IMG/VR virus record: IMGVR_UViG_3300033146_002768
Location: 143,112-207,111 of that record
Strand: one strand, 5' to 3'
DNA length: 64,000 nucleotides
Positions 1 to 64,000 of the stretch are shown here, piece by piece. The position numbers were made by a program, and so were the translations under genes. The notes under the pieces are model-generated. The model searched no databases. It was not told where the DNA came from and was given only the letters and a program-made list of their open reading frames with translations. Numbering within the stretch: position 1 is the first letter of the stretch; every line of letters begins with the position of its first letter.

Positions 1-657
1 ATCATTATTAGGCATAAATATTAAACCATTATTTGGTTCAGTTATATCATCTACTAAATCAATTATGCCATCACCAGCTGCTGGTATAACCATGTATCCA
101 CCATACAAATTATAATTAGTATTAGTACCAGAAACTATATTAGTAACTCTTGGTACAATTTCAACAGTTAATGAATCCATCTCACAATCTTTCCATGTCA
201 AATAACCTTCATGTAACCAAGTTTCATTATTAACTATATTAAAATCAATATATTGTGATTCAGGATCACCTTCATTTAAATCATGTTGAATATCAAATGG
301 GATGCCGCCACCTACTGTATGAACATTTGAGGTATCATCACCTACTCCAGTCCACATTATTCTTAAACCTAATTTTCTAGATGTTTGATGTACTCTTTGT
401 TTTCCTGATATATCAGTAATAGCAGAAATAGTATGTTCTGTTATATGTCTAATACCATTTGATTTAGTTAAATCTTTATCACCATCATTAACAGTTAAGA
501 TATCTAAAGCAATTTTATTTACAACATTATCTGATTTTGCTAATTCTATATTATTACAAAAATCAATAGTATTAATAGATTCATCTGGAGGAATTGTTAT
601 TCCTAAATCATCAATAGTTACAATTGTGTTAGTATTATTTTTAAGATATATAGTCAT
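1..657 (-). CDS. Virion structural protein (runs off window start; not in ORF track)
   Basis: Manual translation from ATG at 657: MTIYLKNNTNTIVTIDDLGITIPPDESINTIDF..., open to position 1. The N-terminus is paralogous to those of 994..3150 and 3154..4596. Confidence 0.75.
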   Translation of the reverse strand, partial: MTIYLKNNTNTIVTIDDLGITIPPDESINTIDFCNNIELAKSDNVVNKIALDILTVNDGDKDLTKSNGIRHITEHTISAITDISGKQRVHQTSRKLGLRIMWTGVGDDTSNVHTVGGGIPFDIQHDLNEGDPESQYIDFNIVNNETWLHEGYLTWKDCEMDSLTVEIVPRVTNIVSGTNTNYNLYGGYMVIPAAGDGIIDLVDDITEPNNGLIFMPNND

Positions 658-659
658 TA

Positions 660-992
660 TTACTCCTTACTATCATCAGTATCAATAGAACCAGAATATG
701 TATTCATAGTTTTTAACCATTCGTAGCTTTGAGAAATCATATTATTATCAACATTATTTAATATAGAAAGAGAAAAAAATAATGAGAAATTAGGGTCAGT
801 ACATTTATAAATAAATTTAGCTACTTCAGGTTTTCCATCTAATCTTGCCTGTTGATCTTTAAATATATTTACTTCAATTTTTGCATAACTATTATCACCA
901 GCTTTATTATAAAATTTAAATGTTTCTATTTTAATATAAGCCTCAGATAAAATTATACCATTTTCCAATTCTATTTGTTTTATTAAAGCCAT
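660..992 (-). CDS. Small tail-associated hypothetical protein (possible fibre assembly protein)
   Basis: 110 aa ORF tightly packed between fibre genes. Confidence 0.45.
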   Translation of the reverse strand: MALIKQIELENGIILSEAYIKIETFKFYNKAGDNSYAKIEVNIFKDQQARLDGKPEVAKFIYKCTDPNFSLFFSLSILNNVDNNMISQSYEWLKTMNTYSGSIDTDDSKE

Positions 993-993
993 T

Positions 994-3150
994 TTAATCC
1001 TCTCTTATTAATTCTAATATTAACCAACATTCGTCTGTTATTGAATATGCATTACCTGACGAACCTTCTCTTACATTCATTAATTCAATATATATTCCAG
1101 AATCTAAATGAATTATTGTTTCAATTGAATTAGTTGCTTTATCATCAGTACTATTTCTTGAATAAGCATAACAGCTAGTTAAAATTAAATTATTACTTCC
1201 ATTAGATCTTATATATGAATGAACATTTCTTCTATTTGATTCTCCATCATAATTTACAACATATGTTAGTTTATAATATCCACTTTTAGAAGTATATATT
1301 CTTGAATTATTTGTTGTTTTATTATGTGTAAAGATACTATCAACAATTTGTTGTTCATTAAAAGGTAATGCAACTGGCGTAGAATTATTTACATTTATAG
1401 AATTTGAATGATGATATACAGAACATAAATTTTTAGATGCAATATTAACATTTACTTTTGATCCAGAACTTGTATCAACTTCTACATCACCTTCAAAGTT
1501 AATAATAGCAACATTAGTCATAATAGTACTATCATCTTTCTGTACTGTTACAAAATTTCCATCATCACCATCATTACCTTGTATACCTTGAGGTCCGCTT
1601 AAATTACCTATACTACTCCATGAACCAGATATTTTTTTAAATATTTCACCACTTGTTGTATTTAAATAATGATCATCGTTTTCATATAAACCACTAGTTG
1701 GATCTATAGAACCTGAAAACCAACCATGACCATCATTCCCATCATTACCTGCAACACCAGTAAATTGTCCAAAATCATACCAAGAAGAACCATCATACAT
1801 TAATATATGTCCTGTCATATCTCCAGTAATACTAGATGGTAAATTCTGATTAGATCTATTATCATCAACAACTACTATAAAATAAACATCAGATGAAGAA
1901 GCTCCAGAATTATCTTGTATATCAGTAACCTTAGCTTCATCTAAATCATTATATTCATCTATTGAAAATGATTCACCTCTTGGTCCTGTTGCACCAATTG
2001 AACCAGTATCACCTTTTGCTCCTTGAAGTTTTGTTATAGTTACATGCGATAATTCTATATGTGTATTTGAAGATTCACCTTTTACTTGAACAGTAATAAA
2101 ATCATTATCATTTTCTATATGAACTATTGTGTTATTATAAATTCCACCTTCATCACTTGAAGAAGGATCATTATATGAATAACTACCATCAACTTCATCA
2201 ATATTATTTATTAATATTTTAGTTTCAACTTTTCCATCATCAAGTACTAAATTATTTGTTACTAAATAATATCCACTTTCTTTACATATAATTCTGTCAT
2301 TATTAGAATTATCATGTTCTAAAATATTAGAATGACTTTCAATATCAGTATAAATATATGGAATATTAGACCATGATGTTCCAGTATAAATATGATCATC
2401 AGATCTTATTTCAGCACCTGTTGATCCAGCTTCACCACTATCTCCTTTAACACCATCCATTTTAAATATATTTAAAACAAAATCTGCATAAGCAGTTATT
2501 GGAGTAGAACCAGATGCTACTTGAAGTGTTATATAGTCACCATCATTTAAAGATATTGAAAGTGAAGTATCTTGTTGATGAGTTTCATTTTTATATAAAT
2601 TTTGTAAAACATATGAACCATCTGCAATATAATCATCATTTACTCTTATTCTTGATAAACAATCTCTGGTAGCATTGAATGATCTAGCTGTGAATGAATA
2701 AGATATAAAATAAACACCATTCGATTTAATTAATATTCTATCTGTATTAGTATTATCATGCTCTATAACAATTGAATTATTTTCTAAATTAGTTAAATTA
2801 AAAGTAACATCTTGCCAAGATGTGGATAAAGAAATATCAGTAGTTCTTCTAACTTGTATAGCAGATAAATCACTTCCTACACCTGACCCTCCACCATCTT
2901 CAAAGGAATCTTCATAAACAGTTTGATGATAAATATGTAACAAACTATTGGATTTTGATAAATCAGAAGTTCCATCATTAATAATAAAAGTATCATTATT
3001 AACTAAATCTTTTAAATCATTAGAACCACTTATATCTTCAAATTCAAAAAGTTCTGATAAAATTAATTGATCATTTCCAAGAACTTCAATACCAAGGTCT
3101 TCTATAAAAATAGAAGACCCTGTAATATTTTTAACAATGACTGTTGCCAT
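994..3150 (-). CDS. Collagen-like tail fibre/spike with three C1q/BclA-CTD-like domains
   Basis: G-X-Y runs (GVKGDSGEAGSTG, GAKGDTGSIGATGPRG, GPQGIQGNDGDDG) separate three repeats of the pattern F/Y...HD/HN..N..RI....GYY/GVY. Confidence 0.7.
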   Translation of the reverse strand: MATVIVKNITGSSIFIEDLGIEVLGNDQLILSELFEFEDISGSNDLKDLVNNDTFIINDGTSDLSKSNSLLHIYHQTVYEDSFEDGGGSGVGSDLSAIQVRRTTDISLSTSWQDVTFNLTNLENNSIVIEHDNTNTDRILIKSNGVYFISYSFTARSFNATRDCLSRIRVNDDYIADGSYVLQNLYKNETHQQDTSLSISLNDGDYITLQVASGSTPITAYADFVLNIFKMDGVKGDSGEAGSTGAEIRSDDHIYTGTSWSNIPYIYTDIESHSNILEHDNSNNDRIICKESGYYLVTNNLVLDDGKVETKILINNIDEVDGSYSYNDPSSSDEGGIYNNTIVHIENDNDFITVQVKGESSNTHIELSHVTITKLQGAKGDTGSIGATGPRGESFSIDEYNDLDEAKVTDIQDNSGASSSDVYFIVVVDDNRSNQNLPSSITGDMTGHILMYDGSSWYDFGQFTGVAGNDGNDGHGWFSGSIDPTSGLYENDDHYLNTTSGEIFKKISGSWSSIGNLSGPQGIQGNDGDDGNFVTVQKDDSTIMTNVAIINFEGDVEVDTSSGSKVNVNIASKNLCSVYHHSNSINVNNSTPVALPFNEQQIVDSIFTHNKTTNNSRIYTSKSGYYKLTYVVNYDGESNRRNVHSYIRSNGSNNLILTSCYAYSRNSTDDKATNSIETIIHLDSGIYIELMNVREGSSGNAYSITDECWLILELIRED

Positions 3151-3153
3151 TTA

Positions 3154-4596
3154 TTATAATCTCCATGCAATTTCAATAACAATAATTGGATCATTAACTG
3201 CTGTTGTAGCACCAATTTGACATTGAATATAATCACCACTATTTAAATCAGTATTTTTAGAAATATCTTCATTACCTATTGCTGCGGTTATAGTAAGATT
3301 TTCAATATTAGTTGCAGTATCATTTCTTCTAACATTAAATGTACATGTTCCAGAAGCATCTATTTGTCCAGCCATTGAAACAATAGTTGCTGCTCTTGCT
3401 AATCTAAGACCAGAATTATTTGAAACTAATCTAGAACCATAAAAACCTAAATATTGATTTCTTGAATTTCCTCTTCTACCGAATACTAAAAACTGTCTTT
3501 GAACAGATAGCCATTTTGATCTATTAGAATCATAAATACAAAGTATACCGTCTTTAATATCTAGTTGACCATCAGATAAACCTGTAGTTGGTAAATTAGA
3601 TTTTGGAACAATCTCAAATGAAGCTCCAGTAGATGCGCCTCTATCAATTTTAACAGAACCATCTGTTGCATTAATAAGTCTACCAGCACCAGCACCACCT
3701 TGATCATATGCACCATCTAATGTTGTATTTCCAATATCATCTTGTAAATCACCAATAGCTGTATCAATTGCATCAACCACATTTTCTAGATCAGTTGGTG
3801 TTCCAGGTATATTAGCATATGTACCTTCAATATCTATTTCAGAACCATCATGTTTACTAGATCCACCATCAAAATGAGAAGCAAAATCAACATCACCAAT
3901 TTTAAACCATTTACTTGCTGTTGTATCATAAACATATTGTGCTGGATTTCCATCACCATCATCATTAACCATAACAGCATCATTATCAGTTGATACACCC
4001 TCATCTGTCCATGTTTCTGTTCCTAATGTAAATGTATGAATATCTTCTGTACCATCAGCTAAATTAATAACTTTTTTACCATCAGCTATAGCACCAAGAT
4101 CAACCCATGTTGTTCCATTATATTTATAAAGTTTATCTGGACTATCATCTGTATCAATACACATATCATCAGATACAGGAGTAGCAGGTTTACCAGAACC
4201 AATAGTAGTAACTCTTGCTAATACAGGAGACCCCCAATTTACAGATCCAAATGATGGAGCATTTACAACATTTGTCCAATCAACTTCTGCACCACTAGAA
4301 GGTGTTGTTAATTCAGATTTAGAATAATAATCAGTTTCAAGATCATATAAATTTTCTAAACTAAGAAATTTAACACCATTTGCTGGAGATAAATAAGTTC
4401 CTGGATTTTCAGGATCATCAACTCTTAAATCAGCAGAAGCAACTAAAGCTCTAAGATCATCTGATCCAGCTATTTCTTCATAATCAAATTGATTACTAAA
4501 AACAATTGAATCTCCATTAGCCATTTCTACACCAAGATCTTCAATTGTTTGAATTGATCCTGAATTATTATTTATTAAAACTGTCCACATTGCCAT
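3154..4596 (-). CDS. Tail fibre/virion structural protein
   Basis: Shared IEDLG N-terminal module, Gly/Asp/Thr-rich body, and a C-terminal beta domain paralogous to 4619..5089. Confidence 0.65.
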   Translation of the reverse strand: MAMWTVLINNNSGSIQTIEDLGVEMANGDSIVFSNQFDYEEIAGSDDLRALVASADLRVDDPENPGTYLSPANGVKFLSLENLYDLETDYYSKSELTTPSSGAEVDWTNVVNAPSFGSVNWGSPVLARVTTIGSGKPATPVSDDMCIDTDDSPDKLYKYNGTTWVDLGAIADGKKVINLADGTEDIHTFTLGTETWTDEGVSTDNDAVMVNDDGDGNPAQYVYDTTASKWFKIGDVDFASHFDGGSSKHDGSEIDIEGTYANIPGTPTDLENVVDAIDTAIGDLQDDIGNTTLDGAYDQGGAGAGRLINATDGSVKIDRGASTGASFEIVPKSNLPTTGLSDGQLDIKDGILCIYDSNRSKWLSVQRQFLVFGRRGNSRNQYLGFYGSRLVSNNSGLRLARAATIVSMAGQIDASGTCTFNVRRNDTATNIENLTITAAIGNEDISKNTDLNSGDYIQCQIGATTAVNDPIIVIEIAWRL

Positions 4597-4618
4597 TTTT
4601 TAAATCCTCCTAATTAAA

Positions 4619-5089
4619 TTATCTACAAGCATATTCTATTAGTACTATTGGATAATCAACATTACCTGTTAATACTGATAAGAACAACTGTATATAATCA
4701 CCTTTATTTATATCATAATTTAAATTATCTTCTATTATATTAGATCCACCAATTAAATTTACTGTATGTAAATTAGATGTTGAATTATTTATTCTTATAT
4801 TGAATCTTGAATTTATAACAGTATTTTGTGTTTGTATTGAAATAGCCGTTATAGTAGAATTTCTTAAAACTTTATAACCATGTACATTTGAATTAATTTT
4901 ACTAGTTAATCTTAGCCATCTTTTTCCAGTTATATTTTTATGGTTAATACCAAAAGATAAATTCTCTCTAGTTACACTAAGAGTTTTACTTCTAGTACTA
5001 TCTTCAAACAAAATAATTCCATCACTATTTTGTGTTAAATTAATACCAGTAGGAGAACTTGTATTTGGTCTTATAATATCTCTTAACAT
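4619..5089 (-). CDS. Structural protein, stand-alone paralog of the C-terminal domain of 3154..4596
   Basis: Shared motifs FG....N, FN(I/V)R.N, D(I/L)N.GDYIQ, P(I)(V/I).IE.A.R. Confidence 0.6.
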   Translation of the reverse strand: MLRDIIRPNTSSPTGINLTQNSDGIILFEDSTRSKTLSVTRENLSFGINHKNITGKRWLRLTSKINSNVHGYKVLRNSTITAISIQTQNTVINSRFNIRINNSTSNLHTVNLIGGSNIIEDNLNYDINKGDYIQLFLSVLTGNVDYPIVLIEYACR

Positions 5090-5099
5090 TTATTATCCT

Positions 5100-5975
5100 T
5101 TATACAACATTTTTTAAAGCTTTTAAAGTAGTCTCATCTTTATCCAAAACATGTTTCCAATATGATCTAATTGAATCTATATCATCAGATGCAGAAACTT
5201 TTCTATTGTAAGGAATCCCAATACTAAATGTATATATTTGTCCATTTCTAATTCTTGAATTAAACCATTTAACATTTATAGTAGACCCAGTTCTAGTTAC
5301 AATTTTATTAGTTACTTCTCTTAAAAACTTTTGATATTTTTCAGTATCATTAACTACATTTTTATGAACTATATCTAGTTTAGTAATATCTTTTTCTTTT
5401 AAGAATTGTTTCCAATTTAATCCAATCATATCTTCTTCTGAATTATATCCAAGATCTTTTCCTAATTTATAACTACATGATTTTACTTTCATATCATCAT
5501 CAAGTATTAACATATAAATATTAGTATAATCAAAAAGTTCTTTTAAACTCAACTGAAGTTTTGTTTGTTCTATTTTATGTCGTTTATAAGCTTTGGAAAC
5601 TTTTAATAAAACTTTAATTCTGTTTACTAATTTATCTGTATTGAAAGGTTTTAGAATAAAATCATAAGTATATTCATATTTTTCAAAACATTCATATTCA
5701 TAGTTTTTTCCAGACATAAATAAATAAGGAATATTAAATTCATTTTTAAATAATTCATCGGCTATTTCATTTCCTTTTAATTCTGAATTTAATTCTATAT
5801 CAATAATAAATAAATTAGCTTCTGTAATTGCTGAATGCATCATCATATCATTACAACGATTAAAACTATAAATATCTACATTGGGAATTTTTTTTTCTAT
5901 CATCTCTTTCAACATAGTAGTTATTTCTTTATTGTCGTCTAATATAAATATTACTTGTTTTATAACATCACTCAT
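5100..5975 (-). CDS. Response-regulator receiver (REC) plus PAS domain protein
   Basis: IFILDD...FIIDIEL...FMSG...DFILKPF gives a complete REC active-site set. It is followed by PAS-like YMLILDDDMKV...LGY..EEDMIG.NWKQFL. Confidence 0.8.
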   Translation of the reverse strand: MSDVIKQVIFILDDNKEITTMLKEMIEKKIPNVDIYSFNRCNDMMMHSAITEANLFIIDIELNSELKGNEIADELFKNEFNIPYLFMSGKNYEYECFEKYEYTYDFILKPFNTDKLVNRIKVLLKVSKAYKRHKIEQTKLQLSLKELFDYTNIYMLILDDDMKVKSCSYKLGKDLGYNSEEDMIGLNWKQFLKEKDITKLDIVHKNVVNDTEKYQKFLREVTNKIVTRTGSTINVKWFNSRIRNGQIYTFSIGIPYNRKVSASDDIDSIRSYWKHVLDKDETTLKALKNVV

Positions 5976-6004
5976 GATATACTCCTAATTTTTATTCACT
6001 ATAT

Positions 6005-6427
6005 TTATGAAACTCCTATATATTTTGCAACCGCATCTATAATATCACTTTTTGACCACATTTGTTCTAGAGCAGCAATGAGAGTGATAACAATAACTAT
6101 TAGACCACCTGAGATTCCGATTAAATGATATCTTAATTTACTATGTTCTTTAACATTATTAATACGACTTTCAGTTATAGATTTACTAATATCTGTAACT
6201 CCAGTATTACATAATGAATTATGATTAGTTAATGTTTTTATTAATGTTTCTAATTGTAAATTTACTTTTTGTTGTTCTACTGTAATATTCTTTAGATTAT
6301 CAATTACTTTCTCTTGTTCTTTTACTAATACTTCCTGTCTATCATATAACTGAGTATTGTATTTGACATTATTCTCATAAGATTTCATCATTAAGAATAC
6401 ATCTTCTTTACTTAAAAGTTCTGCCAT
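6005..6427 (-). CDS. Putative holin-like membrane protein
   Basis: Coiled coil plus one C-terminal hydrophobic helix (LIGISGGLIVIVITLIAAL), directly downstream of the endolysin. Confidence 0.4.
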   Translation of the reverse strand: MAELLSKEDVFLMMKSYENNVKYNTQLYDRQEVLVKEQEKVIDNLKNITVEQQKVNLQLETLIKTLTNHNSLCNTGVTDISKSITESRINNVKEHSKLRYHLIGISGGLIVIVITLIAALEQMWSKSDIIDAVAKYIGVS

Positions 6428-6439
6428 GATAAAATTCCT

Positions 6440-6934
6440 TTATGATTGATCGTAAATGTTTAGTATATATGGCATAGAAACACTTGCATAACTATGTCTT
6501 TTATCTTTAAGTTTTAATTTTCTAACATTTTTATTTAAACGATATGCAGCATGTACCCAACCACCAGGAAAATACTCAGCAATCAATTCTCGATAATCTA
6601 AGTTAGTATGAATCCATTTAATAATATCAACTAACCTAATGTTTGAACTAACCGGTTCAAAATCGAGAGCTTCACCTCTAGTATGATTTGATTTTGGCGA
6701 ACTACCAATAGCTTGACATAATTCTACTGATCTAAACCCTGAAGTAATTCTTATCATACCAAATTTTTCTCTTACTGGTTGAATAATATTTCCAGCGACT
6801 CTTTCAATGGATTGCCATTGTTGTTCATTAGGTATATTTCTGATACCTAATCTCATTGCAGTATCTGATTTTACAAATTCTCTATATTTAAAATTAGGTG
6901 CCATTGGAAGTTTTTTATTTAAATCGCGTAACAT
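6440..6934 (-). CDS. Peptidase M15A-family endolysin
   Basis: NF...EF..S.TA.R.GI.N.P, ITSGFRS..L..AIG....S.H..GEALD, WVH motifs. Confidence 0.85.
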   Translation of the reverse strand: MLRDLNKKLPMAPNFKYREFVKSDTAMRLGIRNIPNEQQWQSIERVAGNIIQPVREKFGMIRITSGFRSVELCQAIGSSPKSNHTRGEALDFEPVSSNIRLVDIIKWIHTNLDYRELIAEYFPGGWVHAAYRLNKNVRKLKLKDKRHSYASVSMPYILNIYDQS

Positions 6935-6945
6935 AATATATCTCC

Positions 6946-7134
6946 TTAATCTAAACTACACCCAACATCTTTACCTAGTTTTGTTATTGTATAATTTTCT
7001 GACGCAACATCGACATGAACTGGAGATATATGTTTTTTATATGTGTATAATGAACATACAAATTCCATTGGATCTGGAACAGGAATTCTATGAAATAATA
7101 CTTCGTCAGTTGATGTTATTTGAATTTTTAACAT
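6946..7134 (-). CDS. Small hypothetical protein
   Basis: 62 aa ORF with an upstream GGAG Shine-Dalgarno. Confidence 0.55.
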   Translation of the reverse strand: MLKIQITSTDEVLFHRIPVPDPMEFVCSLYTYKKHISPVHVDVASENYTITKLGKDVGCSLD

Positions 7135-7154
7135 GATTTGTCTCCTTTAAAAAA

Positions 7155-8168
7155 TTATTTTTTTAACATTTCTTTGGTTACACTAAGATCTTTAATCTCC
7201 CAGGCATCCCAACAGAAATCTTTAATATAGTTATAAGGTAAATATCCATACCCATCTTGTCCCCAATTAGTTCCCCAAGAATTTTTAAATTTAAACATTC
7301 TTGTTTCTGGGTTCCATCCTACTAAACAAATAGCATGTCCACCATAACATTGATTAGGATCTTTTGGATATGGCACTACCCCATTATTTGTTGTATAAAA
7401 TATTTCTAAATAACAACCAACACCAACAGGTAAAGGTCCATTATTTTTTAAAGAATTTATTATGTTTTCCGGAGTTTCAAGTCTTAAATATTCACCACCT
7501 AATGCCCATTTGGAAACTAGAGTTGCCCAACGTTTTGGTTCACCAACATATGATTCATTGTACGGCCAAGCATTTTCAACTGGAACTCCAACTGTATTTA
7601 AAATTTTCATTGCAAATCTAATTGAGGTGCCTTCTTCATTTGGCCAGTAATCAATATCTTTACATTTGTAATACATCCATTGTTCAGATAGATCATAGTT
7701 TTTCTTTTTTCTTTTATATTTTTTACCTTTAGAAATTTCTTCTAAATGCTCTTGTTGTTCTTGCCATTCTTTCATAGCTACAACAGCAAACCCAACACAA
7801 GACCCTAACGAACCTTGATTCTTTACTGGACTCATTTGTAAGGTATAATCAGTTGCATTAACATTAACAACTTCTCTTAAAATAGTTGAATTTAACTTTG
7901 GTGATTTATGGTCTCTGTCATCTAAATTATCTTTTACATAATTTAATATAAACCCTTCTGGAATTGATAGAATCTCTTTTTGAAAATCATCAGCTTGTTT
8001 CGCTGGATGTTTGGATATAATAGAATAATCTTTAATACCTAAAGCATCTAATTGTAAAGTTATATATTTTACTTGATTTTCAAAACATATAAATTCAGTA
8101 GGGGTTCTTACTAATTTTTGATTAATAACTACTAAAAAACCAGCATCATTTATTTTTATTTGTATCAT
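7155..8168 (-). CDS. Papain-like C1A cysteine protease with N-terminal extension
   Basis: PVKNQGSLGSCVGFA (Q, catalytic C), GHAICLVG (H), KNSWGTNWGQDGY (N). Confidence 0.9.
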   Translation of the reverse strand: MIQIKINDAGFLVVINQKLVRTPTEFICFENQVKYITLQLDALGIKDYSIISKHPAKQADDFQKEILSIPEGFILNYVKDNLDDRDHKSPKLNSTILREVVNVNATDYTLQMSPVKNQGSLGSCVGFAVVAMKEWQEQQEHLEEISKGKKYKRKKKNYDLSEQWMYYKCKDIDYWPNEEGTSIRFAMKILNTVGVPVENAWPYNESYVGEPKRWATLVSKWALGGEYLRLETPENIINSLKNNGPLPVGVGCYLEIFYTTNNGVVPYPKDPNQCYGGHAICLVGWNPETRMFKFKNSWGTNWGQDGYGYLPYNYIKDFCWDAWEIKDLSVTKEMLKK

Positions 8169-8205
8169 ATTATCACCTCTTATAAACGCTACTATTTATA
8201 AAATA

Positions 8206-8496
8206 TTAATCTCTATATATACTTCCCTTATATGATATAGATTCGTAAAGCTTAGATAGTTTAGACCCAATATCATTTTTAGATTCTTTGGCATAACTAC
8301 CAAGATTTCCTTCCAAAATATTTAACCTTTCTATAAAAGAATAAATATTATGGACTAAATTAATTTCAACTGGATCAGGATCTGGTTTACTTTCTAGTTC
8401 TTGTACTAAAGAAATCAGATGTTCAAAGGCACCTTTTGTGCCTGTTTGGTGCAGTCCTTCCAGAAACATTTTAGCTTTGTTATGGGAAGCTGACAT
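8206..8496 (-). CDS. Hypothetical protein
   Basis: 96 aa ORF with GGAG RBS and upstream late-promoter-like motif. Confidence 0.6.
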   Translation of the reverse strand: MSASHNKAKMFLEGLHQTGTKGAFEHLISLVQELESKPDPDPVEINLVHNIYSFIERLNILEGNLGSYAKESKNDIGSKLSKLYESISYKGSIYRD

Positions 8497-8544
8497 AATT
8501 CATAATCTCCTAATTAAATCTTTATTTGTAAAATAGTAGCAGCA

Positions 8545-8561
8545 TTTTATATTTGTTCTAA
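8545..8561 (-). promoter_or_regulatory. Putative late promoter AGAACAWA-(W)TAWWAA
   Basis: Minus-strand TAGAACAAATATAAAA upstream of 8496. Confidence 0.55.
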
Positions 8562-8582
8562 ACTTTCGTTTATATTATACAC

Positions 8583-9413
8583 TCACTTTATATCGTTTAT
8601 TAATAAACCAAAGTTGTGAAAACATGCTTGACAAATGTTATTATTTTTTTCACAAGGAAATATATTATGTGTAAATAATATTTTTAAAACTAATTTATGT
8701 AAAGGCGAAGAATCAATATCATTTGTATTACCAGCACAACAACGATATATTTTATTTTCAATTAAATCAAGCCTTGGTACTAATATAGATGAATTACAAA
8801 TTCTTTGTGATTTTTTAATTAAATCTTTATTTAAAATATTACTAAAATGTTTTATTTTATCTTTACTATTTGAATCGATATTTAAATTAATAATTTCATA
8901 TAATAATTTAATGTCACTTATAGTTAATATTAAATCTTTATCATTTCCCACATAAAATTTAATAGTAAAATTAATATGATCATTTGTTTTTATGAATGAT
9001 TTTATATATTTTAAATTTTGTTTATGAACTATAATAATATAATCAATCGGAATATCATTATCTTTTATTACATTAATTTTTGTTGGTTCATTTATTTCTG
9101 AAATTACATGGTATGAAATATTATTAATATATGATCTAAATATTTCATGATAATTATTTTCTAAAAATGTACCATTTGTTGCTATCTCACAAGGATGATT
9201 TAATTCATTGAATATTTCTTGTAAATAATCTTTAGATAATAAACCTGGTTCACCTCCAGATAATGAGATTAATATATTAGGATTATATGTTTGAAGTAAA
9301 TTAATATAGTTTTTAACTTTTTCAATTGGAGATGTTTTATTATCAACATTATCGCAATAGTTACATGACCAGTTACATTTATTTGTTATTTTTAATACTA
9401 CTGATTCTATCAT
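8583..9413 (-). CDS. Radical SAM protein (paralog family A)
   Basis: CNWSCNYC, SGGEPG, TNG motifs. Confidence 0.9.
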   Translation of the reverse strand: MIESVVLKITNKCNWSCNYCDNVDNKTSPIEKVKNYINLLQTYNPNILISLSGGEPGLLSKDYLQEIFNELNHPCEIATNGTFLENNYHEIFRSYINNISYHVISEINEPTKINVIKDNDIPIDYIIIVHKQNLKYIKSFIKTNDHINFTIKFYVGNDKDLILTISDIKLLYEIINLNIDSNSKDKIKHFSNILNKDLIKKSQRICNSSILVPRLDLIENKIYRCCAGNTNDIDSSPLHKLVLKILFTHNIFPCEKNNNICQACFHNFGLLINDIK

Positions 9414-10246
9414 ATTTTAGACCTACAATTCCATGCTCCATTGTAACATGAAGAGCATATTATATTAGTTTTATTTTTATGTGTAAACAAATCGTTTTTA
9501 ATAAGTAATCTTAAATTTATTTTGTTAAATGTTATATTATCAATTGTATTAGAAAGTCCAGCACAACATCTAAATATCTTTTCTTTTATTAAATCTAATC
9601 TAGGCATGTATGATATAGTATTGCAATATTCTTGAGCTTTAATAATATTATTATAATTATCTATATTACTAAAGTATTTTATTCTTTCTTTATAATCATC
9701 AATAATATTCATATCACATATACCTTCATAATATAAAGTTGCAATACGTGATTGTGTTAATACATAATTTTGATCTGCTCCAATATAAAATCTCGGACTA
9801 AATTGTATATGACTATTTCTTTGAATGAATGGAATCACTTGGTTTATGTTTCTATTATGGATGACAAAAATATATTGTATTGGGAGATCAGTTTCTATAT
9901 TATCATATATTGTATTGTCATCATTTATCTCAGGAGTTACATGATACCAAAATTCTTTTAGTTTCGATTTAAATAAGTTATGATAATCTTTTTCAAAAAA
10001 TGTACCATTCGTTGCTATCTCACAAGGATTATTAATATGTTTAAATACTTGTTCTAAATACTTCTCAGATAACATACCTGGCTCACCACCTGATAATGAA
10101 ATTGTTATATATGGATTTAATGATTGTAATGAATTAATACATTCTATTAATTTATCAAGTTCTACATTTTGAGAATCAACATTATCACAATATGAACAAT
10201 CCCAATTACATTGATTTGTTACTTTTATTACCATAGTATTAATCAT
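9410..10246 (-). CDS. Radical SAM protein (family A, tandem duplicate of 8583..9413)
   Basis: CNWDCSYC, SGGEPG, EIATNGTF, PRLDLI...RCCAG shared with its neighbour. Start moved to the ATGA overlap at 10246. Confidence 0.9.
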   Translation of the reverse strand: MINTMVIKVTNQCNWDCSYCDNVDSQNVELDKLIECINSLQSLNPYITISLSGGEPGMLSEKYLEQVFKHINNPCEIATNGTFFEKDYHNLFKSKLKEFWYHVTPEINDDNTIYDNIETDLPIQYIFVIHNRNINQVIPFIQRNSHIQFSPRFYIGADQNYVLTQSRIATLYYEGICDMNIIDDYKERIKYFSNIDNYNNIIKAQEYCNTISYMPRLDLIKEKIFRCCAGLSNTIDNITFNKINLRLLIKNDLFTHKNKTNIICSSCYNGAWNCRSKI

Positions 10247-11265
10247 AAATTTTCTTGTCTCCATTCATAAATTTTTGTTAGTGTAATAGGATCAGCATTA
10301 GTAATATCCTTAGAGCTAACATCTTCATAACTATTACAGACTTTACAATGTTCATGATCAGATAAATTTAAATAAGCATTAGAACTATATACTTCATCTA
10401 ATTTCTGAATATTTAAATTTCCTATCTTTGTTTTAAAATATATATCACCAGAGCATCCACACCCTATCATAATACCTGTTGATGAAATAAAATTTTTAGT
10501 AAGAAAGTATTGACACATCTTAGGTCTTTCTTTAACATTAGCAGTTAATTTAAAATTTTCAGACTCTAATACTTCATTACTAATTAATGATCTACGACTA
10601 CAAAAATCATCTCTTGGAAATAACATAGAATTTGTCATTCGACTAATCTGAAATAATAACTTATAAGTTTCAGATGTTATTAGTAATTTATGATGTATTT
10701 TTGTTTTTGTATAAATAGGAATGTTTAAGTTTATATTTATATTATTATCAATTAAATATTTTAAATTATTTTTGAAATTTAAATAAAAGGTTTTTGTACT
10801 TCTGGCAAACCTTTCAAATTCAGAAAAATGTAAACCATAACAACTAATGCCTAACCAACTTATTTTTTTTAATGACAAGAGTTTATCTAAATATTTATTA
10901 TTATCAATTGTTAAATTTGTATAAAAATGATATCCATCAACATTGGGATGATTTTCTAATATATCTAATTTCTCAATAAATGTTTTATCTAAAAAAACTT
11001 CGCCATTCATTGGAGTTAATGAAAAATAAGTAAATCCAAAATCACAACATTGATTCAATATATCTTTAAACATATCAATTGACATACTCATTGACTTCTC
11101 TGTTTTCTTTTCACCTCTTTCTTTTTGATTACAATGGATACAATTTAAATTACATATATTGATAGATTCGATTGCAATATAGTTATAAAACATATTTCCA
11201 TTTTTAGTAAATGATTTATATCTAATATTCTTTTCTATATTAGGAAATTTTGAGAATGTAATCAT
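10243..11265 (-). CDS. Radical SAM protein with Twitch/SPASM-like C-terminus
   Basis: CNLNCIHC, MNGEVFL, C-terminal C...GCGC...IGNL...C..C. Confidence 0.85.
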   Translation of the reverse strand: MITFSKFPNIEKNIRYKSFTKNGNMFYNYIAIESINICNLNCIHCNQKERGEKKTEKSMSMSIDMFKDILNQCCDFGFTYFSLTPMNGEVFLDKTFIEKLDILENHPNVDGYHFYTNLTIDNNKYLDKLLSLKKISWLGISCYGLHFSEFERFARSTKTFYLNFKNNLKYLIDNNININLNIPIYTKTKIHHKLLITSETYKLLFQISRMTNSMLFPRDDFCSRRSLISNEVLESENFKLTANVKERPKMCQYFLTKNFISSTGIMIGCGCSGDIYFKTKIGNLNIQKLDEVYSSNAYLNLSDHEHCKVCNSYEDVSSKDITNADPITLTKIYEWRQENL

Positions 11266-12809
11266 TAGTCTTCCTTGTAGTAAGTATTTTTATTTATTAC
11301 TAATAAATCTATTTTATTATTATCTAACATTTCAAATGCATCTTCATACCAGTTAATAATTGTCTGTCCTTTTATATTAAAGCTTGTATTTAATAAACAA
11401 GGGATACCAGTTCTTTCTTTGAATTTTTTTAATAACTTATATATAAAAATATTATCTTTTGTAATTGTTTGGATTCGTGTTGTATTGTCTATATGTTTAA
11501 CTGCTTTAAAAAGATCAGTTTTATTATACCCCACAATATTCATATAAGGAAAATCTCCTTCTATATCAAAATATTTTGAAAGGTCATCTTTCAAAATCAT
11601 AATACCAAACGGTCTAAATTCTTCTCTATGTTTTACTCTTTTATTTAAAATATCTTTCATTTCTTTATTTCTTGGATCACATATTATAGATCTATTACCT
11701 AAAGATCTTGGTCCAATTTCTATTTCACCTTGAATTAAACCAACTATTTTTTTGTTAATTAATTCATCAATAAGTTTATCTAAGTTTAATGGTTCATTAG
11801 GTTTATTTGAATTTCCATTTAATTCTGGGCCAGTTATTGGAATAGAAATTTTATTCTTATAACAATTTAGTGCAGCACCTAAACATTGTCCAACATCACT
11901 TGGATAAGGAGTAAAATGATAATGTTCAAACATACCAGATTTTATTAATTTATAATTTAACATAACATTCAAAAAAGAACCTCCGGATAAACATATGTTA
12001 TTACTTAAGTATGAATATTTTTTAATTAAAAGAATAATCCTTTTAATCCATTCAACTTGAAATGTATAAGAAAAATCTTTTAAGTTTTTAACACGTTTAA
12101 CAATATAAGTATCAACTATATCGATTATTCTTTTATTTATTTTATCACCCATTATAAAAGGATTACTATTTAATATTAAATTAATTATATTTAAATATTT
12201 ATCATTATATTTTCCATAAGAACAATATGCCATAAATTTACCAGCTACATGTCCCTTATGATTAATCCCTTCAACATATTCTGGATTTATTTTTTCTAAA
12301 ACTTTAAATGATACTTTGGAAAAATGATTACCTAAAGGAAATTCAATTTTATCAATTTCTTTAATATTATTATCTTTACCATGAAAAATTCCACCATGAT
12401 TAAATTCTATTGAACCATCACTTCCTCCGTCTAAACTAATAATTAAAGAATCATTAAAATTGCTTGTATAGTATGAACTAGCTCCATGACATAAATGGTG
12501 AGAATAATATTTAACTTCTTTATATTTAATTTTTCCATTTAAAAAATATTTATCAAATAAATGTTTACTAAAAAATCTTTTTTCTTTTGCCATTAAATAA
12601 TTTGGAGAAACACAAATATAATCAAAATCATTTTCTACTTCTATTATTTTTTCAATGAATTTATTTATTATATCTTCTGTCCAATGTTTAACTTCAAAGT
12701 ATTTAATCTTAAAATATTTTTCTGCCTCAAAAAAATATTTGACTTTATTATCATTTATAATAACAAACCCACAATCATGAGGAACTAAATGTACGCCTAA
12801 TATTTTCAT
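11265..12809 (-). CDS. Carbamoyltransferase, CmcH/NodU/TobZ family (copy 1)
   Basis: HD, HHLCHGASSY, SLDGG, GKFMA, LSGGSFLNV, PYPSDVGQCLGA, EIGPRSLGNRSI, KHREEFRPF, NTSFN. Confidence 0.92.
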   Translation of the reverse strand: MKILGVHLVPHDCGFVIINDNKVKYFFEAEKYFKIKYFEVKHWTEDIINKFIEKIIEVENDFDYICVSPNYLMAKEKRFFSKHLFDKYFLNGKIKYKEVKYYSHHLCHGASSYYTSNFNDSLIISLDGGSDGSIEFNHGGIFHGKDNNIKEIDKIEFPLGNHFSKVSFKVLEKINPEYVEGINHKGHVAGKFMAYCSYGKYNDKYLNIINLILNSNPFIMGDKINKRIIDIVDTYIVKRVKNLKDFSYTFQVEWIKRIILLIKKYSYLSNNICLSGGSFLNVMLNYKLIKSGMFEHYHFTPYPSDVGQCLGAALNCYKNKISIPITGPELNGNSNKPNEPLNLDKLIDELINKKIVGLIQGEIEIGPRSLGNRSIICDPRNKEMKDILNKRVKHREEFRPFGIMILKDDLSKYFDIEGDFPYMNIVGYNKTDLFKAVKHIDNTTRIQTITKDNIFIYKLLKKFKERTGIPCLLNTSFNIKGQTIINWYEDAFEMLDNNKIDLLVINKNTYYKED

Positions 12810-13687
12810 ATATATCCTCGTTCTCTTATATTACACCAGTAACTATTAAAATATCTTAAACAATCATTACATCTTATACAACTCAAATCATTAGCCGCAG
12901 AAGGGAATAAAATAAAATTCATCATCTTTAGCATATTACTTTCATTCAATTTAGCTCTATCAGAATATGTCCAACTAATAGGACATCTTAATATCTCTTC
13001 ATTTACAAAATCAAGTGTGGGGTGTATTTGAGAATTACCACATGCTTGTCTATGTAATGATAATGTTTTTTCGCTTGAACTAAATGCTTTCTTTAACATA
13101 TCAAAGGTATCAGGTAATACATTATCTAACTTATAAACAGAATCATATAATTCTTTAAACTGAGATCTAGTTATTATATAATCTAAATCTCCATCAAACT
13201 CTCCCTTTTGTAAAAATGGAATTAAGTTAAATTTCATTAAAGGATATCTCTGACATTTATTTAAAACATCTTTATAATTCTTTGCATGAACTGGTTGAAA
13301 TATTTGTATTTTTTCATCGCAAATATCATGTGGTATATCTTCCTTAACTTCTATATTAGGATGATACCCAACCCAATCAATTTTATCATACCATCTATCA
13401 AAATAACCTTTATCAATAAATAGTCCATTAGTGTTAACTCTTATTTTATGACAATCACATACTTCTTCAAATATGTATTCAAGAATATCAATATCAACTA
13501 ATCCAGGTTCTCCGCCTGTTAATGTAAACACAGGAAATAGATCATCTCTACCATTAACCATTGGAAAATATTTTTCAATTAATGATTTATTAGCTTGTTT
13601 TGGATTTACTAATTGTCCTATATCACAATAGAAGCAATCCTTATCACATTCTTCAGTTAGAAATAAAACTAGTCTATGAGCTTTCAT
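12806..13687 (-). CDS. Radical SAM protein (family A-like)
   Basis: CDKDCFYCD, TGGEPGL, VNTNGLF. Confidence 0.88.
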   Translation of the reverse strand: MKAHRLVLFLTEECDKDCFYCDIGQLVNPKQANKSLIEKYFPMVNGRDDLFPVFTLTGGEPGLVDIDILEYIFEEVCDCHKIRVNTNGLFIDKGYFDRWYDKIDWVGYHPNIEVKEDIPHDICDEKIQIFQPVHAKNYKDVLNKCQRYPLMKFNLIPFLQKGEFDGDLDYIITRSQFKELYDSVYKLDNVLPDTFDMLKKAFSSSEKTLSLHRQACGNSQIHPTLDFVNEEILRCPISWTYSDRAKLNESNMLKMMNFILFPSAANDLSCIRCNDCLRYFNSYWCNIRERGYI

Positions 13688-14654
13688 TTATCCATCCTGG
13701 TATAAAATTAAATACTTTTATACACTTTTCTTTATTTGTTAATAAATCTAAATGACTCCAGAAAAATTTAGGTGTCGAATGTTCATATGCACAATGTTTT
13801 GAAGTGCATAAAATTTTATCTGTTTTATTTATTATATCTTTATATGAATAATCTAAATTATAATTTCTATTTCTTATACTAAAACAAGGATTTATAGAAC
13901 CATCAACTTCAATTAATAAACTTCTAGTATAGGCTAAACATATAAACCCTTTAAAATTTCTATTATAAATTCTTTTATGTTTTAAAATGTATTTATCATT
14001 TTTAAAATAAACACTCTTAATAAAATCAGTTCTTAATTCTACATCATCTTTTATATCAGGATCTATTTTAGTACTTTCATATAGATTATCTCTAACAGTT
14101 TTATATACTAATAAAAAATCTGAATCATCCTTAAAAATATCTTTCATTTTATTATACTCTGAAATACATTCTTTTGATTCAATCATAAATGCTAATTCTA
14201 TTGGGATATTTAAATCTCTTAATTGTTTACATTTATATATAAACTTATTAAAATTAATAAATTTTTTATGATAACTAACATACATATTAAAATCTATATC
14301 ATTCATTATATGAGCAAGTGTTTTATAAGTATGTAAATTAGCAGTAGCATTAGTTAGTAAACATAACGATGCTTTTTTAAATTTTAATACAGAGGATAAA
14401 TTTTTCATGAATGGTATAAAATAAGGATATATAGTAGGTTCACCACCTGTAATTAAAATATCTAATTCTATATTGTTATCAATATCTTCAATAAAATTTA
14501 AAAATTTATTAGTTATATCATAGTCGGTTTTAATTGAGTTATCTCTTATACCACAATAATCACATTTATAATTACAATTCAATGTAAGGTGATATGTTAT
14601 TCTTAACTTTTTAGATTCTGCATCACCATAGTATATTAAATTATCAGTTCTCAC
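13674..14654 (-). CDS. Radical SAM protein with Twitch-like C-terminus
   Basis: CNYKCDYC, TGGEPT, C.A....L.I..DG.I.PC, C....C. Confidence 0.88.
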   Translation of the reverse strand: MRTDNLIYYGDAESKKLRITYHLTLNCNYKCDYCGIRDNSIKTDYDITNKFLNFIEDIDNNIELDILITGGEPTIYPYFIPFMKNLSSVLKFKKASLCLLTNATANLHTYKTLAHIMNDIDFNMYVSYHKKFINFNKFIYKCKQLRDLNIPIELAFMIESKECISEYNKMKDIFKDDSDFLLVYKTVRDNLYESTKIDPDIKDDVELRTDFIKSVYFKNDKYILKHKRIYNRNFKGFICLAYTRSLLIEVDGSINPCFSIRNRNYNLDYSYKDIINKTDKILCTSKHCAYEHSTPKFFWSHLDLLTNKEKCIKVFNFIPGWINESS

Positions 14655-14664
14655 AATATCTTCC

Positions 14665-15384
14665 TTAATATAAATTTAGAATAGGTTTTTCTTTTTTATA
14701 ATTTCCAAGAGCTTCTTTCCAAGTTTTAGATATATGATGTTTTGTTGTTATTACTTTATTCTTTTTAGAGTTATCTAATATGCCACAAAATTTACATATC
14801 TTTTTTTTCTGTTGTAATATAGTTGATTGATTAATATCTTTCATTCTTTTAATTCCTATATCAAATCCAAATACTCTATCAATTGTTGCAGCAACTCCAC
14901 AAACATAAAATCCATATCTATTAAATCCTAGTCCACAATCAATTTCATTTATACATATTTCTTTATAATTATTTTTGATTTTAGAATATTCATCGTTATC
15001 AACAGGCGCTTCAAAGAAATTAAAAAAAGGATCGGGTCCTAATTTCTTATTAGTATTTTCTAAAATAATATTTTTAGAACGATGTAATATATTTAATCTA
15101 CTTGATTCTTTTACTCCATTTGTTATAACTGTAATATTTGAAGATGTATCGTTTAACATTGTTATGATATATATTAAATCATTTCTCAATGTAGGTTCGC
15201 CACCCAATAAATTTATATTAGTCCATTTAAAATTTAAATCATACGTTTCAATAACAAACTTCTCTAATTGTTTTATTGACATCTCTTCATCACTCGGAGC
15301 TAAATCTTTACTACATGCTCTATTACAATTAAAGCAAGATAAATTACATTTTATTAATAATTCTATTTCAATATTAGTTAACAT
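14665..15384 (-). CDS. Radical SAM protein
   Basis: CNLSCFNCNR, LGGEPTL, ITNG, CGLG....GFYVC, C..C. Confidence 0.88.
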   Translation of the reverse strand: MLTNIEIELLIKCNLSCFNCNRACSKDLAPSDEEMSIKQLEKFVIETYDLNFKWTNINLLGGEPTLRNDLIYIITMLNDTSSNITVITNGVKESSRLNILHRSKNIILENTNKKLGPDPFFNFFEAPVDNDEYSKIKNNYKEICINEIDCGLGFNRYGFYVCGVAATIDRVFGFDIGIKRMKDINQSTILQQKKKICKFCGILDNSKKNKVITTKHHISKTWKEALGNYKKEKPILNLY

Positions 15385-15387
15385 TAT

Positions 15388-16188
15388 TTATACCTTTATA
15401 TTATTAATAAAATGAAAGCAGGTGTTACATACATCACTATTATCAAATTTTATTTTTAACATGTCATTTAAATTATTGATTGTTAAATCTATACTTGCTG
15501 AATTTGTATGACTACAAACACATTTTTTAATTTTACCATAAACTAAATCTATAGAAAAATCATTACTTTTCTCTCGACAAATTTTTCGATATTTTTCTTG
15601 TTTATTCCATATCATTAAAATTTTAAAAAATAAGTTTTTAGAATAAATAGTCGCATTTTTATTTTTTATAATTTTATAAATAGTTTGATAATCATCATGA
15701 TTCAATTCAAATTTAGATTGTTTTAATTTAGAATCATATGGAGATATTTCAAAAGTTATATCTTTATATCTATTTAAAAAATCATCTAACAAATAAATAT
15801 TTTGTTTATGAACTGGAAAATGATAATTTATATTTTTAATATCATATGGATTAAATTCTTCATTTATTTCAGATACTGGATGACACATTATAGTGTTGAT
15901 GTATTCTTTATATTTCTTATAATATCTTTGAATAAATAATCCATTTGTATTAACATGTATATTTTTAGTTTGTAATATTTCAAATATATAATCTAAAATA
16001 GTTTCACTTAATAATCCTATTTCTCCACCAGTTAAAACAACTTTATCTATACTAGATTTATCTCTAATAATTGGTAGGTATTTTTTTAAATATATTAACG
16101 GAGGTTTATTGCGTTTCTTTAAATTTCCTATATCACAATATTTACATTTTCTATTACATTGTTCAGTTAAGAAAAGTGTTAGTTTCAT
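15388..16188 (-). CDS. Radical SAM protein (family A-like)
   Basis: CNRKCKYCD, TGGEIGLL, VNTNGLF. Confidence 0.88.
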   Translation of the reverse strand: MKLTLFLTEQCNRKCKYCDIGNLKKRNKPPLIYLKKYLPIIRDKSSIDKVVLTGGEIGLLSETILDYIFEILQTKNIHVNTNGLFIQRYYKKYKEYINTIMCHPVSEINEEFNPYDIKNINYHFPVHKQNIYLLDDFLNRYKDITFEISPYDSKLKQSKFELNHDDYQTIYKIIKNKNATIYSKNLFFKILMIWNKQEKYRKICREKSNDFSIDLVYGKIKKCVCSHTNSASIDLTINNLNDMLKIKFDNSDVCNTCFHFINNIKV

Positions 16189-16835
16189 AATAAATTTACC
16201 TTTTTCATTTCATCATATATTACATTTGCCCAATAATAATGACCTTCTTCAAGAGGATGATCCCACGGTGCCTTTGGAAATTTTCTTAATCTATAAAACA
16301 TATCACAATTTTTTTTATTAAAATCTAAGTAAAATTTTAAATTAATATTCTTCATAAAAATATTATCATCTTCTATATTATTAGATAAAGCATTAAAGAA
16401 AAAATATTTTATATTTCTAGACTTTAAAAATTCTTGAAATAAAAATAATTTATAACTAAATTCAATATCGGTAGTTTTTTTATCATATATATATTTATAA
16501 AATGATTTAGCTTTTAATTTAATTATTGAATCATTGGTACTTGTTTCATGAGAGTTATGAAGTATTTGTTTAAATTTACCTTTATACATTATTTCAAATC
16601 TATCTGGGTTTGACCAACCAATTATAATAATTAATTTTTTAGGATTATTATTTAAAATCCATTCAGTTGTTGTTCTTATTATTCTATTATTACTACTCCC
16701 AGATTTAGCATCATTCAATATTATTGTATTTATTTTTTTTGATAAAATACCTGGCCAGCAAAATTTTTCTCTATGAAGATTTTCTTCTTTTAATTCTTCA
16801 CCATAAGTAAAACTACAACCATTAACATATATCAT
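16185..16835 (-). CDS. SGNH/GDSL-like esterase or acyltransferase
   Basis: NGCSFTYG block I, SGSSN..I, C-terminal DHP...GH. Confidence 0.7.
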   Translation of the reverse strand: MIYVNGCSFTYGEELKEENLHREKFCWPGILSKKINTIILNDAKSGSSNNRIIRTTTEWILNNNPKKLIIIIGWSNPDRFEIMYKGKFKQILHNSHETSTNDSIIKLKAKSFYKYIYDKKTTDIEFSYKLFLFQEFLKSRNIKYFFFNALSNNIEDDNIFMKNINLKFYLDFNKKNCDMFYRLRKFPKAPWDHPLEEGHYYWANVIYDEMKKVNLL

Positions 16836-16943
16836 TATTAAATTCCTTATTTATAAATAAATGGATCTTTTTTTTTAGATTTTCTTTTTTTAATTATATA
16901 TTTAATTTCTAAAATAAAGTCTATCCATAATTCTATTATTTTT

Positions 16944-18401
16944 TTAATCATGATTAAATACCTTTATATTGTGGTCTATTCCAAATTGGATTGCATCCGA
17001 TGAATTATTTACTAATGGTTGTCCTTTAACATTTAAACTAGTATTTAATAACATTGGGCATCCAGTCTTTTTATAAAATTCATTTATTAAATTCCAATAA
17101 CCAGGACTTTCTTTTTTATTAACTGTATGAACTCTTGATGTATTATCAACATGAACTATAGCAGGAAATTTATCAGGATACTTACATGTCATTACATATT
17201 GCATGTAAGGACTTTTAGAAATAATCATATTAAAATATTCAGCGGCATATTCCTCTAATATAGATGGTGAAAAAGGTCGAAACTTTTGACGATGTTTAAT
17301 GTCGTTAATTTTATCTTTTATATTATTCCCACGAGGATCAGCTAATAAAGATCTATTACCAAATGCTCTTGGTCCAAATTCTGCTCGACCATTTGCAACT
17401 CCAACAATATTACCTTTTAACAATTCTTCTAATAAAGATTTAACTGGATAATCACCTTTAATATTATGACCAAGATAAGGTCCTTTCCAATTTAATCTTC
17501 CATTAATTAATGAAGCGGCTCCTATAGAAGACCCCGAATCACCTGGATTAGGCATTATCCAAATGTCATTAAAATATTTAGGTATTAATCTATTAGCTAA
17601 ACAATTTAAAGCAACTCCGCCACAATAAACTAAATTTTTTGAATTAGATATATGTTTAGATTGTTTAATAATATTTTCAATTACTTCTTCTGTAACTTGT
17701 TGAATTGAAGCTGCTATATCTTTTAGATAAGCTCCTTGTAGATAATCATTTGGAATTCCTTTATGACAATTTATTTTAAGTTTAAAAAATTTATCTTTAA
17801 TAAAATCCTTTTTAATTTTATCAGCATAAGATGGATACCCCCAACCAGCCATTCCCATTAAAATATATTCATCTTCATTTGGTTTTAAACCACATCGTTG
17901 AGAAAATGCTGAATATAATATTCCTAATGAATGAGGATAATTAACTTTTTTCAATAATTTTAAATCATCTTTATTTCCTTCCCATATACTTAAAGTAGAC
18001 CATTCACCAATAGAATCTATACAAACAATAACAGCATTATCAAATGGAGAAGTAAAATAACTTGCAGCAGCATGACATTTATGATGATCCAAATATTTAA
18101 TTGGAGTTTTAGGAAAATCAAATTGTTTAAAATAATTATGAAATATATTTTTAGTTTGAAATACTTCATTATATTGACCAGCAAATAACTGTCTTGTTTT
18201 CTTTAAATATGGTTTTTCATAAAAAGCTATAACATCAGGAGTACCAAATCTTAAAGATTCATTTAATATTTCTTGGTTTAAATATAGATCATTTTTTATA
18301 CCAGAATATCGTTCTGAATGAGCAGCAAATAATATTTCATTGTCGTCTATTAATGCAATTGATGCATCATGACTTAGTGCATTTATTCCTAATACTTTCA
18401 T
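16944..18401 (-). CDS. Carbamoyltransferase, CmcH/NodU/TobZ family (copy 2)
   Basis: HDASIA, HHKCHAA, DSIGE, EYILMGMA, YCGGVALNC, PGDSGSSIGA, EFGPRAFGNRS, RQKFRPF, NTSLN. Confidence 0.93.
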   Translation of the reverse strand: MKVLGINALSHDASIALIDDNEILFAAHSERYSGIKNDLYLNQEILNESLRFGTPDVIAFYEKPYLKKTRQLFAGQYNEVFQTKNIFHNYFKQFDFPKTPIKYLDHHKCHAAASYFTSPFDNAVIVCIDSIGEWSTLSIWEGNKDDLKLLKKVNYPHSLGILYSAFSQRCGLKPNEDEYILMGMAGWGYPSYADKIKKDFIKDKFFKLKINCHKGIPNDYLQGAYLKDIAASIQQVTEEVIENIIKQSKHISNSKNLVYCGGVALNCLANRLIPKYFNDIWIMPNPGDSGSSIGAASLINGRLNWKGPYLGHNIKGDYPVKSLLEELLKGNIVGVANGRAEFGPRAFGNRSLLADPRGNNIKDKINDIKHRQKFRPFSPSILEEYAAEYFNMIISKSPYMQYVMTCKYPDKFPAIVHVDNTSRVHTVNKKESPGYWNLINEFYKKTGCPMLLNTSLNVKGQPLVNNSSDAIQFGIDHNIKVFNHD

Positions 18402-19321
18402 AATATATCCATTATTAATTCATGTTCATTATAAACTAATTTATCGAGTATATCTTCTTGAGATAAATTTATGATTTGTTCTTTGTTATCATCAATGTTA
18501 AACAGTTTTAAATAGTAATGGAGTCCATCATTAAACGTTTTATTTTTTGGAGAGTAATATACAGGTTTATTTAAATAACAAAACTCAAATATTAACTTAC
18601 CTATATTCTCCACAAAAATTCCTGTACATACTTCGATCCATCTTTGATATATGTATGAATTACAACCATGAGGTAATAACTTATCATTACTAATATTTAA
18701 ATGAGTTAAGTCACACCAGCTTATAATTTTTTGTTCATTAAAATAACTTTTGAATGTCCCCATATGTGCTTGTTTATTTTCATTTATATCTCTACTAGTA
18801 ACTAAATCTTTATCAATACTAGTTAATGACTTTTCAATATGATTTAATCTATTAATACTAAATTTATGATAATGAATAATAAACTTATCTACATATTGTT
18901 CGAATCGTTTATTGCTTGGGTTACCTAGAAGTGTTATTTGATCACAAAATATATGATTCTTAATATCAAACATATCATCAATATAATTATTATGATATGA
19001 AATATATAATTGAGAAGTATCTAATAATATTAAGTGGTTACAATATATTTTAAAATTTGTCTTCTTTAAAAATCTTAATGTATTTGTTGTTGTGATAATA
19101 GTATCCGATCTCACTTCATCAGTTACTAATCTATCAACAAATTTTTGTGGAGAATCTTGAAGATTCTTTTTAATTTGATTCATCAATGATTTAAAATCTG
19201 TGTTATATAATTTTAATACAAATTCTACATTAATCTGTTTTCTTAAACATAAATATAAATCTATAATTGTAGTATCAGATCCAGATATAGATCCTTTAAA
19301 AAATTCAAATATAGTTATCAT
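18398..19321 (-). CDS. Hypothetical protein, possibly degenerate GT-B glycosyltransferase-like
   Basis: Paralog of 19318..20208 (HGC.S..YQRW....N.F(V/I)ENIGKLIFEF.Y...VYY); fold is inferred only. Confidence 0.4.
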   Translation of the reverse strand: MITIFEFFKGSISGSDTTIIDLYLCLRKQINVEFVLKLYNTDFKSLMNQIKKNLQDSPQKFVDRLVTDEVRSDTIITTTNTLRFLKKTNFKIYCNHLILLDTSQLYISYHNNYIDDMFDIKNHIFCDQITLLGNPSNKRFEQYVDKFIIHYHKFSINRLNHIEKSLTSIDKDLVTSRDINENKQAHMGTFKSYFNEQKIISWCDLTHLNISNDKLLPHGCNSYIYQRWIEVCTGIFVENIGKLIFEFCYLNKPVYYSPKNKTFNDGLHYYLKLFNIDDNKEQIINLSQEDILDKLVYNEHELIMDIL

Positions 19322-20208
19322 AATAACTCCAATATAAAATCATCATTATTATATACCAGTTTTTGTTCTATATCATATGGAGATATATTTAAAGATTGAT
19401 CTATTGAGTCATCAATATTAAATAAACTTAAGTAATGATGAAGTCCGTCATCAATGGATTTATTCTTACATGAATAATAAACAAATTTATTAAAATATAG
19501 AAATTCAAAAATTAACTTCCCAATATTTTCTATAAAAACATTTGGTTGTATTTCATACCATCGTTGATATAAGAATGATGAACACCCGTGAGGATATGTA
19601 GTATAACTATTTTTTAAATGACTAAAATCATAATTATTTATACTCTTATTATATTTATTAAAATATTTTTTAAATTGAACAACATGACAATAATCTTCTT
19701 CATCAAAATTTAATTTAGTTGTTAATGATTTACTAATAGGAGTAAACTTATCCATTATATATTCTAATCGGTCACTGCTAAATTTATGATAATATTCAAC
19801 AAAATCAATATCTTCAAATAAATCATTACTAGGATTTCCAAAGAAAATTATTTTGTTAGCATAAATATTCTCCATAGGAAATTCTTTATAATTCATAACA
19901 CCTGCTGAATCTAGAATGATTAATTTATCGCAATATAATTTAATATCAGTTTGAGTTAATGTATAGAAATTAGTTATAATAGTATTTGTATTATCAATTC
20001 TACTTTTTACAAATTCATTTATTATTCCTAAATGAGATTCACAAAAATTTTTATGAAAGTCATCTAATAAATTTCTAAAGTCATTTGGTGTTGATAGTTT
20101 ATATGCCAACTTCACATCAAACTTATCTCTAAGAAAGAAGTATAAATCTATCATAGAAGTATTAGTTCCATTAATACCTCCAGAGTATAAATCAAATATT
20201 GTAATCAT
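19318..20208 (-). CDS. Hypothetical protein, tandem paralog of 18398..19321
   Basis: Near-identical start MITIF and C-terminal block ENIGKLIFEF...DGLH.YL.LFNIDD. Confidence 0.4.
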   Translation of the reverse strand: MITIFDLYSGGINGTNTSMIDLYFFLRDKFDVKLAYKLSTPNDFRNLLDDFHKNFCESHLGIINEFVKSRIDNTNTIITNFYTLTQTDIKLYCDKLIILDSAGVMNYKEFPMENIYANKIIFFGNPSNDLFEDIDFVEYYHKFSSDRLEYIMDKFTPISKSLTTKLNFDEEDYCHVVQFKKYFNKYNKSINNYDFSHLKNSYTTYPHGCSSFLYQRWYEIQPNVFIENIGKLIFEFLYFNKFVYYSCKNKSIDDGLHHYLSLFNIDDSIDQSLNISPYDIEQKLVYNNDDFILELL

Positions 20209-20777
20209 AATAACACCTCAATATCTATTCTTTCTCCACCTTGAAATTCAGTAATTCCAAAATTAGTTTCTAATATACCTTTATAAAATCTATCAGAAAC
20301 ATTATATGGAAAAGTAAATATACTTGGAGATATTTGTAAATGTTTTTCAAATTCTTTAAACATTTTCTCTGAATCATTATTTATATATTCGCATTTGTAT
20401 CTTAAATTATTTATTAATCTAAGGTCTGTATGACTGTGACTATGTCCACTTATAATAGTATTGTCTAAAGAATTAATAAATTTTATCTGACTCCAATTCA
20501 TATAATTTTCATAGTTTCCTGATTTAGCTTTTAACATAGCATCTTGACAAGTTATAAAGTCCCAACTTTGTGGTTCGCCTGTTGAGTTAACTACCCCTGT
20601 AGGTATATTAAAAATAAGTGTAGTATCTAAATCATATAAATCAGGAAGAAATAAATATTGAGTCATTAATGCATCATCAAAACTAAGAATATAATCCTCT
20701 AAAGACAAACATAAATATTCTTCTTTAAATTCATGTATCATTAATACTGGTTTATCTATATTCTTTTTTGTATACAT
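20205..20777 (-). CDS. Polysaccharide deacetylase (NodB/CE4-like)
   Basis: LSFDD, MNWSQI, GHSHSH, FTFPY motifs. Confidence 0.8.
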   Translation of the reverse strand: MYTKKNIDKPVLMIHEFKEEYLCLSLEDYILSFDDALMTQYLFLPDLYDLDTTLIFNIPTGVVNSTGEPQSWDFITCQDAMLKAKSGNYENYMNWSQIKFINSLDNTIISGHSHSHTDLRLINNLRYKCEYINNDSEKMFKEFEKHLQISPSIFTFPYNVSDRFYKGILETNFGITEFQGGERIDIEVLL

Positions 20778-21324
20778 ACCATAACCCCGATTTATTTCCT
20801 TGATCTAAAAAAATTTTATTATAATTAATAAATAAACTATTTAATGTTTTAATTATATCTTTTGGATTTTTTAATCCAATCGGTCCACATATTATAGACT
20901 CTTTAGATTTTAATTTTGGTTTACTTAATATCAATAATTTAGATAATCTTTTAAAATCATAAAATGAATCAACCATAATTAAATCTATACTCTTATCACT
21001 AAAATTATTTATTGAGTTTAATACATCATCTTTTATTGTTTTTACATATTTATTAATTTTATATTTTTTGATATTTTTTTTCAAAGTATTTTTCATATTA
21101 TATTCATCTATATCTATACAATAAACTTCTAATTTCTTATAAATAATATATGGAGATATACTACAAATTGATCTACCTTTATAATTGCCACATTCTACTA
21201 ATGTTGAATTATCTGGGATCAAATCTAATAGCGCCCAATATCCTAATACTGATGTATAATCAAACCACCCTTCTGGCAATCCTTCATATAATATTTTTGG
21301 ATATATATTGCGAGCTTGAATCAT
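20752..21324 (-). CDS. Class I SAM-dependent methyltransferase (Methyltransf_24-like)
   Basis: VECGNYKGRS motif I, YCID, DLIMVDS. Confidence 0.7.
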   Translation of the reverse strand: MIQARNIYPKILYEGLPEGWFDYTSVLGYWALLDLIPDNSTLVECGNYKGRSICSISPYIIYKKLEVYCIDIDEYNMKNTLKKNIKKYKINKYVKTIKDDVLNSINNFSDKSIDLIMVDSFYDFKRLSKLLILSKPKLKSKESIICGPIGLKNPKDIIKTLNSLFINYNKIFLDQGNKSGLWYVYKKEYR

Positions 21325-22145
21325 ATAAATTGCCTCACTATTTCATCGTCTTTATTTAAGTATCTATTTTTTAATCCGTTCATATTTAAATCAATATTTC
21401 TATAATAACTTCCATCCTTCCATATCGGTATATTATTATAGATTATATTTTTTTCATAAAAATAAGATTCATGCATTAATCTTGGTCTTGGATCCCACCA
21501 TTTAGCTGCATGGTAATACCAAAAAATATCAAACAATTCAAATAAATTATTTTTATGTTTATGAGTTTTAAATATACATTGTTTTTTAGAAATTCCCCAT
21601 TCTTTTAAAAAACTATAATCATCGCTTTCAGGAGAATGTATAAAAAATTTATCGTCAGATTTTCTTAATGGTTTATATCTATCAAATAAAAATTTCATAT
21701 TATATTGAAAATCTTTATAAACGAATGGCATTTCCCCATAATAATTTACACAACCTTCTGGATATAAATTTTTATTAATTAAATACTTTTTATCCTCAGT
21801 ATGTAAATCTGATAAAATAAAAATTTTTGATTTATTATCTTTGATATTAATAAGACCTTGAACTGCATTTATAGTTCCATAATCTAAAATTAACAATTTA
21901 TTGAATTTAAATTTTAATAGATCTTTTTTCTTTATAGAAATAATGTTAATCTCCCAATCTAAATCATCTAAGTAATATCTTTCTTTAATAATACTAATGA
22001 GTTCTTTTTGAAAAATTGAATTATAATTAATAATTAATAATTTAAAATCTTTATTAAATTCTAAAATACTTAAATAATATTCAACAAGATCTATTACGGC
22101 ACCATGTATATTATTTATATAATTATTAAATAAAATAGCATTCAT
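21321..22145 (-). CDS. Glycosyltransferase-like hypothetical protein
   Basis: N-terminal HGAVIDL, similar to the 18398/19318 pair; C-terminal DPRPRLMHE resembles a GT-B nucleotide-sugar motif. Confidence 0.4.
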   Translation of the reverse strand: MNAILFNNYINNIHGAVIDLVEYYLSILEFNKDFKLLIINYNSIFQKELISIIKERYYLDDLDWEINIISIKKKDLLKFKFNKLLILDYGTINAVQGLINIKDNKSKIFILSDLHTEDKKYLINKNLYPEGCVNYYGEMPFVYKDFQYNMKFLFDRYKPLRKSDDKFFIHSPESDDYSFLKEWGISKKQCIFKTHKHKNNLFELFDIFWYYHAAKWWDPRPRLMHESYFYEKNIIYNNIPIWKDGSYYRNIDLNMNGLKNRYLNKDDEIVRQFI

Positions 22146-22163
22146 TATAGTTCCTTATATTCT

Positions 22164-23063
22164 TCATAATACTTCTCCCTCAATCCAATCTGAGAAATAT
22201 TTATATTTAGTTCTATCTAAAATATGTTCAAAATTATTATCAAATACTTTTAAAAAGAATTTTTTAAAAACCTTACTACTAAAAATTGTATTTATATTAT
22301 CTAATTTATAATCTAATATTAATTTATTGTGATGTCTTGTAACTTCACATATATCATCAATACCATCTTTATGATTTCTGCCAAAAACTTCAGGACAAAT
22401 AATTTGACAATCGGACTGGATAGCTTCTATTAAAGTATGAGGAAATGGGTCTTGGAATTGTTTTGATTTAGGATAAATATAATGAGTTACTTTTTTAAAA
22501 AACTCAATATTATTAAAGGTATGAGTATATTGTTTAATATGCTTATTAGAAATGTTTAAAGAACCGATATTATTTCCCATAGTATAAATATTAACATCTT
22601 GTTTTATATCTTTTAAAATATCAGTTATACATTTAAAACTATCTGGCGTTAACCAGTTTCTTATATAGAATCCAACACAAGGAATGTTAGATGAATTTTT
22701 TTTATTTATTTTAAAATCTGTTATGAAAGGAATGTAATGTTTTATTTTTCTTGCTGACGTATAGTAAAAACCATTATTACATGTATCATATAAAATAGAA
22801 TGATCTCTAGAATACATTAAATAATTTAAGTTTCTTAAACTAATTATATTCAATGGAAATGAATAATTAGAAGCATCTTGTGTATTAAATATAATTCTTT
22901 GATATTGCTCATTCAATTCTCTTAAATGAGCAATATCTCGAATTTGTTTACAATGAATAGTATCTATATAATCACTATGTTCTTCAGCTAATCTTTGAGA
23001 TGCAGTAAATGCTCCTCTTTTTAAATTGTCGTACTTCACGGATATAACTAAATATTTTTTCAT
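22164..23063 (-). CDS. GT4-like glycosyltransferase
   Basis: HYIYPKS..FQDPFPHTLIEAIQSDC resembles the GT4 E/D-x7-E motif. Confidence 0.55.
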   Translation of the reverse strand: MKKYLVISVKYDNLKRGAFTASQRLAEEHSDYIDTIHCKQIRDIAHLRELNEQYQRIIFNTQDASNYSFPLNIISLRNLNYLMYSRDHSILYDTCNNGFYYTSARKIKHYIPFITDFKINKKNSSNIPCVGFYIRNWLTPDSFKCITDILKDIKQDVNIYTMGNNIGSLNISNKHIKQYTHTFNNIEFFKKVTHYIYPKSKQFQDPFPHTLIEAIQSDCQIICPEVFGRNHKDGIDDICEVTRHHNKLILDYKLDNINTIFSSKVFKKFFLKVFDNNFEHILDRTKYKYFSDWIEGEVL

Positions 23064-23087
23064 TTATATTCTGGTGAAACCTTCTTT

Positions 23088-23681
23088 TTAATTAAATGCT
23101 GAATAGAATGTAGCTAACCTTGCTTCAATATCTTCAACAGTTGTTAGTAATATAACTTCATCTGAGAAAATTTTGTAAATATCATAAGTTGATTTTCTCT
23201 CATCTAATTTATCTCTAAGATCTAAATAAATATCTAAAGCATCAATTATTGCTTGATCCCCTGCATTTATTATTTCAAGATATTTAGCTTCTCTATTTTC
23301 ATCAGTAATTACATAACCAAGATCAATCAATCTATTATTTATAATAGTAAATCCATAAAAATCAAACATTGAAAGACTACCAACTCTGTTTGATGTAAAT
23401 TGTCTAGCTTGATTTCTTGCACCAAGAGCTGCTGCAACAATTGCATCTTCTGCTGCCTGAATTATTAGATCACCTTCGACTAATGGATTGATTAAATTTT
23501 TAGCAAAGAATACTGATTGATTAGCTTCTAAAGAAGTTTCAATTGCGTTATAGCATTCAATTGATGAAATTTCATATAGTCTAACTCCGCCAAATTCAAA
23601 GATAGTTTCTTCATCCCCTTGAAATACAGATACTATTTGGTAATTAACACCAACATCATTAATACCAGCTATAAGTTTCAT
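23088..23681 (-). CDS. Hypothetical protein heading the glycan-enzyme block
   Basis: 197 aa ORF with GGAGG RBS and late-promoter-like motif at 23778. Confidence 0.6.
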   Translation of the reverse strand: MKLIAGINDVGVNYQIVSVFQGDEETIFEFGGVRLYEISSIECYNAIETSLEANQSVFFAKNLINPLVEGDLIIQAAEDAIVAAALGARNQARQFTSNRVGSLSMFDFYGFTIINNRLIDLGYVITDENREAKYLEIINAGDQAIIDALDIYLDLRDKLDERKSTYDIYKIFSDEVILLTTVEDIEARLATFYSAFN

Positions 23682-23765
23682 AACTACGCCTCCGTTTATT
23701 ATTTTTAGAATTAATTTGATTATTTAAATGAATTTTTTTACATTAGTTAATAACTAACACTTTCT

Positions 23766-23785
23766 TATTTATAAATATGTTCTAT
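23766..23785 (-). promoter_or_regulatory. Putative late promoter
   Basis: TAGAACATATTTATAAATA upstream of 23681. Confidence 0.6.
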
Positions 23786-23808
23786 ATTTTTTAATAATCT
23801 AACCTTAA

Positions 23809-24921
23809 TTATTTTCTATCAAAAACTCCATTTATTTTTCCCCAAATAGGAGACAAACCTTCATGATATGATTCTTTTGGATTTGACATTCTCCATTTAT
23901 AAAGAGGACCGCTTACACAATGAGTCTCTGTTGAATTATTTAAATATTTTGTATTAACAACCATACTTCCATATTTAATCGCTTCTTCAACAATTGTAGT
24001 TCTCCACATAGGTAATATGGCTGTTACTATATTACCTGTATCAGGATTATCTGTTTTATCAAATCTTAAAATTGATAAACACTGTTGATGAAATCTAGCA
24101 TTATCTAAATAATAACTTTTATCTAAATCTCTTGATTTACAAATAAATTTTATTAATTGAGATAACATTGGAAAATATGTTCCATGCAACTGATCTGAAA
24201 TTCCTCTATACCTAATTTCTTGAGGTTTATATTCTCTACATACTTTATCAAGTTTTAACATTGGCTCTGTAGTATCACAACTTAATAATACTCCATAAGA
24301 ATATTCTTGATTAGGTTTTAAAGTTATAATATTTTCAGTTATATCTCTAATGTATTTAGGATCAGTTTCACTATCTACACTTAACGCCCAATTAACTTGA
24401 TTACTATCTGGAAATTTATTTATATAAGTATGATCTAATAATTTAATACCATTAGTATAAATATGTATTTTATTATTTGTATTTTCACAAATCCAATGAA
24501 CTAATTTATCAAGATCTTTAAACATAGTTGGTTCTCCACCAACCATTCTAATCACTGGATGATATCCATCATAATGATATTCTTTATATGGTCTTGAACC
24601 ATAACCTCTTAGATCATTAGGAACAAATTCTTTTATATTACTTATAAAATCTTCAAGGGTATTGTTACCAGGATGTTTAACAATCAAATCTTTTTCATAA
24701 CAATATTTACAATTTTTATTACAATCATTTGTCATATGAAAAAATGATGTGAAGTAACCTCCTGCTGTTTCTTCGGGATGAAATTGTTTTTCCCAAATAC
24801 TAAAATCTTCTTCTAATAATACTTTATCATCTTCTGATACTAACCATACTCCATTCATATCATAAACAATTTTCTTTTCTATTATATCTCTAAATTTATT
24901 TAAACCATGTATATTAGTCAT
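23809..24921 (-). CDS. Radical SAM protein
   Basis: CNKNCKYC, VGGEPT, YTNG. Confidence 0.88.
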   Translation of the reverse strand: MTNIHGLNKFRDIIEKKIVYDMNGVWLVSEDDKVLLEEDFSIWEKQFHPEETAGGYFTSFFHMTNDCNKNCKYCYEKDLIVKHPGNNTLEDFISNIKEFVPNDLRGYGSRPYKEYHYDGYHPVIRMVGGEPTMFKDLDKLVHWICENTNNKIHIYTNGIKLLDHTYINKFPDSNQVNWALSVDSETDPKYIRDITENIITLKPNQEYSYGVLLSCDTTEPMLKLDKVCREYKPQEIRYRGISDQLHGTYFPMLSQLIKFICKSRDLDKSYYLDNARFHQQCLSILRFDKTDNPDTGNIVTAILPMWRTTIVEEAIKYGSMVVNTKYLNNSTETHCVSGPLYKWRMSNPKESYHEGLSPIWGKINGVFDRK

Positions 24922-25951
24922 TACTAATTTCTCCTGTATGAAAATTCTGATTATAATAATATGTTATTGGACATATATCATAAATACTATTTTTAATATT
25001 ATCTATTAAATATCGTTGAATTAAAAACAACTTAGACTGGTATATATCGTCTATGCTGGTGTATAATTCTGGATCTATATTAAGGTCATCATTAAATTTA
25101 TATGGCGCAAAAAACGGACATTGGACTATTGTATTGTTATAAGTATAGATAGCCTTTAATGGAAATCTATGACAACCATTAACATGATAAGATACATCAA
25201 CATTATCTAATTTTATAATATCTTGAAATTCAGAGTATGTTTTTTGTATTGTATTAAAATTATTACAAGGGTTTTCTAATTCTTCATAATCCTTTAATAA
25301 TTGCAAGACATAAGTTAAATTTAATGGTTTATACTTTTCCATTATATATAATAATTCATCTCTATTTTTTATTACAGTATTAGCTATAACTTTAATTCCT
25401 ATGTCTTGTAATCGTTTTATATTTTTATAATGCTCTTCAAAGAAACCTTTATCAAAATGATAGTAATCTATTGAAGTATAAAAAGTAAATTCCTTACCAA
25501 CAGCATCACATATATCTTTACATAAAATAAAAAACATTAAATTATTTCCAATGTTTTTTAAGTTAGAATTAATTCTAAAACTTAATTTCATTTTATGTCT
25601 TGTATAAATATTTAAACAACGATCTAAAAATTTTAATAAATCATTTGCTGGCAATAAGGTTAACTCACCACAATTGAAATGAAGTTTTAAAGAATCATGA
25701 CCGTCATTTTTAAATTCAATTAAATACTTTTCTAAAAAAATATAAAATTTTTCATAATCAAATTCTTCATCTTGATTTAAATATTCTTTGAAGCAACAAT
25801 GTTCGCAATTCATATTACATTTACTAGTTAAATTCACCCCAAGGTTAGGAGTGAATTTAACTATATTATTTTCTTGTAATATAATTTTATTACACCAACT
25901 TTGAAAATCATTGCTATTCTCTATATGTCTAAACAATTCTTTTATATGCAT
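24914..25951 (-). CDS. Radical SAM protein
   Basis: CNMNCEHCC, NCGELT, INSN, C-terminal CHRF...CPF. Confidence 0.85.
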   Translation of the reverse strand: MHIKELFRHIENSNDFQSWCNKIILQENNIVKFTPNLGVNLTSKCNMNCEHCCFKEYLNQDEEFDYEKFYIFLEKYLIEFKNDGHDSLKLHFNCGELTLLPANDLLKFLDRCLNIYTRHKMKLSFRINSNLKNIGNNLMFFILCKDICDAVGKEFTFYTSIDYYHFDKGFFEEHYKNIKRLQDIGIKVIANTVIKNRDELLYIMEKYKPLNLTYVLQLLKDYEELENPCNNFNTIQKTYSEFQDIIKLDNVDVSYHVNGCHRFPLKAIYTYNNTIVQCPFFAPYKFNDDLNIDPELYTSIDDIYQSKLFLIQRYLIDNIKNSIYDICPITYYYNQNFHTGEISND

Positions 25952-25958
25952 ATGTTTC

Positions 25959-26519
25959 CTATAGATATTCTATATCATATTTTAATCTAATATCACTTTT
26001 AGCTGAATAGTTACAGTTACATGTGCAAGCATAATTACAATTACATGTACAAGCATAATTACATTGACATGTACATGCATAATTACATTGACATGTACAT
26101 GCATAATTACAATTACATGTACAAGAATAATTACAATCACAAACACATATTGCTTCTATAACATTAACTCTATCTCTCATTGCATTATATTGTTGAGCTT
26201 CAATTTCATCATCTGTACCAGTATCAGTATCAGCTAAATATGACGGCCATGTCCATGCAGTAGCAGCATTGATGCCATCACGAAGTCTTCTAACATGTAA
26301 ACTACTAGCATTAGTTGCAGTAGTAACAGCACCTGGATCTGCTGGCCAGCTAGCACTTCTTCTTGTTAATTCTGCAGCAATAGCTGTTCTTAATTCATTA
26401 TGATAAATAGCTTTAATTGAGTTAGTTGTTAATGGATCGTCGCTCCAAGTAGTAGGAGTTATACCTGGTATATACCCTCCATGTGCTGGGCAACTATTTG
26501 TGTGTCCTCCGCAAGCCAT
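25959..26519 (-). CDS. Cys-rich repeat fibre-like protein A (candidate radical SAM substrate)
   Basis: Six C-x-C-x-C-N-Y units, three internal W..D...H/Y..(L/M)R..(I/V) repeats, and terminal SDIRLKYDI. Confidence 0.85.
   Translation of the reverse strand: MACGGHTNSCPAHGGYIPGITPTTWSDDPLTTNSIKAIYHNELRTAIAAELTRRSASWPADPGAVTTATNASSLHVRRLRDGINAATAWTWPSYLADTDTGTDDEIEAQQYNAMRDRVNVIEAICVCDCNYSCTCNCNYACTCQCNYACTCQCNYACTCNCNYACTCNCNYSAKSDIRLKYDIEYL
26007..26147 (-). repeat. 24-bp-period coding tandem repeat encoding (x)CTCxCNY
   Basis: Plus-strand units such as gcataattacaattacatgtacaa repeated without spacers. Confidence 0.95.
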
Positions 26520-26531
26520 AGTATTATCTCC

Positions 26532-27107
26532 TTATTTAGTGCCTGAATAGTTACAATCACATGTACATGAATAATTACAATTACATGTGCAATAGTTACA
26601 ATTACAAGTACAATAGTTACAATTACAAGTACAAGCATAATTACAATCACAAGTACAATTATAATTACATTGACATGTACAAGCATAATTACAATCACAA
26701 ACACATTCAGTTTCCATTGTATTGACTTGCGATCTAATAGCATTATATTGATCTACTTGAATTAGATCTCCAACTTCTGTATCTGGATCGTCTAAATAAG
26801 ATGGCCATGTCCATGCTTTAGCAGCATTTACTCCATTTCTTAATTGTCTTACATGATTACTTTCAATTATATTTGTAGTAGCTACTGTTCCTGGGTCAGT
26901 TGGCCAACTTTGACTACGTCTAATTAATTCATCATCAATAGCATTTCTAAGTTCGTTATGATGTGTTGTTATAAACTTAGTAGATGTGGTTAACGGTTGT
27001 GTAGTCCACACAGTAGGAGATTCTGGGTATATTCCCTGAACATTAGATAGACAAGTGTTACTATGGTCTTCGCATGAAGATGGTGTTGTATGTCCTGTAC
27101 ATGCCAT
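26532..27107 (-). CDS. Cys-rich repeat fibre-like protein B (paralog of A)
   Basis: Seven C-x-C-x-C-N-Y units; shares HNELR.AI..EL.RRS.SWP.DPG and AWTWPSYL.D with A. Confidence 0.85.
   Translation of the reverse strand: MACTGHTTPSSCEDHSNTCLSNVQGIYPESPTVWTTQPLTTSTKFITTHHNELRNAIDDELIRRSQSWPTDPGTVATTNIIESNHVRQLRNGVNAAKAWTWPSYLDDPDTEVGDLIQVDQYNAIRSQVNTMETECVCDCNYACTCQCNYNCTCDCNYACTCNCNYCTCNCNYCTCNCNYSCTCDCNYSGTK
26547..26705 (-). repeat. 21/24-bp-period coding tandem repeat encoding CTCxCNY
   Basis: Seven units, directly readable. Confidence 0.95.
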
Positions 27108-27110
27108 AAT

Positions 27111-28259
27111 TTATCCTCCGTTTTGTTGCAATAATTTTCTTATCGCAAAAACTATTTTTCCATTTATTTTATAAAAATTGCATAATCTTGGTTGTGTAGT
27201 ATAATCTCTCCATTTCTCAAAATAGTCTTTCTTTTCACTTCGGTCAAATTTAACCGGATTACATCTTAAACAAAATGTCGCTAAGCAATTTTTACATTCC
27301 TCAGGTTCCCAACCAAAATTATTATTATGTAACTTATTAGTTATATCTAAATTTGTTATAAAGGATTCATTTTTAATATCAATAATTAAATGTTCACCTT
27401 TTTTATCATCGTACATACTTCCATGACATTTGAAAATATTACCATCCCAATTAACACAAACCATATCTCGACCTGCGCAACATAAAGCTTTATTAGGATT
27501 AAACCAACTAAAGAAGAATTTATTATTTGTTTTGAAAAATTCTATTTCTTCCTTAGCAATTTTAATTAAAGACTCATTCAGTTCTTTATTGAATACTTCT
27601 ATTTCTTTATTATTATATTTTTCTAAGTTATAATAATCTATTGTTGGAAAATAATTATCACTTCTAAAGAAATTATTTTCAGGCATTTCTTTATAAAGAT
27701 TTAATACATCTTCTCTTGCTTCAGGAAGATATTTAAATGCTTCAGGTGATATAGTAGATTTTATAACTGATGGTATTTTTCTTTTCCATAAGTCTTTAAT
27801 AACATTTCTTATTTTAGTACCAGTTAATTTATTCTTTTTAGTTTTTCTAAAGATATCATGAACTGGCATACCATCATATGATACTTGAACACAAAACTTT
27901 GGATGACCAAACAAAGATTTATTTTTAGATTCTTCAAATATATCCATATAACGATCTAATAAATATCCATTGCTATAAATAAAAAACTTTACTCTATCAT
28001 CTGTTTTAAAAGCAGTGTATATTTTTCTAATTGCTTTTTCATTAAGAGTAGGTTCCCCACCCCAAAATCCAATATTAAGTAAATCATAATTCTTTTTAAA
28101 GAAATCAGAATTTAAAAGTTGATTCATTTTTATAATAAACAATTCATGATCTTTAAATTCTTTATGTTCAAAAAATTCATGTTCAAAACAATAGGTACAA
28201 TTGAAATTACAATTTGCTGTAACCGTTAAGTCGATATTATATATTCTTATATTTTGCAT
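27111..28259 (-). CDS. Radical SAM/SPASM peptide-maturase-like protein
   Basis: CNFNCTYC, GGEPTL, SPASM-like CCAG...V...DGNIFKCHG...CKNC.ATFCLRC. Confidence 0.9.
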   Translation of the reverse strand: MQNIRIYNIDLTVTANCNFNCTYCFEHEFFEHKEFKDHELFIIKMNQLLNSDFFKKNYDLLNIGFWGGEPTLNEKAIRKIYTAFKTDDRVKFFIYSNGYLLDRYMDIFEESKNKSLFGHPKFCVQVSYDGMPVHDIFRKTKKNKLTGTKIRNVIKDLWKRKIPSVIKSTISPEAFKYLPEAREDVLNLYKEMPENNFFRSDNYFPTIDYYNLEKYNNKEIEVFNKELNESLIKIAKEEIEFFKTNNKFFFSWFNPNKALCCAGRDMVCVNWDGNIFKCHGSMYDDKKGEHLIIDIKNESFITNLDITNKLHNNNFGWEPEECKNCLATFCLRCNPVKFDRSEKKDYFEKWRDYTTQPRLCNFYKINGKIVFAIRKLLQQNGG

Positions 28260-28269
28260 TATTCACCTT

Positions 28270-29265
28270 TTAGAATTGTCTAAATTCATGCTTTGTTTCT
28301 TTTTCATCATATGTAATTCCTGTTGTAGGAGATAAATATGAATTACCTATAAAATTATCTTTTTCACATATTCTGCATATATCACATACATGTCCACAAA
28401 TAGGAATTTTATATCTTTCAAAAATAGATTTTAAATATGGAAGATTTTTTTCTTTAATTGTTTTGCCTACATGTGATTGTTTTAAAGTATCATCAAGTTC
28501 TTGATAAGCATATCCAATAGTAATCCTACTTAAATAATCACTATTAAATTTTTCTAATATATAAATAGTATCGTCAATTACTTTATCATAATTACCAGAA
28601 TGAACTGTATAACTAATTTTAAAAGGAATTTTATATTTAGATAATGTTTTAATAGATTCTTCAACTATATCTTTACTATTAGTTCCATCTGGAAATTTTC
28701 TTTTGAATTGTCCAGAACCATCATAACTTATTTCCAAATTAAAACTTATATTATAGTGTTTACCATATTCTATTAAACTTTTTAAAGCATTTAATTTGAT
28801 AGAATTAAATAAGGTAGCATTAGTTATTAAACTTAATCCAAATCCTTTTGCTTTACCTTGAGAAACTAATTCTATTGTTTTAGCTATTGTATATTGTATT
28901 AAATCAAATTTTAAAAAGGGTTCTCCGCCCATAATAACAATAGTTGATATACAGTCTTTTTCTCTTACGCAAATTTCATTTAAAAAATCATCAATCATTT
29001 TAGGAGTACAATTAGCTTGATCTTCAAGACCATTCTTACTACTAGATTCATAGCAATATGTACATCTTAAATTACAATCAGTATTTAAATAAATAACATT
29101 AGTTCTTTGACTATTATTCATTTTAATTTTATTTGTTGGCAGATTGATACAAGTGTCAAATTCACAAGAGTTACATTCACCATTACATTTTTGAGATTCA
29201 TTCTTTGATAATATATCACTCATATCATTAAAGAATGAATCTATATGTTTATCTATTTGATACAT
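28270..29265 (-). CDS. Radical SAM protein with Cys-rich N-terminal extension
   Basis: CNLRCTYC, MGGEPFL, ITNA; N-terminal CNGECNSCEFDTC; C-terminal C...CD.C..C. Confidence 0.88.
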   Translation of the reverse strand: MYQIDKHIDSFFNDMSDILSKNESQKCNGECNSCEFDTCINLPTNKIKMNNSQRTNVIYLNTDCNLRCTYCYESSSKNGLEDQANCTPKMIDDFLNEICVREKDCISTIVIMGGEPFLKFDLIQYTIAKTIELVSQGKAKGFGLSLITNATLFNSIKLNALKSLIEYGKHYNISFNLEISYDGSGQFKRKFPDGTNSKDIVEESIKTLSKYKIPFKISYTVHSGNYDKVIDDTIYILEKFNSDYLSRITIGYAYQELDDTLKQSHVGKTIKEKNLPYLKSIFERYKIPICGHVCDICRICEKDNFIGNSYLSPTTGITYDEKETKHEFRQF

Positions 29266-29693
29266 TAGTTTCCAATACTTTGTCTAATTTTATCTACTAA
29301 AGATGTAATTTCATCATCAATGTTTTCTTGTACTATTGGCGGTGTAGTTCCATCTGGAATATTTGAATGTCCATGACAATTAAATGCCGGGTCTTCATTG
29401 TTTTCTATATTAGTAACTGGACGTTTAAATAATTCTGAGGCTTCTTGAACAGGGTGATTAGAAACTGGGTGTTTAAATAGTTCTGAGGATTCTTGAATAG
29501 GTTGACTAAAAATTTCTGGTTCATTACATTTACAATTGTCATCTTCTAATAATTTCAATACTTTATCACTTAATTGCAAAGCTTCAAAACTAACTTCATC
29601 ATTAATTTCTTTCATTGCATGTGTGATTTTTAAAAGACCTTTAGCACAATTAAAAATAATTTCATTTTGTTCTGGTGTATTATTACAACTCAT
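29265..29693 (-). CDS. Hypothetical protein with short internal duplication
   Basis: PIQESSELFKHPVSN / PVQEASELFKRPVTN. Confidence 0.6.
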   Translation of the reverse strand: MSCNNTPEQNEIIFNCAKGLLKITHAMKEINDEVSFEALQLSDKVLKLLEDDNCKCNEPEIFSQPIQESSELFKHPVSNHPVQEASELFKRPVTNIENNEDPAFNCHGHSNIPDGTTPPIVQENIDDEITSLVDKIRQSIGN

Positions 29694-29708
29694 TTTCGTT
29701 TCTCCTTC

Positions 29709-30824
29709 TTAACCTACATTTTTTATTGAATTAATTAATGTTTCTTTAAACATTTTATTTTCTTTTAGTTCTTTGGTAATTCTCATTGTATTTTTATAAG
29801 TAATTTTTAATATCTTACATAAATTATCAATCGGTTCTGCATACTCTTCTGGTGATGATGAATTTTTTAATTGACTATTCATACACCCACCATTACAGTA
29901 TTTATATAATTCACATTCTAAACATTTTTTAAATGTCTTAGGATTTATTAGATTTGGATTTCTAAGTAATTGAATTTCTTTAGTAAATTCTTGATTAAAT
30001 GAATTTCCTATTTTCTTTTCTTTACAGCTACCAAATCTTGCACATGGATATATATCTCCATTAGGCATAAACCCAGCTCCACCAGTTCCAGCAAAACAAC
30101 CAAAAGGTCTTTTACCAAAACTCTTACCAAATAAAAGGTCTAAAGTATATAGTTGAAAGAATCCAACATTAGCATTAATGCCTTCGTTATAATATTTGAT
30201 TACTTGGTTAGCTAATAAATGACATTCAATTTCATAATTAGCAACATCATAATCTGTCCATATATCATCTCGAACTAATGTAAAATCAGGGTTGTTGACA
30301 TTTAATTCTTCAACAAACCATTTAAAATTATCAACCATTGTAGGAACACAATCAGGTGATACCATTACTTTACACCCACCACCACGTCCAAAGAAATATG
30401 ATTTTAATGGTTCAGTTAAATATAAATCTAAACTAGAACCACCATGTTTCAATTTACGATTTTTTTCATTCCACAATCCATCAAATGATAAAGACAATGC
30501 AATCTGATTATCATCAATGTATTGTCTTTTATAATCATCTTGTAATACTAAACCATTTGTCATTGCTATAATAAATTTACAATGAGAATCATTTTTTAAA
30601 ATTGGAATTATATATTCAATAAGCTCCCAATTTAATAATGGTTCACCACCAAACAATGCAGCAGTATATTCATGTTGTCCATAAAAGTCCATTATCTTTG
30701 GGAGCATCTTAAAATGTTTATCAAATATTTCGTTTGTCATATTATTCGGTTGTTGATTAATATAACAATATTCACAAGCTAAATTACAATCTTCAGTCGT
30801 TACTATCTGAAATTCAAATCCCAT
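29709..30824 (-). CDS. Radical SAM/SPASM (anSME-like) maturase
   Basis: CNLACEYC, FGGEPLLN, SFDG, full SPASM-like CFAG...G.IYPC...CLECELYKYCNGGC...C. Confidence 0.92.
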   Translation of the reverse strand: MGFEFQIVTTEDCNLACEYCYINQQPNNMTNEIFDKHFKMLPKIMDFYGQHEYTAALFGGEPLLNWELIEYIIPILKNDSHCKFIIAMTNGLVLQDDYKRQYIDDNQIALSLSFDGLWNEKNRKLKHGGSSLDLYLTEPLKSYFFGRGGGCKVMVSPDCVPTMVDNFKWFVEELNVNNPDFTLVRDDIWTDYDVANYEIECHLLANQVIKYYNEGINANVGFFQLYTLDLLFGKSFGKRPFGCFAGTGGAGFMPNGDIYPCARFGSCKEKKIGNSFNQEFTKEIQLLRNPNLINPKTFKKCLECELYKYCNGGCMNSQLKNSSSPEEYAEPIDNLCKILKITYKNTMRITKELKENKMFKETLINSIKNVG

Positions 30825-30834
30825 TATATTTCCT

Positions 30835-31359
30835 TTATTTCACGAATCCTAATACTAATTTTTCATCTGGATTATCATTAGTTTCTAATGCAATAGCCAC
30901 TTTAAATATATGTTCTAATACATTAGTTGCTGATCTTAAACAACCATTACCTGCAGAAATAAGAATATCTTTTTTATAAACTGGTCCGATTGTTCTAACT
31001 GGAACTCTACCAACTAAACCAACAACTGCTCCATCTTCCATTTTTGTATTCATTTCGAAACCAGGTGCTTTAGAAATAATACCAACTACAAATTCAGATG
31101 CATCTTTATCACAAATCTCTGCATCAAATTCACTATCAGATATTTCCATTACTGTCCCAATAGGAAGAGAAATATCTGGATTAACAGAATATCTCTCAGC
31201 AAGGTCACCGTAATATGCTCCAGTTGTATCACCTTGAAATGTAGCACAAAAAATATTATTAAATCTATCAGTTAGACCGCTACCTATATTGTATGCTCCA
31301 TTGCCAACATCAGTAGTAGTTTCATCTTTACCAATTTTTTGTCTTATTTTATAATTCAT
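30835..31359 (-). CDS. Stand-alone tail-spike chaperone-like domain (Peptidase G2/IMC-like)
   Basis: GDLAERY...GTV.....VGIIS..P...VGLVGRVPV...G.V.K.D.L. Confidence 0.6.
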   Translation of the reverse strand: MNYKIRQKIGKDETTTDVGNGAYNIGSGLTDRFNNIFCATFQGDTTGAYYGDLAERYSVNPDISLPIGTVMEISDSEFDAEICDKDASEFVVGIISKAPGFEMNTKMEDGAVVGLVGRVPVRTIGPVYKKDILISAGNGCLRSATNVLEHIFKVAIALETNDNPDEKLVLGFVK

Positions 31360-31370
31360 AATATATCTCC

Positions 31371-32195
31371 TTATACCTCAATCCAAACGTTACCAGCAGA
31401 ATAAGGTGCTAAAGAAACAACGTCAAATTGATTAGCTAAAGTAACAGTTGTATTTCCTTCAATAGTATCACTACCTTGTCTTTGAACAGTTACAGTGTTG
31501 GCATCAGAAGAAAGTTTCATTATTCTAATAACTCTATCTGATGTAGATGCTAAAGGTAATTCAACTATAGTGTTTCCAGCAGCAGTACTTACAACTACAG
31601 TATCATCTTCTGATGTAGCGGTATATGTTCCACCGCCAGTAACCTCAGAATAAACTACAGATGTTCCTGCTCCACCACCACCAGCTGTTGATGTTCCAAT
31701 GCTTGGATTTTCTGGATCATAATTAAATACTGCATCAACTTGTTCAACTCCACCTGGAGCACTTACTTCTATAGCACCAAGGAAAAGGTGTGTACCTGGA
31801 TTATAAACAGATGCTCTTTGTGAAGGTTTAATAATCTTAACAGATGCTTCTGGTGGAGGAGATATCTTTGCATATTCATAATGAAGGACTAGATAATAAT
31901 ATCCAACCTCATTCCAAACACCACCTGCTCCATCTACATAAAAATCGACATCTGTCATATCAACATTAATGTTTTCAATTTCAATTAATACATCATCCAT
32001 TATTGCTTTGCCAGCATTTGCTCTTGAAGTAGTATTGTTAACTATTTCTACAGTTATAGGAGATGGCATTAATAATACATTTGCACCATCTGATATAATT
32101 CTAGTAAGTTTATTTACTACATCTGAGTTGTAGCTTGAATAAGGATCAACACTTCTGACTTGTGTAGGAATTGGGTTCCCCATAATTTCCTCCAA
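31371..32195 (-). CDS. Tail/baseplate-associated structural protein
   Basis: C-terminal T4 fibre-type beta module (VVSTAAGN.I.LP....R.I.I.K....N.VTV...G.DTIEG). Confidence 0.55.
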   Translation of the reverse strand: MEEIMGNPIPTQVRSVDPYSSYNSDVVNKLTRIISDGANVLLMPSPITVEIVNNTTSRANAGKAIMDDVLIEIENINVDMTDVDFYVDGAGGVWNEVGYYYLVLHYEYAKISPPPEASVKIIKPSQRASVYNPGTHLFLGAIEVSAPGGVEQVDAVFNYDPENPSIGTSTAGGGGAGTSVVYSEVTGGGTYTATSEDDTVVVSTAAGNTIVELPLASTSDRVIRIMKLSSDANTVTVQRQGSDTIEGNTTVTLANQFDVVSLAPYSAGNVWIEV

Positions 32196-32267
32196 TTTAT
32201 TTTACTTTCTAAGTGAACTTTAATCTTATGAGTTTCTAAAGTGGCAAAAACCACTAAAATCGACAAA

Positions 32268-32286
32268 TATTTATAATATGTTCTAT
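32268..32286 (-). promoter_or_regulatory. Putative late promoter
   Basis: TAGAACATATTATAAATA upstream of tail gene 32195. Confidence 0.6.
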
Positions 32287-32326
32287 TTCAATTTACATGC
32301 TAGATTTATATTTTAATAGTATGATT

Positions 32327-32342
32327 CTATATATATTAATAA
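32327..32342 (+). promoter_or_regulatory. CTATATATATTAATAA motif (putative early/host-RNAP promoter), copy 1
   Basis: Same 16-mer at 49658..49673 and a one-mismatch copy at 49418..49433. Confidence 0.5.
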
Positions 32343-32359
32343 ACATAATATAACACAAA

Positions 32360-32453
32360 GCAATTGTACCGACGGAATATTTGGGATAATGCAAGGTGTT
32401 TGACATCTTACATTATCCCAAAAGTAACATCATCCGTATTTAGTAAATTGTGC
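32360..32453. ncRNA. Candidate structured non-coding RNA (long hairpin)
   Basis: TTGGGATAATG (32381-91) pairs with CATTATCCCAA (32411-21); inner AAGGTGT/ACATCTT; outer ACGGA/TCCGT; no ORF. Confidence 0.4.
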
Positions 32454-32501
32454 AAAATAACTGATTAGTAATTTATAATATGTTCTATATGTTTGGTTAA
32501 C

Positions 32502-33125
32502 TTAGTCACTTATTATATCAGTGTCCTCAAATACATCTTGAACAGTAGGATAGTGTTTATCTACTGTTACAATTATCCAGCCATCATCTTTTAATTTTTG
32601 ATTTTTATGTGGATCAGGAAATGGATCTTCATTATGCCAAAAAGAATTAGGAAAGTCAAATGCTACTTTCTTAATAGGGTCAGCCATATCAGTAATATAT
32701 TTCCATAATAATGCATCATCATGAAAATGTCTTTTCTCTATACTATAATTATTTTCTAAGTAAGGATAAGCATCATGAAGGAATGTTAGAATATCAGCTT
32801 TATTTTTTGATACTCCTTCTAAGTTTATATGTGAAAACTTATCATTCAATAAAGGATTATCAATATCTATTTCTTCATCTAATGGTTCAGATGGTATTCC
32901 TTCTGTATCTTGAAATAGAATACTATCTTTGAATTTATATCTTGTCGCTTGATATTGTGTGCTAGATATAGGACAATCTGGATACTTTAATTTATACTCA
33001 GCGAAGGTCATTCCATCATGTTTCTTTTTTAAATGTTTAGGTGTTATAAGTCTGAATGCTTCGCCACACTCTTGGCATATAACTTTACCATTTATACCTT
33101 TAGGATATTGCAACTCAATAGTCAT
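32502..33125 (-). CDS. Zn-finger plus degenerate DUF559/Vsr-like endonuclease
   Basis: CQEC...HLKKKH finger; YITDMADPIKKVAFDFPNSFWH where active enzymes have D....IE.DG..WH. Confidence 0.6.
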   Translation of the reverse strand: MTIELQYPKGINGKVICQECGEAFRLITPKHLKKKHDGMTFAEYKLKYPDCPISSTQYQATRYKFKDSILFQDTEGIPSEPLDEEIDIDNPLLNDKFSHINLEGVSKNKADILTFLHDAYPYLENNYSIEKRHFHDDALLWKYITDMADPIKKVAFDFPNSFWHNEDPFPDPHKNQKLKDDGWIIVTVDKHYPTVQDVFEDTDIISD

Positions 33126-33244
33126 TAATTTTCCCCTTAATCAAATCATTACATTTATTTAATTATATGTTCTATATTTGGAACATTATTACATATAAAA
33201 GAACAAATCTAAAATATAAACATATAATATATAAGGAGTTTAAA

Positions 33245-33787
33245 TTGAATACTTTTTTCACATCAGATCAACATTTTGAACACAGAGCTATTATAGATCA
33301 TTGTCAACGACCATTTGTTAGTACCAAACATATGAAAAACATTATTAAAAAATGTTGGAATAGAGTTGTTAAAGAAGAAGATAAGGTATATGTGGTTGGA
33401 GATTTTTCTTTACAATCTCCAAAATTAAGACAAATATTTAAACAAATTTTAGACAATCTAAATGGAAGAAAAATATTAGTTGTTGGCAATCATGAAGTTG
33501 ATAAAATATTCTTTTATGCTGGAGATCATGGAATAGGATTTGAACAAGTAGTATATCCTTATTTAGAAGTTGAGGAATTTGTGCTTTGTCATGATCCAAC
33601 ATTATCAATAGTATTGCCTGATAGACCTTTCATAGTTGGTCATGTTCATCAAATGTGGCATACATTAAGAAATTGTTATAATGTCGGAGTTGATGTAAAT
33701 GACTTCACTCCAGTTTCAATTGAAACTATAAGAGAACATTTTAGAAACAATACAGACATTAAAGTGGAGGCAAAAATTGAAACTTGA
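33245..33787 (+). CDS. Calcineurin-like metallophosphoesterase
   Basis: SDQHFEH, VGDF, GNHE, CHDP, GHVH. Probable TTG start after AAGGAG. Confidence 0.85.
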   Translation: MNTFFTSDQHFEHRAIIDHCQRPFVSTKHMKNIIKKCWNRVVKEEDKVYVVGDFSLQSPKLRQIFKQILDNLNGRKILVVGNHEVDKIFFYAGDHGIGFEQVVYPYLEVEEFVLCHDPTLSIVLPDRPFIVGHVHQMWHTLRNCYNVGVDVNDFTPVSIETIREHFRNNTDIKVEAKIET

Positions 33788-34154
33788 ATTGAAACAAAAG
33801 TTAGTAGATAACTATCCTGAAATAATTGATAATGTAGATCATATTATTTATTGTGGAGATGGATGGTACTGGTTGATTGATCACATTTGTGATTGTATTC
33901 AAAGTTATCTTGATAACAATCCACAGGAGCAAATTAAAGCTTTACAAATTAAATCAAAATTTGGTGAGTTAAGTTTTTATATAAATAGTAAGAATGAAAT
34001 TGTAAAAGGAATGATCTGGTTTGCTTCATTTTTATCAAGTCATATGTGTGAGAATTGTGGAACAAGAAAAGATGTATCCAGAGCTAAAGGTAATTGGGTT
34101 ATATACTTATGTCCATCATGTCAAATTATAAGGGAGAAATTAAAAAATGAATGA
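33777..34154 (+). CDS. Phage hypothetical protein with C-terminal CxxC pairs
   Basis: GDGW..LI, QIK.KFG.L.FY, CENCG, CPSC. Confidence 0.6.
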   Translation: MKLELKQKLVDNYPEIIDNVDHIIYCGDGWYWLIDHICDCIQSYLDNNPQEQIKALQIKSKFGELSFYINSKNEIVKGMIWFASFLSSHMCENCGTRKDVSRAKGNWVIYLCPSCQIIREKLKNE

Positions 34155-34635
34155 TTCAAAAACTATTGATTCATTTTCAGGCGAGTATGATTGGCTAAGT
34201 AATTTTTATCCAGTTAGTATTTACTATAAAGGATTATACTGGCAAACATCTGAACATGCTTATCAAGCTTCTAAAACAATGATTCCTGGTGAAATGGATT
34301 GGGTTAGAAATTGTAGAACGCCAGGTCAAGCTAAACGAATGGCATCAAAGAAAAAAGGAAAGATTACTTTAAGACCTGGTTGGGATTCTATGAGATATGA
34401 TGTTATGGTTGAAGTACTTAGAGAGAAATTTAAAAATCCTACTCTTTGGGAAAAACTTTGTTTAACTTTTGGGAAAGTTTTAATTGAAGGTAATCAATGG
34501 CATGATAATTATTGGGGTAATTGTTACTGTCCAGAGTGTGAAAATATAGAAGGATTGAATATGTTAGGTATGGCTTTAACACAAGTTAGGGGTGAACTAT
34601 TTGGTTCAAATGTAAAGAATAAATATGAAACGTAA
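34147..34635 (+). CDS. NADAR (YbiA-like) family protein
   Basis: F....DWLSNFYP, SEHAYQA.K, LIEGN.WHD.YWG, N.LG..L..VR. Confidence 0.92.
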   Translation: MNDSKTIDSFSGEYDWLSNFYPVSIYYKGLYWQTSEHAYQASKTMIPGEMDWVRNCRTPGQAKRMASKKKGKITLRPGWDSMRYDVMVEVLREKFKNPTLWEKLCLTFGKVLIEGNQWHDNYWGNCYCPECENIEGLNMLGMALTQVRGELFGSNVKNKYET

Positions 34636-34804
34636 AGTGGACTTTGTAACTAATAGTTCATCGTGTAGTTATATACTTGGGGTTACAATAAAACAAGTAT
34701 GTAAAAAATATAAACCTGACTGTATAGTTTTTGCAATATGTACACAACCATGCAAAGGAGCTATAAAATATGCTAGAGACCATGGAGAGGAAATAGGATT
34801 ATGA
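34625..34804 (+). CDS. Small protein with MKxxxDFVTNSSS N-terminal motif (not in ORF track)
   Basis: Manual translation MKRKVDFVTNSSSCSYILG...GEEIGL; overlaps both neighbours in typical operon fashion. Confidence 0.65.
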   Translation: MKRKVDFVTNSSSCSYILGVTIKQVCKKYKPDCIVFAICTQPCKGAIKYARDHGEEIGL

Positions 34805-35631
34805 AAGTTTTATATGCAACCGACCTACATGGTCAAACAAATAAGTTCGAAGCAGTATTAAAAGTTATTGATAACCATGATATTTTAATTCTTGGAGCTG
34901 ACATACTCCCAAAAGGTGAAGGAGCTACAGAAAAAAAGATACAAGATTTTATGCACAATTATCTTTTTAATTTCTTTCTAACAGTTAAAATTCCTATTAT
35001 TATAGATTTTGGAAATGATGATTGGGTAATGTATTATAAAAATTTCAAAAAAGTTATTGATATATTTCCTAATGTTCATATATCTCATTTAAATGAGATT
35101 AAAATAGATGAGTATATCTTTATAGGAATGCATTATGTTCCTGATTATCCATTTGGTATTAAAGACTGGTGTAGAATTGATGGTCCGAAAATATGTGACG
35201 ATATTCAATTCGGTGCTCCTTATACTTCAGAGAGTGGTGAGATTAAAATGATTAATGGATTGAGAAAATACTTTCTTGAGAAAAAATCAATCTATGATGT
35301 ATTGAATAGTCTTTCAAAACCAACTGATAAAACAGTTTATTTAATTCATTCACCGCCAAAGTTTTCAGGGTTGGATGTTTGTTTTAGATCAGGTCCAGTT
35401 GGATCAAATGATGTATTTAAATGGATAGAAAAAGAACAACCGTTCTTAACTCTTCATGGTCATATACATGAAAGTTATGAAATGACAAATACAGCAATAA
35501 CAAACATCGGTAAGTCTATTTGTATTAATCCTGGTCAAAAAGGAGGATATGGTTTCACTAATTTTGTATGGTGTGAATTTGATTTGGATGATGTTCAAGA
35601 AACATTCATAAGAAAGGAAATAAAAGAATGA
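34801..35631 (+). CDS. Icc/CpdA-like metallophosphoesterase
   Basis: TDLHG, GAD, GNDD, HSPP, LHGHIHE. Confidence 0.85.
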   Translation: MKVLYATDLHGQTNKFEAVLKVIDNHDILILGADILPKGEGATEKKIQDFMHNYLFNFFLTVKIPIIIDFGNDDWVMYYKNFKKVIDIFPNVHISHLNEIKIDEYIFIGMHYVPDYPFGIKDWCRIDGPKICDDIQFGAPYTSESGEIKMINGLRKYFLEKKSIYDVLNSLSKPTDKTVYLIHSPPKFSGLDVCFRSGPVGSNDVFKWIEKEQPFLTLHGHIHESYEMTNTAITNIGKSICINPGQKGGYGFTNFVWCEFDLDDVQETFIRKEIKE

Positions 35632-36095
35632 ATAAAATGTATTTAGTATTAGGTGACTGGTCAGATGATGGTCATGGTAAGTCTGAGAAGGTTTTAGTTG
35701 AAGTTAATAAAACAGTTGAAGAAGTTCAGAATGCTTATAAAGATTCTTGTAAATTGACTGGTATTTCTTTTAATGGAAATGAAGATTATACTGAAACTGG
35801 AAGACATTGGGAAATAGCTAACAAATATAGAATCGCAGTTGAATATGAAGATTATAAACTATCCGATGCAGTTCTTGAAGTATTAGAAAAGTTTAAATGC
35901 CCAAAAGAAATAATTGAAAATTACAATGAAGAAGCATATGAAGGAAATTATATTCCTTTATGGTTTTGGTTTATTGGACTTTATCTTCCAGATCTTGATT
36001 ACAAAATAATTAAAGAGGGTGATGGAATACCTTGTATAAATGGTTATTGGGATAAAAATTTGAATGTGGGGTTTGGATACGGATTATATCAATAA
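35628..36095 (+). CDS. Hypothetical protein
   Basis: 155 aa ORF in operon. Confidence 0.65.
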   Translation: MNKMYLVLGDWSDDGHGKSEKVLVEVNKTVEEVQNAYKDSCKLTGISFNGNEDYTETGRHWEIANKYRIAVEYEDYKLSDAVLEVLEKFKCPKEIIENYNEEAYEGNYIPLWFWFIGLYLPDLDYKIIKEGDGIPCINGYWDKNLNVGFGYGLYQ

Positions 36096-36105
36096 AGGAG
36101 AAAGG

Positions 36106-36354
36106 ATGGATAAAGATAAAGTACAAAAGATTATAGATTTTTATAACCAAGATGATGTTATAATAATGTATCTTTTAAGAAATGATGATTACCAAGGTTT
36201 GATCGAGGTTGATATCGAAGAAGATGATAGCGGAGATGAACCTATATTTCTTTCACGATCCTCTCACCCAAGAGCTAAAGAATATAATTATTTACATGAA
36301 TGTAATATAGAAGATTTTAGATTTTATAAAAGAGTTGATCTTGAAGGAGATTAA
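36106..36354 (+). CDS. Hypothetical protein
   Basis: Start adjusted to the ATG after an AAGGAG/AGGA RBS. Confidence 0.6.
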   Translation: MDKDKVQKIIDFYNQDDVIIMYLLRNDDYQGLIEVDIEEDDSGDEPIFLSRSSHPRAKEYNYLHECNIEDFRFYKRVDLEGD

Positions 36355-36765
36355 ATGCATTCTAGAGTGAGAGGAGTTAATTGTAAACAACAACAATTGT
36401 TAATGTTAAAACCAGGTATGTTACATTCTCATGCTGTTAGAATAAGAACCCATCGAGGTGAATCTATTTGGTCTTTATTGAAAAATTATATTAATAAAAT
36501 AGACATTAATACTATATTCAATAGAACTGAATTGTTGTCGTGTGTATATGTTCATGAAGTTGTTATAGGCGGAATAACTGCATGCCAAACTACAGTTGAT
36601 CAATATAAAAGATATTTAGTATTAGCTGAGATAGTAGAATCAGCAGGTTGGGGTAAATATAAAAAACTTAAAAACATACCCGAACATTTATCAATAAAAA
36701 AATTACAAAAACATGTATATAATTACGACTGGAGAAGTTGGTTTATATTAATAGAAGATTTATAA
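36355..36765 (+). CDS. Hypothetical protein
   Basis: 136 aa ORF. Confidence 0.55.
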   Translation: MHSRVRGVNCKQQQLLMLKPGMLHSHAVRIRTHRGESIWSLLKNYINKIDINTIFNRTELLSCVYVHEVVIGGITACQTTVDQYKRYLVLAEIVESAGWGKYKKLKNIPEHLSIKKLQKHVYNYDWRSWFILIEDL

Positions 36766-36775
36766 AGGAGAAAAA

Positions 36776-38611
36776 ATGGCTACACAAAGAACAGCGGAAG
36801 CAATTCAGTTAGAGAATGAAGTTAAAACTCATGATCAAGCATACTGGGTTAAAAACAAACCTCTTGTTAATGATGATATTTATGATCAGATTGTCAGGAG
36901 ACTTTTAAAAATCGAACCGGATAATGTATACCTTAATAAACCAAAAGCTCCAAAGGTTGATTCCCAAGGTAAGGTAACTCATTCAATCCCTATGTTAAGT
37001 CTTGATAAAGAATATGACTTTGATGGTATTCTAAAATTCTGTAAAAGAGTATGTAGAAGTTTGGATGAAAAACTTAAAGTAATGTTTAAGTTTGATGGAG
37101 TATCTGGTCAACTTATGTTTGATATTCTTGCCTCAAGAGGTGACGGTGATATCGGAGAAGACATTACACATAAACTTCCTTTTATGAATATTCTTACAAA
37201 AGGAGATCCAAACTTTGTACGAGGAGAAATTCTTTTCACCAAATCAAAGTTTAAAGAGATCAAAGGTGTCGTTACCAGAAAGAATGGTGAAGATTATAAG
37301 AATGAAAGAAACGCCGTTGGTGGTGTATTGAGTCGGGATGATATGGAACCTGTTCAAGTCCTTACCTTTGTTGACTTTGAATATATTTGCAAAGAGTTTA
37401 CTCATGCTGAAATTATTGAACTTGGTGCTTATGGATGGCAAGGTATTGTTGAAGAAGCAAAGGAATCAAATTTTCCAACTGATGGACTTGTTATAAAAGT
37501 TGCTGATGAAGAATATGCAAAAACTCTCGGTGAAACAAGACATCATTCAAAATCTGCTACTGCATTTAAATTTGCTAATCCTGGTGCCTGGTCTGTATTA
37601 AGAAGTGTTTTATTCAGTCCTGGTAAACATGATATAACTCCAGTTGGTAAGATTGATCCTGTTGAAATAACAGGTGTATCAGTTGCTAGTCCATCTCTCC
37701 ATAACTGGAAAAATATTCTTGACCGTGATTTACAAATTGGAGATGAGATTTGGGTTGAAAGAGCAGGTGATGTTATACCTTATATTTCAGCATCTAAACC
37801 AGGTAAAGAAAGAACTCCAATTGAGATACCTCCATGTCCTGTATGTGGTGGAGATGTTGCATATGTAGACCCTCAGTTGGTTTGTGTTAATGATGATTGC
37901 CCGGGTAAACTCTTAAATAAATTATCTGATGCAGTTATTAGAATTGGGATTGACCGTCTTGGTAAACCCACTATTCAAAAGATGATTGATACACATAACA
38001 TTGAAAACTTGGTTGATATATTCTCATTATCAATGGATGATCTTTTAAAGATGGAAAGATTTGGAAAAACATCTGCTGCTAATCTTTATAATGAAATTGA
38101 TAAGGTTAGACAAGGTGGAGCATATGAATGGCAGTTCCTTGCATGTTTAAATATTCAAGGAATCGGAAGAAGTTTAAGTAAAGATCTTTTGGTTGATAGA
38201 TCAATTTCTGATCTTGCTAAAATGACTGACGATATGTTAACTAAACTTCCAAATATTGGGGATGAGCGAGCTCATGTTTTAATTGAAGGAATTAGAAATA
38301 ACTGGGAGTATCTCAAAATATTAAATCAGATAATTCCTTTAAAAGTTGCTGAGGTTAAAGAAGATATTAATGAAGATGCTATAAAGATTTGTTTCACTGG
38401 TCGATTCCCTGAAAATAAAAAAGTTTATTATGATCTCTTAGAAGAGAAAGGTGGATATGATATTATGAATAAAGTTACAACTCTTACTGAAGTTTTAGTT
38501 GTTGCTGATCCATCTAAGGAATCAAATAAAACAAAATCAGCAAAGAAGAAAGGGATTAAAATTATTGGGATTGATGAATTGTTTGGAGGTGTAGATATTG
38601 GATCAGCTTAG
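36776..38611 (+). CDS. ligA: NAD-dependent DNA ligase
   Basis: H..PMLSL, KFDG adenylation motif, SRGDG..GEDIT, DGLVIK, A.K, ERAGDVIP, C..C zinc finger, HhH, BRCT. Confidence 0.96.
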   Translation: MATQRTAEAIQLENEVKTHDQAYWVKNKPLVNDDIYDQIVRRLLKIEPDNVYLNKPKAPKVDSQGKVTHSIPMLSLDKEYDFDGILKFCKRVCRSLDEKLKVMFKFDGVSGQLMFDILASRGDGDIGEDITHKLPFMNILTKGDPNFVRGEILFTKSKFKEIKGVVTRKNGEDYKNERNAVGGVLSRDDMEPVQVLTFVDFEYICKEFTHAEIIELGAYGWQGIVEEAKESNFPTDGLVIKVADEEYAKTLGETRHHSKSATAFKFANPGAWSVLRSVLFSPGKHDITPVGKIDPVEITGVSVASPSLHNWKNILDRDLQIGDEIWVERAGDVIPYISASKPGKERTPIEIPPCPVCGGDVAYVDPQLVCVNDDCPGKLLNKLSDAVIRIGIDRLGKPTIQKMIDTHNIENLVDIFSLSMDDLLKMERFGKTSAANLYNEIDKVRQGGAYEWQFLACLNIQGIGRSLSKDLLVDRSISDLAKMTDDMLTKLPNIGDERAHVLIEGIRNNWEYLKILNQIIPLKVAEVKEDINEDAIKICFTGRFPENKKVYYDLLEEKGGYDIMNKVTTLTEVLVVADPSKESNKTKSAKKKGIKIIGIDELFGGVDIGSA

Positions 38612-38621
38612 GAGGAATTAA

Positions 38622-38750
38622 GTGGATAGTATAATTATTACTTGGAATCAAATAGCTATAGCTATGACAGTAAGCTATTTGTTAGGATTATCAACTTTCT
38701 ATATTTCATGGAAATGGATTGATAGAAAAATTAAAAATAGAGTTAATTAA
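38622..38750 (+). CDS. Small membrane protein (GTG start, not in track)
   Basis: AGGAGG RBS; 42 aa with one hydrophobic helix. Confidence 0.5.
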   Translation: MDSIIITWNQIAIAMTVSYLLGLSTFYISWKWIDRKIKNRVN

Positions 38751-38763
38751 AGGAGAGTAAAAA

Positions 38764-39588
38764 ATGGACGTTAGATTACTAGTTATTGATGCACAAGTAG
38801 ATTTTTGTGAACCAGGTGATGTTGATAAAGGAATACCACCAGGAGCACTTTATGTTACTGGAGCAGAAGATGATTGTGAAAGAACTGCTTTAATGATTGA
38901 TAGACTTGGTAAACGGATCAATATGATTTATGCTACATATGATAGCCATAGTCAATTTCAGATTTTTCATCCTATGTTCTGGATGCGAAAAGATGGACAG
39001 TCAGTTAATCCGTTTGATCTTATTACATATGCTGATATTGAGTCCGGTGATATCAGTCCGGTGAATCCTGCTTTAAGAGACTGGTGTTTGTTTTATACTA
39101 AATCTCTTGAAGATGGTGGAAGATATCCTCTTGTAATTTGGCCATACCATTGTCTAATTGGAACACCTGGCTGGAACATGAATAAACAAATTATGGCTTC
39201 TATCCATCAGTGGGAAAGAGATACTTATCGTATCTACAAACCGATTACCAAAGGATCCAACTTTAAAACTGAACATTATTCAGCAGTTAAAGCTGAGGTT
39301 GAAGTACCTGAAGATGTTACAACTCAGTTGAATGATAAAGGTCTTATTAAACCTTTGGAACAAGCAGATGTTATTGCAATTTGTGGTCAGGCGCGTAGTC
39401 ATTGTGTTGCTAATACTGTTCGTGATATTATGGCAAACTTTTCCGATCCTTCTTATATCAAGAAGCTTTATATTCTTGAAGATGCAATGTCTGATGTTGC
39501 TACGTTTGAACATCTCGGTGATACCTTCTTTGAAGATTTTTTGAAGGCTGGCGGAAATATTACAACAACAAAGAAATTTCTTGTATAG
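38764..39588 (+). CDS. pncA: Nicotinamidase/isochorismatase-family hydrolase
   Basis: LLVIDAQVDFC, GALYV, DSH, WPYHC..GT.G, KG, SHCV catalytic set. Confidence 0.8.
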   Translation: MDVRLLVIDAQVDFCEPGDVDKGIPPGALYVTGAEDDCERTALMIDRLGKRINMIYATYDSHSQFQIFHPMFWMRKDGQSVNPFDLITYADIESGDISPVNPALRDWCLFYTKSLEDGGRYPLVIWPYHCLIGTPGWNMNKQIMASIHQWERDTYRIYKPITKGSNFKTEHYSAVKAEVEVPEDVTTQLNDKGLIKPLEQADVIAICGQARSHCVANTVRDIMANFSDPSYIKKLYILEDAMSDVATFEHLGDTFFEDFLKAGGNITTTKKFLV

Positions 39589-39597
39589 GAGAAAAAA

Positions 39598-40335
39598 ATG
39601 GAATTTGAAATACCTGAAAATACTGCGTTTACTTTTTCTGGAGATGACCCAGAAGATATTAAAGATCCTTCTGATGAATATACACTGGTTTCAATTGCAG
39701 AAGATGTAAGTCCTTCAACCAGTGGTGTAAGACAATTGATGTGTGATGGAAAAAAGATTGTTAACCAGGCATGTAAGAAAAATCCAAGAGTTGATAAATT
39801 GATGATTCATTACACAAAGTTTGGATCCAGCATTGAAGAAGATCATGGATTTAAACCAGTTTCTGAAATTGATGAAAATGATTATCAACCTTCCATGACT
39901 ATCGGTGGATCAACTTGTCTTTATGATGCTACATATAATTCTCTTGCAGCACTTCAAAGATATGCAGAGATCCTTGATAAATCTGATATCGGTTGTAATG
40001 GTATTGCTTTTGTTTATACTGACGGGATGGATAATGCTTCAACCCTTGGTCCTCAGTCAATTGTTGATAAACTTGAGGAAATCAAAATGAAGGAAATCAT
40101 GGAATCCGTGAAAATTATTGTTATTGGATTTTATGATTCAAATGCATCTTATGCTGCAGAGATTAAACAATATCTTGAAGACTTTGTACATGATATTGGG
40201 CTTGATCAATTTGTTGATATTGGAAGTTTGACTCCAGCTCAGGCAGCCAAAACATTTGGATTTGTCAGTCAATCAATCTCTTCTCAAAGTCAACATCTTG
40301 GTACAGGCGGTCCTTCACAGAACCTAACATTTTAA
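39598..40335 (+). CDS. vWA domain protein (TerY-like)
   Basis: DVSPS (MIDAS-like), GG.T.LYDA, TDGMDN.S. Confidence 0.8.
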   Translation: MEFEIPENTAFTFSGDDPEDIKDPSDEYTLVSIAEDVSPSTSGVRQLMCDGKKIVNQACKKNPRVDKLMIHYTKFGSSIEEDHGFKPVSEIDENDYQPSMTIGGSTCLYDATYNSLAALQRYAEILDKSDIGCNGIAFVYTDGMDNASTLGPQSIVDKLEEIKMKEIMESVKIIVIGFYDSNASYAAEIKQYLEDFVHDIGLDQFVDIGSLTPAQAAKTFGFVSQSISSQSQHLGTGGPSQNLTF

Positions 40336-40345
40336 TTAAACATTT

Positions 40346-40381
40346 GGGGAGTCTTAGAGGATTAGAGACTCCCCATTTTTC
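40346..40381 (+). terminator. Rho-independent terminator
   Basis: GGGGAGTCT...AGACTCCCC followed by ATTTTTT. Confidence 0.75.
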
Positions 40382-40392
40382 CGGAGGTAGAA

Positions 40393-40842
40393 ATGAAAAT
40401 AATTGTTAAAAAACCGATTCCAACAAAAGAACTCCCAACTGATACATATCAAATTCATATTAAAAGTATGCATGGCGATGCTGATGCATATACCGAGCAA
40501 ACAAGATTACTTTCAACTATTGATGATGTCATTCAGTATATTAAATTCTTATCAACTGTTTGGACAATGACTGGTGATGAATATAATGATAGTGAAGTTA
40601 GAAAAGCAGTAAAGGAATCCGCAGAAGAATTGGACATACCTGGACATGGTGAAGATATGTGGATGGATTTAGTTGATTTTGATCAGACACGTAATAGCTC
40701 ATATGCTGCTGTAGATGAAATTTGGGTAACTTACTTTAATAGTCGTGGTGTGGAATTTACTGTTGAAATAGAACTTGGTGATAAAGTTCATGATAAGATA
40801 TGTGATTATAAATATAAGGAATATTTTAAAAATGAACATTGA
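40393..40842 (+). CDS. Hypothetical protein
   Basis: 149 aa with GGAGG RBS. Confidence 0.65.
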   Translation: MKIIVKKPIPTKELPTDTYQIHIKSMHGDADAYTEQTRLLSTIDDVIQYIKFLSTVWTMTGDEYNDSEVRKAVKESAEELDIPGHGEDMWMDLVDFDQTRNSSYAAVDEIWVTYFNSRGVEFTVEIELGDKVHDKICDYKYKEYFKNEH

Positions 40843-41716
40843 TACTTTTTTAAAAATAGGACATAGTCATACTATATGTCAGGATTATATCTTGTCTGGT
40901 GATGACCCTTGTCCTTATATCATTCTCGCTGATGGTTGTTCACAAGCAAAGGATAGTGATATAGGAGCAAGGATTTTATGTCATTCAGCTTTAGAAGTTT
41001 TAACAACAATTCAAAGTTATATGGCTTCTGTTGATCCTGTTGAATTAGGTCAATGGATTATTAATCGAGCTATGAATGTTAAAAAATATTTTCATACTAA
41101 AGTTGATTGTCTTGATGCGACTTTGATTATAGCATATCAATTTAATAAAGATTATTATGTTTATATGTATGGAGATGGAGTAATATATACTATTGATCAC
41201 GATGGTAATAGTAGAGCATACAGAAGATATTACAAACCAAATGCTCCAGCGTATCTTAGATATAGAGTTGCTGGTTATGGTAATTACAAAAACTCTAATA
41301 TTGCTTCATTTATGGAAATATCTGGAATATGTGATCAAGTTGAAGATGATATTATGACTCCATACTTCCATAAGTTTTATAAAGGTGATGTGAAAGATTT
41401 AATGATAGCAAGTGATGGTGTTGAATCGTTTGTGTATAAAGAGAAAGTTAGATATAAAACTCTTTATTTTGAATTATTGAAAGCAATGAAAGATAGTAAT
41501 CCTCATTTGATTAGTGGAGTTGATATTCCAAATATTTATAGACCCGACACTTTGGAAATGGATTATCAAAAAGTTATAAGTGACATGTCAACTTTCAAAT
41601 TGACTAAAGGTACCTTCTTAAGTAGACGAGTAAAGAAGGTTATGAGAAATTATCTAAAAGAAGGTTTTATAAATGATGATGACCTTTCGATAGGTTGTTT
41701 TCATGAGGAAAATTAA
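40832..41716 (+). CDS. PP2C-like protein phosphatase
   Basis: G.SH..CQDY, ILADGCS, D.GA, YGDG, IASDG, DDLS. Start adjusted to 40832. Confidence 0.85.
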   Translation: MNIDTFLKIGHSHTICQDYILSGDDPCPYIILADGCSQAKDSDIGARILCHSALEVLTTIQSYMASVDPVELGQWIINRAMNVKKYFHTKVDCLDATLIIAYQFNKDYYVYMYGDGVIYTIDHDGNSRAYRRYYKPNAPAYLRYRVAGYGNYKNSNIASFMEISGICDQVEDDIMTPYFHKFYKGDVKDLMIASDGVESFVYKEKVRYKTLYFELLKAMKDSNPHLISGVDIPNIYRPDTLEMDYQKVISDMSTFKLTKGTFLSRRVKKVMRNYLKEGFINDDDLSIGCFHEEN

Positions 41717-42067
41717 ATGCAGTATAATATCAATATTAGTTATCAAACTGGTAGTAGTTTTCATACTGAAGAATGTGAGGAACTCATAGAACGTGACTGG
41801 AAAGATGTTGATAAAGTAAAAGAATGTTTACAACGAATACAAAATCATTATGAATTTTATCAAAAATATAGTAATATGTATTCAAAACCAAAAGTTAAAA
41901 TTCCAAAAGGTGTTGTATGGGACGAGGATTATAAACAAATTTCATTAGAATTAATAGATGATAATGGAAAACCTTTTCGATATTCAAATTTTTGGACTGG
42001 ATATTTTGAAAAACTTCATATTGCTGAAATTATAATATCGGATAAAGGAATGAGGTATGAACCATGA
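41717..42067 (+). CDS. Hypothetical protein
   Basis: 116 aa ORF. Confidence 0.6.
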   Translation: MQYNINISYQTGSSFHTEECEELIERDWKDVDKVKECLQRIQNHYEFYQKYSNMYSKPKVKIPKGVVWDEDYKQISLELIDDNGKPFRYSNFWTGYFEKLHIAEIIISDKGMRYEP

Positions 42068-43779
42068 AATATTCTATAAAAGGAAAACCAGATGTTAAAC
42101 TTGTTGGTAACGATTTTGTAACATCAGGTGGAGAAGCTAAGATATTTAGAAGGAACAATATTATATATAAAATATATCATACTCCTTCTGAGATGATTCC
42201 TGACGCCAAAATATATGAACTCCAAGAGATAACCGAACCTAATGTATTAATCCCTAAAGAAATAATAACTGACGTTAAGGGGGTTAGGGTAGGGTTTACA
42301 ATGGATTTCGTTGATAACGTTACCCCTTTATGTAAACTATTTACAAACGCGTTTATAAACCAAAATAACGTGTCCAATGATACAATCGTTGCTTTAGTTG
42401 CTGGGATGCAAGAAACAATTTTAAAGATTCATGAAACCAAATCCAAGTGTATTCAAGTGGATGGTAATGAATTAAATTATCTTGTAAGTGAAAGAGATTT
42501 TAAAAAATGTTATTTCATTGATGTAAATTCTTACCAAACTAAATCATTTCCTGCCACCGTTATAATGCCTTCCATTCGTGACTGGTCATCAAAAGTATTT
42601 AATGAATTAACTGACTGGTTTTCATTTGCTATAATTGCATGTCAATTGTTTGTCGGGACTCATCCGTATAAAGGAAAACACCCTGACTTTAAAAGACATG
42701 ATATGATAAATAGAATGAAAGCAAATGTTTCTATATTTAATCAATTTGTCACGACACCAAAGTCTGTTAGAAATTATGACAGAATACCAGTAAAGTATAT
42801 GGACTGGTTCCTTGATTTGTTTGAAAAAGGTAAACGGTTATTGCCTCCAAAAGATTATGGAGAATGGAACTCTAAGGTGAGTTATATAGTAGTAACATCA
42901 ACTGATAACTTTGTTATTGAAGAGATCAATACTCATATAGCATATGATGAAGCTATTATTGCTCATACTAATATAAATGGAAACCCAATAACTAGAACTA
43001 AAAAATCTATTTATGCTGGGTCTCAGAAACACAGAGTGGGTACTAATGTTGATGTAGTCCATACACCAACTTCAATGTGTCCTGTAGTAGTTAAAATAGA
43101 ACATGATATGCTTCATATTTTATCTTTAGATCCAACAAAAAATGTTGATTTAGGATCTCAGATATCTGCTGAAAAAATCATGATTGTTGATGATACTATT
43201 TATCTTAAATCAGAAGGTAATTTAGTAGAGATGAGATTTATGGATGGAACACATCTCTCTCAAATTTTATTAATTACAAAAACAGTTTGGTCTATATCTG
43301 AAAAATCATCTCAATTATTTAAAAATATAATAGTTGAAGATTTATTAGGATCGAAGCATGTTTCTATTCCATTACCAAATAAAGCTCAGAGTCAACTTAT
43401 AAGAAAACGAGTTGTTGAGCTTGATGATTATAAAGTGTTGGATGGAAAATATAGACAAGATGTTGCAATATTTTCTGTGTTCAATCAAACATCTTTGGAA
43501 TATAAATTGTTGGTATTAACTGGTATTACAACTAATCAGTATAATGTTAGAATCATAAATACTGTAGATTCAAATGCAGTTAACTTTGTTACACTTGACA
43601 ATGGTATTGTTATTTTAATTTATGATGATCAGATGGAAATCTTTAGTAATAAGCCATCATCTACAAAAGTTAAAATAATAAAAGATAAAGAATTAAATTC
43701 TGATATGACTCTTTGTAAACGAGGAGTATCAACAAGATTCTTTAGTGGTACTAAACTTTATAGTATCGGAATGAAATAA
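42064..43779 (+). CDS. Ser/Thr protein kinase-like protein (TerY-P kinase type) with long C-terminal region
   Basis: SGGEAKI, YKIYH, VDGNELNYLV, FIDVNSYQ, DWFSFAII..QLF.G.HPYKG. Confidence 0.85.
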   Translation: MKYSIKGKPDVKLVGNDFVTSGGEAKIFRRNNIIYKIYHTPSEMIPDAKIYELQEITEPNVLIPKEIITDVKGVRVGFTMDFVDNVTPLCKLFTNAFINQNNVSNDTIVALVAGMQETILKIHETKSKCIQVDGNELNYLVSERDFKKCYFIDVNSYQTKSFPATVIMPSIRDWSSKVFNELTDWFSFAIIACQLFVGTHPYKGKHPDFKRHDMINRMKANVSIFNQFVTTPKSVRNYDRIPVKYMDWFLDLFEKGKRLLPPKDYGEWNSKVSYIVVTSTDNFVIEEINTHIAYDEAIIAHTNINGNPITRTKKSIYAGSQKHRVGTNVDVVHTPTSMCPVVVKIEHDMLHILSLDPTKNVDLGSQISAEKIMIVDDTIYLKSEGNLVEMRFMDGTHLSQILLITKTVWSISEKSSQLFKNIIVEDLLGSKHVSIPLPNKAQSQLIRKRVVELDDYKVLDGKYRQDVAIFSVFNQTSLEYKLLVLTGITTNQYNVRIINTVDSNAVNFVTLDNGIVILIYDDQMEIFSNKPSSTKVKIIKDKELNSDMTLCKRGVSTRFFSGTKLYSIGMK

Positions 43780-43858
43780 ATGAAAGTTATGGATCATTGA
43801 AGAAATTCTGATACAGATGAAACTAAAAAAATTAAGAACTTGAAAAAGGAGAAAAAGA

Positions 43859-44203
43859 ATGATAACATTTATGTTAGGTGTTTTAGGAAGTGTGATGTTT
43901 TGGTGTATATTTATTCCGATTGATTTTGTTATTGCCATGATGGTTTTAAAGAATATATTTCCAAATGCTTTAAGACCTTTTACAGAAAATAAAAGAGTAT
44001 ATAATTCTTGTTGGGGAGCAAATTGTGATTCATATTTATTTGCTGCTCTTATGGTATTAGTATATACATTATTTTGGTATATAATTATTGTAGGGTTTAT
44101 ATTTTATAAACTTTGTTGTTTCATTTTCCCAGCATTTAAAACTCTTTTTATAAAATTAATAAAAGCAATTCCTGTTATTACAATTAATAAAGTGGAGGAG
44201 TAA
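43859..44203 (+). CDS. Membrane protein
   Basis: Two long hydrophobic segments. Confidence 0.65.
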   Translation: MITFMLGVLGSVMFWCIFIPIDFVIAMMVLKNIFPNALRPFTENKRVYNSCWGANCDSYLFAALMVLVYTLFWYIIIVGFIFYKLCCFIFPAFKTLFIKLIKAIPVITINKVEE

Positions 44204-44208
44204 GAAGA

Positions 44209-45381
44209 ATGATTAAATCATTATGTGATACCGACCTGTATAAATTTACAATGATGCAGGTCGTATTTGAAAAGTATACTTCTGCTCATGTTCGTTATGA
44301 TTTTAAATGTAGAAGTGGTAATATTCTGGAAAATCTTGGTAATAATAAATTTAGATTTATAGTTGATGTAACTAAGGCTATACATGAGTTATGTGAATTA
44401 AAATTCATAAAAGAAGAATTAGAATATTTTGAAAAGATTAGATTTTTCAAACCAAACTTTATTGAATTTCTTAGAACATTTCAACTCAATGAAAATTATA
44501 TTAGAATCAATGAAGAGAATGATGATTTAAGTATTATCATTGAAGGACCTTGGATTTCAACAATTCTTTTTGAGGTTCCAATTCTTGCAATTGTAAGTGA
44601 AACATATCATAAATATCATGATACAGTTGCTACTGCATTGATAACAGGTCAAGAAAAATTTAAAGAAAAAATACAATATCTTGATAATCATATTCATAGA
44701 GATTCTGATTTGAGAATTAATGACCTTGGAACCAGAAGAAGATTTTCATATGATCATCAGTTGGAAATATTGAGAAATGCATGTCATAGTAGATATATTA
44801 AAGGAACATCAAATGTTCACTTTGCAATGAAACTTGGTTTAACTCCAGTTGGTACTATGGCTCATGAGTATATTTGTGCACATCAACAATTAGGTCGTGT
44901 TGAGGATTCTCAGAAAACTGCATTTCAAGTTTGGTCAGATGTATACCGCGGAGAAAATGGTATTGCTTTATCTGATACTGTTGGGTCTAATGCTTTTTTT
45001 AGAGACTTTGATTTATATTTTGCAAAGTTATTCGATGGAGCAAGACATGATTCAGGTGATCCTTACTGGTGGTGTGAACGACTTATTAACCATTATAATA
45101 GTTTAGGAATTGACCCAAAATCTAAGATAGCAGTATTTAGTGATGGATTAACTTTTCCAATTATTGTTGATTTATTTAAAGTTTTTAATAACCAAATAAA
45201 AACATCATTTGGTATTGGGACTAATCTAACTAATGATTGTGGGGTTGACCCTTTACAAATAGTTATGAAAATGACTGAATGTAATGGGAGACCTGTGGCT
45301 AAAATATCCGACTCAGAAGGTAAAGGTATGTGTCGTGATGCTGGATTTGAAAGATATATAAAAGGAATATTTGATGTCTGA
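44209..45381 (+). CDS. pncB: Nicotinate phosphoribosyltransferase
   Basis: DTDLYKFTM, DLGTRRR, GTSN, GTMAHE, LSDT, G.RHDSGDP, FSDGL, FGIGT.L, K....NG.PVAK.SD. Confidence 0.93.
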   Translation: MIKSLCDTDLYKFTMMQVVFEKYTSAHVRYDFKCRSGNILENLGNNKFRFIVDVTKAIHELCELKFIKEELEYFEKIRFFKPNFIEFLRTFQLNENYIRINEENDDLSIIIEGPWISTILFEVPILAIVSETYHKYHDTVATALITGQEKFKEKIQYLDNHIHRDSDLRINDLGTRRRFSYDHQLEILRNACHSRYIKGTSNVHFAMKLGLTPVGTMAHEYICAHQQLGRVEDSQKTAFQVWSDVYRGENGIALSDTVGSNAFFRDFDLYFAKLFDGARHDSGDPYWWCERLINHYNSLGIDPKSKIAVFSDGLTFPIIVDLFKVFNNQIKTSFGIGTNLTNDCGVDPLQIVMKMTECNGRPVAKISDSEGKGMCRDAGFERYIKGIFDV

Positions 45382-45491
45382 AGAAAAAAAGATTGATATC
45401 ACTAAAATTAAATTGAGGGTTAGTGATATTCCAGGAACTGGAAAAGAAATATTTGCTTTCATTGATCAGCCAATAGACATAGGAGAAGACT

Positions 45492-46382
45492 ATGAACGAT
45501 TATAATTTACTTACTATTCAAAATATTGCCCGTGTAAGACATAATATTATTTTAAATACATGTGATTATCTAAAAAAATATTCAAATATTGAATGTCTTG
45601 TTTTGGGTGTTTCTGGTGGAGCTGATAGTGCTCTTGTTGCTCAACTGGCACATGAAGTTTGTGAAATGATGAAAACTGATTATTATGGTCGTAGAAACAT
45701 TCAATTAATTGGGCGAAGTTTACCTATCATGACTAATAAAGTAGATGAACTTAAAAGAGCTAATCAAGTTGGAACATTGATATGTGATGATTTTGATACT
45801 ATTAGTTTAGATGCTTCTTATGAACATTTAGCTGAAACATGTGGGTTTGAGGGTAATTCAAAAAGAGAAACTGCACGCACCAAAGCTATTCGATATGGAA
45901 ATATTAAAGCAAGAATTAGAATGGTTTATCTTTATAATCTTGCCCAACTTAATAGAGGTATGGTATTATCAACTGATAACTATACTGAATATATTCTTGG
46001 GTTTTGGACGCTTCATGGAGATGTTGGTGATTTTGGAATGATTCAAAATTTGTGGAAAACTGAAGTATATATTATGTTAGATTCTATTAGTCGTCATTAT
46101 GTTTATAGTGAGATGAAAGAACTTTCTGATACCTTGAAGTCATGTCGTGATGCTATACCAACTGATGGTCTTGGTATAACTGAATCTGATCTTGATCAGT
46201 TTGGAGGAATTAATTCTTATGAAGAAATTGATTTAATCTTTATTGAGATGATGAATAATGGTTATAGTAAGTTTATTCAACAGGGTGAAATTCCAGAAGT
46301 ATTAACTATGTTTGAAAGGACTAAATATAAAAGAGAAAATCCTTTTAACATTCCACGAAAAAATATGCTGGAGAAATTATGA
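45492..46382 (+). CDS. nadE: NH3-dependent NAD+ synthetase
   Basis: LGVSGGADS, NIKARIRM..LY, STDN.TE...GFWT..GD, L.K.EV, PTDGL. Confidence 0.93.
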   Translation: MNDYNLLTIQNIARVRHNIILNTCDYLKKYSNIECLVLGVSGGADSALVAQLAHEVCEMMKTDYYGRRNIQLIGRSLPIMTNKVDELKRANQVGTLICDDFDTISLDASYEHLAETCGFEGNSKRETARTKAIRYGNIKARIRMVYLYNLAQLNRGMVLSTDNYTEYILGFWTLHGDVGDFGMIQNLWKTEVYIMLDSISRHYVYSEMKELSDTLKSCRDAIPTDGLGITESDLDQFGGINSYEEIDLIFIEMMNNGYSKFIQQGEIPEVLTMFERTKYKRENPFNIPRKNMLEKL

Positions 46383-46813
46383 AAGTAGCATTTGATGTTC
46401 ATGGTACGATTGATGATGCCTCATTTATATCTAAATCTACCATGCGAATGATGTTGAAAATCTTTATGGATTCTGGTTTAGATATTTATATTATCTCAGG
46501 ACCGCCAGAAGAGCAAATTCATAAAGAATTAAAAAAGCTTGGGTATATTGAGGGAACTCATTTTCATTATGATAATGTATTTTCTGTTGTTGACTTTATC
46601 AGATTTAATACTGATGTTAAAATGACTCAAGATGAAAAAGGGTACTGGTGGTGTGATGAAACCTTTTGGTGGGATTCAAAGGGAATAATATGTGAAAAGT
46701 TTGGTATTGATATTATGTTTGATAATGATATTAGATATAAAAAGAATATGCCACACATAACAAAATTTATTCATTGGGAGAAATATAGTGGGAAAAAAAA
46801 TAATAACATATAA
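46379..46813 (+). CDS. HAD-superfamily-like hydrolase
   Basis: VAFDVHGTID motif I variant, ISG, MFDND. Confidence 0.6.
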   Translation: MKVAFDVHGTIDDASFISKSTMRMMLKIFMDSGLDIYIISGPPEEQIHKELKKLGYIEGTHFHYDNVFSVVDFIRFNTDVKMTQDEKGYWWCDETFWWDSKGIICEKFGIDIMFDNDIRYKKNMPHITKFIHWEKYSGKKNNNI

Positions 46814-47210
46814 CGACTATGATCATTTGCTTGATAAACTCATTGATAAAATTGATGGTCATTCTATTCATGGAGAATTAAAATATGTATACGGTCCTCC
46901 AAGAGGAGGATTGCCAATAGCAGTTCATCTTTCACATCATCTTGGTCTTGAATTTGTAACTAAACGAGATATATGTGAATGGTTAAATATGGACGAATTG
47001 CAAAAAGTATTGTTAGTTGATGATATAGCAGATACTGGTAAAACTTTACATGAAATAAAAGACGAAGAAGGAATTGATTTTATTACAGCAACTCTATATT
47101 ATAAACCAAGATCAATTATTAAACCTGACTTCTTTGTTGAAGAAACTACAGAATGGTGTTGTTTCCCTTGGGAGAGGTTAGATGAAGAACCAAATAGGGA
47201 AGGATATTAA
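46788..47210 (+). CDS. Type I phosphoribosyltransferase (Gpt/Hpt-like)
   Basis: GPPRGGL, LLVDDIADTGKTL, FPWE. Confidence 0.85.
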   Translation: MGKKIITYNDYDHLLDKLIDKIDGHSIHGELKYVYGPPRGGLPIAVHLSHHLGLEFVTKRDICEWLNMDELQKVLLVDDIADTGKTLHEIKDEEGIDFITATLYYKPRSIIKPDFFVEETTEWCCFPWERLDEEPNREGY

Positions 47211-47336
47211 TAATGACTTATTCAGAAGGATTATGGCATGCAATACTTGGTTTAGATCCTCAATATGATCATATGAAAGGTTATAATGAAATTAACAATA
47301 AAGATAAGGAGATAAAAGATAAGGAGATAAAAGATA

Positions 47337-47636
47337 ATGAATATAGTAGTTGATAATTATATGATGACAGATGTAGAAGCTTCAAAAAGGAAATGTCCAT
47401 TTATAAAAGATAGACATGGATATTCAATAAGGTGTGATCCCGCATGTATGTCTTGGATTAAAGCAAGAAAAGAAATTGTAAGAGAAAATCATTCTGGTGC
47501 TATAGATGTTATTACAAAAGAATCTAGTGAAAGAGGGTATCAAAAAATTAAAAGAAGAGGACCAAATGGTTGTCAAGGATATCTTTATTTGGAAGCTCAA
47601 GGATTTTGTTTAAGACTTTGGAGTAATGCAATATGA
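47337..47636 (+). CDS. Hypothetical protein
   Basis: 99 aa; CPF...C.P.CMSW...G.C. Confidence 0.6.
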   Translation: MNIVVDNYMMTDVEASKRKCPFIKDRHGYSIRCDPACMSWIKARKEIVRENHSGAIDVITKESSERGYQKIKRRGPNGCQGYLYLEAQGFCLRLWSNAI

Positions 47637-47824
47637 GTAAATTTAAAAGATATCCAATAACTCACTCTCAAGGTATAATTTCAATAGAGAATCTCCCAAA
47701 AGAAAGACTAATCAAAGGAGATTTAGGAATCCAAATTTCTAATAATGGTAGAGTTTGGGTTTGTATTGATGGAGTAGCATTTATAAGATTTAGACCATAC
47801 ATAAAAGGAGATAAAAGTGGATAA
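47633..47824 (+). CDS. Small hypothetical protein
   Basis: 63 aa ORF in operon. Confidence 0.55.
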   Translation: MSKFKRYPITHSQGIISIENLPKERLIKGDLGIQISNNGRVWVCIDGVAFIRFRPYIKGDKSG

Positions 47825-47996
47825 TAAAGCAAAACTATGGCTTTTTTGGATATATTCAATATTAGGTATTTTAGGTATTTCATCTGGAGTTGGTATTTTA
47901 AGTTCATGTGGTTTTGGTTGGATAACTGAAGGAATTTTATCATTGCTAGCTATTCCTGTTGGATTAGAATATAATAAAAAATTCATGGATGAATAA
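47817..47996 (+). CDS. Small two-helix membrane protein (GTG start, not in track)
   Basis: MDNKAKLWLFWIYSILGILG...; AAGGAG RBS. Confidence 0.55.
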   Translation: MDNKAKLWLFWIYSILGILGISSGVGILSSCGFGWITEGILSLLAIPVGLEYNKKFMDE

Positions 47997-48041
47997 TGTG
48001 GGAATGGGAGAAATCCCCTATATCGCACGTTAAGGAGAAAT

Positions 48042-48449
48042 ATGAACTATAAAGGATATTTTGATGGTTCATCCAAAGGTAATCCAGGACTCGCTCAATG
48101 TGGTTGGGCGATTCTGGATAGCCAGGATAATATCATTGATCATGAATCAACAACTGCTGACAAAAAACGGACTAATAATTATGCTGAGTATATGGGGTTG
48201 ATAACTCTATTTAAATATTTGATTACTGCTGATGAAATAGTTAATATAGAAATTTTCGGAGATTCAGCATTAGTAATTAATCAGGTGAATAAAAAATGGA
48301 AATGTAAATCACCTAACCTAAAACCATTATGGATGAATGCTGTTAAATTATTTGAATACTTAGCTACATTTAAATATATTAAATTAACTTGGGTTCCAAG
48401 AGAACAAAATACTATAGCCGATTCTCTTGCCCAGAAAGGAATATTATGA
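48042..48449 (+). CDS. rnhA: Ribonuclease HI
   Basis: FDGSSKGNPG, TNNYAE, GDS.LV..Q, WVPREQN..AD.LA. Confidence 0.93.
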   Translation: MNYKGYFDGSSKGNPGLAQCGWAILDSQDNIIDHESTTADKKRTNNYAEYMGLITLFKYLITADEIVNIEIFGDSALVINQVNKKWKCKSPNLKPLWMNAVKLFEYLATFKYIKLTWVPREQNTIADSLAQKGIL

Positions 48450-49108
48450 AGGATGATATCTCTGTAGATCATGAAAGTTTTGGTTTATTATCTTTTGCAA
48501 GAACTTCATCTAATATGAATAAACATCTTTTTGGTAGTTCTATTAAACATCAGAATACTATTCATTTACGAATTAATACATGTCAAGAGAATCGAGGTTT
48601 GAATAGATACTGGTATTATCCAAAAGAAACTATCATTGAGGTTGAGATGTCTTATTCTCAGTTCGCTGAAGCAATAGTTAGTATGAATACAACTGGTATT
48701 CCATGTACTATTAGAAGCGTTTTAGATAAACGGATGGAAGATTGTCCTGGCGAATCCCAAAGAGAATTATTTGAGAAAGAGTTTAAAGGTAAAGTATTAG
48801 ATATTACTGATAGACTTGTCACAATGAAAAAGATCGCTGATGATATTCTTGAAAAGAAAGGAGCTTTGAAGGTAGCTGATAAGAAAGAAATTGCACATCA
48901 ACTACATATGATGGCAATGGAAGTTAGATCTAATTTACCATTTATTCAATCTTCTTATAATGAAGCAATGGATAAAACTACAATGGAAGCTAAATCTGAA
49001 ATAGAAGCATTTGTTAACCACCAAGTTCATAGTCTTGGACTTGAAGCATTTAAAAAACAATTTGCTCAAATAGCTTCTAATGAAACAATTGAAATTGAAA
49101 AGGATTAA
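48446..49108 (+). CDS. Phage hypothetical protein
   Basis: Long ORF; start adjusted to the ATG at 48446. Confidence 0.65.
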   Translation: MKDDISVDHESFGLLSFARTSSNMNKHLFGSSIKHQNTIHLRINTCQENRGLNRYWYYPKETIIEVEMSYSQFAEAIVSMNTTGIPCTIRSVLDKRMEDCPGESQRELFEKEFKGKVLDITDRLVTMKKIADDILEKKGALKVADKKEIAHQLHMMAMEVRSNLPFIQSSYNEAMDKTTMEAKSEIEAFVNHQVHSLGLEAFKKQFAQIASNETIEIEKD

Positions 49109-49109
49109 A

Positions 49110-49307
49110 ATGGCAAAGAAATATAGAGCTCTTAAATTTGGAGGAGATGATTTATACTCTTGGGCAGTATTTCATGCAAAAGATATTAAAGGATTGAGAA
49201 GTCCAATTAGTGATCTTGGAAATATTAAACCTTTAGTATCTGGTTGTATGAGAAAGGAAGCATATGATTATGTCAAAACATTTGAAGAAGCTGATAACAA
49301 GAAGTAA
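49110..49307 (+). CDS. Small hypothetical protein
   Basis: AGGA RBS before ATG at 49110. Confidence 0.55.
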   Translation: MAKKYRALKFGGDDLYSWAVFHAKDIKGLRSPISDLGNIKPLVSGCMRKEAYDYVKTFEEADNKK

Positions 49308-49417
49308 TGTTTTTTTAATTATTCTTTTTATTGAATTTATCGTTGCTGATATATATGCAACTAAATGGTTTCTTAAAGAATACTTTCAAATTTTCTAATC
49401 CAGTTTAGGTTACTTAA

Positions 49418-49433
49418 CTATATATATTATTAA
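49418..49433 (+). promoter_or_regulatory. CTATATATATTA(T)TAA motif, copy 2
   Basis: Upstream of the 49486 mini-ORF. Confidence 0.5.
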
Positions 49434-49485
49434 GTAATATGTAAGAGATTATTGTAACTTAATTCTTAACAGAAGGGAGTCAAAG

Positions 49486-49584
49486 ATGAAAAAATTAGTA
49501 TCGTTTATTTATGAAAGATTGATTAAAGGATTTTTTACAAAAGAGTATTGGATAGCTCCATATCCATACAAAGATGATATGTAG
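49486..49584 (+). CDS. 32-aa peptide MKKLVSFIYERLIKGFFTKEYWIAPYPYKDDM
   Basis: GAAGGGAG RBS, upstream motif, downstream terminator. Confidence 0.55.
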   Translation: MKKLVSFIYERLIKGFFTKEYWIAPYPYKDDM

Positions 49585-49600
49585 AATATCACTTTGATTT

Positions 49601-49634
49601 AAAAGAGAGACCTCATTTGTTGGGGTCTTTTTTT
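49601..49634 (+). terminator. Rho-independent terminator
   Basis: AGACCTCA-TTTGT-TGGGGTCT plus T-run. Confidence 0.7.
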
Positions 49635-49657
49635 GTATTAATTTAATGAGTTACCTT

Positions 49658-49673
49658 CTATATATATTAATAA
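49658..49673 (+). promoter_or_regulatory. CTATATATATTAATAA motif, copy 3
   Basis: Exact match to 32327..32342. Confidence 0.5.
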
Positions 49674-49744
49674 GTGTTTAGGGACTTGTCCTAATTTATT
49701 ATTTAAATGTGACAAGAATTTTATTTAACCTTAGGAGGTTATCT

Positions 49745-49762
49745 ATGCTAATCGTGGTCTAA
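49745..49762 (+). CDS. Pentapeptide minigene MLIVV (tentative)
   Basis: AGGAGG then ATG CTA ATC GTG GTC TAA, then a terminator. Confidence 0.3.
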   Translation: MLIVV

Positions 49763-49773
49763 ACTCCACATTA

Positions 49774-49812
49774 AAAAGAGTCAAATATTTATTTATTTGA
49801 CTCCTTTTTTTT
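49774..49812 (+). terminator. Rho-independent terminator
   Basis: GAGTCAAATA/TATTTGACTC stem plus T-run. Confidence 0.75.
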
Positions 49813-49820
49813 GTATGTTT

Positions 49821-49840
49821 TTAGAACATATTAATAAATA
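49821..49840 (+). promoter_or_regulatory. Putative late promoter
   Basis: TAGAACATATTAATAAATA upstream of the PrsW-like gene. Confidence 0.55.
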
Positions 49841-49857
49841 TAAATAAGGATATAAAT

Positions 49858-50640
49858 ATGGATATATTAGCTGAACATTATTTACAATATTTAGAATTAA
49901 CATCTTTGAATGAACAAGAATTAATGGAACAATTTGATACTATGTTATTAGAAAGTAAATTTTCAAAAGCAAGTTTATTAAAATCTTATAAAACTAATAT
50001 AAAAGCTGCTGAGAAATTTTTAAAAAGTTATCATGTAGATATAGGATTTATTAAAAGTCAAGGAAAAAAAGCTGGAGAATATATTTCTAAAAAACATAAA
50101 GCAGGAGTACCTCCTAAGAAAGTAGCTAAAGAAATAGTCGATGTTATTGGAAAGAAAACTGTAGGAAATTCTATCGCTAAAGTAAAAAAGTATGCTGAAT
50201 CTAAAGGTATACCATTATCAGAAGCAGTGATAAAATCAATCGCTGTATTCATAGTATTGATTTGGGTGGTTTCTATATTTGGAGCATTGGGTGGTGCTAT
50301 TTTAAGTCCTACTATGGCATTAATATTTGGTGCATGTATTGTAGCTCCTTTAGCAGAAGAATACGCTAAAAGATTTGCTTTAATAGGAAAATATCCTTTT
50401 GTTTATACTGGAATTTTTGCAGGGATAGAGGCTTTATTATATATTAATATGGGCGCTGCTGTTCTACCTAGAATTATAGTTATAGGTGTTCATTTTGCAA
50501 CAACAGCAGTACAAAAATCGTTTGCTGATAAAGAAGCAGAAGAAGGTAAACCTCATCCAAGTATGACTGGTTATATTGTAGCAGTAGGTATGCATACTAT
50601 GTGGAACACAATGGCTGTTATAGCTGAACTTTCATCATAA
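49858..50640 (+). CDS. PrsW/CPBP-like intramembrane metalloprotease with soluble N-terminal region
   Basis: APLAEEYAK, GIEA, VH, MHTMWN in transmembrane helices. Confidence 0.7.
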   Translation: MDILAEHYLQYLELTSLNEQELMEQFDTMLLESKFSKASLLKSYKTNIKAAEKFLKSYHVDIGFIKSQGKKAGEYISKKHKAGVPPKKVAKEIVDVIGKKTVGNSIAKVKKYAESKGIPLSEAVIKSIAVFIVLIWVVSIFGALGGAILSPTMALIFGACIVAPLAEEYAKRFALIGKYPFVYTGIFAGIEALLYINMGAAVLPRIIVIGVHFATTAVQKSFADKEAEEGKPHPSMTGYIVAVGMHTMWNTMAVIAELSS

Positions 50641-50645
50641 ATAAT

Positions 50646-50686
50646 AAAAAGAGTCCAATGTATTAATTTGCATTGGACTCTTTTTT
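50646..50686. terminator. Bidirectional terminator at convergent genes
   Basis: AAAAAGAGTCCAATG...CATTGGACTCTTTTTT. Confidence 0.85.
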
Positions 50687-50699
50687 CCGTTTATACTAT

Positions 50700-51527
50700 T
50701 TAAGAAATTATATTTAATTTAGTTTTTAATTCATTTATAGATGGTATATAATCTTCAAATCTTAATGTAGTCCAACCTCGGGTTTTTAATAAACGATCTC
50801 TAACCTTATCTTTTTCTTTATCATGCCAGTAACTTCCATCGTATTCTATTGCTATTTTTAAATCAGGTATAGCTATATCTAAACAATAATCAAATATAGG
50901 ATACTCCATTATAGCGGTGGAATATAATTTCTTAACTAAATTAAATAATTCTTTTTGAGGACATGATATAAATGTATTAAGAGATTGACCATAAGATCCT
51001 GATGCACGAAGTTCTTTAAGACGAGACGCTGCTCTTTCTGACCCCATAATTTCAGTATAAGTTTTACCTTTTGTATGATGATCATTTTTAGCATAATATT
51101 CTTTTAATGTTTCACTTGTTCTTTTTCTAACATCAGGATTATGTTGAGGATTATTAATTCCTTCAAATTTAGATGAAACTTGTTTTGATTTCATTACATT
51201 TCTAACCCCATATTTTTTTTGAATGGTATTTCTTGTTTTATTTTCTAATTCTTTGCTAGAATAACCTACACCACCATATTTCTTATTACAAGTTTCAGCT
51301 ATTTGTTTATTACATTTAATTCTTGCATTACTTCTATTGTCAGATTCTTGTTTAGTCATAGTTGGTATATTAGGAAAATCTTTTAATATATCTTCTAATT
51401 TTTTATTATGTATTTTTTTAAGATGTGCCCAATGAAGCATTTTAAATTTTTTAGAGTTTTCACAATATGGACATAAAACATATTCAACATTTTTAATATT
51501 ATGTTTACATGGTCTTCGTTTACTCAT
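50700..51527 (-). mobile_element. Free-standing Zn-finger/DUF559 (Vsr-like) homing-endonuclease-type gene
   Basis: CPYC...HLKKIH finger; LDIAIPDLKIAIEYDGSYWH...RD..L...GW..LRF; located next to the capsid gene. Confidence 0.75.
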
Positions 51528-51575
51528 AGATATAACCTTTTTATAATATGTTCTTATAAAATATTTTGCCTACGG

Positions 51576-51617
51576 AAAAAAGAGCCACAGATTCCCCGAC
51601 AAACCTGTGGCTCTTTT
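51576..51617 (-). terminator. Terminator after major capsid gene
   Basis: AGAGCCACAG/CTGTGGCTCT stem with T-run on the minus strand. Confidence 0.8.
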
Positions 51618-51677
51618 AACGTTGCCCGACTTAAATGAGAAGAAGATTATTCAGTCAGTGGCTCGGCATATCTTTAA

Positions 51678-53129
51678 TTATGCAGTAATTGTACAAGCAC
51701 AAATACCATTACTTCTGATAAGAGCAGTTGCATATCTTGACAGGATAGTCAAGCTAGGTGTTGCTCCTAACGGATATGGGTGTAAAACTGCTGGCACATA
51801 TGGGGCATATATGTAAACAGATTTTAATTCTTCTACTGGTTTATAAACCATCAACATTGTTCCTTGAGGAATAACTGCTGAAGTCAATACTTTCCATTTT
51901 CCACCAGCAACTGTTGCACTTCTATAACCCATGTCGCCATCTACTGAAGAAGTTCCAGTATAGTTGAAGCCTTGAAGATCTTCAAGAATAGCTACGTCAA
52001 GAGGGTTAGCAGCAATAACATTTGCAGCTTCCATGTTAGTATCAGTATAAACTTGAGCTGATAGTTTATTCAATACTGGGATGATATTTTCATGCCAATA
52101 TTTGTCGCCCCAAGTATATCCAGATGGAGCTGTTCTAGCAAATGTACCAGTATGATCTGAAGTATTAAGTCTTGCATTTGCAGTAATAAGTGCATTAACA
52201 ATCTCTCTATCAATATCAAGAGCAATTTGTTGTCCAAGAACATTAACAATTTCAGCTTGCATAGAAAGATCAAAAAGAGCTCTCATGTCTTGTTCCATGT
52301 TAATAGTCCAGTTAGCACTGATCTGTCTGTCTTTAGCATATAGACGTACTTTGTCTACACTTAATTTAACAGATGGATTAATTTTATTTTCTTCTAGTGA
52401 GAAAGTTACTTTATACTTAACAAATTTGACTGTACCAGTAGTACTAGATACATCAACAACACCGTCAAGATAATTAACTTTACCAGAAATAACATCACTA
52501 GTTGAGTTTACAGTTACGCTTGAAGAAAAATGACCTTCAACAGCAGGAACAATAGATACGTTTGTCCAAGCAGTACCATCGTCAGAAACAGCTGTGATTT
52601 CAAAATCTCTTTCAAGATGTGCTTCATTAGAAGTAACACCAGCTACTGCAAGTACGTCAAATGCATCACTTGGAACTGGGAGTTGAGCTGAAACAGGAGT
52701 ACCAACAATAGGTCCATTTGAAATATCTTGACCTGTAACAGGTGCTGGATATTGAGTAGAACTATTAGATGGAGCAAAAGTTGCTTTTAAGAATGCTTTA
52801 ATTGTTTCTGGTTTGTCCATTGGAGAAACAGTAATAAGTTCTTTAGCAATAAGTTTTGGATAGAAAACTCTAAGAATAGGAAGAGTCAAAGTTTCGTAAG
52901 GATTGATCTGAAACATTGAATTTTCAAGTAAATTAACTCTTGTGTTTTCTGCTAACATTACAAATTGTTCTCTGTCTTTTTTGTTTTCAATACTTTCTGC
53001 TAGACCAGTAACATAAGCATCAAAAGCAACGTCATCGACTAAGACTTGTTTCATATTTCCAGGTTTAGATGGATCGACACCAGAAATTTTCTTAGTTGTT
53101 GCGTATACTTCTTGAAGAAGTTCTTTCAT
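51678..53129 (-). CDS. Major capsid protein (T4 gp23-like)
   Basis: IA.ELI.V.PM, W..E..QD...L..L....E....L...I...IDREI, C-terminal Y.PYVP...P..T..SRYA. Confidence 0.9.
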   Translation of the reverse strand: MKELLQEVYATTKKISGVDPSKPGNMKQVLVDDVAFDAYVTGLAESIENKKDREQFVMLAENTRVNLLENSMFQINPYETLTLPILRVFYPKLIAKELITVSPMDKPETIKAFLKATFAPSNSSTQYPAPVTGQDISNGPIVGTPVSAQLPVPSDAFDVLAVAGVTSNEAHLERDFEITAVSDDGTAWTNVSIVPAVEGHFSSSVTVNSTSDVISGKVNYLDGVVDVSSTTGTVKFVKYKVTFSLEENKINPSVKLSVDKVRLYAKDRQISANWTINMEQDMRALFDLSMQAEIVNVLGQQIALDIDREIVNALITANARLNTSDHTGTFARTAPSGYTWGDKYWHENIIPVLNKLSAQVYTDTNMEAANVIAANPLDVAILEDLQGFNYTGTSSVDGDMGYRSATVAGGKWKVLTSAVIPQGTMLMVYKPVEELKSVYIYAPYVPAVLHPYPLGATPSLTILSRYATALIRSNGICACTITA

Positions 53130-53181
53130 GATAATACCTCCTATGGTAGATATAATTATTTAACATAATATTCCGTGTAAG

Positions 53182-53200
53182 AATTTATATTATGTTCTAA
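53182..53200 (-). promoter_or_regulatory. Putative late promoter of major capsid gene
   Basis: TAGAACATAATATAAATT. Confidence 0.6.
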
Positions 53201-53241
53201 AGGAAGTTTAGACTTAGAAAGTAACAGAGTGGAAAATTTGA

Positions 53242-53280
53242 TTGGGTTTGTTTCTCAAGTAGTTTAAGAAACAAACCCAA
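53242..53280. terminator. 14-bp perfect inverted repeat upstream of the capsid promoter
   Basis: TTGGGTTTGTTTCT / AGAAACAAACCCAA. Confidence 0.55.
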
Positions 53281-53292
53281 ATTTGATAGGTT

Positions 53293-53712
53293 TTATATAT
53301 TTGTAGGAAAGCGCTTTGATATAGTATTCATAGTTTCTTTCAGATGATAGTTTAACTTTTCTATTGTCAATTTGTCTATAATTTTTAACAATACAATAGT
53401 TTCTTGTTTTCTTTGACCCTCATTCACAATACCCAAAGAAACTAACTTATCAATTCTTTCAATTAATTTTTTAACTTTTTGTTTTCTTTTATAATGTTCA
53501 AACATAGTTTCAATTTCAGATTTATTTGAAAGGACTGTTGTCTTTATTTTTTTAAATTTAGTAGCCTTAGTTTTAAACTCTTCCATTTTAATTTGACGTA
53601 AATCATCAAACAATGGATTTATATTTTGAATAATTTTATCAGCTAAAATTACTTTTGATTGATCTATATTACTAACATCTATATCGGGTATTTTTGTTTC
53701 TATTATATTCAT
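53293..53712 (-). CDS. Head-region hypothetical protein
   Basis: 139 aa, helical and Lys-rich. Confidence 0.6.
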   Translation of the reverse strand: MNIIETKIPDIDVSNIDQSKVILADKIIQNINPLFDDLRQIKMEEFKTKATKFKKIKTTVLSNKSEIETMFEHYKRKQKVKKLIERIDKLVSLGIVNEGQRKQETIVLLKIIDKLTIEKLNYHLKETMNTISKRFPTNI

Positions 53713-54005
53713 TAGTCACTTCCTAAAGTTTCGAGTATTCTACATTTAACTTTAAAACTTTCATCATCAACTCTTTTAATTTTTTCAGCTAAATCTTTTT
53801 TGATTTTTTTAGATTGAATTAATAAAGATTCTTGTTTAGTTATTTTTTTATCTACCATTAATAATTTTTCATCAACTAATCCAATATCACTTTTCACATT
53901 AAAATTTTTATCTTCTTTGCAAATAGTAAATATGTGATCAATAACAGTTGGTATTAATTCATGTTTTTTTATTCTCGTAATTTCTTCACATTCAGTTATA
54001 ATCAT
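53712..54005 (-). CDS. Head-region hypothetical protein
   Basis: 97 aa. Confidence 0.6.
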   Translation of the reverse strand: MIITECEEITRIKKHELIPTVIDHIFTICKEDKNFNVKSDIGLVDEKLLMVDKKITKQESLLIQSKKIKKDLAEKIKRVDDESFKVKCRILETLGSD

Positions 54006-54322
54006 ACTTTATTCTCCTTAGCTGCTAACTTTTTATTTCTTGCTATATTCTTTTTAAATTTTTTCATATTTCTTTTAGTTTTAGATTTTCGTCTCATTTG
54101 ATTAAATCTATTTTTAATAGAATTAGCCATTGAATTTCCGGCTGTAGACATTCCTTTTTTAATACCTCGACTAGCTTTTTTAGCTGCCCAACCACCAACT
54201 TTTCTAAACGGTTTACTTAATGTACCTGCAGTTTTATAAGCAGCATAACCAGCGGCTTTAGTATTAAGCCATGCATTACCTTCATGTAAACATTTTAAAT
54301 AGTCGTCAGTTAGCTTACTCAT
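54002..54322 (-). CDS. Basic putative internal head protein
   Basis: MSKLTDDYLKCLHE N-terminus followed by Lys/Arg-rich body. Confidence 0.5.
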   Translation of the reverse strand: MSKLTDDYLKCLHEGNAWLNTKAAGYAAYKTAGTLSKPFRKVGGWAAKKASRGIKKGMSTAGNSMANSIKNRFNQMRRKSKTKRNMKKFKKNIARNKKLAAKENKV

Positions 54323-54323
54323 T

Positions 54324-54980
54324 TTAATACCATTTATCAAAAAATGTAACTACTTTAGATTCAACTAATTTATCAAAATAGTCAGGTAAGAAGCATCTAC
54401 CATCTATACAAACTTGTCCCGCGCTCTCAGTTAACATTGAAGATTCAAATCTCATTTCATTGAAATTAACAACTGCAGCTTTATGAGAAGGTTGAGATAC
54501 AGCATCAAATGCTATAATAGTTAATGGTCCTTTAACTCGATTATACTCAGTTAATCTTTCTAATTCAGCAAGACCTCTCATAGAGAACCCAATACCAGAT
54601 TTATCCTTTAGAAGACCATAAAGAATTCCGCCATTAGGAGTTGAAGTAGTTTCCATTTCACCAACTAGATGATTACCTTTCCATTCGTAATCTCTTATAA
54701 TATGAGATACTTGACTTAATTGTACTGTAGTTTGTCTAATTTGATCAAACGTTCCACCTTGTGGAATTGGGTGATCTAACTCTGATAAAAATGCTCTTGT
54801 TTTCATTCTTGGAGTACAATTTTGCATACCATTTTCAAGAACTGACATCGGATACATTCTTTTATTAGCATTAATATCATCTGCTGTTTGAATTGTGCAT
54901 CTGAAAATTGCTTTACCAGGAGTTTCTGAAACTATCTTTGCCTCCTGCATAAGAGCATTTTCCATTATAAATGAACTCAT
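54324..54980 (-). CDS. Prohead protease (T4 gp21-like)
   Basis: N.N.R.YP, ELDHP, VSH.I, TPNG, G.S.RG, FD.VS.PSH. Confidence 0.92.
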   Translation of the reverse strand: MSSFIMENALMQEAKIVSETPGKAIFRCTIQTADDINANKRMYPMSVLENGMQNCTPRMKTRAFLSELDHPIPQGGTFDQIRQTTVQLSQVSHIIRDYEWKGNHLVGEMETTSTPNGGILYGLLKDKSGIGFSMRGLAELERLTEYNRVKGPLTIIAFDAVSQPSHKAAVVNFNEMRFESSMLTESAGQVCIDGRCFLPDYFDKLVESKVVTFFDKWY

Positions 54981-54990
54981 ATTTTATCTC

Positions 54991-55710
54991 CTATTCAACG
55001 GCTTTAACCATCCTGCCGGTATTATTATCTTTGTAATATTTAGATAGAATCATATATACATTATCAACTACTTTATAAAATATAACAATAATCTCATCTA
55101 TTCTATCTTTATATAAAGCAATATTAGAAATTAATGTTCTAAATAAATCCATAGTATTAGAGACATAATTTCTTAATTTAATTAAATTTATATCAGTTGT
55201 TCCAGCTAAATATGATTGCATAGATACTAGTCGTGAATATATTTTTTTAAGTTCATATACTCTACCAACTTCTTGAGTAGTCGAAGGACCAGGCGTTTCC
55301 ATTCCCATCCCCATCATAGAAGGATCTCCGCCTGCCATACTTGGATCCATTCCTGACATAGAAGGATCTCCACCCATACTGCCAGATGATACTTTCATAT
55401 CTGGTGTAGCCATTGAAGGTGTTTTTGGTGGTTTAGGTTTTGGTGGAGTAGCAGGTGAAGTAGTACTAACCGGATCGCCAGGTGCTTCCTTAACTACTTT
55501 AGTTCTATCAGCTCCAGGAATATTTTGAGGATCAGTTGGACCTTGAGTAAAATTATTTATTTCAGTACCTGTTCCACTTGGTCCATTATCATTCCCAACT
55601 AAATTTTCTACATCTTCTGGACTTCCTTCTGGCGCTGGAAGTGGATCATTAGTACTTAAATTGCCAGTAGACCATACTTCCAATATATCTTTTAAATCAT
55701 ATTTTTTCAT
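54991..55710 (-). CDS. Head-region protein with Pro/Gly/Met-rich low-complexity segment
   Basis: GGDPSMSGMDPSMAGGDPSMMG repeats. Confidence 0.6.
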   Translation of the reverse strand: MKKYDLKDILEVWSTGNLSTNDPLPAPEGSPEDVENLVGNDNGPSGTGTEINNFTQGPTDPQNIPGADRTKVVKEAPGDPVSTTSPATPPKPKPPKTPSMATPDMKVSSGSMGGDPSMSGMDPSMAGGDPSMMGMGMETPGPSTTQEVGRVYELKKIYSRLVSMQSYLAGTTDINLIKLRNYVSNTMDLFRTLISNIALYKDRIDEIIVIFYKVVDNVYMILSKYYKDNNTGRMVKAVE

Positions 55711-55770
55711 ATATCACCCACATGAAAATTAAGGAAGGGAGTTGTGAATAACAACCCCCGACCACCGGAT

Positions 55771-55983
55771 TTATTTTAAAGGACCTTGAACAACACCGCT
55801 GTTATAAGTTCCGCCAGTAGATTCATAAGGAACTGTTTCTGTTTCTTTAAAACCACAGTAAGGACAAGTCCATTCAGTTATTTGAGCTGCTTCTGTAGCC
55901 ATATCAAATTCTTGAATTACTTCACCTTTCATATATGGTAGAGTATTTCCTCCACCACATTTTGTACATATTTGAGTAGCCAT
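55771..55983 (-). CDS. Small zinc-ribbon protein (paralog 1)
   Basis: CTKC...WTCPYCG. Confidence 0.7.
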   Translation of the reverse strand: MATQICTKCGGGNTLPYMKGEVIQEFDMATEAAQITEWTCPYCGFKETETVPYESTGGTYNSGVVQGPLK

Positions 55984-56007
55984 ATTAATTCTCCCTATTA
56001 ATTTTGA

Positions 56008-56202
56008 TTATGATTTAGGATTATACATTCCACCTTTTTCAGTCATATAACTTTCATCTTGGTCTGTGTAACCACAAAAACCGCAAGTCCAATTAATGAT
56101 TTCAGGTGTATTTGAAGGTCCGTCATAAAGTTGAGCAACTTCGCCCTTCATTAAATTTAAACCGCCACGACTTTCACATTGTGGACATTGTTTAGTAGCC
56201 AT
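56008..56202 (-). CDS. Small zinc-ribbon protein (paralog 2)
   Basis: CPQC...WTCGFCG; MKGEV and GG.YN shared with paralog 1. Confidence 0.7.
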   Translation of the reverse strand: MATKQCPQCESRGGLNLMKGEVAQLYDGPSNTPEIINWTCGFCGYTDQDESYMTEKGGMYNPKS

Positions 56203-56253
56203 AGTAATACCCTCCTATAAAGATTTATTTATTAATTTGTTCTAGAAAATTGT

Positions 56254-58149
56254 TTAGTAACTGCCCATACCTCCACCCATTGCATCCATTCCATCTTCTT
56301 TCTCAGTACCTAATTCTTTCTCAATTTTCTCACCTACTTCATAATTCTTTAAATCTTCCCAATCAATATTAGATAAGTATTTCTTTTTAGTATATTCTCT
56401 TGGAATACCAACTCTTTCAAGAGTTTCAATAAGGTTAGCAATCTCACTCATGTATCTAGCTTCTCTTTCATATTGAAGAGATTTTGGGCTAGGTAATGCT
56501 ATTAATACATTATCAAGAATTGATAGAGCTTCATCTGGACTTATAATATCATAAACTTTTTGTATAAGTTTATTTATTTGGTGTGATATATATTTTTGAT
56601 GACTAACAATTGTTCTAGCGAATAAAATATTCTCTTCTGTAAGAGCTGCTTTATTAGATAAGTTTTCCTCAATATTAATAAAACTTGGAGGAACTCCTAA
56701 ACTAGCAACAACACTGTCTCTCAAAAATTTTAATTCTTCTACTTTATTTCTAATATCAACATTACCCTCATTGAATGTACTAATATCAACAAATGGTTTT
56801 CCATCTTTCTGAGGAATATAAACATCTTCAAATGTTGTTATCATAGAAGGAATAGTATCAACAGTACCAAAATTATCAAGAGTAATCTTTCTTTTTCTTA
56901 ATTCCTCTTTTAATTTTTCAATCATTTTTCTGGCATCTCTTGGAAGTCCAATTTCAACAGCAATTTTTCTTTTCTCTGTTGAACGTGCTAGACGTTGTAC
57001 TGCTAATGCTGTTTCCATTGCTACAAGACATTTAGCAGAAAATTGTGATGCATCAAATATAGATTCACCATAAGGTTCATACTTAGTAGATGGTCTCATA
57101 AAATGTTGAACTTTATCGGGTGGGACATATCTAATATTCATAGCTTTACTTTGGTCTTGTCCAGAAGCAACCATTTGAGCTACTATATCTTTTAATTCTT
57201 TACTATTAAATTCAGCTACTTGAGGAACTTTTTTAGAAAGATTTTTTAATATTGAATTACAAATATCATTAACCGCTTGATCTTGGACTGATAAATGAGG
57301 AACTGTATTAGCTTTAGGAAATATTAAATATCCAAAACATACTGGATATAATTCACTTTGTAATTTAACAACTCTTGAAGGATCATGAAATAATAATACA
57401 ACATCTGATTTATTTGATTTGCCATCAGTTTCTATTTCTTCATCTGCTTCACTTAATACACTTGATTCTTTTGAATCTGCGAATGATTCATAGTTCATTG
57501 TTATATTCCAAGTACCTTCATCCTTAGTAGCTACTTCAAGAGTTTCTATATATCCTTCTTCTATTATTTTTGCTTGTTCTGCTAAATAAGAAGAACTAGT
57601 TAAAGCTGTTTTTGGAGATGCTATTTCACAAAAATAATCTCCAAACAATAAAGTATTTCTTACTATTAATGATAAATGTTCTTCAAGTTTTAATTTATTA
57701 ACTAATCCTTTTACTTGAACTGTTTTTGCTTCTGTCGGAGTTTCATCTTCTAAAAACTTTTTAGGTTTAATTTCTAATGTCGTTTTTGTAATATCATCTG
57801 GCGAACAAATATTGTCTGTTAAAACATCTAATGCTCTATAACAATAATCAATAGTTCTAATAGTTCCATCATATGATTTATATCGAATCATTCTTTTTTG
57901 TTGACCGAACATAGCTGGTGAAGTATTACCTTGACCAAATATTCCTTTAGATGATGAATCAATATTAAACGAACCGGTGGATTTAGAAATTAAATTTCTT
58001 ACAAGATCAATATAACCATTTCTACCGCTCTGAGATTTATAGTTAGTAATGGATGTTACTGCATCATCTAACTTAGCATCAATGTCAGTAGTTTTAGTAC
58101 CGATTATAGTTTTCTTTAGTGCTTCGAAGTTATCTTTAAGACCAGCCAT
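56254..58149 (-). CDS. Portal protein (T4 gp20-like)
   Basis: R.L.RL.RSTE.R...V..G, ED..IP..DG, LGVP.SF, upstream of the prohead protease. Confidence 0.88.
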   Translation of the reverse strand: MAGLKDNFEALKKTIIGTKTTDIDAKLDDAVTSITNYKSQSGRNGYIDLVRNLISKSTGSFNIDSSSKGIFGQGNTSPAMFGQQKRMIRYKSYDGTIRTIDYCYRALDVLTDNICSPDDITKTTLEIKPKKFLEDETPTEAKTVQVKGLVNKLKLEEHLSLIVRNTLLFGDYFCEIASPKTALTSSSYLAEQAKIIEEGYIETLEVATKDEGTWNITMNYESFADSKESSVLSEADEEIETDGKSNKSDVVLLFHDPSRVVKLQSELYPVCFGYLIFPKANTVPHLSVQDQAVNDICNSILKNLSKKVPQVAEFNSKELKDIVAQMVASGQDQSKAMNIRYVPPDKVQHFMRPSTKYEPYGESIFDASQFSAKCLVAMETALAVQRLARSTEKRKIAVEIGLPRDARKMIEKLKEELRKRKITLDNFGTVDTIPSMITTFEDVYIPQKDGKPFVDISTFNEGNVDIRNKVEELKFLRDSVVASLGVPPSFINIEENLSNKAALTEENILFARTIVSHQKYISHQINKLIQKVYDIISPDEALSILDNVLIALPSPKSLQYEREARYMSEIANLIETLERVGIPREYTKKKYLSNIDWEDLKNYEVGEKIEKELGTEKEDGMDAMGGGMGSY

Positions 58150-58380
58150 TTATTTCCTCGCTTGTGCTTTAACTTTTGAACTATATTTATTAAGTATTTG
58201 TTGTTTATAATATTTATATTTATCTCTATGAAATTTCATTCTTTTATGCAACGAATCTTCTTTATCTCTTGAAACTTGAACTGATAGTCTTCCAACTTCC
58301 CTATCAATTTTTTTATTTCTGGTTACATAAGAAGTAGTAGGTTTTTTAACTTCTTGAAAAAATTGTTTAAACAATTTCAT
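58150..58380 (-). CDS. Basic putative internal head protein
   Basis: MKLFKQFFQE N-terminus resembles the T4 capsid targeting sequence. Confidence 0.5.
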   Translation of the reverse strand: MKLFKQFFQEVKKPTTSYVTRNKKIDREVGRLSVQVSRDKEDSLHKRMKFHRDKYKYYKQQILNKYSSKVKAQARK

Positions 58381-58813
58381 TATTTGACCCACCTTCCATT
58401 ATTTGATCTATGGATGCTTGTTTAATTTCATCATGTTCTGCTTTAGTATTAAAATATTCTACTAAAGTAAACATGAAAGTTTCTTCATCGCCATATAAAT
58501 ATTCAAACTCTTTTGTTAAAGTTGGACCTAATAATTTTAATGTTAATTTTCCAAAGTCAATTGAATTTTGTTTAATTATATCATCGTCTGGTTTAGTACC
58601 AGAAATTGAATATACTAATATTTTATCTTTATATATTATATCAAATGCTTTCTCCATATAATATTCAAGTATAGCAACATAAAGAGTATGTTTATCAACA
58701 TAAGATTGTCTTTTTTTATATTCTAAATAATTAGAAACAACTTTTAAACTTGGTATATATAGAATAAAAATTGTTAATATAATAATTCCTGTTATAATAT
58801 AAAGATTATCCAT
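58367..58813 (-). CDS. Protein with N-terminal membrane anchor
   Basis: Hydrophobic N-terminal helix. Confidence 0.6.
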   Translation of the reverse strand: MDNLYIITGIIILTIFILYIPSLKVVSNYLEYKKRQSYVDKHTLYVAILEYYMEKAFDIIYKDKILVYSISGTKPDDDIIKQNSIDFGKLTLKLLGPTLTKEFEYLYGDEETFMFTLVEYFNTKAEHDEIKQASIDQIMEGGSNNEIV

Positions 58814-59096
58814 CTGTTATAATATCCTCTGTTTTACTATCTGATTTTTTTGGTTCTTCTTTAGGAGTTCTTTTCTTATATACTCTTTTTCTTTTACCTT
58901 CCTCATTTACAACAATAGAAGTTATTTGATGTGGTCTTATAATAACATTTGAATTACTAGTTTCTAAAATAACAACATTACCAACAGATAATAATTTAGA
59001 AAGTTCCTGAGTATATTCATTAAGATTATCATCATTTTCATCTTCGATTATAAGAGGTTCAGTATTCGGTTGTAGAATTTTGATAATTTTTTTCAT
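58806..59096 (-). CDS. Hypothetical protein
   Basis: 96 aa. Confidence 0.6.
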   Translation of the reverse strand: MKKIIKILQPNTEPLIIEDENDDNLNEYTQELSKLLSVGNVVILETSNSNVIIRPHQITSIVVNEEGKRKRVYKKRTPKEEPKKSDSKTEDIITDG

Positions 59097-59115
59097 CTCT
59101 TATTCCTATAGTTTG

Positions 59116-59400
59116 TTATTCAGTTTCTTTTGATAATTTCTCAAGTATTGTTTTAGGAGTTGAAGTTTTCTTTTTTACTTTAGATGTTTTGTTAGTAGTC
59201 ATTGGCTTAACAGCAGGTTTTTTCTCAACAGGTTTATAATCTTCTATCTCAAAATTAATTGCTTGATGACTCATTGAAGCTTTTAATAGATTTAATTCAT
59301 TTTCATATGTAATAACAATTTCTAATGGAGTTCTAACTAAACGCCCTTTAAGAAAAAGCATTTTATTCGGTGTAATTACTTTTACTAATTGTGGTTTCAT
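59116..59400 (-). CDS. Hypothetical protein with LVRTP motif
   Basis: Start adjusted to MKPQ after GAGAGG. Confidence 0.6.
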   Translation of the reverse strand: MKPQLVKVITPNKMLFLKGRLVRTPLEIVITYENELNLLKASMSHQAINFEIEDYKPVEKKPAVKPMTTNKTSKVKKKTSTPKTILEKLSKETE

Positions 59401-59420
59401 AAATTCCTCTCTACGGATTA

Positions 59421-59456
59421 ATATACACACGGACACGTTAGCATCCGTGTGTATAT
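59421..59456. terminator. 13-bp perfect hairpin after the scaffold-like gene
   Basis: ATATACACACGGA / TCCGTGTGTATAT. Confidence 0.6.
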
Positions 59457-59461
59457 AATTG

Positions 59462-60370
59462 TTAGACTATAATATCGTCATCATCAAGATCAACTACATC
59501 GTCATCTTCCATAGACTCTGCGAAGATATCAAAAGCTTCTTCTAAAGCTTCTAATTCATCTGCGGTTCCTGGATTTCCAATTGGAGCACCAGATTCTTTG
59601 ATTTCTTTATCAACGTCAAGATCTTCTTCTTTATCATCATCGCCTTCTTTTTCTTCTGCTTTTTCTTCTGGAGTTTCTTTTCCGCCAGCAGTCATATCAT
59701 CTTCCATTTCAAGAAGTTCGTCGAACTCATCTAAGAGATCCATGTCTTCTTTCATAGCTGCTTTGATACCTTTACCAACACCATCAGAACCAGCAGGGAA
59801 TGTAGCAGGTTTTACTGCACCTTCTCCACCTTCATGTTTATCACCATCAATTAAACCAGATGAATCTTTTTCTGGATCTCCAGATGGTTCATGAACTTTT
59901 GTTTTACCGACAGGATCTTGCTCTATGTCTTCTTCAAGAAGTTCGTCTTCTTCCATCTCAGCAATCAATCTTTCAATGACAGCATTTTCAACATCGTCTT
60001 CTAGAAGTTCATCTTCTTCAAGTAGATCACCATCAAGATCAACATCTTCTTGTTTTACAGCATCAGCAATCTTTTTCTTTGCTGCATCTACTTCAATAGT
60101 CTCATCTGGTAATGCCGCTTTATCTTTTCCAACTTGTGGAATAGAAGCATCTTCATTAGTTACTGAAACACCTTTATCCGAATCTTGGTTAAAATAATAT
60201 CTTTCAAGAATTGATGCTGCGTCTTTATGTGTAGGTAGTTCTCCACCACCATCATAACCTAAAATTGGGTCTAAGAATGGACCATTAACATCGACAGTTT
60301 TTGTAGTATCATGACCTCGGTCACCTACTGATTCTTTTAATAGTTCCATATAATTAACTCTTTTACTCAT
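59462..60370 (-). CDS. Very acidic prohead core/scaffold-like protein
   Basis: Asp/Glu-rich with many LLEE/L-x-E sites; lies in the head module. Confidence 0.6.
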   Translation of the reverse strand: MSKRVNYMELLKESVGDRGHDTTKTVDVNGPFLDPILGYDGGGELPTHKDAASILERYYFNQDSDKGVSVTNEDASIPQVGKDKAALPDETIEVDAAKKKIADAVKQEDVDLDGDLLEEDELLEDDVENAVIERLIAEMEEDELLEEDIEQDPVGKTKVHEPSGDPEKDSSGLIDGDKHEGGEGAVKPATFPAGSDGVGKGIKAAMKEDMDLLDEFDELLEMEDDMTAGGKETPEEKAEEKEGDDDKEEDLDVDKEIKESGAPIGNPGTADELEALEEAFDIFAESMEDDDVVDLDDDDIIV

Positions 60371-60472
60371 GACAAATCCTCCTTATAAGGGTATAAATAC
60401 AAATAAATGATTTATTAGTTTAACTTTATTATTTGTTCTTATAAGGAAGGTTACTTAAAGTGAGTTTGTTTC

Positions 60473-62059
60473 TTAAAATGCTTCGCCCATACCTCCAAAG
60501 TCTTTTAGTGGCGGTGGCGGTTTAGTAACTGTAAATTTATTAGATCCAAAATCTATTTTAGTACCTTGAGGAAGTGGTTGTTGTTGTTGTGCTCCATTTG
60601 GGTTTAATGCATCAGGAGAATTTTCATTATTAACTTTTCTACAACTTATAAATCTAAAGTGAGCATAATTAACTTTAAATTCCAAGCTAACATTACTAAC
60701 CCCACTTCTATTTTTACCTACTTTAGCATATACTATAGTATCATCAACCGGATTTCTAGATAATAAAATTACAAAATCTGCATGCTCAACTTTCTTTACT
60801 GATTCTGAAATCTGATCTAAACTTAATTCACCTGCATTTTGAACTCTATATGCACCTCTACCGAGTTGTGTAGGTAACCATACAGGAATATTATATTCAA
60901 CTGCTATTGTTTTCATTGATAAAGTAATATGTCCTAACTCAAGTCTATACATATCATATTTAGTATCACATTTTAATAGATCTAAATAATCTACATATAA
61001 TCCTTTAATAGTACCAGGTCCATATTCAGAAATTGCATCATCAAGAATTCCAACTATATCAAGAGGTGATACACTCATTGCAGGAAAGTATTTCATAATA
61101 ATAGTTGAATTACAAGCTTGCATTCTATCAAGAAGTTTTTGTTTAATATTAACTCCACCTGATATATCTCTTAACACATCATTTTTATCTCTTTGAAATA
61201 AAGGTTGATATGTTCTTAATAAAGATTCTTCAATAGTATTTTCAAGAGTTATGTAAATATAAACATTCTCAACACCATCTTTTTTAGGTTTAGGTTTATC
61301 TTCTGGTGCATCAAATATATTTGGATTAGAGGTTGCGGCATTAATAATTATATTATTTAAAAATGTCGATTTACCAGAACCCGGAGCTCCACCGATAACA
61401 TATAATCTTGATGGTTCTCCACCTCCATTCAATATTTCATTATCAAGTATTTGGTATCCGGTAGGTGTAGTATTTTTTCTTTCATATTTTTTAACAATTA
61501 ATTCTAATACACTTTCATAATCATCTGCTACTAAATCAAGAGAAGCAGCTGCTTCAATAGAAACCCCTCTCTTCTCATTCATCATATTTAGATACATTGT
61601 TTGAATAACATTTTCATAATCCAGTGCTAAATCATCCAAACTATCAAATGACCCATCTCTAAATTGATTTACGAATTTACTTAAATCATCGTAATTTTCA
61701 AATAATGAATTATAAGTCTTTTTTAATCTTAATTGTTTTACTATATCGACAGCAGCACTATCTTTAATTACTTCAGTTCTTTTAAACTCTAAAAAATCTT
61801 GAAGCATATTAAATTTCTTGCTATACATTAAACTATCAATAGCATTTTGGGTAGATTTATCATCCATCTTCATTTGACATATTTTCTTTAAACAATCAAA
61901 TTTAGTCTTAACATTCATAGGAATTTCTAACTGTTCTTTAGATTCATGAAAACCTAGAACAGATAAGACATCTCTATATAAAGCTTTATTCTTTTTTATT
62001 TTAATAGACTTATTTATAACAACACTAAAACAAGAATTTAAAAAAGATTCTGTTATCAA
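60473..62059 (-). CDS. DnaB/gp41-like replicative helicase
   Basis: TPTGY..LD, GGAPGSGKST, YITLE, VDYLDL, PTQL.R, ES..K...AD, K.R.G. Confidence 0.9.
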   Translation of the reverse strand: MITESFLNSCFSVVINKSIKIKKNKALYRDVLSVLGFHESKEQLEIPMNVKTKFDCLKKICQMKMDDKSTQNAIDSLMYSKKFNMLQDFLEFKRTEVIKDSAAVDIVKQLRLKKTYNSLFENYDDLSKFVNQFRDGSFDSLDDLALDYENVIQTMYLNMMNEKRGVSIEAAASLDLVADDYESVLELIVKKYERKNTTPTGYQILDNEILNGGGEPSRLYVIGGAPGSGKSTFLNNIIINAATSNPNIFDAPEDKPKPKKDGVENVYIYITLENTIEESLLRTYQPLFQRDKNDVLRDISGGVNIKQKLLDRMQACNSTIIMKYFPAMSVSPLDIVGILDDAISEYGPGTIKGLYVDYLDLLKCDTKYDMYRLELGHITLSMKTIAVEYNIPVWLPTQLGRGAYRVQNAGELSLDQISESVKKVEHADFVILLSRNPVDDTIVYAKVGKNRSGVSNVSLEFKVNYAHFRFISCRKVNNENSPDALNPNGAQQQQPLPQGTKIDFGSNKFTVTKPPPPLKDFGGMGEAF

Positions 62060-62072
62060 AAACTACCTCCTA

Positions 62073-62444
62073 TCATCTACTAAGGTTGTATGCTATTTTT
62101 CGCTCTAATTTTTTTCTATAATCTTTATCAATACTTTGTTTAATTTCTTCACTTGATTTTTTAAATGGGACATCATCTTCTGGAAACCAACAAGACCATT
62201 CCATAAATATTTGAGAGTTAATATTCCTCTCTACTTCTTCATTTATTCTTTTACCAACAACATTTTCAATCCAATCAAGTTTTCCGTCTCCATAACATTT
62301 TTGACATGATATATGAGATGAAAAAAATCTTTGATACTTTTTATCTTTCTTAATCTCTATTTGACCAGTACCTTTACACACTTTACATTCTGATTCGCCT
62401 GTTTTTAGTTCATCATATGCTTTATAATCTTTTTTAATATCCAT
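62073..62444 (-). CDS. Protein with DnaJ-type CxxCxGxG zinc-finger pair
   Basis: CKVCKGTG and CQKCYGDG. Confidence 0.7.
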   Translation of the reverse strand: MDIKKDYKAYDELKTGESECKVCKGTGQIEIKKDKKYQRFFSSHISCQKCYGDGKLDWIENVVGKRINEEVERNINSQIFMEWSCWFPEDDVPFKKSSEEIKQSIDKDYRKKLERKIAYNLSR

Positions 62445-62446
62445 AA

Positions 62447-63820
62447 CTACACCGTTAACAATCTAGTTGTATGATCTAAATCAGAAAACTCATCTTTAGC
62501 TAAATGTTTATTAACAATATACTTACAATAATCTTCATCAAGATCAATTAACATTTTAATTGAATTAACTAATGAGTGAGTTTTGGCTTTTTGTTTTCTA
62601 GTTATTTTTCCTTGATTAACATTTTGAGTTACTAAACCACATTGTTTATTAAACTCTTCTAAGTCACCTGATTGATATATTGGGAATACTTCACTTGCTT
62701 TTTGTCTTAGTAATAATTGAGTATCAGCATATGTTCTTAACACCAAACACGCTGCATATAATCTAAAATCATCTGGAAATGTTCCTGTAACTTTATTATA
62801 AATTTCAAAAGTTTTAAGTCTTTTTAAATTATAACGATCCGACATATTATTTATTCTATCTTCAATAATATCAGTAACACTTGTTGTAGTATTAGGATGA
62901 AATCTTTTATCAAGACATGCTGTTCGTAAATCAACTTTTCTTATAATTTTATCATTATCTAATATATGTATTGTTCTACCTCTCATTAGACCTTTAAACA
63001 CACCAGAACTATCATAACTAATTCTTAATTCAACATCGTGAGTTTCTTTAACAACCTTTTGGAATATCTCATAAAAGAAAATGTCTCTAAAATTAGCTCC
63101 ACCTAATATATGAAAGTCTAATTCTTTTCGACCAGCTGCAATAGCTTTTTTAAGGACAGGAATCAAAGGAAGAACATAAATTATACAAGGTATAGCAGTA
63201 TCAGAACTCATATTAGCAACTATACCGCCAGTACCAAAATGAGTAAATGCATCTAATTCTGTATAGATATCCCACAGTTTAGGAGTTCTAAAATGATGAA
63301 TATAAATCACTTTATCTCTTACCTCTTTAGGTAACTGTCTTGCCATATTATAAGTTCGTTCATTACCATAAAAAATATCATCAAAGTTTTTAAATAATTT
63401 ACAACCAGGACCAGGAGGCAAATCTAATATAAATGCTTTATCAATACAATCATGTTCTTCTCTTAAAAATTGATGATATAATTGAATTAAGTTTTCAGTT
63501 TCATGTTCATCTATTCTTCCTATAGATGCTTGGAATCCGCCGCTATCAACTATAAAATTACAATTATCAAATATTCCTAATGATCTGCAATCTCTAAATA
63601 GAGCTGCTTCCTTTGCAACATATTTATCATATTTCTTTTTACCAGTAAAATTTTGACCAAATGAATGTAGGAAACCATGACATGTTTCGGATAGAAAATT
63701 CGACATAATATCTGGTGTGAAATTATCATCCCAATTATCCTGCATATTTTTAATCGAGAAATTTTTCACATAGGTTGCCATAGTCTCAAAACCGGCTAAC
63801 ACATAATTACTATCTGACAT
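62447..63820 (-). CDS. tRNA-guanine transglycosylase-like (DpdA-like) protein
   Basis: VDSGGFQ TGT signature, LDLPP, GGI, HILG, YDSS. Confidence 0.7.
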   Translation of the reverse strand: MSDSNYVLAGFETMATYVKNFSIKNMQDNWDDNFTPDIMSNFLSETCHGFLHSFGQNFTGKKKYDKYVAKEAALFRDCRSLGIFDNCNFIVDSGGFQASIGRIDEHETENLIQLYHQFLREEHDCIDKAFILDLPPGPGCKLFKNFDDIFYGNERTYNMARQLPKEVRDKVIYIHHFRTPKLWDIYTELDAFTHFGTGGIVANMSSDTAIPCIIYVLPLIPVLKKAIAAGRKELDFHILGGANFRDIFFYEIFQKVVKETHDVELRISYDSSGVFKGLMRGRTIHILDNDKIIRKVDLRTACLDKRFHPNTTTSVTDIIEDRINNMSDRYNLKRLKTFEIYNKVTGTFPDDFRLYAACLVLRTYADTQLLLRQKASEVFPIYQSGDLEEFNKQCGLVTQNVNQGKITRKQKAKTHSLVNSIKMLIDLDEDYCKYIVNKHLAKDEFSDLDHTTRLLTV

Positions 63821-63888
63821 AGTTTCACCTTTCGCTTATATTTAATATTTATAATATGTTACAATTGTTCATTATATTTTCTATTTCA

Positions 63889-64000
63889 TTATTCATCATC
63901 TCTTAATTCTGCAACTGTTGGAGTTTCATCATTATATGATACTCGTTTATGATAAATACTTTCAAGTTCTTTAATGAGAATTTTTTTAGTAGTATTTAAC
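63889..64000 (-). CDS. 3' end of a gene entering from outside the window
   Basis: ...LNTTKKILIKELESIYHKRVSYNDETPTVAELRDDE-stop. Confidence 0.5.
   Translation of the reverse strand, partial: LNTTKKILIKELESIYHKRVSYNDETPTVAELRDDE

What the first reader, a model, noticed from the sequence alone, without database searches (positions are those of the whole stretch)
25959..27107. Two tandem paralogs ending in 6 and 7 C-x-C-x-C-N-Y repeats
Seen: A has six units (20 Cys in total) and B has seven units (24 Cys). The first x is T/V and the second is N/D/Q, with invariant Asn-Tyr. The N-terminal ~135 aa holds three internal repeats of W..D...(I)...H/Y..(L/M)R..(I/V)(N), which looks like a trimeric fibre shaft rather than a short RiPP leader. 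Inference, three alternatives: (a) Cys-to-Asn/Asp/Thr thioether ladders as in ranthi/sactipeptides; (b) Tyr crosslinks; (c) CxC triads from three chains binding metal along a needle, like the HxH iron sites in T4 gp37.
Basis: partly seen in the sequence, partly recalled or inferred. Interest (0 to 1): 0.88.

Follow-up and report, generated by a model that had tools for sequence, protein, structure and literature searches.

The report
Cysteine-repeat phage fibre proteins with radical-SAM partners
Two neighbouring genes of an uncultured 207-kb phage encode small fibre-like proteins ending in a ladder of Cys-x-Cys-x-Cys-Asn-Tyr repeats, and they travel with three radical-SAM enzymes of the type that staples cysteines into thioether bridges, so they are probably enzyme-crosslinked virus structural proteins, which has not been described before.

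Summary
Two minus-strand paralogs, A (25959..26519) and B (26532..27107), carry 6 and 7 C-x-C-x-C-N-Y units, where chance expects none. Each also has an N-terminal domain made of three internal repeats.

They belong to a large, unannotated family found almost only in phages (606 hits). Its consensus unit is C-T-C-(N/D/Q)-C-N-Y with a spacer of 0 or 1 residue.

- **Fibre link.** In relatives the array runs straight into a Peptidase_S74 intramolecular chaperone. That domain is either fused or split into a 12-residue Ser-Lys stub plus a separate 87-103-aa ORF. A keeps only the stub, B has nothing, and no partner ORF lies in the window.
- **Enzyme partners.** Three radical-SAM genes (29709..30824, 28270..29265, 27111..28259) sit beside the repeat gene in 21 of 25 informative loci. 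All three score best against PapB-type thioether maturases. One has an ortholog near a repeat protein in Campylobacter Firehammervirus phages, and that protein was detected, weakly, in virions.
- **N-terminal domain.** It models as a compact three-helix domain of unknown fold, not a shaft.

Best reading: a beta-helical fibre protein whose cysteines are crosslinked by the enzyme trio. The chemistry, the oligomeric state and the location on the virion are inferred, not shown. I rate it a new variant of a known kind.

The parts
25959..26519 (-). Protein A, 186 aa: Cys/His N-terminus, three-repeat helical domain, six C-x-C-x-C-N-Y units, and a chaperone stub
   Evidence: ORF. Family search: 227 representative clusters. 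AlphaFold2 model.
26532..27107 (-). Protein B, 191 aa: a paralog of A with seven units and no stub (ends SGTK)
   Evidence: 606 homologs; 54% identity to A.
26007..26147 (-). Repeat array of A (residues 125-171): six units, each separated by a one-residue spacer
26547..26705 (-). Repeat array of B (residues 135-187): seven units with spacers of 0 or 1 residue
25962..25997 (-). Stub SDIRLKYDIEYL of A (residues 175-186). It corresponds to the first ~12-15 positions of the Peptidase_S74 chaperone domain and includes the Ser175/Lys180 pair, spaced like the catalytic dyad.
   Evidence: Fused relatives match Pfam PF13884 positions 1-51, starting at the SD right after the last CNY. Split partner ORFs match positions 15-18 to 54. 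Dyad spacing from PMC8326128.
26148..26489 (-). N-terminal domain of A (residues 11-124): three loop-plus-helix repeats
   Evidence: pLDDT above 94, helices 37-53, 73-86 and 108-122. Internal repeats. No fold match in PDB or BFVD.
26472..26519 (-). Extreme N-terminus of A, MAC-GGH...C-PAH: two C-x-x-H units. B has the same kind at 27042..27107. Relatives carry 2-5 such units.
   Evidence: Alignments. Sequences.
27111..28259 (-). Radical-SAM/SPASM enzyme, 382 aa. It ends 3 nt before B starts and is the core partner of the repeat proteins.
   Evidence: Pfam. Best NCBIfam hit is PapB family, E 7e-23. Orthologs sit beside the repeat gene in 18 of 25 loci. 34% identical over its full length to CPt10 gp141.
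28270..29265 (-). Radical-SAM enzyme, 331 aa, second member of the conserved trio
   Evidence: (PapB family, E 1e-17).
29265..29693 (-). Small helical protein, 142 aa. It is conserved between the first and second enzyme of the cassette in most loci and may be an adaptor.
   Evidence: Gene order. Sequences. No family hit.
29709..30824 (-). Radical-SAM/SPASM enzyme, 371 aa, third member of the trio. It lacks an N-terminal peptide-recognition domain.
   Evidence: Pfam SPASM. PapB family E 1e-40 across the whole profile. CteB (5wgg) E 6e-19, aligned from CteB residue 104.
23809..25951 (-). Two further radical-SAM genes (345 and 370 aa) directly downstream of A, in the position where relatives carry the chaperone partner ORF. 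They have no orthologs in the other loci.
30835..31359 (-). 174-aa protein resembling the C-terminal part of tail fibre proteins, immediately upstream of the cassette
   Evidence: phrog_19602 'tail fiber protein', E 3e-7, and phrog_22593, E 3e-8.

Best explanation
A and B are small fibre-like structural proteins of a T4-related jumbo phage. Each has three parts: a compact N-terminal three-helix domain, a C-terminal array of 7- or 8-residue units (C-T-C-N/D/Q-C-N-Y), and, in A, the first strand of an endosialidase-type intramolecular chaperone. The array most likely forms a beta-helical shaft with one short strand per unit. By analogy with the proteins this chaperone folds, the shaft would be a three-chain beta-helix. 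While the chain is still unfolded, the three conserved enzymes encoded just upstream act on the repeats. The small 142-aa protein, or the substrate's own N-terminal domain, may replace the missing recognition domain. The most likely products are thioether bridges from Cys sulfur to a side-chain carbon of the Asn/Asp/Gln three residues downstream (C1 to x4, C3 to N6). The third Cys and the Tyr would be handled by the third enzyme. The result would be a covalently stapled, protease- and redox-resistant fibre. Shown: the repeat family, its phage restriction, its link to the chaperone, and its conserved synteny with the enzyme trio. Inferred: that A and B are the substrates, the chemistry, the trimeric state, and the location on the virion.
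For: - Family: 606 homologs with an almost invariant unit and a spacer of 0 or 1 residue.
- Fibre link: fused family members carry Peptidase_S74 directly after the last unit. In nine loci an 87-103-aa ORF immediately downstream supplies the rest of the domain, and those ORFs score above Pfam's gathering cut-off.
- Virion neighbourhood: tail-fibre-like, endosialidase-like and collagen-repeat proteins lie nearby.
- Enzyme synteny: at least one ortholog of the trio lies beside the repeat gene in 21 of 25 informative distinct loci, and the 382-aa type in 18.
- Cultured phages: among 50,697 phage records, the same 15 Campylobacter Firehammervirus genomes hold both the 382-aa ortholog and a heptad-repeat protein, about 2.3 kb apart.
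- Enzyme type: all three enzymes score best against PapB-type ranthipeptide maturases, one over the full profile. The seven other radical-SAM proteins of the window match only generic core models. The closest solved structure is the thioether-forming CteB.
- Virion detection: the IBB_35 homolog (gene 3-9, 60,318 Da) was detected in virions by MS (PMC3322345 Table S2).
- Fold hint: a single-sequence AlphaFold2 model of a 28-unit relative puts one 4-residue strand in most of the units, with pLDDT up to 77.
- Precedent: protein-sized thioether substrates with a C-x-x-Q/D motif are known from CrpA/CrpC (PMC13692751).
Against: - No modification has been measured.
- All three enzymes score far below the NCBIfam cut-offs (140, 64 and 81 bits against 340), so the chemistry is not established. 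SPASM enzymes also make C-C and ether links, epimerise residues and oxidise Cys.
- Bridges from residue i to i+3 fit poorly with residues alternating on the two faces of a beta strand. The CrpA authors raised the same conflict.
- The closest homolog of A (P0004, locus L007) has no radical-SAM gene within 10 kb. Three other groups of loci also lack one nearby.
- In this window the chaperone partner is absent and B has no stub, so trimer folding by that route is not assured here.
- Virion detection rests on 2.6% coverage of a distant relative that shares only the repeat region.
- AlphaFold2 gives pLDDT of about 40 for the repeats of A.
Confidence: 0.5

Rival explanations
1. Unmodified cysteine-ladder beta-helix. 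The Cys point into the core of a trimeric or single-chain beta-helix and bind metal ions or form disulfides, like the His-x-His iron sites of the T4 long-fibre tip or the cysteine annulus of the P22 tailspike. The neighbouring enzymes would work on something else.
For: The repeats are equally conserved in loci with no nearby radical-SAM gene (L007, L020, L022, L029). Tyr is replaced only by His or Phe, and Thr by beta-branched or hydrophobic residues, as expected for packing positions. The N-terminal C-x-x-H units look like metal ligands. The model of the 28-unit relative is beta-rich, and its fold-search hits, all non-significant, are mostly beta-solenoid proteins. The P22 cysteine annulus is a precedent (PMC3357383).
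Against: It does not explain why three dedicated SPASM/twitch enzymes stay glued to this gene across very divergent phages, with a stop-to-start gap of 3 nt here. Metal binding and enzymatic modification are also not mutually exclusive.
Confidence: 0.2
2. The substrate is the same but the chemistry differs. The trio would install Tyr-based or other carbon-carbon or ether crosslinks, epimerise alternating residues, or oxidise Cys, rather than making Cys thioethers.
For: One invariant aromatic residue per unit. The NCBIfam lists for the trio also include cyclophane-forming, dynobactin, quinohemoprotein and sulfatase-maturase models at E 1e-10 to 1e-19. None reaches a curated cut-off.
Against: The top hit of all three enzymes is a thioether maturase, as is the best solved structure. 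The three invariant Cys per unit would be unexplained if Tyr were the only target.
Confidence: 0.15
3. A RiPP-like precursor with an unusually large leader. The N-terminal domain would serve only for recognition, and the modified Cys-rich core would be released as a bioactive or metal-binding peptide rather than built into the virion.
For: The architecture of a folded N-terminus followed by a repetitive Cys-rich C-terminus and adjacent maturases resembles CrpA and large-leader RiPPs. The Ser-Lys stub could act as a follower cleavage site.
Against: No protease or exporter was recognised among the neighbours scanned. The Peptidase_S74 chaperone is a hallmark of trimeric fibres and spikes. The family is essentially confined to phage contigs, next to fibre genes. 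A relative is virion-associated.
Confidence: 0.1
4. An iron-sulfur or metal carrier that supplies the twelve radical-SAM enzymes of this genomic island.
For: 12 radical-SAM ORFs lie within 22 kb. C-x-C motifs are typical of metallothionein-like proteins (own knowledge).
Against: The association is with three specific enzymes and not with the number of radical-SAM genes. The chaperone domain and the fibre context argue for a structural protein.
Confidence: 0.05

Closest known systems
CrpA/CrpC of Methanococcus voltae (a cysteine-rich protein crosslinked by a SPASM radical-SAM enzyme; PMC13692751)
   Same: The substrate is protein-sized. It has a folded or conserved N-terminal part and a C-terminal array of Cys repeats containing C-x-x-(Q/D)-type motifs. 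The maturase is an adjacent SPASM enzyme, a paralogous second substrate gene sits next to the first, and a beta-helix is predicted for the repeats at low confidence.
   Different: CrpA has a 17-residue repeat; the units here have 7 or 8 residues. CrpC carries a recognition (RRE) domain, which the phage enzymes lack. The phage system has three enzymes instead of one, lies in a viral fibre context, and is linked to a chaperone domain. TIGR04463 matches the phage enzymes only weakly (E 1e-9 to 6e-11).
Ranthipeptide and SCIFF systems (PapB/freyrasin, CteB/thermocellin) and QhpD/QhpC
   Same: These enzymes are the best sequence matches of the trio. Their substrates have repeated Cys with Asp, Asn or Thr acceptors a few residues downstream.
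   Different: Those substrates are short peptides with leader sequences, or a small enzyme subunit in the case of QhpC. They come from cellular genomes and are not fibre-like. The phage enzymes fall far below the equivalog cut-offs.
Tail fibres and spikes carrying the Peptidase_S74 intramolecular chaperone (K1F endosialidase, T5 pb1; MyRF in animals)
   Same: Family members have the domain directly after the repeat shaft, with the Ser-x4-Lys pair in the right position.
   Different: In most members the domain is split between two genes at about profile position 15. The shaft is a cysteine heptad array. A retains only the stub and B has nothing.
Campylobacter Firehammervirus hypothetical protein (CPt10 gp145 / CPT_0180 / IBB_35 gene 3-9; phrog_26958)
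   Same: It has the same CTCDCNY heptads (6-7 copies), preceded by a helix. An ortholog of the 382-aa enzyme lies three genes away. It was noted in 2010 as the only intragenic 21-bp repeat of those genomes (PMC2853527).
   Different: It is 534 aa with an unrelated N-terminal half and a long Cys-containing C-terminal extension. It has no chaperone stub, and only one of the three enzymes is detectable nearby.
T4 gp5 C-terminal needle and gp37 tip (own knowledge)
   Same: Short 8-residue-type repeats build a three-chain beta-helix, and in gp37 ligand triads from three chains bind metal along the axis.
   Different: There is no sequence relation, and those proteins use His or aliphatic cores rather than Cys and have no enzymatic crosslinking. 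This is an analogy only.

Membership tests
phrog_26958 (phage proteins of unknown function) | Significant match to the PHROG profile | tested here: met
   E 2e-12 for A and 1e-19 for B, but only over the repeat region (profile positions 268-339 of 534).
Peptidase_S74 chaperone-bearing fibre/spike proteins | Pfam PF13884 domain at the C-terminus | tested here: not met
   A and B give no Pfam hit. A has only the first ~12 residues. Fused relatives P0088 and P0106 pass the cut-off, as do the split partner ORFs (24-32 bits against a cut-off of 22). No partner ORF was found in the window by tblastn or HMM.
Peptidase_S74 chaperone-bearing fibre/spike proteins | Ser and Lys of the autocleavage dyad, five residues apart (S911/K916 in endoNF) | tested here: met
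   A has Ser175 and Lys180 in SDIRLK, in register with the family consensus SDxRLK. B lacks them.
Peptidase_S74 chaperone-bearing fibre/spike proteins | Homotrimer with a triple beta-helix upstream of the domain | not testable with these tools
   Only monomer prediction was available. The repeats of A have pLDDT of about 40.
Radical-SAM/SPASM thioether (ranthipeptide/sactipeptide-type) maturation systems | Adjacent enzyme with CX3CX2C and a SPASM or twitch auxiliary-cluster domain | tested here: met
   Pfam Radical_SAM, Fer4_12 and SPASM hits. CX3CX2C at residues 13, 17 and 64. C-terminal Cys clusters read from the translations.
Radical-SAM/SPASM thioether (ranthipeptide/sactipeptide-type) maturation systems | Score above the curated cut-off of a characterised maturase family (PapB, SCIFF, QhpD, TIGR04463) | tested here: not met
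   Best scores are 139.9, 63.9 and 81.3 bits against the PapB cut-off of 340.
Radical-SAM/SPASM thioether (ranthipeptide/sactipeptide-type) maturation systems | Leader peptide recognised by an RRE domain on the enzyme | tested here: not met
   The enzymes start directly with the radical-SAM core. The alignment to CteB begins at CteB residue 104. That the first ~100 residues of CteB form its RRE is own knowledge. The substrate's N-terminus is a 115-residue folded domain.
Radical-SAM/SPASM thioether (ranthipeptide/sactipeptide-type) maturation systems | Substrate Cys followed by an acceptor residue (Asp, Asn, Gln, Glu or Thr) a few residues downstream | tested here: met
   Every unit holds C1-x-x-(N/D/Q)4 and C3-x-x-N6. 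Across 230 proteins, x4 is N 61%, D 22%, Q 10%, and position 6 is N 88%.
Radical-SAM/SPASM thioether (ranthipeptide/sactipeptide-type) maturation systems | Demonstrated S-C crosslink | not testable with these tools
   This needs mass spectrometry of the co-expressed protein.
Metal-binding fibre needles (T4 gp37 type) / metallothionein-like proteins | Bound metal coordinated by the repeat residues | not testable with these tools
   No homology to any solved structure by sequence or by fold.

The most novel reading that the evidence does not exclude
This would be the first virus structural protein matured by RiPP-type radical chemistry. A phage fibre shaft would be built from 7- or 8-residue Cys-x-Cys-x-Cys-Asn-Tyr units, with a dedicated trio of recognition-domain-less radical-SAM enzymes stapling each unit with up to three covalent crosslinks. 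The shaft would then be folded by an endosialidase-type chaperone that has been split into a stub and a free-standing protein. It would also give a first function to some of the enigmatic radical-SAM genes of Campylobacter phages.
Probability: 0.4. Interest if true: 0.85.

Novelty: new variant of a known kind. Interest (0 to 1): 0.7.

Why it matters
Radical-SAM thioether chemistry is known for small peptides and, very recently, for a few cellular proteins. It has not been reported for a virion component.

If confirmed, this family would have three consequences:
- It would show that phages use RiPP-type enzymes to harden their own fibres. The family has hundreds of members in large AT-rich phages, including cultured Campylobacter phages used for biocontrol.
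- It would offer an explanation for part of the unexplained excess of radical-SAM genes noted in CP220 and CPt10 in 2010.
- It would provide a compact, genetically encoded, repeat-by-repeat crosslinking module, together with a naturally split intramolecular chaperone, for protein engineering.

A cultured system and simple E. coli co-expression make the hypothesis directly testable.

Tried and rejected
- Nucleotide and tblastn searches of GenBank phages with the region and with B found nothing. For the protein search the low-complexity filter probably masked the repeats. The 534-aa Campylobacter relative found through IMG/VR had to be used as the query instead.
- Pfam and NCBIfam give no family for A or B.
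- A profile search of PDB sequences gave only spurious helical or WD40 matches. Foldseek of the A model against PDB and BFVD found nothing at E below 0.08. Foldseek of the 28-unit model gave only non-significant beta-solenoid hits.
- The chaperone partner ORF was looked for in the window with tblastn and with an HMM over all six frames, and was not found. An IMG/VR scan with the partner alignment did not list the window's contig among the best 80 of 114 hits, so its absence from the other 143 kb of the contig is not proven.
- Read-through of A's TAG stop was considered and rejected. The next ORF is in another frame and encodes a radical-SAM enzyme, and in relatives the partner ORF lies in different frames relative to the stub.
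- A scan of 185,579 species genomes found no relative with A's own peptides. A heptad-pair DNA pattern found three short MAG contigs. One has the same phage-type cassette and the other two encode proteins resembling the Campylobacter-phage 534-aa repeat protein.
- A search restricted to the N-terminal domain returned only close relatives, so whether that domain occurs without repeats remains open.
- The promoter and terminator scan was uninformative in this AT-rich DNA.
- Five literature searches found no paper on radical-SAM modification of phage structural proteins.

Full report
**What is there.** The window is part of a 207,111-bp viral contig, IMGVR_UViG_3300033146_002768. Its GC content is 21-34%. 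It encodes a distant T4-type major head protein, a portal protein, a DnaB-like helicase and an NAD-dependent ligase.

On the minus strand lie protein A (25959..26519, 186 aa) and protein B (26532..27107, 191 aa). A has six C-x-C-x-C-N-Y units and 20 Cys. B has seven units and 24 Cys. The degenerate DNA pattern for the unit occurs 13 times in the window, only inside these two genes, and never in 100 shuffles. A and B are 54% identical.

**The family.** B finds 606 homologs in public metagenomes. A finds 227 representative clusters at the 50% identity level. None carries a functional name, and there is no Pfam or NCBIfam model. The only library hit is phrog_26958, of unknown function, and it covers the repeats alone.

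Across 230 members the unit is C, T (75%), C, N/D/Q (61/22/10%), C, N (88%), Y (91%; otherwise His or Phe). The spacer is absent (545 cases) or one small residue (588 cases). Proteins carry 2 to 28 units.

The family is essentially viral. It has 31 loci in IMG/VR and no relative of A in 185,579 species genomes. A heptad-pair pattern found three short MAG contigs. One holds the same phage-type cassette, and the other two encode proteins resembling the Campylobacter-phage 534-aa repeat protein.

**The chaperone link.** About half of the members end, like A, with a 12-residue tail of consensus S-D-x-R-L-K-x-D-I-x-Y-L. About twenty members continue from this motif into a full Peptidase_S74 domain, the intramolecular chaperone of endosialidase-type fibres. 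Pfam aligns its positions 1-51 starting at the Ser-Asp directly after the last unit.

In nine loci the stub-bearing gene is followed at once by an 87-103-aa ORF. Three of these ORFs were scanned against Pfam and match positions 15-18 to 54 of the same profile, above the gathering cut-off; the others were recognised by an HMM built from five of them and by Pfam hits already on record. The chaperone domain is thus split between two genes, and the stub carries the Ser and Lys that form the autocleavage dyad. The spacing matches S911/K916 of endoNF and S587/K592 of MyRF (PMC8326128). In A these residues are Ser175 and Lys180.

This chaperone is known to fold trimeric beta-helical stalks. That is the main reason to read the repeat array as a fibre shaft.

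In the window itself the picture is degenerate. A has the stub, B has none, and no partner ORF exists within the 64 kb. Two radical-SAM genes not found in any other locus (24914..25951 and 23809..24921) occupy the partner's usual place.

**The enzymes.** Twelve ORFs between 8583 and 30824 carry an N-terminal CX3CX2C motif. Three of them form a conserved cassette with the repeat genes, together with the small 142-aa protein. The order is: 371-aa enzyme, small protein, 331-aa enzyme, 382-aa enzyme, then B and A.

Orthologs of at least one of the three lie beside the repeat gene in 21 of 25 informative distinct loci. The 382-aa type is present in 18.

All three score best against the PapB family of ranthipeptide maturases (E 1e-40, 1e-17 and 7e-23). 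SCIFF, Cys-repeat and QhpD maturases follow, but none reaches a curated cut-off. The closest solved structure for the 371-aa enzyme is CteB, and the alignment begins after CteB's N-terminal region. The other seven radical-SAM proteins of the window match only generic core models.

**Cultured relatives.** Campylobacter Firehammervirus phages (CP220, CPt10, CP21, IBB_35 and others) encode a 534-aa protein with six or seven CTCDCNY heptads. Three genes downstream sits a 389-aa radical-SAM protein. It is 34% identical over its full length to the window's 382-aa enzyme (E 3e-69).

In the GenBank phage collection the same 15 records hold both genes. They belong to one lineage, so this counts as a single event. 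The 2010 genome paper noted the 21-bp intragenic repeat and the puzzling 11-12 radical-SAM genes (PMC2853527). In IBB_35 the homolog is gene 3-9 (60,318 Da), and it was detected in purified virions at 2.6% coverage (PMC3322345).

**Structure.** With a 71-sequence alignment, AlphaFold2 models residues 11-125 of A as a compact three-helix domain, one helix per internal repeat, with pLDDT above 94. The repeats get a pLDDT of about 40. The domain has no significant match in PDB or BFVD.

A single-sequence model of a 28-unit relative places one 4-residue strand in most of the units, with pLDDT of 55-77. Its fold-search hits are all non-significant, and many of them are beta-solenoid proteins such as the left-handed beta-helix enzymes GlmU and LpxA. 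This is weak support for a beta-helical array. It cannot distinguish a one-chain helix from a three-chain helix.

**Interpretation.** I consider it likely (about 0.75) that A and B are the substrates of the enzyme trio. It is fairly likely (about 0.6) that they are trimeric fibre-like virion proteins. The chance that the chemistry is Cys thioether formation is about even. Each unit offers two overlapping C-x-x-(N/D/Q) motifs. The same kind of motif was pointed out in CrpA, the archaeal cysteine-rich protein shown in 2026 to receive ranthionine links from a SPASM enzyme (PMC13692751).

The match of three Cys per unit to three enzymes is suggestive, but it is only an inference. The main tension is geometric: links from residue i to i+3 do not fit a regular beta strand. 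Either the shaft is not a classical beta-helix, or the crosslinks have a different topology.

The loci without nearby enzymes, including the closest homolog of A, keep the rival reading alive. In that reading the Cys ladder is held by metal or disulfides and is not modified.

**Novelty.** Five literature searches found no report of radical-SAM modification of phage structural proteins. The components are known kinds: SPASM maturases, Cys-repeat substrates and Peptidase_S74 fibres. Their combination is new, as are the heptad unit, the enzymes without recognition domains, and the split chaperone.

Noticed in passing
window 8583..30824: Twelve radical-SAM ORFs lie within 22 kb. Seven of them (8583..16188, 239-340 aa) match only generic core models. 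They are interleaved with two Nol-like carbamoyltransferases (11265..12809, 16944..18401), a DUF6071 protein (16185..16835) and a methyltransferase (20752..21324). Related loci carry similar runs of ~300-aa radical-SAM genes next to sugar-nucleotide enzymes. The target of this island is unknown.
   Followed up: partly
L001:10704-10994, L002:10528-10821, L003:10709-11017, L004:10701-10976, L007:10602-10865, L041:2751-3050: The Peptidase_S74 intramolecular chaperone is naturally split. About 12 residues, including the Ser-Lys dyad, stay on the fibre gene, and the remaining ~90 residues are a separate ORF in a different frame a few bases downstream. I found no description of such a split.
   Followed up: partly
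window 23809..25951: Two radical-SAM genes (345 and 370 aa) have no ortholog in any of the other fetched loci. They sit exactly where relatives carry the chaperone partner ORF.
   Followed up: partly
window 29265..29693: A 142-aa helical protein is conserved in position between the first two cassette enzymes in most loci. It has a shared C-terminal ...KIR.E... motif, variable Cys/His-containing middle parts, and here an internal ~15-residue duplication. It might replace the recognition domain the enzymes lack.
   Followed up: partly
window 26472..26519 and 27042..27107; L001:10001-10130; L012:8001-8100: The extreme N-termini of family members consist of 2-5 copies of a C-x-x-H unit spaced 5-7 residues apart, starting M-A-C-x-G-H. 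These could be a metal site or a further modification target.
   Followed up: no
L020:1895-7918 and L029:3286-7893: In two groups of loci the repeat protein directly follows a giant 2007-aa or 1535-aa protein with 12 collagen triple-helix stretches, and there is no radical-SAM gene nearby. In L029 the units read CPCNCNF instead of CTCNCNY.
   Followed up: partly
L009 (end of a 202,719-bp contig) and L010 (start of a 79,155-bp contig), same sample: One contig ends and the other starts inside a repeat-protein gene, which suggests an assembly break caused by the repeats. In L010 the chaperone partner ORF lies six genes further downstream instead of adjacent.
   Followed up: no
window 32502..33125: A 207-aa protein with a ROS/MucR-type zinc-finger DNA-binding domain (E 6e-7) sits at the head of the long minus-strand gene block.
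   Followed up: no
L039:9001-10605 (CPt10) and HE815464.1 74991-76592: The Campylobacter phage repeat protein is annotated in CP21 and WX1 as 'putative N-acetylneuraminate pyruvate lyase'. Nothing seen here supports that name.
   Followed up: no

What the first reader, a model, noticed from the sequence alone, without database searches (positions are those of the whole stretch)
25959..25997. Cys-repeat protein A ends in an isolated Peptidase S74 auto-cleavage motif (SDIRLKYDI)
Seen: ...CNYSAKSDIRLKYDIEYL-stop. Established: SDxRLKxxI begins the intramolecular chaperone domain of tail spikes and fibres, with Ser/Lys auto-cleavage. Here only about 12 residues remain and paralog B lacks the motif. 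Inference: this ties the Cys-repeat proteins to fibre ancestry. The motif may be a minimal processing tag (a follower peptide), or the chaperone may be supplied in trans, for example by the free-standing IMC-like gene at 30835.
Basis: partly seen in the sequence, partly recalled or inferred. Interest (0 to 1): 0.68.

Follow-up and report, generated by a model that had tools for sequence, protein, structure and literature searches.

The report
Orphan head of split fibre chaperone
The last 12 residues of this jumbo-phage cysteine-repeat protein are the cleavage-site "head" of a tail-fibre chaperone domain that this protein family has split into two genes, but the gene for the other half is missing from its usual place in this phage.

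Summary
Protein A (25959..26519, minus strand) ends ...CNYSAK-SDIRLKYDIEYL-stop, and paralog B lacks this tail. The motif occurs once in all six frames of the 207-kb phage record; about 0.03 are expected by chance.

It is not an isolated curiosity. Of 150 distant homologs, 60 carry the same tail (52 exactly 12 residues; consensus S-D-x-R-L-K-x-[NED]-I-x-Y-[LFMI]). Another 17 carry a full Peptidase_S74 domain starting at the same Ser. A few carry a Hint domain there instead.

In 31 of 39 informative tail-bearing loci, the next gene encodes an 85-103 aa "headless" S74 protein that starts at domain position 13. So the domain is split: the head (scissile Ser, catalytic Lys) sits on the substrate, and the core is made separately. 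At least 1,217 such headless proteins exist in metagenomes.

In this window the core gene is absent. Two radical SAM genes fill its slot, and nothing like it is found in the 207 kb, which is about 66% of the genome. The free-standing gene at 30835 belongs to another chaperone type and is an unlikely partner.

The proteins sit in a conserved cluster with three radical SAM/SPASM maturases.

Verdict: first reading partly supported; a new variant of a known kind.

The parts
25962..25997 (-). 12-residue S74 head (stub) SDIRLKYDIEYL: Ser175 is the putative scissile/nucleophile residue and Lys180 the putative general base. The stop codon follows at 25959-25961.
   Evidence: It matches the family stub consensus at every conserved position. 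It corresponds to PF13884 profile positions 1-12.
25959..26519 (-). Cys-repeat protein A (186 aa): a confidently modelled helical N-terminal domain (about residues 12-128), six C-x-C-x-C-N-Y repeats, an SAK linker, then the stub.
   Evidence: the blocks covering residues 21-90 and 111-120 have pLDDT >=96; most of the repeat region is <50.
26007..26141 (.). 24-bp tandem repeat (5.6 copies) encoding the Cys repeats of A.
26532..27107 (-). Cys-repeat paralog B (191 aa), 54% identical to A. It ends ...CNYSGTK with no stub.
27111..28259 (-). Radical SAM peptide-maturase-like gene, conserved directly upstream of the Cys-repeat genes in relatives.
28270..29265 (-). Radical SAM gene of the conserved module.
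29265..29693 (-). Small conserved protein of the module (142 aa), function unknown.
29709..30824 (-). Radical SAM/SPASM gene. Its best NCBIfam match is the PapB ranthipeptide maturase (139.9 bits, below the 340-bit cut-off).
23809..25951 (-). Two further radical SAM-like genes (24914-25951 and 23809-24921). They occupy the slot where relatives carry the headless S74 core gene.
23682..23808 (-). AT-rich intergenic stretch before the conserved downstream gene. No remnant of a headless S74 gene was detected.
23088..23681 (-). Conserved downstream gene (197 aa) that follows the Cys-repeat or S74-core genes in nearly all loci. It has a weak structural likeness to tail-fibre assembly chaperones (a lead only).
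30835..31359 (-). Free-standing Peptidase_G2-like fibre C-terminal domain (P0003). It is not an S74 relative and is an unlikely partner of the stub.

Best explanation
The 12 residues are the detached head of a split Peptidase_S74 intramolecular-chaperone domain.

Shown: the head holds the Ser and Lys that form the catalytic dyad in solved S74 domains. The same 12-residue tail is conserved across the family. In most relatives the rest of the domain, from position 13 to the C-terminal coiled coil, is a separate 85-103 aa protein encoded by the next gene.

Inferred mechanism: the headless core trimerises and grips the three heads of a nascent Cys-repeat trimer. In unsplit S74 domains the cleavage-site 'cable' already threads the beta 'donut' of a neighbouring subunit. 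The core helps the repeat region fold as a trimeric beta-helix-like fibre. The Ser/Lys dyad then cuts just before Ser175 (K174|S175), which frees a 12-mer and a re-usable chaperone. One core gene can thereby serve several tandem paralogs.

In this phage the core gene is not in its conserved slot, nor anywhere in the 207 kb assembled. The head here is an orphan. It is either served by a core gene in the unassembled third of the genome or has outlived its partner.

The substrate proteins are very probably also modified by the three adjacent radical SAM/SPASM enzymes, and they are likely virion fibre components.
For: - Motif and position. Chance is excluded.
- Family survey: 227 homologs among 1.84e9 representatives. 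Of the best 150, 60 have the stub (52 exactly 12 aa), 17 a full S74, and 37 end at the repeat.
- Full-length forms hit PF13884 from profile position 1 at the equivalent Ser.
- Headless S74 ORFs with their own RBS and ATG lie right after stub genes. All 7 tested hit PF13884 (for the member shown, from profile position 16), and they match solved S74 chaperones 8jov, 3gud and 7dc3.
- De-duplicated count: 31 loci with an adjacent core, 2 with a distant one and 6 with none, out of 39 informative stub loci. Seven arrays have two or more stub paralogs; in those inspected, a single core gene follows the last copy.
- 1,217 headless proteins were found, and 120 of the 120 listed lack the SDxxLK head.
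- Structural rationale: in T5 pb1 the cut is before the Ser, Lys activates it, and the next 12 residues form a loop winding round the trimer (PMC4690869). In MyRF the cable of one subunit passes through the donut of its neighbour and cleavage needs the trimer (PMC8326128).
- Complex prediction for a relative's tail plus core gave weak support: score 0.44 against a best control of 0.00. That mark was reached by 58 of 80 solved complexes and 2 of 110 mismatched pairs, but scores of 0.60 or under are weak. Partner pLDDT was 80 and the runs agreed in at least 63% of contacts.
- Synteny with the closest relatives is identical except for the missing core gene.
- A distant repeat-sharing protein of Campylobacter phage IBB_35 (gene 3-9) was detected in virions.
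Against: - No S74 core was found in any frame of the 207-kb record (best E=1.9 with a 37-sequence HMM), and its usual slot holds two radical SAM genes.
- No cleavage has been measured for any family member.
- The complex prediction is only weak support.
- Protein A has a 3-residue SAK linker before the Ser, whereas 48 of 60 stubs have none.
- The upstream Arg/Asp 'sensor' residues described for endoNF and T5 have no obvious counterpart in the Cys repeats.
- The repeat region is not confidently modelled, so the beta-helix fold is inferred only.
Confidence: 0.62

Rival explanations
1. Orphan relic. The headless S74 gene was lost when the two radical SAM genes came to occupy its slot. The 12 residues are no longer cut and persist as a neutral or merely structural C-terminal tail.
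For: No core gene is present in 207 kb, and the conserved slot is occupied by other genes. MyRF data indicate that cleavage needs the trimeric core, and donut mutations reduce it. Many family members, including paralog B, work without any tail.
Against: The stub matches the consensus at every conserved position (S, D, R, L, K, D, I, Y, L), although A is only 64% identical to its closest relative. Five other diverse loci without an adjacent core also keep an intact stub (L004, L046, L058, L081, L105). About a third of the genome is unassembled.
Confidence: 0.22
2. Autonomous minimal self-cleaving tag. Once the Cys-repeat trimer is folded, for example with help from the radical SAM cross-links or the downstream Tfa-like protein, the Ser/Lys dyad in the stub cuts without any S74 core.
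For: Both dyad residues lie inside the stub, and in phage S74 domains the other residues named for catalysis come from the mature part upstream. Six loci keep intact stubs with no adjacent core.
Against: In solved structures the cleavage-site segment is held by the core of a neighbouring subunit, and cleavage depends on core trimerisation. Of the 39 informative stub loci, 33 do keep a core gene, which argues the core is needed.
Confidence: 0.08
3. One reading: the free-standing IMC-like protein at 30835 supplies the chaperone or cutter for the stub.
For: It is a free-standing chaperone-like fibre C-terminus in the same gene cluster. No other candidate was found in the record.
Against: It resembles Peptidase_G2-type fibre ends, not S74 (Pfam E=0.1; PHROG tail-fibre C-terminus). 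It is homologous to the C-terminus of 225-1535 aa proteins in relatives. Those relatives also carry dedicated headless S74 genes, so it is not the usual partner.
Confidence: 0.04
4. The tail is a follower or recognition peptide for the neighbouring radical SAM maturases rather than a protease or chaperone element.
For: The genes are tightly linked to radical SAM/SPASM maturases.
Against: Paralog B and many homologs without any tail lie in the same conserved radical SAM clusters. The tail is homologous to the S74 start and co-occurs with the S74 core gene, not with particular radical SAM genes.
Confidence: 0.04

Closest known systems
Peptidase_S74 C-terminal intramolecular chaperone domain (PF13884) of the phage K1F endosialidase, T5 pb1 L-shaped fibre and GA-1 neck appendage, and the MYRF ICA domain
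   Same: It has the same start motif with the Ser-x4-Lys dyad, in the same position directly after a repetitive fibre-like region. Family members with the complete domain exist. The headless cores of relatives match solved S74 chaperones.
   Different: Only the first 12 of roughly 70-130 residues are present in protein A. In the family the domain is divided between two genes at position 12/13, whereas all described S74 domains are single-chain and act in cis. Here even the second gene is missing.
Trans-acting tail-fibre assembly chaperones (T4 gp38/gp57A, Mu/P2 Tfa; Caudo_TAP)
   Same: A small separately encoded protein, placed just downstream of a fibre gene, is presumed to assist trimer folding. 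The conserved gene at 23088-23681 has a weak structural likeness to this class.
   Different: The headless S74 proteins are unrelated in sequence to Tfa proteins. They would complete a proteolytic site on the substrate, and Tfa proteins do not cut their clients.
Split inteins and Hint-type autoprocessing domains
   Same: An autoprocessing domain is naturally divided into a short piece fused to the substrate and a separately made remainder. Some family members carry a Hint-like domain at exactly this position (P0114 Hint_2, 27.2 bits; L056, L074-L077).
   Different: The fold and the chemistry differ: a Ser/Lys hydrolytic cut rather than Cys-mediated acyl shifts. No splicing is implied.
Radical SAM/SPASM-modified Cys-rich substrates (ranthipeptides such as PapA/PapB, SCIFF, and the protein-sized CrpA/CrpC of Methanococcus)
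   Same: A Cys-rich repeat region is encoded next to SPASM-type radical SAM enzymes whose best family match is PapB. Protein-sized substrates of this kind are precedented (PMC13692751).
   Different: None of the enzymes reaches an equivalog cut-off. The system is phage-encoded, with three to five maturases per substrate, and the substrate carries a fibre-chaperone element. No cross-link has been shown.
Campylobacter group II phages (CP220, CPt10, CP21, IBB_35), protein CPT_0180 / gene 3-9, phrog_26958
   Same: These are low-GC myoviruses distantly related to T4, with 11-12 radical SAM genes and one intragenic 21-bp (7-residue) Cys repeat. The IBB_35 protein was found in virions.
   Different: Similarity to protein A is limited to the repeats. 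The Campylobacter-phage protein is 534 aa, has about 200 different residues after the repeats, and has no S74 head.

Membership tests
Peptidase_S74 intramolecular chaperone domain (PF13884) | N-terminal motif S-D-x-R-L-K-x-x-I carrying the Ser/Lys dyad | tested here: met
   SDIRLKYDIEYL at residues 175-186. It matches the stub consensus derived from 60 homologs.
Peptidase_S74 intramolecular chaperone domain (PF13884) | Profile match at or above Pfam's gathering score | tested here: not met
   Pfam scan of protein A found 0 families at E<=1. The PF13884 search of the whole record found 0 matches at E<=1.
Peptidase_S74 intramolecular chaperone domain (PF13884) | Complete fold in one chain: beta core ('donut' or tentacles) plus C-terminal trimeric coiled coil | tested here: not met
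   Only 12 residues follow the Ser, and then comes the stop codon.
Peptidase_S74 intramolecular chaperone domain (PF13884) | Homology by descent: the same position in homologs is occupied by a full S74 domain | tested here: met
   17 of 150 representatives carry a full domain. P0141 scores 62 bits, P0107 25.7 and P0087 23.8, all from profile position 1 at the aligned Ser.
Peptidase_S74 intramolecular chaperone domain (PF13884) | Autoproteolytic release just before the Ser after trimer folding | not testable with these tools
   This needs intact-mass MS of wild type against S175A/K180A.
Split S74 system (head on the substrate plus a separately encoded headless core), defined in this work | A headless S74 gene adjacent to, or elsewhere in the genome of, the stub-bearing gene | tested here: not met
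   Present in 33 of 39 informative relatives (31 adjacent). In this record no hit was found in any frame (best E=1.9). The record is about 66% complete.
Split S74 system (head on the substrate plus a separately encoded headless core), defined in this work | A stub of 12 residues matching S-D-x-R-L-K-x-[NED]-I-x-Y-[LFMI] at the very C-terminus | tested here: met
Radical SAM/SPASM peptide-maturase substrates (ranthipeptide-like) | A Cys-rich repeat core encoded next to radical SAM/SPASM maturases, with the linkage conserved in relatives | tested here: met
   Five radical SAM genes flank A and B. Homologs of the three upstream ones lie next to the Cys-repeat gene in most of 29 viral loci and in the closest metagenomic relatives.
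Radical SAM/SPASM peptide-maturase substrates (ranthipeptide-like) | The maturase reaches the curated cut-off of a characterised family (for example PapB, NF047865) | tested here: not met
   The best score is 139.9 bits against a cut-off of 340.
Radical SAM/SPASM peptide-maturase substrates (ranthipeptide-like) | Thioether or other cross-links present in the product | not testable with these tools
   This needs anaerobic co-expression and MS.
Peptidase_G2 IMC domain (PF11962), for the gene at 30835 | Profile match at or above the gathering score | tested here: not met
   12.4 bits against a cut-off of 25, E=0.1. PHROG tail-fibre C-terminus, E=3e-7.

The most novel reading that the evidence does not exclude
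The Cys-repeat proteins are virion fibre or needle proteins. Their trimeric beta-helix would be stapled by many thioether cross-links installed by three or more dedicated phage radical SAM/SPASM enzymes. It would be folded and trimmed by a naturally split, recyclable S74 chaperone-protease, with the 12-residue head on each substrate and one headless core gene serving several paralogs. That would be a RiPP-style cross-linked structural protein of a virus, and the first two-gene version of an 'intramolecular' chaperone.
Probability: 0.3. Interest if true: 0.85.

Novelty: new variant of a known kind. Interest (0 to 1): 0.7.

Why it matters
S74 domains are the textbook case of a chaperone that works only as part of its own client and is then discarded. 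A natural two-gene version would show that the client needs only the 12-residue cleavage-site segment in cis. Such a version is seen here in dozens of phage loci and in more than a thousand headless proteins. It would give a minimal tag-plus-helper system for folding and trimming trimeric fibres, and it would explain many small 'hypothetical' PF13884 proteins in metagenomes.

The result also links the long-noted surplus of radical SAM genes in some large myoviruses related to T4 (11-12 in Campylobacter phages CP220 and CPt10; 12 in a marine T4-like viral genome) to a concrete candidate substrate, the Cys-repeat proteins. Earlier work read those genes as host metabolism.

Tried and rejected
- tblastn of protein A against 50,697 phage records: no match. 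The only cultured kin were reached through the repeat-only relative of phrog_26958.
- Pfam and NCBIfam on A and B: nothing.
- Search for the missing S74 core in the record: PF13884, an HMM of S74 tails without their first 12 residues, an HMM of 5 cores, an HMM of 37 cores on all frames of at least 20 aa, and the genome search with alignment A2. All were negative for G000. They were also negative for G001 (the L001 record) and G002 (the L004 record).
- Fold of the N-terminal domain: Foldseek against PDB (best E=0.1), BFVD (best E=0.04) and VIA-align wide (best Z=6.4, within the noise for helical bundles). No fold assignment was made.
- phmmer of the P0141 tail against PDB sequences: no hit.
- Tree of the N-terminal domains, to ask whether the stub arose once. 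The tail states are interleaved (at least 7 stub changes forced by well-supported branches), but most forks are unresolved, so no direction of change is claimed.
- Literature: no paper in the held library describes a split S74 domain or links phage radical SAM genes to Cys-repeat proteins. The library is open-access only, so this is not proof of absence.
- The look-up of sequencing runs for 23000-27200: none was listed. The A/radical-SAM junction could therefore not be checked on reads, and read laying was not used.
- The pair protein A plus the 30835 product was not sent to complex prediction. The single job went to the likelier pair in a relative.
- Chance occurrence and a follower peptide for the radical SAM enzymes were both considered and rejected.

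Full report
**1. Observation**

Window 25959..26519 (minus strand) encodes a 186-aa protein, A. It ends ...CTCNCNYSAK-SDIRLKYDIEYL-stop. Ser175 is at 25995-25997, Lys180 at 25980-25982, and the TAG stop at 25959-25961. The next gene starts 7 nt later.

Paralog B (26532..27107, minus strand, 191 aa) is 54% identical to A and ends ...CDCNYSGTK with no such tail. Both proteins have a roughly 125-aa N-terminal domain followed by six or seven C-x-C-x-C-N-Y repeats. The repeats are encoded by 24- and 21-bp tandem DNA repeats.

SD.RLK..I occurs once in all six frames of the whole record, against about 0.03 expected. The fuller family consensus occurs once against 0.001 expected.

**2. Setting**

The window is the last 64 kb of a 207,111-bp IMG/VR virus record that CheckV rates as 66% complete. 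GC content is 21-34%. The window carries a major head protein, a portal protein, a DnaB-like helicase and an NAD-dependent ligase, so this is a large tailed phage.

A and B lie inside a minus-strand block, from about 8.5 to 31 kb, that contains at least 12 radical SAM genes and two carbamoyltransferases. Five of the radical SAM genes flank A and B directly. The one at 29709-30824 has a SPASM domain, and its best NCBIfam match is the PapB ranthipeptide maturase. That match scores 139.9 bits, well below the 340-bit cut-off, so it is a likeness and not membership.

**3. The family**

An exhaustive phmmer search of 1.84 billion representatives found 227 homologs of A, 91 of them at E<=1e-10. I sorted the best 150 by what follows the last repeat:

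- 60 carry the same short tail, 52 of them exactly 12 residues long.
- 17 carry a tail of about 70-90 residues.
- 37 end within six residues of the last repeat.
- 30 end some other way.
- In 6 the repeat pattern used for sorting found no repeat.

The stub consensus is S-D-[EK]-R-L-K-x-[NED]-I-x-Y-[LFMI]-COOH. S, D and K were part of the search pattern. R (41/60), L (52/60), I (55/60) and Y (53/60) were not. Protein A matches every conserved position. Its only oddity is a 3-residue SAK linker before the Ser, where 48 of 60 stubs have none.

The long tails are genuine Peptidase_S74 domains. They begin at profile position 1 on the aligned Ser: P0141 scores 62 bits, P0107 25.7 and P0087 23.8, against a cut-off of 22 (alignment). 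A few homologs carry a Hint-like autoprocessing domain at the same place instead (P0114 Hint_2, 27.2 bits; L056, L057, L074-L077).

Homologs with a full S74 domain exist, and the 12-residue form is conserved rather than decaying.

**4. The domain is split**

An HMM built from the long tails without their first 12 residues hit a small ORF immediately after the stub-bearing gene in L002, L013, L016 and L017. In L003 it hit one 5 kb downstream. These ORFs have their own ribosome-binding site and ATG, and three of the four adjacent ones are in a different frame from the upstream gene.

The encoded proteins are 89-103 aa. They begin at S74 position 13 (...LGLDFIKKLKPxxFkYk...H.GFiAQD...ELIAPLVKAVQEL, then a coiled coil). 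All seven that I aligned hit PF13884; for the member whose table is shown, the match starts at profile position 16. Their profile also matches the solved S74 chaperones 8jov, 3gud and 7dc3.

The two closest stub-bearing homologs I looked up, P0007 (62% identical to A) and P0018, each have a 94- or 99-aa PF13884 gene directly downstream.

Over all viral and metagenomic loci, de-duplicated, there are 42 stub loci and 39 are informative. Of those, 31 have the headless core within -60 to +150 nt. Two have it elsewhere in the locus. Six have none: L004, L046, L058, L081, L105 and this window.

Seven arrays have two or more stub-bearing paralogs. In the arrays inspected, a single core gene follows the last copy.

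Free-standing cores next to tail-less Cys-repeat genes were seen only in special cases. L055 has its stub in a shifted frame. L082 has an in-frame stop just before the stub. L042 and L043 have the core fused to a third, short paralog.

A profile search of 5.8 billion proteins found 1,217 small headless S74 proteins. All 120 listed lack the SDxxLK head.

**5. Why the split makes structural sense** (from the literature; not tested here)

In T5 pb1 the cut is at Thr1263|Ser1264, and the Ser leaves with the chaperone. Lys1269 activates the Ser. Residues 1265-1276 form a loop that winds round the trimer before the chaperone core begins (PMC4690869). That segment is exactly what the stub corresponds to.

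In the MyRF ICA structure, the 'cable' carrying the cleavage site of one subunit threads the beta 'donut' of the neighbouring subunit. S587 and K592 are essential, and cleavage needs the trimer (PMC8326128). So head-to-core contact is already between chains in unsplit domains, and cutting the gene after position 12 preserves it.

A complex prediction for a relative (the L016 tail plus its core) gave weak support. The score was 0.44 against a best control of 0.00. That mark was reached by 58 of 80 solved complexes and 2 of 110 mismatched pairs, but passes at 0.60 or under are weak. Partner pLDDT was 80, and the runs agreed in at least 63% of contacts.

The inferred mechanism is this. The trimeric core grips three heads, helps the 7-8-residue Cys repeats fold as a trimeric beta-helix-like fibre, and cuts before the Ser. 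It is then released with only a 12-mer lost, and so can be re-used.

**6. This phage is the exception**

The closest relatives (L032, L036, L038, L039, L083, L063) share one gene order. It runs: radical SAM/SPASM gene, a small gene (in most of them), two radical SAM genes, the Cys-repeat gene or genes, the headless S74 gene, the homolog of 23088-23681, then the homolog of 22164-23063 or 21321-22145.

The window has the same order, except that two further radical SAM genes (24914-25951 and 23809-24921) sit where the core gene should be. The 127-nt spacer before 23088-23681 has no coding remnant.

No S74 core is detectable in any frame of the 207 kb; the best E-value with a 37-sequence HMM is 1.9. 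The stub is nevertheless intact. It is 10/12 identical to that of L032 (SDIRLKYDIEMI), although the two proteins are only 64% identical overall.

Three readings remain:
- The core is encoded in the unassembled third of the genome. L003 and L061 show that it can move.
- The stub is a relic.
- The stub works without a core.

Five other loci with intact stubs and no adjacent core argue against simple decay. The structural data argue against core-free cleavage. I could not check the junction on reads, because no run was listed.

**7.

The gene at 30835 encodes a 174-aa protein whose only Pfam signal is Peptidase_G2 at E=0.1. It matches tail-fibre C-termini in PHROGs. It aligns to residues 379-525 of a 558-aa protein in L002 and to the ends of proteins of up to 1,535 aa elsewhere.

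Its homologs coexist with dedicated headless S74 genes. It therefore belongs to a different chaperone type and is not the family's usual partner for the stub. The pair itself was not tested.

**8. What the proteins are**

AlphaFold2 models the N-terminal domain (about residues 12-128) with high confidence, as a domain with three long helices. The 10-residue blocks covering residues 21-90 and 111-120 have mean pLDDT of 96 or more. No convincing structural relative was found. The repeat region is not modelled as a monomer.

Four things point to a fibre-like virion component:
- the S74 and Hint autoprocessing ends;
- the conserved position just after a fibre-like gene;
- the weak tail-assembly-chaperone likeness of the downstream gene (TM 0.43-0.59, a lead only);
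- the detection of a repeat-sharing 534-aa protein (gene 3-9) in Campylobacter phage IBB_35 virions.

That last link rests on the repeats alone. The constant company of three radical SAM/SPASM maturases makes enzymatic cross-linking of the Cys repeats likely. A protein-sized precedent exists in CrpA/CrpC (PMC13692751). Nothing here shows the chemistry.

**9. Novelty**

Large numbers of radical SAM genes in phages related to T4 have been reported and were read as host metabolism. CP220 and CPt10 have 11 and 12, plus one intragenic 21-bp repeat (PMC2853527). A marine T4-like viral genome has 12 (PMC5332604).

I found no description of a split S74 domain, nor of the Cys-repeat/radical SAM link, in the held library. 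I class the finding as a new variant of a known kind. For this window specifically, it is an orphan head of that variant.

Noticed in passing
window 8583-30824, minus strand: There are at least 12 radical SAM genes (8583, 9410, 10243 with SPASM, 12806, 13674, 14665, 15388, 23809, 24914, 27111, 28270, 29709 with SPASM). Two carbamoyltransferase genes (11265-12809 and 16944-18401) lie in the same block. Many of these have homologs in the relatives' loci.
   Followed up: partly
window 30835-31359 and 31371-32195, minus strand; L002 5776-7452: The G2-like fibre C-terminal domain is a separate 174-aa gene here and in L001. In other relatives it is the end of a 225-1535 aa protein. This may be a second chaperone-type domain that has become free-standing. 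The 274-aa upstream ORF shows no similarity to the N-terminal part of the L002 protein.
   Followed up: partly
P0051, P0114; L056, L057, L074-L077: Some family members have a Hint/intein-like domain (CFLAGTPV..., Hint_2 27.2 bits) directly after the Cys repeats, in place of the S74 head. This suggests that freeing the C-terminus of the repeat region is the common requirement.
   Followed up: partly
L038 7477-7989, L042 7432-7941, L045 1142-1600: A third, short paralog (about 153-170 aa) carries a few Cys repeats fused to an S74 core. In the L038 and L042 copies the head has Asn in place of the scissile Ser (..NNDSMLKDN.., ..NNDQNVKE..), so the core there looks permanently attached. In L042 the two preceding paralogs end exactly at ...CNCNY.
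   Followed up: no
L082 205-330; L055 419-560: L082 has an in-frame stop between ...CNCNYTT and SDERLKTDIVYM. L055 has the stub in a shifted reading frame. These could be read-through, frameshifting or sequencing errors at the repeat/stub junction.
   Followed up: no
L001 (end of a 202,719-bp contig) and L003 (start of a 79,155-bp contig), same sample 3300035390: Both contigs break inside a Cys-repeat gene array and are probably two pieces of one genome of about 280 kb. The repeats break assemblies. In L003 a 5-kb island of genes (predicted KDO-8-P synthase-like, CMP-KDO synthetase-like, transaldolase-like and a radical SAM gene, judged by eye from the translations) separates the array from the headless S74 gene.
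   Followed up: partly
window 23088-23681, minus strand: This 197-aa gene follows the Cys-repeat or S74-core genes in nearly every locus. The Atlas structure search gives weak likeness to tail assembly chaperone families (Phage_tail_APC, Caudo_TAP, DUF4376; TM 0.43-0.59).
   Followed up: partly
protein A residues 1-16 (window about 26472-26519) and the homologs in alignment A3: The conserved N-terminal motif M-A-C-x-x-H-x-x-x-C-x-x-x-x-G has Cys/His spacing that suggests a metal site or a further modification site.
   Followed up: no
Campylobacter phages CP220, CPt10, CP21 and IBB_35 (L026-L028, L111 4001-5605): The only cultured phages reached are Campylobacter group II myoviruses. Their 534-aa repeat protein is annotated as hypothetical, and in CP21 as 'putative N-acetylneuraminate pyruvate lyase'. 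In IBB_35 it was detected in virions.
   Followed up: yes
window 32502-33125, minus strand: A ROS/MucR-type regulator domain (PF05443, 29.9 bits) is encoded at the head of the minus-strand block, at the point where the strand switches.
   Followed up: no

What the first reader, a model, noticed from the sequence alone, without database searches (positions are those of the whole stretch)
27111..30824. SPASM-bearing trio directly upstream of the Cys-repeat genes as likely core maturases
Seen: 29709 has a full anSME-like SPASM Cys array and 27111 has a SPASM-like array. 28270 carries an extra N-terminal CNGECNSCEFDTC cluster, and a small accessory ORF (29265) with a 15-aa duplication lies between them. 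All are transcribed just before substrates B and A. Established: SPASM domains bind auxiliary Fe-S clusters and typify peptide-modifying rSAMs. Inference: these act on the repeats, and the small ORF could be a substrate-recognition or scaffold partner.
Basis: partly seen in the sequence, partly recalled or inferred. Interest (0 to 1): 0.72.

Follow-up and report, generated by a model that had tools for sequence, protein, structure and literature searches.

The report
Radical-SAM enzymes paired with Cys-ladder phage fibres
Three radical-SAM enzymes in a large phage sit in a gene module, conserved across hundreds of phage lineages, next to tail-fibre-like proteins ending in a dense cysteine repeat, so they most likely cross-link a virion fibre chemically, which has not been described before.

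Summary
The window comes from a 207-kb phage record. The three radical-SAM (rSAM) genes are real and lie in one tightly packed minus-strand block just upstream of two Cys-repeat genes.

- 29709 has a full 7-Cys SPASM array.
- 27111 has a conserved 7-Cys variant of it.
- 28270 has no SPASM, only a conserved C-terminal Cx3Cx2Cx2C. Its N-terminal Cys cluster is lineage-specific.

Evidence that enzymes and Cys proteins work together:
- 53 non-redundant phage loci hold a 27111 ortholog. 45-48 also hold the Cys-tail protein, usually abutting it (median gap 1 nt), 43 hold a 29709 ortholog and 40 hold the downstream p23088 protein.
- Among 50,697 GenBank phages, the same 15 Campylobacter Firehammervirus records hold both.
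- CP220 keeps all three enzymes even though they are scattered.

The "substrates" are not small RiPP precursors. In relatives the Cys block ends exactly where a Peptidase_S74 intramolecular-chaperone domain of tail fibres begins. The next gene resembles a tail-fibre assembly chaperone. The IBB_35 homolog was detected in virions.

All three enzymes score best against the thioether-forming PapB family, but below its cut-off.

Best reading: protein-level thioether stapling of a fibre. The chemistry is inferred, not shown.

The parts
30835..31359 (-). Tail-fibre C-terminal-like protein (174 aa) at the head of the module
   Evidence: Matches phrog_19602 'tail fiber protein' at E 3e-7 and phrog_22593 at 3e-8. 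Homologous domains lie at the end of 225-903-aa proteins just upstream of the module in L004, L009, L010, L015, L019 and L021. The L004 copy gives a weak Peptidase_G2 IMC hit below the cut-off.
29709..30824 (-). R29: rSAM enzyme with a full 7-Cys SPASM domain
   Evidence: Pfam Radical_SAM and TIGR04085 hits are over their cut-offs. Best NCBIfam family is PapB (1e-40, 139.9 bits, cut-off 340). Best solved structure is 5wgg at 6e-19, aligned from residue 104 of that chain. The SPASM Cys are kept in 12/12 orthologs. An ortholog is present in 43/53 non-redundant loci.
29265..29693 (-). Small ORF (142 aa): helical N-terminus, variable Cys/His-containing linker with a 48-nt x2.2 duplication (29409-29512), C-terminal helix
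   Evidence: A small ORF always follows R29 in relatives, but it falls into two unrelated families. No Pfam family reaches its cut-off, and no RRE/PqqD family appears even at E <= 10.
28270..29265 (-). R28: rSAM enzyme without SPASM; conserved C-terminal Cx3Cx2Cx2C; lineage-specific N-terminal 4-Cys cluster
   Evidence: An ortholog is present in 23/53 loci. It is enriched where the substrate has CxC[ND][YF] repeats: 19/25 against 4/20, Fisher p 3e-4, not corrected for phylogeny.
27111..28259 (-). R27: rSAM enzyme with a conserved SPASM-like 7-Cys array; the most constant partner of the Cys-tail protein
   Evidence: PapB is the best family for all 12 orthologs tested. Its stop abuts the Cys-tail gene start in 59 pairs, median gap 1 nt. 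At least 373 relatives lie in IMG/VR.
26532..27107 (-). Cys-ladder protein A (191 aa); array of 7 units CTCxCNY(x) at about 26544-26705
   Evidence: Matches phrog_26958 (the family containing the repeat protein represented by CP220 gp140) at 1.3e-19.
25959..26519 (-). Cys-ladder protein B (186 aa); array of 6 octads at about 26004-26147; ends with SDIRLKYDIEYL, the first 12 residues of an S74 chaperone domain
   Evidence: AF2 gives residues about 10-125 pLDDT above 90 and the array below 50. 329 homologs were found, none carrying any name beyond 'hypothetical protein'.
24914..25951 (-). Accessory rSAM (345 aa), lineage-specific insertion between substrate and p23088
   Evidence: CX3CX2C is present. 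There are only weak NCBIfam hits, YydG at 7.5e-5. No counterpart was found in the first 20 related loci.
23809..24921 (-). Accessory rSAM (370 aa), lineage-specific
   Evidence: Pfam Radical_SAM scores 40.1 bits; the best NCBIfam hit is viperin-like at 4.7e-13, partial.
23088..23681 (-). p23088: conserved partner directly after the Cys-tail gene; tail-fibre assembly-chaperone-like
   Evidence: Present in 40/53 loci. AF2 pLDDT is 92. The nearest folds and features are Phage_tail_APC, Caudo_TAP and DUF4376, all with TM below 0.6, so these are leads only. The family has 409 clusters at 50% identity with E <= 1e-10.

Best explanation
The trio belongs to a conserved phage module that makes and chemically matures a fibre-like virion protein.

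The module:
- The Cys-ladder proteins A and B have a folded helical N-terminal domain and a C-terminal array of CTCxCNY(x) units.
- In relatives this array sits directly in front of a Peptidase_S74 intramolecular chaperone. In known tail fibres and spikes that domain folds a trimeric beta-helix and then cuts itself off.

Proposed mechanism:
- While the chain is still unfolded in the cytoplasm, R27 and R29 (SPASM enzymes), and R28 where present, each use a [4Fe-4S] cluster and SAM to make a 5'-deoxyadenosyl radical.
- The radical abstracts a hydrogen from a conserved neighbour residue (Thr, Asn/Asp or Tyr of the unit).
- The carbon radical is then joined to a cysteine sulfur held by an auxiliary cluster. 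This gives non-reducible thioether staples along the array.
- The p23088 protein, which resembles a tail-fibre assembly chaperone, then helps assembly.

Status of each step:
- Shown: gene anatomy, conserved Cys motifs, module synteny and co-occurrence, the S74 junction in relatives, and virion detection of the Campylobacter phage homolog.
- Inferred: that the array is the target, that the product is a thioether, that the fibre is trimeric, and co-transcription.
For: 1. Linkage. Of 53 non-redundant loci with an R27 ortholog, 45 hold a Cys-tail protein at >= 40 bits (48 at any score), 43 hold R29, 23 hold R28 and 40 hold p23. Three of the apparent misses (L080, L081, L084) hold divergent Cys-tail proteins, and two others (L034, L053) appear to be cut by contig ends.
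2. The search anchored on p23 returned the same module in nearly every locus with enough context. L135 has it too, but with in-frame stops.
3. Two different gene orders keep the same members. The R27 stop and the Cys-tail start abut, with a median gap of 1 nt over 59 pairs.
4. Unlinked co-occurrence. The same 15 Firehammervirus records out of 50,697 phages hold both the repeat and R27. CP220 has orthologs of R29 (8e-77), R28 (3e-32) and R27 scattered over its 177 kb.
5. Enzyme class. PapB is the best family for all three enzymes and for 12/12 R27 orthologs. Other Cys-peptide or protein thioether maturases (SCIFF, CXXX-repeat, CcpM, QhpD) follow. The best solved relative of R29 is 5wgg, aligned through the whole SPASM region.
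6. The only element shared by all substrate relatives is the C-terminal Cys block. The N-terminal MACxGH motif is missing in the second gene-order type.
7. Cys, and also Thr, Asn and Tyr of the unit, are invariant or nearly so in 60 homologs.
8. Fibre nature. PF13884 starts at the Ser right after ...CNY in L040, L047, L021 and L045. Split-off S74 ORFs occur in L039 (PF13884) and, by weaker HMM hits or by eye, in L035, L072 and L104.
9. IBB_35 gene 3-9 (the CNYCTCD protein) is listed among virion proteins found by MS/MS (PMC3322345 supplement).
10. Fe-S carrier genes lie inside the module in L021 (PF01521) and, by eye, in L053.
Against: - No chemistry is shown. None of the three reaches the cut-off of any named maturase family, so the reaction type is extrapolated.
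- PapB-type acceptors are Asp/Glu at C-x3-D (PMC12373016). That spacing is not the unit here.
- The enzymes lack the N-terminal region that precedes the rSAM core in 5wgg (alignments start at residue 100-104). How a substrate would be recognised is unknown.
- The complex prediction gave no answer.
- The AF2 monomer gives no confident fold for the array, and trimer formation was not tested.
- The window's own proteins lack a full S74 domain, and none lies in the held 207 kb.
- Virion evidence is one MS/MS entry with 2.6% coverage, in a distant 534-aa homolog.
- A CxC ladder could instead bind metals.
Confidence: 0.6

Rival explanations
1. The Cys block is a metal- or iron-sulfur-binding ladder in the core of a trimeric fibre. 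It would be comparable to the His-x-His iron sites of the T4 long tail fibre tip, or to CxC motifs of metallothioneins. Under this reading the rSAM enzymes make a different modification of the same protein. Candidates are Cys to formylglycine, epimerisation, Tyr-centred C-C cross-links or methylation.
For: - The hexad form CxCxxx in relatives has the spacing of plant type-1 metallothionein N-domains (my knowledge).
- Fe-S carrier genes lie in some modules.
- Anaerobic sulfatase maturase and cyclophane-forming families are among the lower-scoring hits.
- Asn and Tyr ladders are also typical of beta-solenoids, so their conservation need not mark acceptor sites.
Against: - PapB, SCIFF and QhpD-type thioether enzymes outscore the anaerobic sulfatase maturase and cyclophane families for R29 by more than 20 orders of magnitude in E-value.
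- Strict conservation of the non-Cys residues of the unit is unlike metallothioneins.
- Metal binding alone does not explain two or three dedicated SPASM enzymes abutting the gene.
Confidence: 0.2
2. This is a classical RiPP. The Cys array is a core peptide that is cross-linked, cut from its N-terminal 'leader' domain, and released as a bioactive peptide such as an antimicrobial or host-manipulating agent. This is.
For: - RiPP-type maturases sit next to repeat-rich Cys genes.
- Tandem paralogs of the substrate occur: 2 in the window and 3-4 in L052 and L079, as in multi-precursor RiPP clusters.
- Self-cleaving ends (S74, and possibly a Hint-like end in L063) could serve release.
Against: - No leader peptidase and no exporter is among the recurring module members, and no RRE was detected in the small ORFs or at the enzymes' N-termini.
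- The 'leader' is a 115-aa folded domain.
- The S74 chaperone, the chaperone-like downstream gene and the tail-fibre neighbours point to virion assembly.
- The IBB_35 homolog was found in virions.
- The module is almost confined to phages: 4 hits in 185,579 species genomes.
Confidence: 0.1
3. The rSAM genes have nothing to do with the Cys proteins. They would serve nucleotide, DNA or glycan modification, or host metabolism, as proposed for Campylobacter phages in 2010 and 2012. Under this reading the neighbourhood is a hitch-hiking effect.
For: - The window carries about 12 rSAM genes together with carbamoyltransferases and a methyltransferase.
- The literature suggested metabolic or DNA-protective roles (PMC2853527, PMC3322345).
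Against: - Synteny is kept through two gene orders and down to 28-34% identity.
- Co-occurrence holds even when the genes are unlinked in CP220.
- The family affinities are to peptide maturases.
- R29 scores and R28 presence track the substrate repeat type.
Confidence: 0.05

Closest known systems
PapB / freyrasin (ranthipeptide maturase, NF047865)
   Same: PapB is the best-scoring named family for all three enzymes. It is an rSAM enzyme (R29 and R27 add SPASM-type auxiliary Cys arrays) that acts on a repeated Cys motif to give thioethers (PMC12373016).
   Different: - Scores are far below the family cut-off: 140, 81 and 64 bits against 340.
- PapB links Cys to Asp/Glu in C-x3-D units of a short leader-guided peptide.
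- Here the unit is CTCxCNY(x) with three Cys.
- The partner is a 190-aa to 530-aa fibre-like protein, and there are two or three enzymes per substrate.
CteB / SCIFF system (PDB 5wgg; TIGR03974)
   Same: 5wgg is the best solved relative of R29 (6e-19), with all SPASM Cys aligned. From my knowledge it forms a Cys-Thr thioether, and Thr is a conserved residue of the repeat unit here.
   Different: - The phage enzymes lack the first ~100 residues of that chain.
- The score of 91.6 is below the cut-off of 425.
- No 45-aa SCIFF-type precursor is present.
QhpD / QhpC (quinohemoprotein amine dehydrogenase maturation, TIGR03906)
   Same: From my knowledge, this is an rSAM/SPASM enzyme that installs several Cys thioethers inside a protein subunit rather than a released peptide. 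It hits R29 at 2e-17 and 11 of 12 R27 orthologs. It is the best functional precedent for protein-level stapling.
   Different: - The phage enzymes are not members (62.7 bits against a cut-off of 453).
- There is no dehydrogenase context.
- The substrate here is a tandem repeat in a virion-type protein.
Tail fibres and spikes with a Peptidase_S74 intramolecular chaperone (endosialidase, T5 L-shaped fibre)
   Same: Relatives of proteins A and B carry PF13884 directly after the Cys block, over the cut-off. The domain starts at the conserved Ser-Asp. Protein B keeps SDIRLKYDIEYL.
   Different: - Known S74 fibres have no Cys ladder and no dedicated rSAM enzymes.
- The window's proteins have lost all (A) or all but 12 residues (B) of the domain.
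- In some relatives the domain is a separate ORF.
Campylobacter phage CP220 gp140 (the reported CPT_0180 21-bp-repeat gene, by inference) / IBB_35 gene 3-9, and the 11-12 rSAM genes of Firehammervirus
   Same: - The same repeat (CNYCTCD x6) is preceded by the same helix-then-CxCDCNY junction.
- Orthologs of R27, R29 and R28 are present in the genome.
- The repeat and the rSAM abundance were both reported in PMC2853527.
   Different: - The protein is 534 aa, with the repeat in the middle.
- The enzymes are scattered over the genome.
- The papers drew no link between the repeat protein and the rSAM genes, and proposed metabolic or DNA-related roles.

Membership tests
Radical SAM superfamily (PF04055) | CX3CX2C cluster motif and the core fold | tested here: met
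   All three score over the Pfam cut-off: 38.5, 57.8 and 39.4 bits against 29.5. The motif is conserved in orthologs.
SPASM subgroup (TIGR04085 / PF13186) | C-terminal 7-Cys array Cx9-15Gx4C ... Cx2Cx5Cx3C ... C | tested here: met
   For R29 (29709): TIGR04085 scores 45.6 against a cut-off of 27, and all seven Cys are kept in 12/12 orthologs. Pfam SPASM scores 21.3 against 21.5, just under.
SPASM subgroup (TIGR04085 / PF13186) | The same 7-Cys array in 27111 | tested here: inconclusive
   Seven Cys are conserved in 13/13 orthologs, but the middle spacing is Cx2Cx4Cx2C. No SPASM model appears in the listed hits. The alignment to PapB covers the region.
SPASM subgroup (TIGR04085 / PF13186) | The same 7-Cys array in 28270 | tested here: not met
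   Only a C-terminal Cx3Cx2Cx2C is conserved (9/9). There is no Cx9-15Gx4C. Family alignments end before the C-terminus.
PapB family ranthipeptide maturase (NF047865) | Score over the curated cut-off (340 bits) | tested here: not met
   Scores are 139.9, 81.3 and 63.9 bits. The best R27 ortholog reaches E 1.5e-29.
PapB family ranthipeptide maturase (NF047865) | Substrate with C-x3-D/E units behind a leader | tested here: not met
   The units are CTC[NDQ]CNY(x). Where Asp occurs, it lies one or three residues after a Cys, not four (PMC12373016 for the PapB motif).
Anaerobic sulfatase maturase (TIGR03942) | Score over the cut-off (349 bits) and a cognate sulfatase | tested here: not met
   Scores are 64.3, 42.3 and 42.1 bits. 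No PF00884 match lies in the held 207 kb, which is 66% of the genome.
SCIFF maturase (TIGR03974) | Score over the cut-off (425 bits) and a ~45-aa six-Cys precursor | tested here: not met
   R29 scores 91.6 bits. No such small precursor lies among the ORFs of 40 aa or more in the block.
Classical RiPP cluster | Short precursor with leader and core, an RRE or leader-binding element, and a leader peptidase or exporter | tested here: not met
   The substrates are 186-191 aa with a folded N-domain. No RRE/PqqD signal appears in the enzymes' N-termini or the small ORFs. No peptidase or transporter is among the recurring module members.
Tail fibre/spike with S74 intramolecular chaperone (PF13884) | PF13884 domain at the C-terminus, starting at the conserved Ser | tested here: not met
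   This row is for the window's own proteins. A has none, and B keeps only the first 12 residues. There is no PF13884 match in the held genome.
Tail fibre/spike with S74 intramolecular chaperone (PF13884) | The same domain in orthologous Cys-tail proteins of related loci | tested here: met
   L040 scores 31.5, L047 25.7, L021 28.1, L045 28.6 and the split ORF in L039 36.8 bits, against a cut-off of 22.
Tail fibre/spike with S74 intramolecular chaperone (PF13884) | Trimeric beta-helix preceding the chaperone; presence in the virion | not testable with these tools
   The monomer model gives the array a pLDDT below 50. The only virion evidence is IBB_35 gene 3-9, at 2.6% coverage.

The most novel reading that the evidence does not exclude
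Phages use RiPP-type radical-SAM enzymes to staple a cysteine-ladder beta-helix in a virion fibre covalently. The staples would be thioethers acting as non-reducible substitutes for disulfides, made in the reducing and often anoxic host cytoplasm. This would be the first rSAM post-translational modification of a virus structural protein. It is present in hundreds of lineages of large phages. It would also give a first concrete role to three of the long-unexplained 11-12 rSAM genes of Campylobacter Firehammervirus phages.
Probability: 0.4. Interest if true: 0.9.

Novelty: new variant of a known kind. Interest (0 to 1): 0.8.

Why it matters
- It would extend rSAM/SPASM cross-linking chemistry from small secreted peptides to virion architecture. 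That adds a new type of covalent reinforcement of phage particles, beside HK97-type isopeptide chainmail.
- It turns a puzzle dating from 2010, why Campylobacter phages carry so many rSAM genes, into a testable enzyme-substrate hypothesis in cultured phages: CP220 gp023, gp099 and gp136 acting on gp140.
- It defines an unannotated protein family. The 329 substrate homologs carry no name beyond 'hypothetical protein', and the partner protein has about 400 clusters at 50% identity.
- It offers naturally repetitive, leader-independent Cys-stapling enzymes that could interest peptide engineers.

Tried and rejected
- Complex prediction of R29 + small ORF + protein B scored 0.00, so the verdict was 'no answer'. 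It counts neither for nor against.
- Foldseek of the substrate model against PDB and BFVD found nothing with E <= 0.001. Sequence and profile searches of the PDB with the substrate family found nothing meaningful.
- Foldseek of p23088 against PDB found nothing. AFDB and the Atlas gave only weak tail-chaperone leads, all with TM below 0.6.
- The Atlas search for the small ORF gave nothing usable.
- Pfam at E <= 10 on ten small ORFs showed no PqqD/RRE signal. hhalign between the two small-ORF families gave probability 0.1%.
- The promoter and terminator scan equalled the shuffled expectation, so it says nothing about the operon.
- The search for a split-off S74 ORF or a sulfatase in the held genome found none.
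- No sequencing run was listed for the region, so no expression data were obtained.
- Five literature searches found no paper linking rSAM enzymes to phage fibres or to this repeat. A sixth search, on Firehammervirus receptor-binding proteins, also found none.
- I considered 'one enzyme per Cys position' and rejected it. Loci with the same CNY units manage with two enzymes (L004, L010, L019).
- I considered that L135 was a decayed module without substrate and rejected it. tblastn reads both genes through in-frame stops.

Full report
**What is there.** The window is part of a 207-kb IMG/VR phage record. CheckV puts it at 66% complete, and GC is about 27%. It encodes a major head protein, a portal and tail-fibre-like proteins.

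From 32195 down to 23809 on the minus strand, ten ORFs follow each other with gaps of -8 to 15 nt. In order they are:
- two tail-fibre-like proteins;
- R29 (29709-30824);
- a 142-aa small ORF;
- R28 (28270-29265);
- R27 (27111-28259);
- Cys-ladder proteins A and B;
- two further rSAM genes.

After a 127-nt gap comes p23088 (23088-23681).

**The observation.** All three enzymes have CX3CX2C and pass the Pfam Radical_SAM cut-off.
- R29 has a textbook SPASM array, kept in 12/12 orthologs, and passes TIGR04085.
- R27 has seven conserved Cys in a SPASM-like layout with a Cx2Cx4Cx2C centre, kept in 13/13 orthologs.
- R28 has no SPASM. Only a C-terminal Cx3Cx2Cx2C is conserved (9/9).
- The duplication in the small ORF is a 48-nt unit in 2.2 copies.
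- The Cys genes hold 24-nt arrays of 5.6 and 6.8 copies. These encode six octads in B, and five octads plus two heptads in A, of CTCxCNY(x).

**Are enzymes and Cys proteins coupled?**
- A search with protein A found 20 viral loci. Nearly all show tail-fibre-like gene, R29, small ORF, (R28), R27, Cys protein, p23 homolog in that order.
- The reverse search with an R27 alignment found at least 373 relatives in IMG/VR.
- In 53 non-redundant loci with an R27 ortholog, 45 hold a Cys-tail protein at >= 40 bits (48 at any score). 43 hold R29, 23 hold R28 and 40 hold p23.
- Three of the misses (L080, L081, L084) have divergent proteins that still end in a Cys block, and two others (L034, L053) appear to be cut by contig ends.
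- A third search, anchored on p23, returned the same module again. The one apparent exception, L135, is read through in-frame stops by tblastn.
- A second gene order exists: R27, R29, small ORF, R28, Cys protein, p23. The association therefore survives rearrangement.
- The R27 stop and the Cys-gene start abut, with a median gap of 1 nt.
- Among 50,697 GenBank phages, the same 15 Campylobacter Firehammervirus records hold the repeat and R27.
- In CP220 the orthologs of R29 (gp023), R28 (gp099), R27 (gp136) and the repeat protein gp140 are scattered over the genome, yet all are present.
- In 185,579 species genomes there are only four hits. Two of them, a Peredibacter chromosome and a Bdellovibrionales MAG, carry the whole module.

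This is strong comparative evidence for a functional unit.

**What are the 'substrates'?** The wider family has three parts:
- a variable N-terminus, often with a MACxGH...C...H motif;
- a helical region;
- a C-terminal Cys block. This is either hexads (CxCNxx, four units) or CNY heptads and octads (4 to more than 28 units).

In many members the block runs straight into a Peptidase_S74 intramolecular-chaperone domain. PF13884 is over its cut-off, and the model starts at the Ser right after ...CNY. In some members the rest of that domain is a separate ORF (L039 by PF13884; L035, L072 and L104 by weaker HMM hits or by eye). In one GC-rich phage a Hint-like end seems to replace it (by eye).

From established knowledge of endosialidase and T5 fibres, this chaperone folds a trimeric beta-helix that lies just before it, and then cleaves itself off.

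Protein B keeps only the first 12 residues of the domain, and A keeps none. No S74 ORF lies in the held 207 kb.

Further points on these proteins:
- AF2 gives residues 10-125 of B a confident three-helix domain with no known fold relatives. It gives no confident structure for the array as a monomer.
- p23088 folds confidently. Its nearest neighbours by fold and by language-model features are phage tail assembly chaperones, but all at TM below 0.6.
- The IBB_35 homolog (gene 3-9, 60.3 kDa) is in the MS/MS list of virion proteins, at 2.6% coverage (PMC3322345).

These proteins therefore look like fibre components, not leader-plus-core peptides.

**What do the enzymes do?**
- PapB, a ranthipeptide thioether maturase, is the top NCBIfam family for R29 (1e-40), R27 (7e-23) and R28 (1e-17), and for all 12 R27 orthologs.
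- SCIFF, CXXX-repeat, CcpM, QhpD and nif11 maturases follow. Anaerobic sulfatase maturase is much weaker, and no sulfatase gene is present.
- None reaches a curated cut-off, so these are new families within the peptide/protein-maturase branch.
- The best solved relative of R29 is 5wgg, the SCIFF maturase by my knowledge. It aligns through the SPASM region but only from residue 104. The phage enzymes therefore lack an N-terminal recognition domain.
- PapB joins Cys sulfur to the beta or gamma carbon of Asp/Glu in C-x3-D units (PMC12373016). QhpD does the same inside a protein subunit (my knowledge).
- In the repeat here, Thr, Asn and Tyr are almost as invariant as the cysteines. This fits defined acceptor sites or a defined solenoid fold, and is unlike metallothioneins.
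- R28 is enriched where the block is of the CNY type: 19/25 against 4/20, p 3e-4, uncorrected for phylogeny. R29 scores also track the repeat type.

**Best reading and rivals.** I conclude, at about 0.6, that the trio matures the Cys ladder of a fibre-like virion protein, most likely by thioether cross-links. My separate estimates are:
- about 0.85 for functional coupling;
- about 0.65 for a structural role;
- about 0.5-0.6 for thioether chemistry.

The rivals are:
- a metal-binding ladder with a different rSAM modification (0.2);
- a released RiPP (0.1);
- no relation between enzymes and Cys proteins (0.05).

The role of the small ORF is open. It is conserved in position but comes in two unrelated families. 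It shows no RRE signal, and the complex prediction gave no answer.

**Novelty.** Six full-text searches found no paper that links rSAM enzymes to phage fibres or to this repeat. The 2010 and 2012 Campylobacter phage papers noted both the intragenic 21-bp repeat and the 11-12 rSAM genes, but proposed metabolic or DNA-protective roles. None of the 329 substrate homologs carries any name beyond 'hypothetical protein'. The partner protein family has 409 clusters at 50% identity with E <= 1e-10.

The enzyme-plus-Cys-repeat logic is a known kind. A fibre protein with a self-cleaving chaperone as the target, in a module nearly confined to phages, is a new variant.

Noticed in passing
window 8583-16188 (and G000 as a whole): There are 16 PF04055 matches in the 207-kb record, about 12 of them in the window. 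They include a run of short rSAM paralogs: 8583-9413, 9410-10264, 10243-11265, 12806-13687, 13674-14654, 14665-15384 and 15388-16188. Relatives also carry runs of weak rSAM paralogs 3-8 kb downstream of p23. Their targets are unknown.
   Followed up: partly
window 11265-12809, 16944-18401, 16185-16835, 20752-21324, 18398-20208: Between the rSAM runs lie two carbamoyltransferase genes, a DUF6071 protein, a methyltransferase and a tandem pair of paralogous unknowns. Homologs of 22164-23063 and 21321-22145 follow p23 in many related loci (by eye), so the conserved block may extend beyond the module described.
   Followed up: partly
L021:6194-6523; L053:10326-10577: IscA/HesB-type Fe-S cluster carrier genes sit inside the module between R29 and R28 in some relatives. 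The L021 copy matches PF01521 at 58 bits; the L053 copy was recognised by eye.
   Followed up: partly
L009:1947-3694: In one relative, an acyl-carrier-protein-like ORF, a dehydratase-like ORF and a ketosynthase-like ORF are inserted between R29 and R28. They were recognised by eye only.
   Followed up: no
L063:9826-10488: In a GC-rich phage the Cys block (CGCDANCGCDVNC...) is followed by what looks like a Hint/intein-type self-processing end instead of the S74 domain.
   Followed up: no
L135:5508-7570: The R27 and Cys-tail homologs read in one frame by tblastn, but are interrupted by stops under code 11. This suggests stop-codon reassignment in that phage.
   Followed up: partly
L018:13051-14221 (Campylobacter phage CP21): The R27 ortholog is split into two ORFs (CP21_110 and CP21_111) in CP21, but is intact in CP220 and CPt10.
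   Followed up: no
L052:11810-14374; L079:9501-11558: Three to four tandem paralogs of the Cys-tail protein share an identical CNY block but have divergent N-terminal domains. The pattern resembles a cassette of alternative fibre heads.
   Followed up: no
window 25959-27107, N-termini of A and B: A conserved N-terminal MACxGHxxxCxxHxGY motif (C3 and H6 in at least 90% of 60 homologs) looks like a small Cys/His metal knuckle. A similar NCHGH or CNGHT appears in the linker of the small ORF family.
   Followed up: partly
window about 32200-33170: The strand switches and the GC skew changes sign between the minus-strand structural/modification block and a plus-strand block. The plus-strand block encodes phosphoesterase-like proteins (by eye), an NAD-dependent ligase-like ORF at 36776-38611 (assigned by eye) and a nicotinamide phosphoribosyltransferase at 44209-45381.
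   Followed up: no
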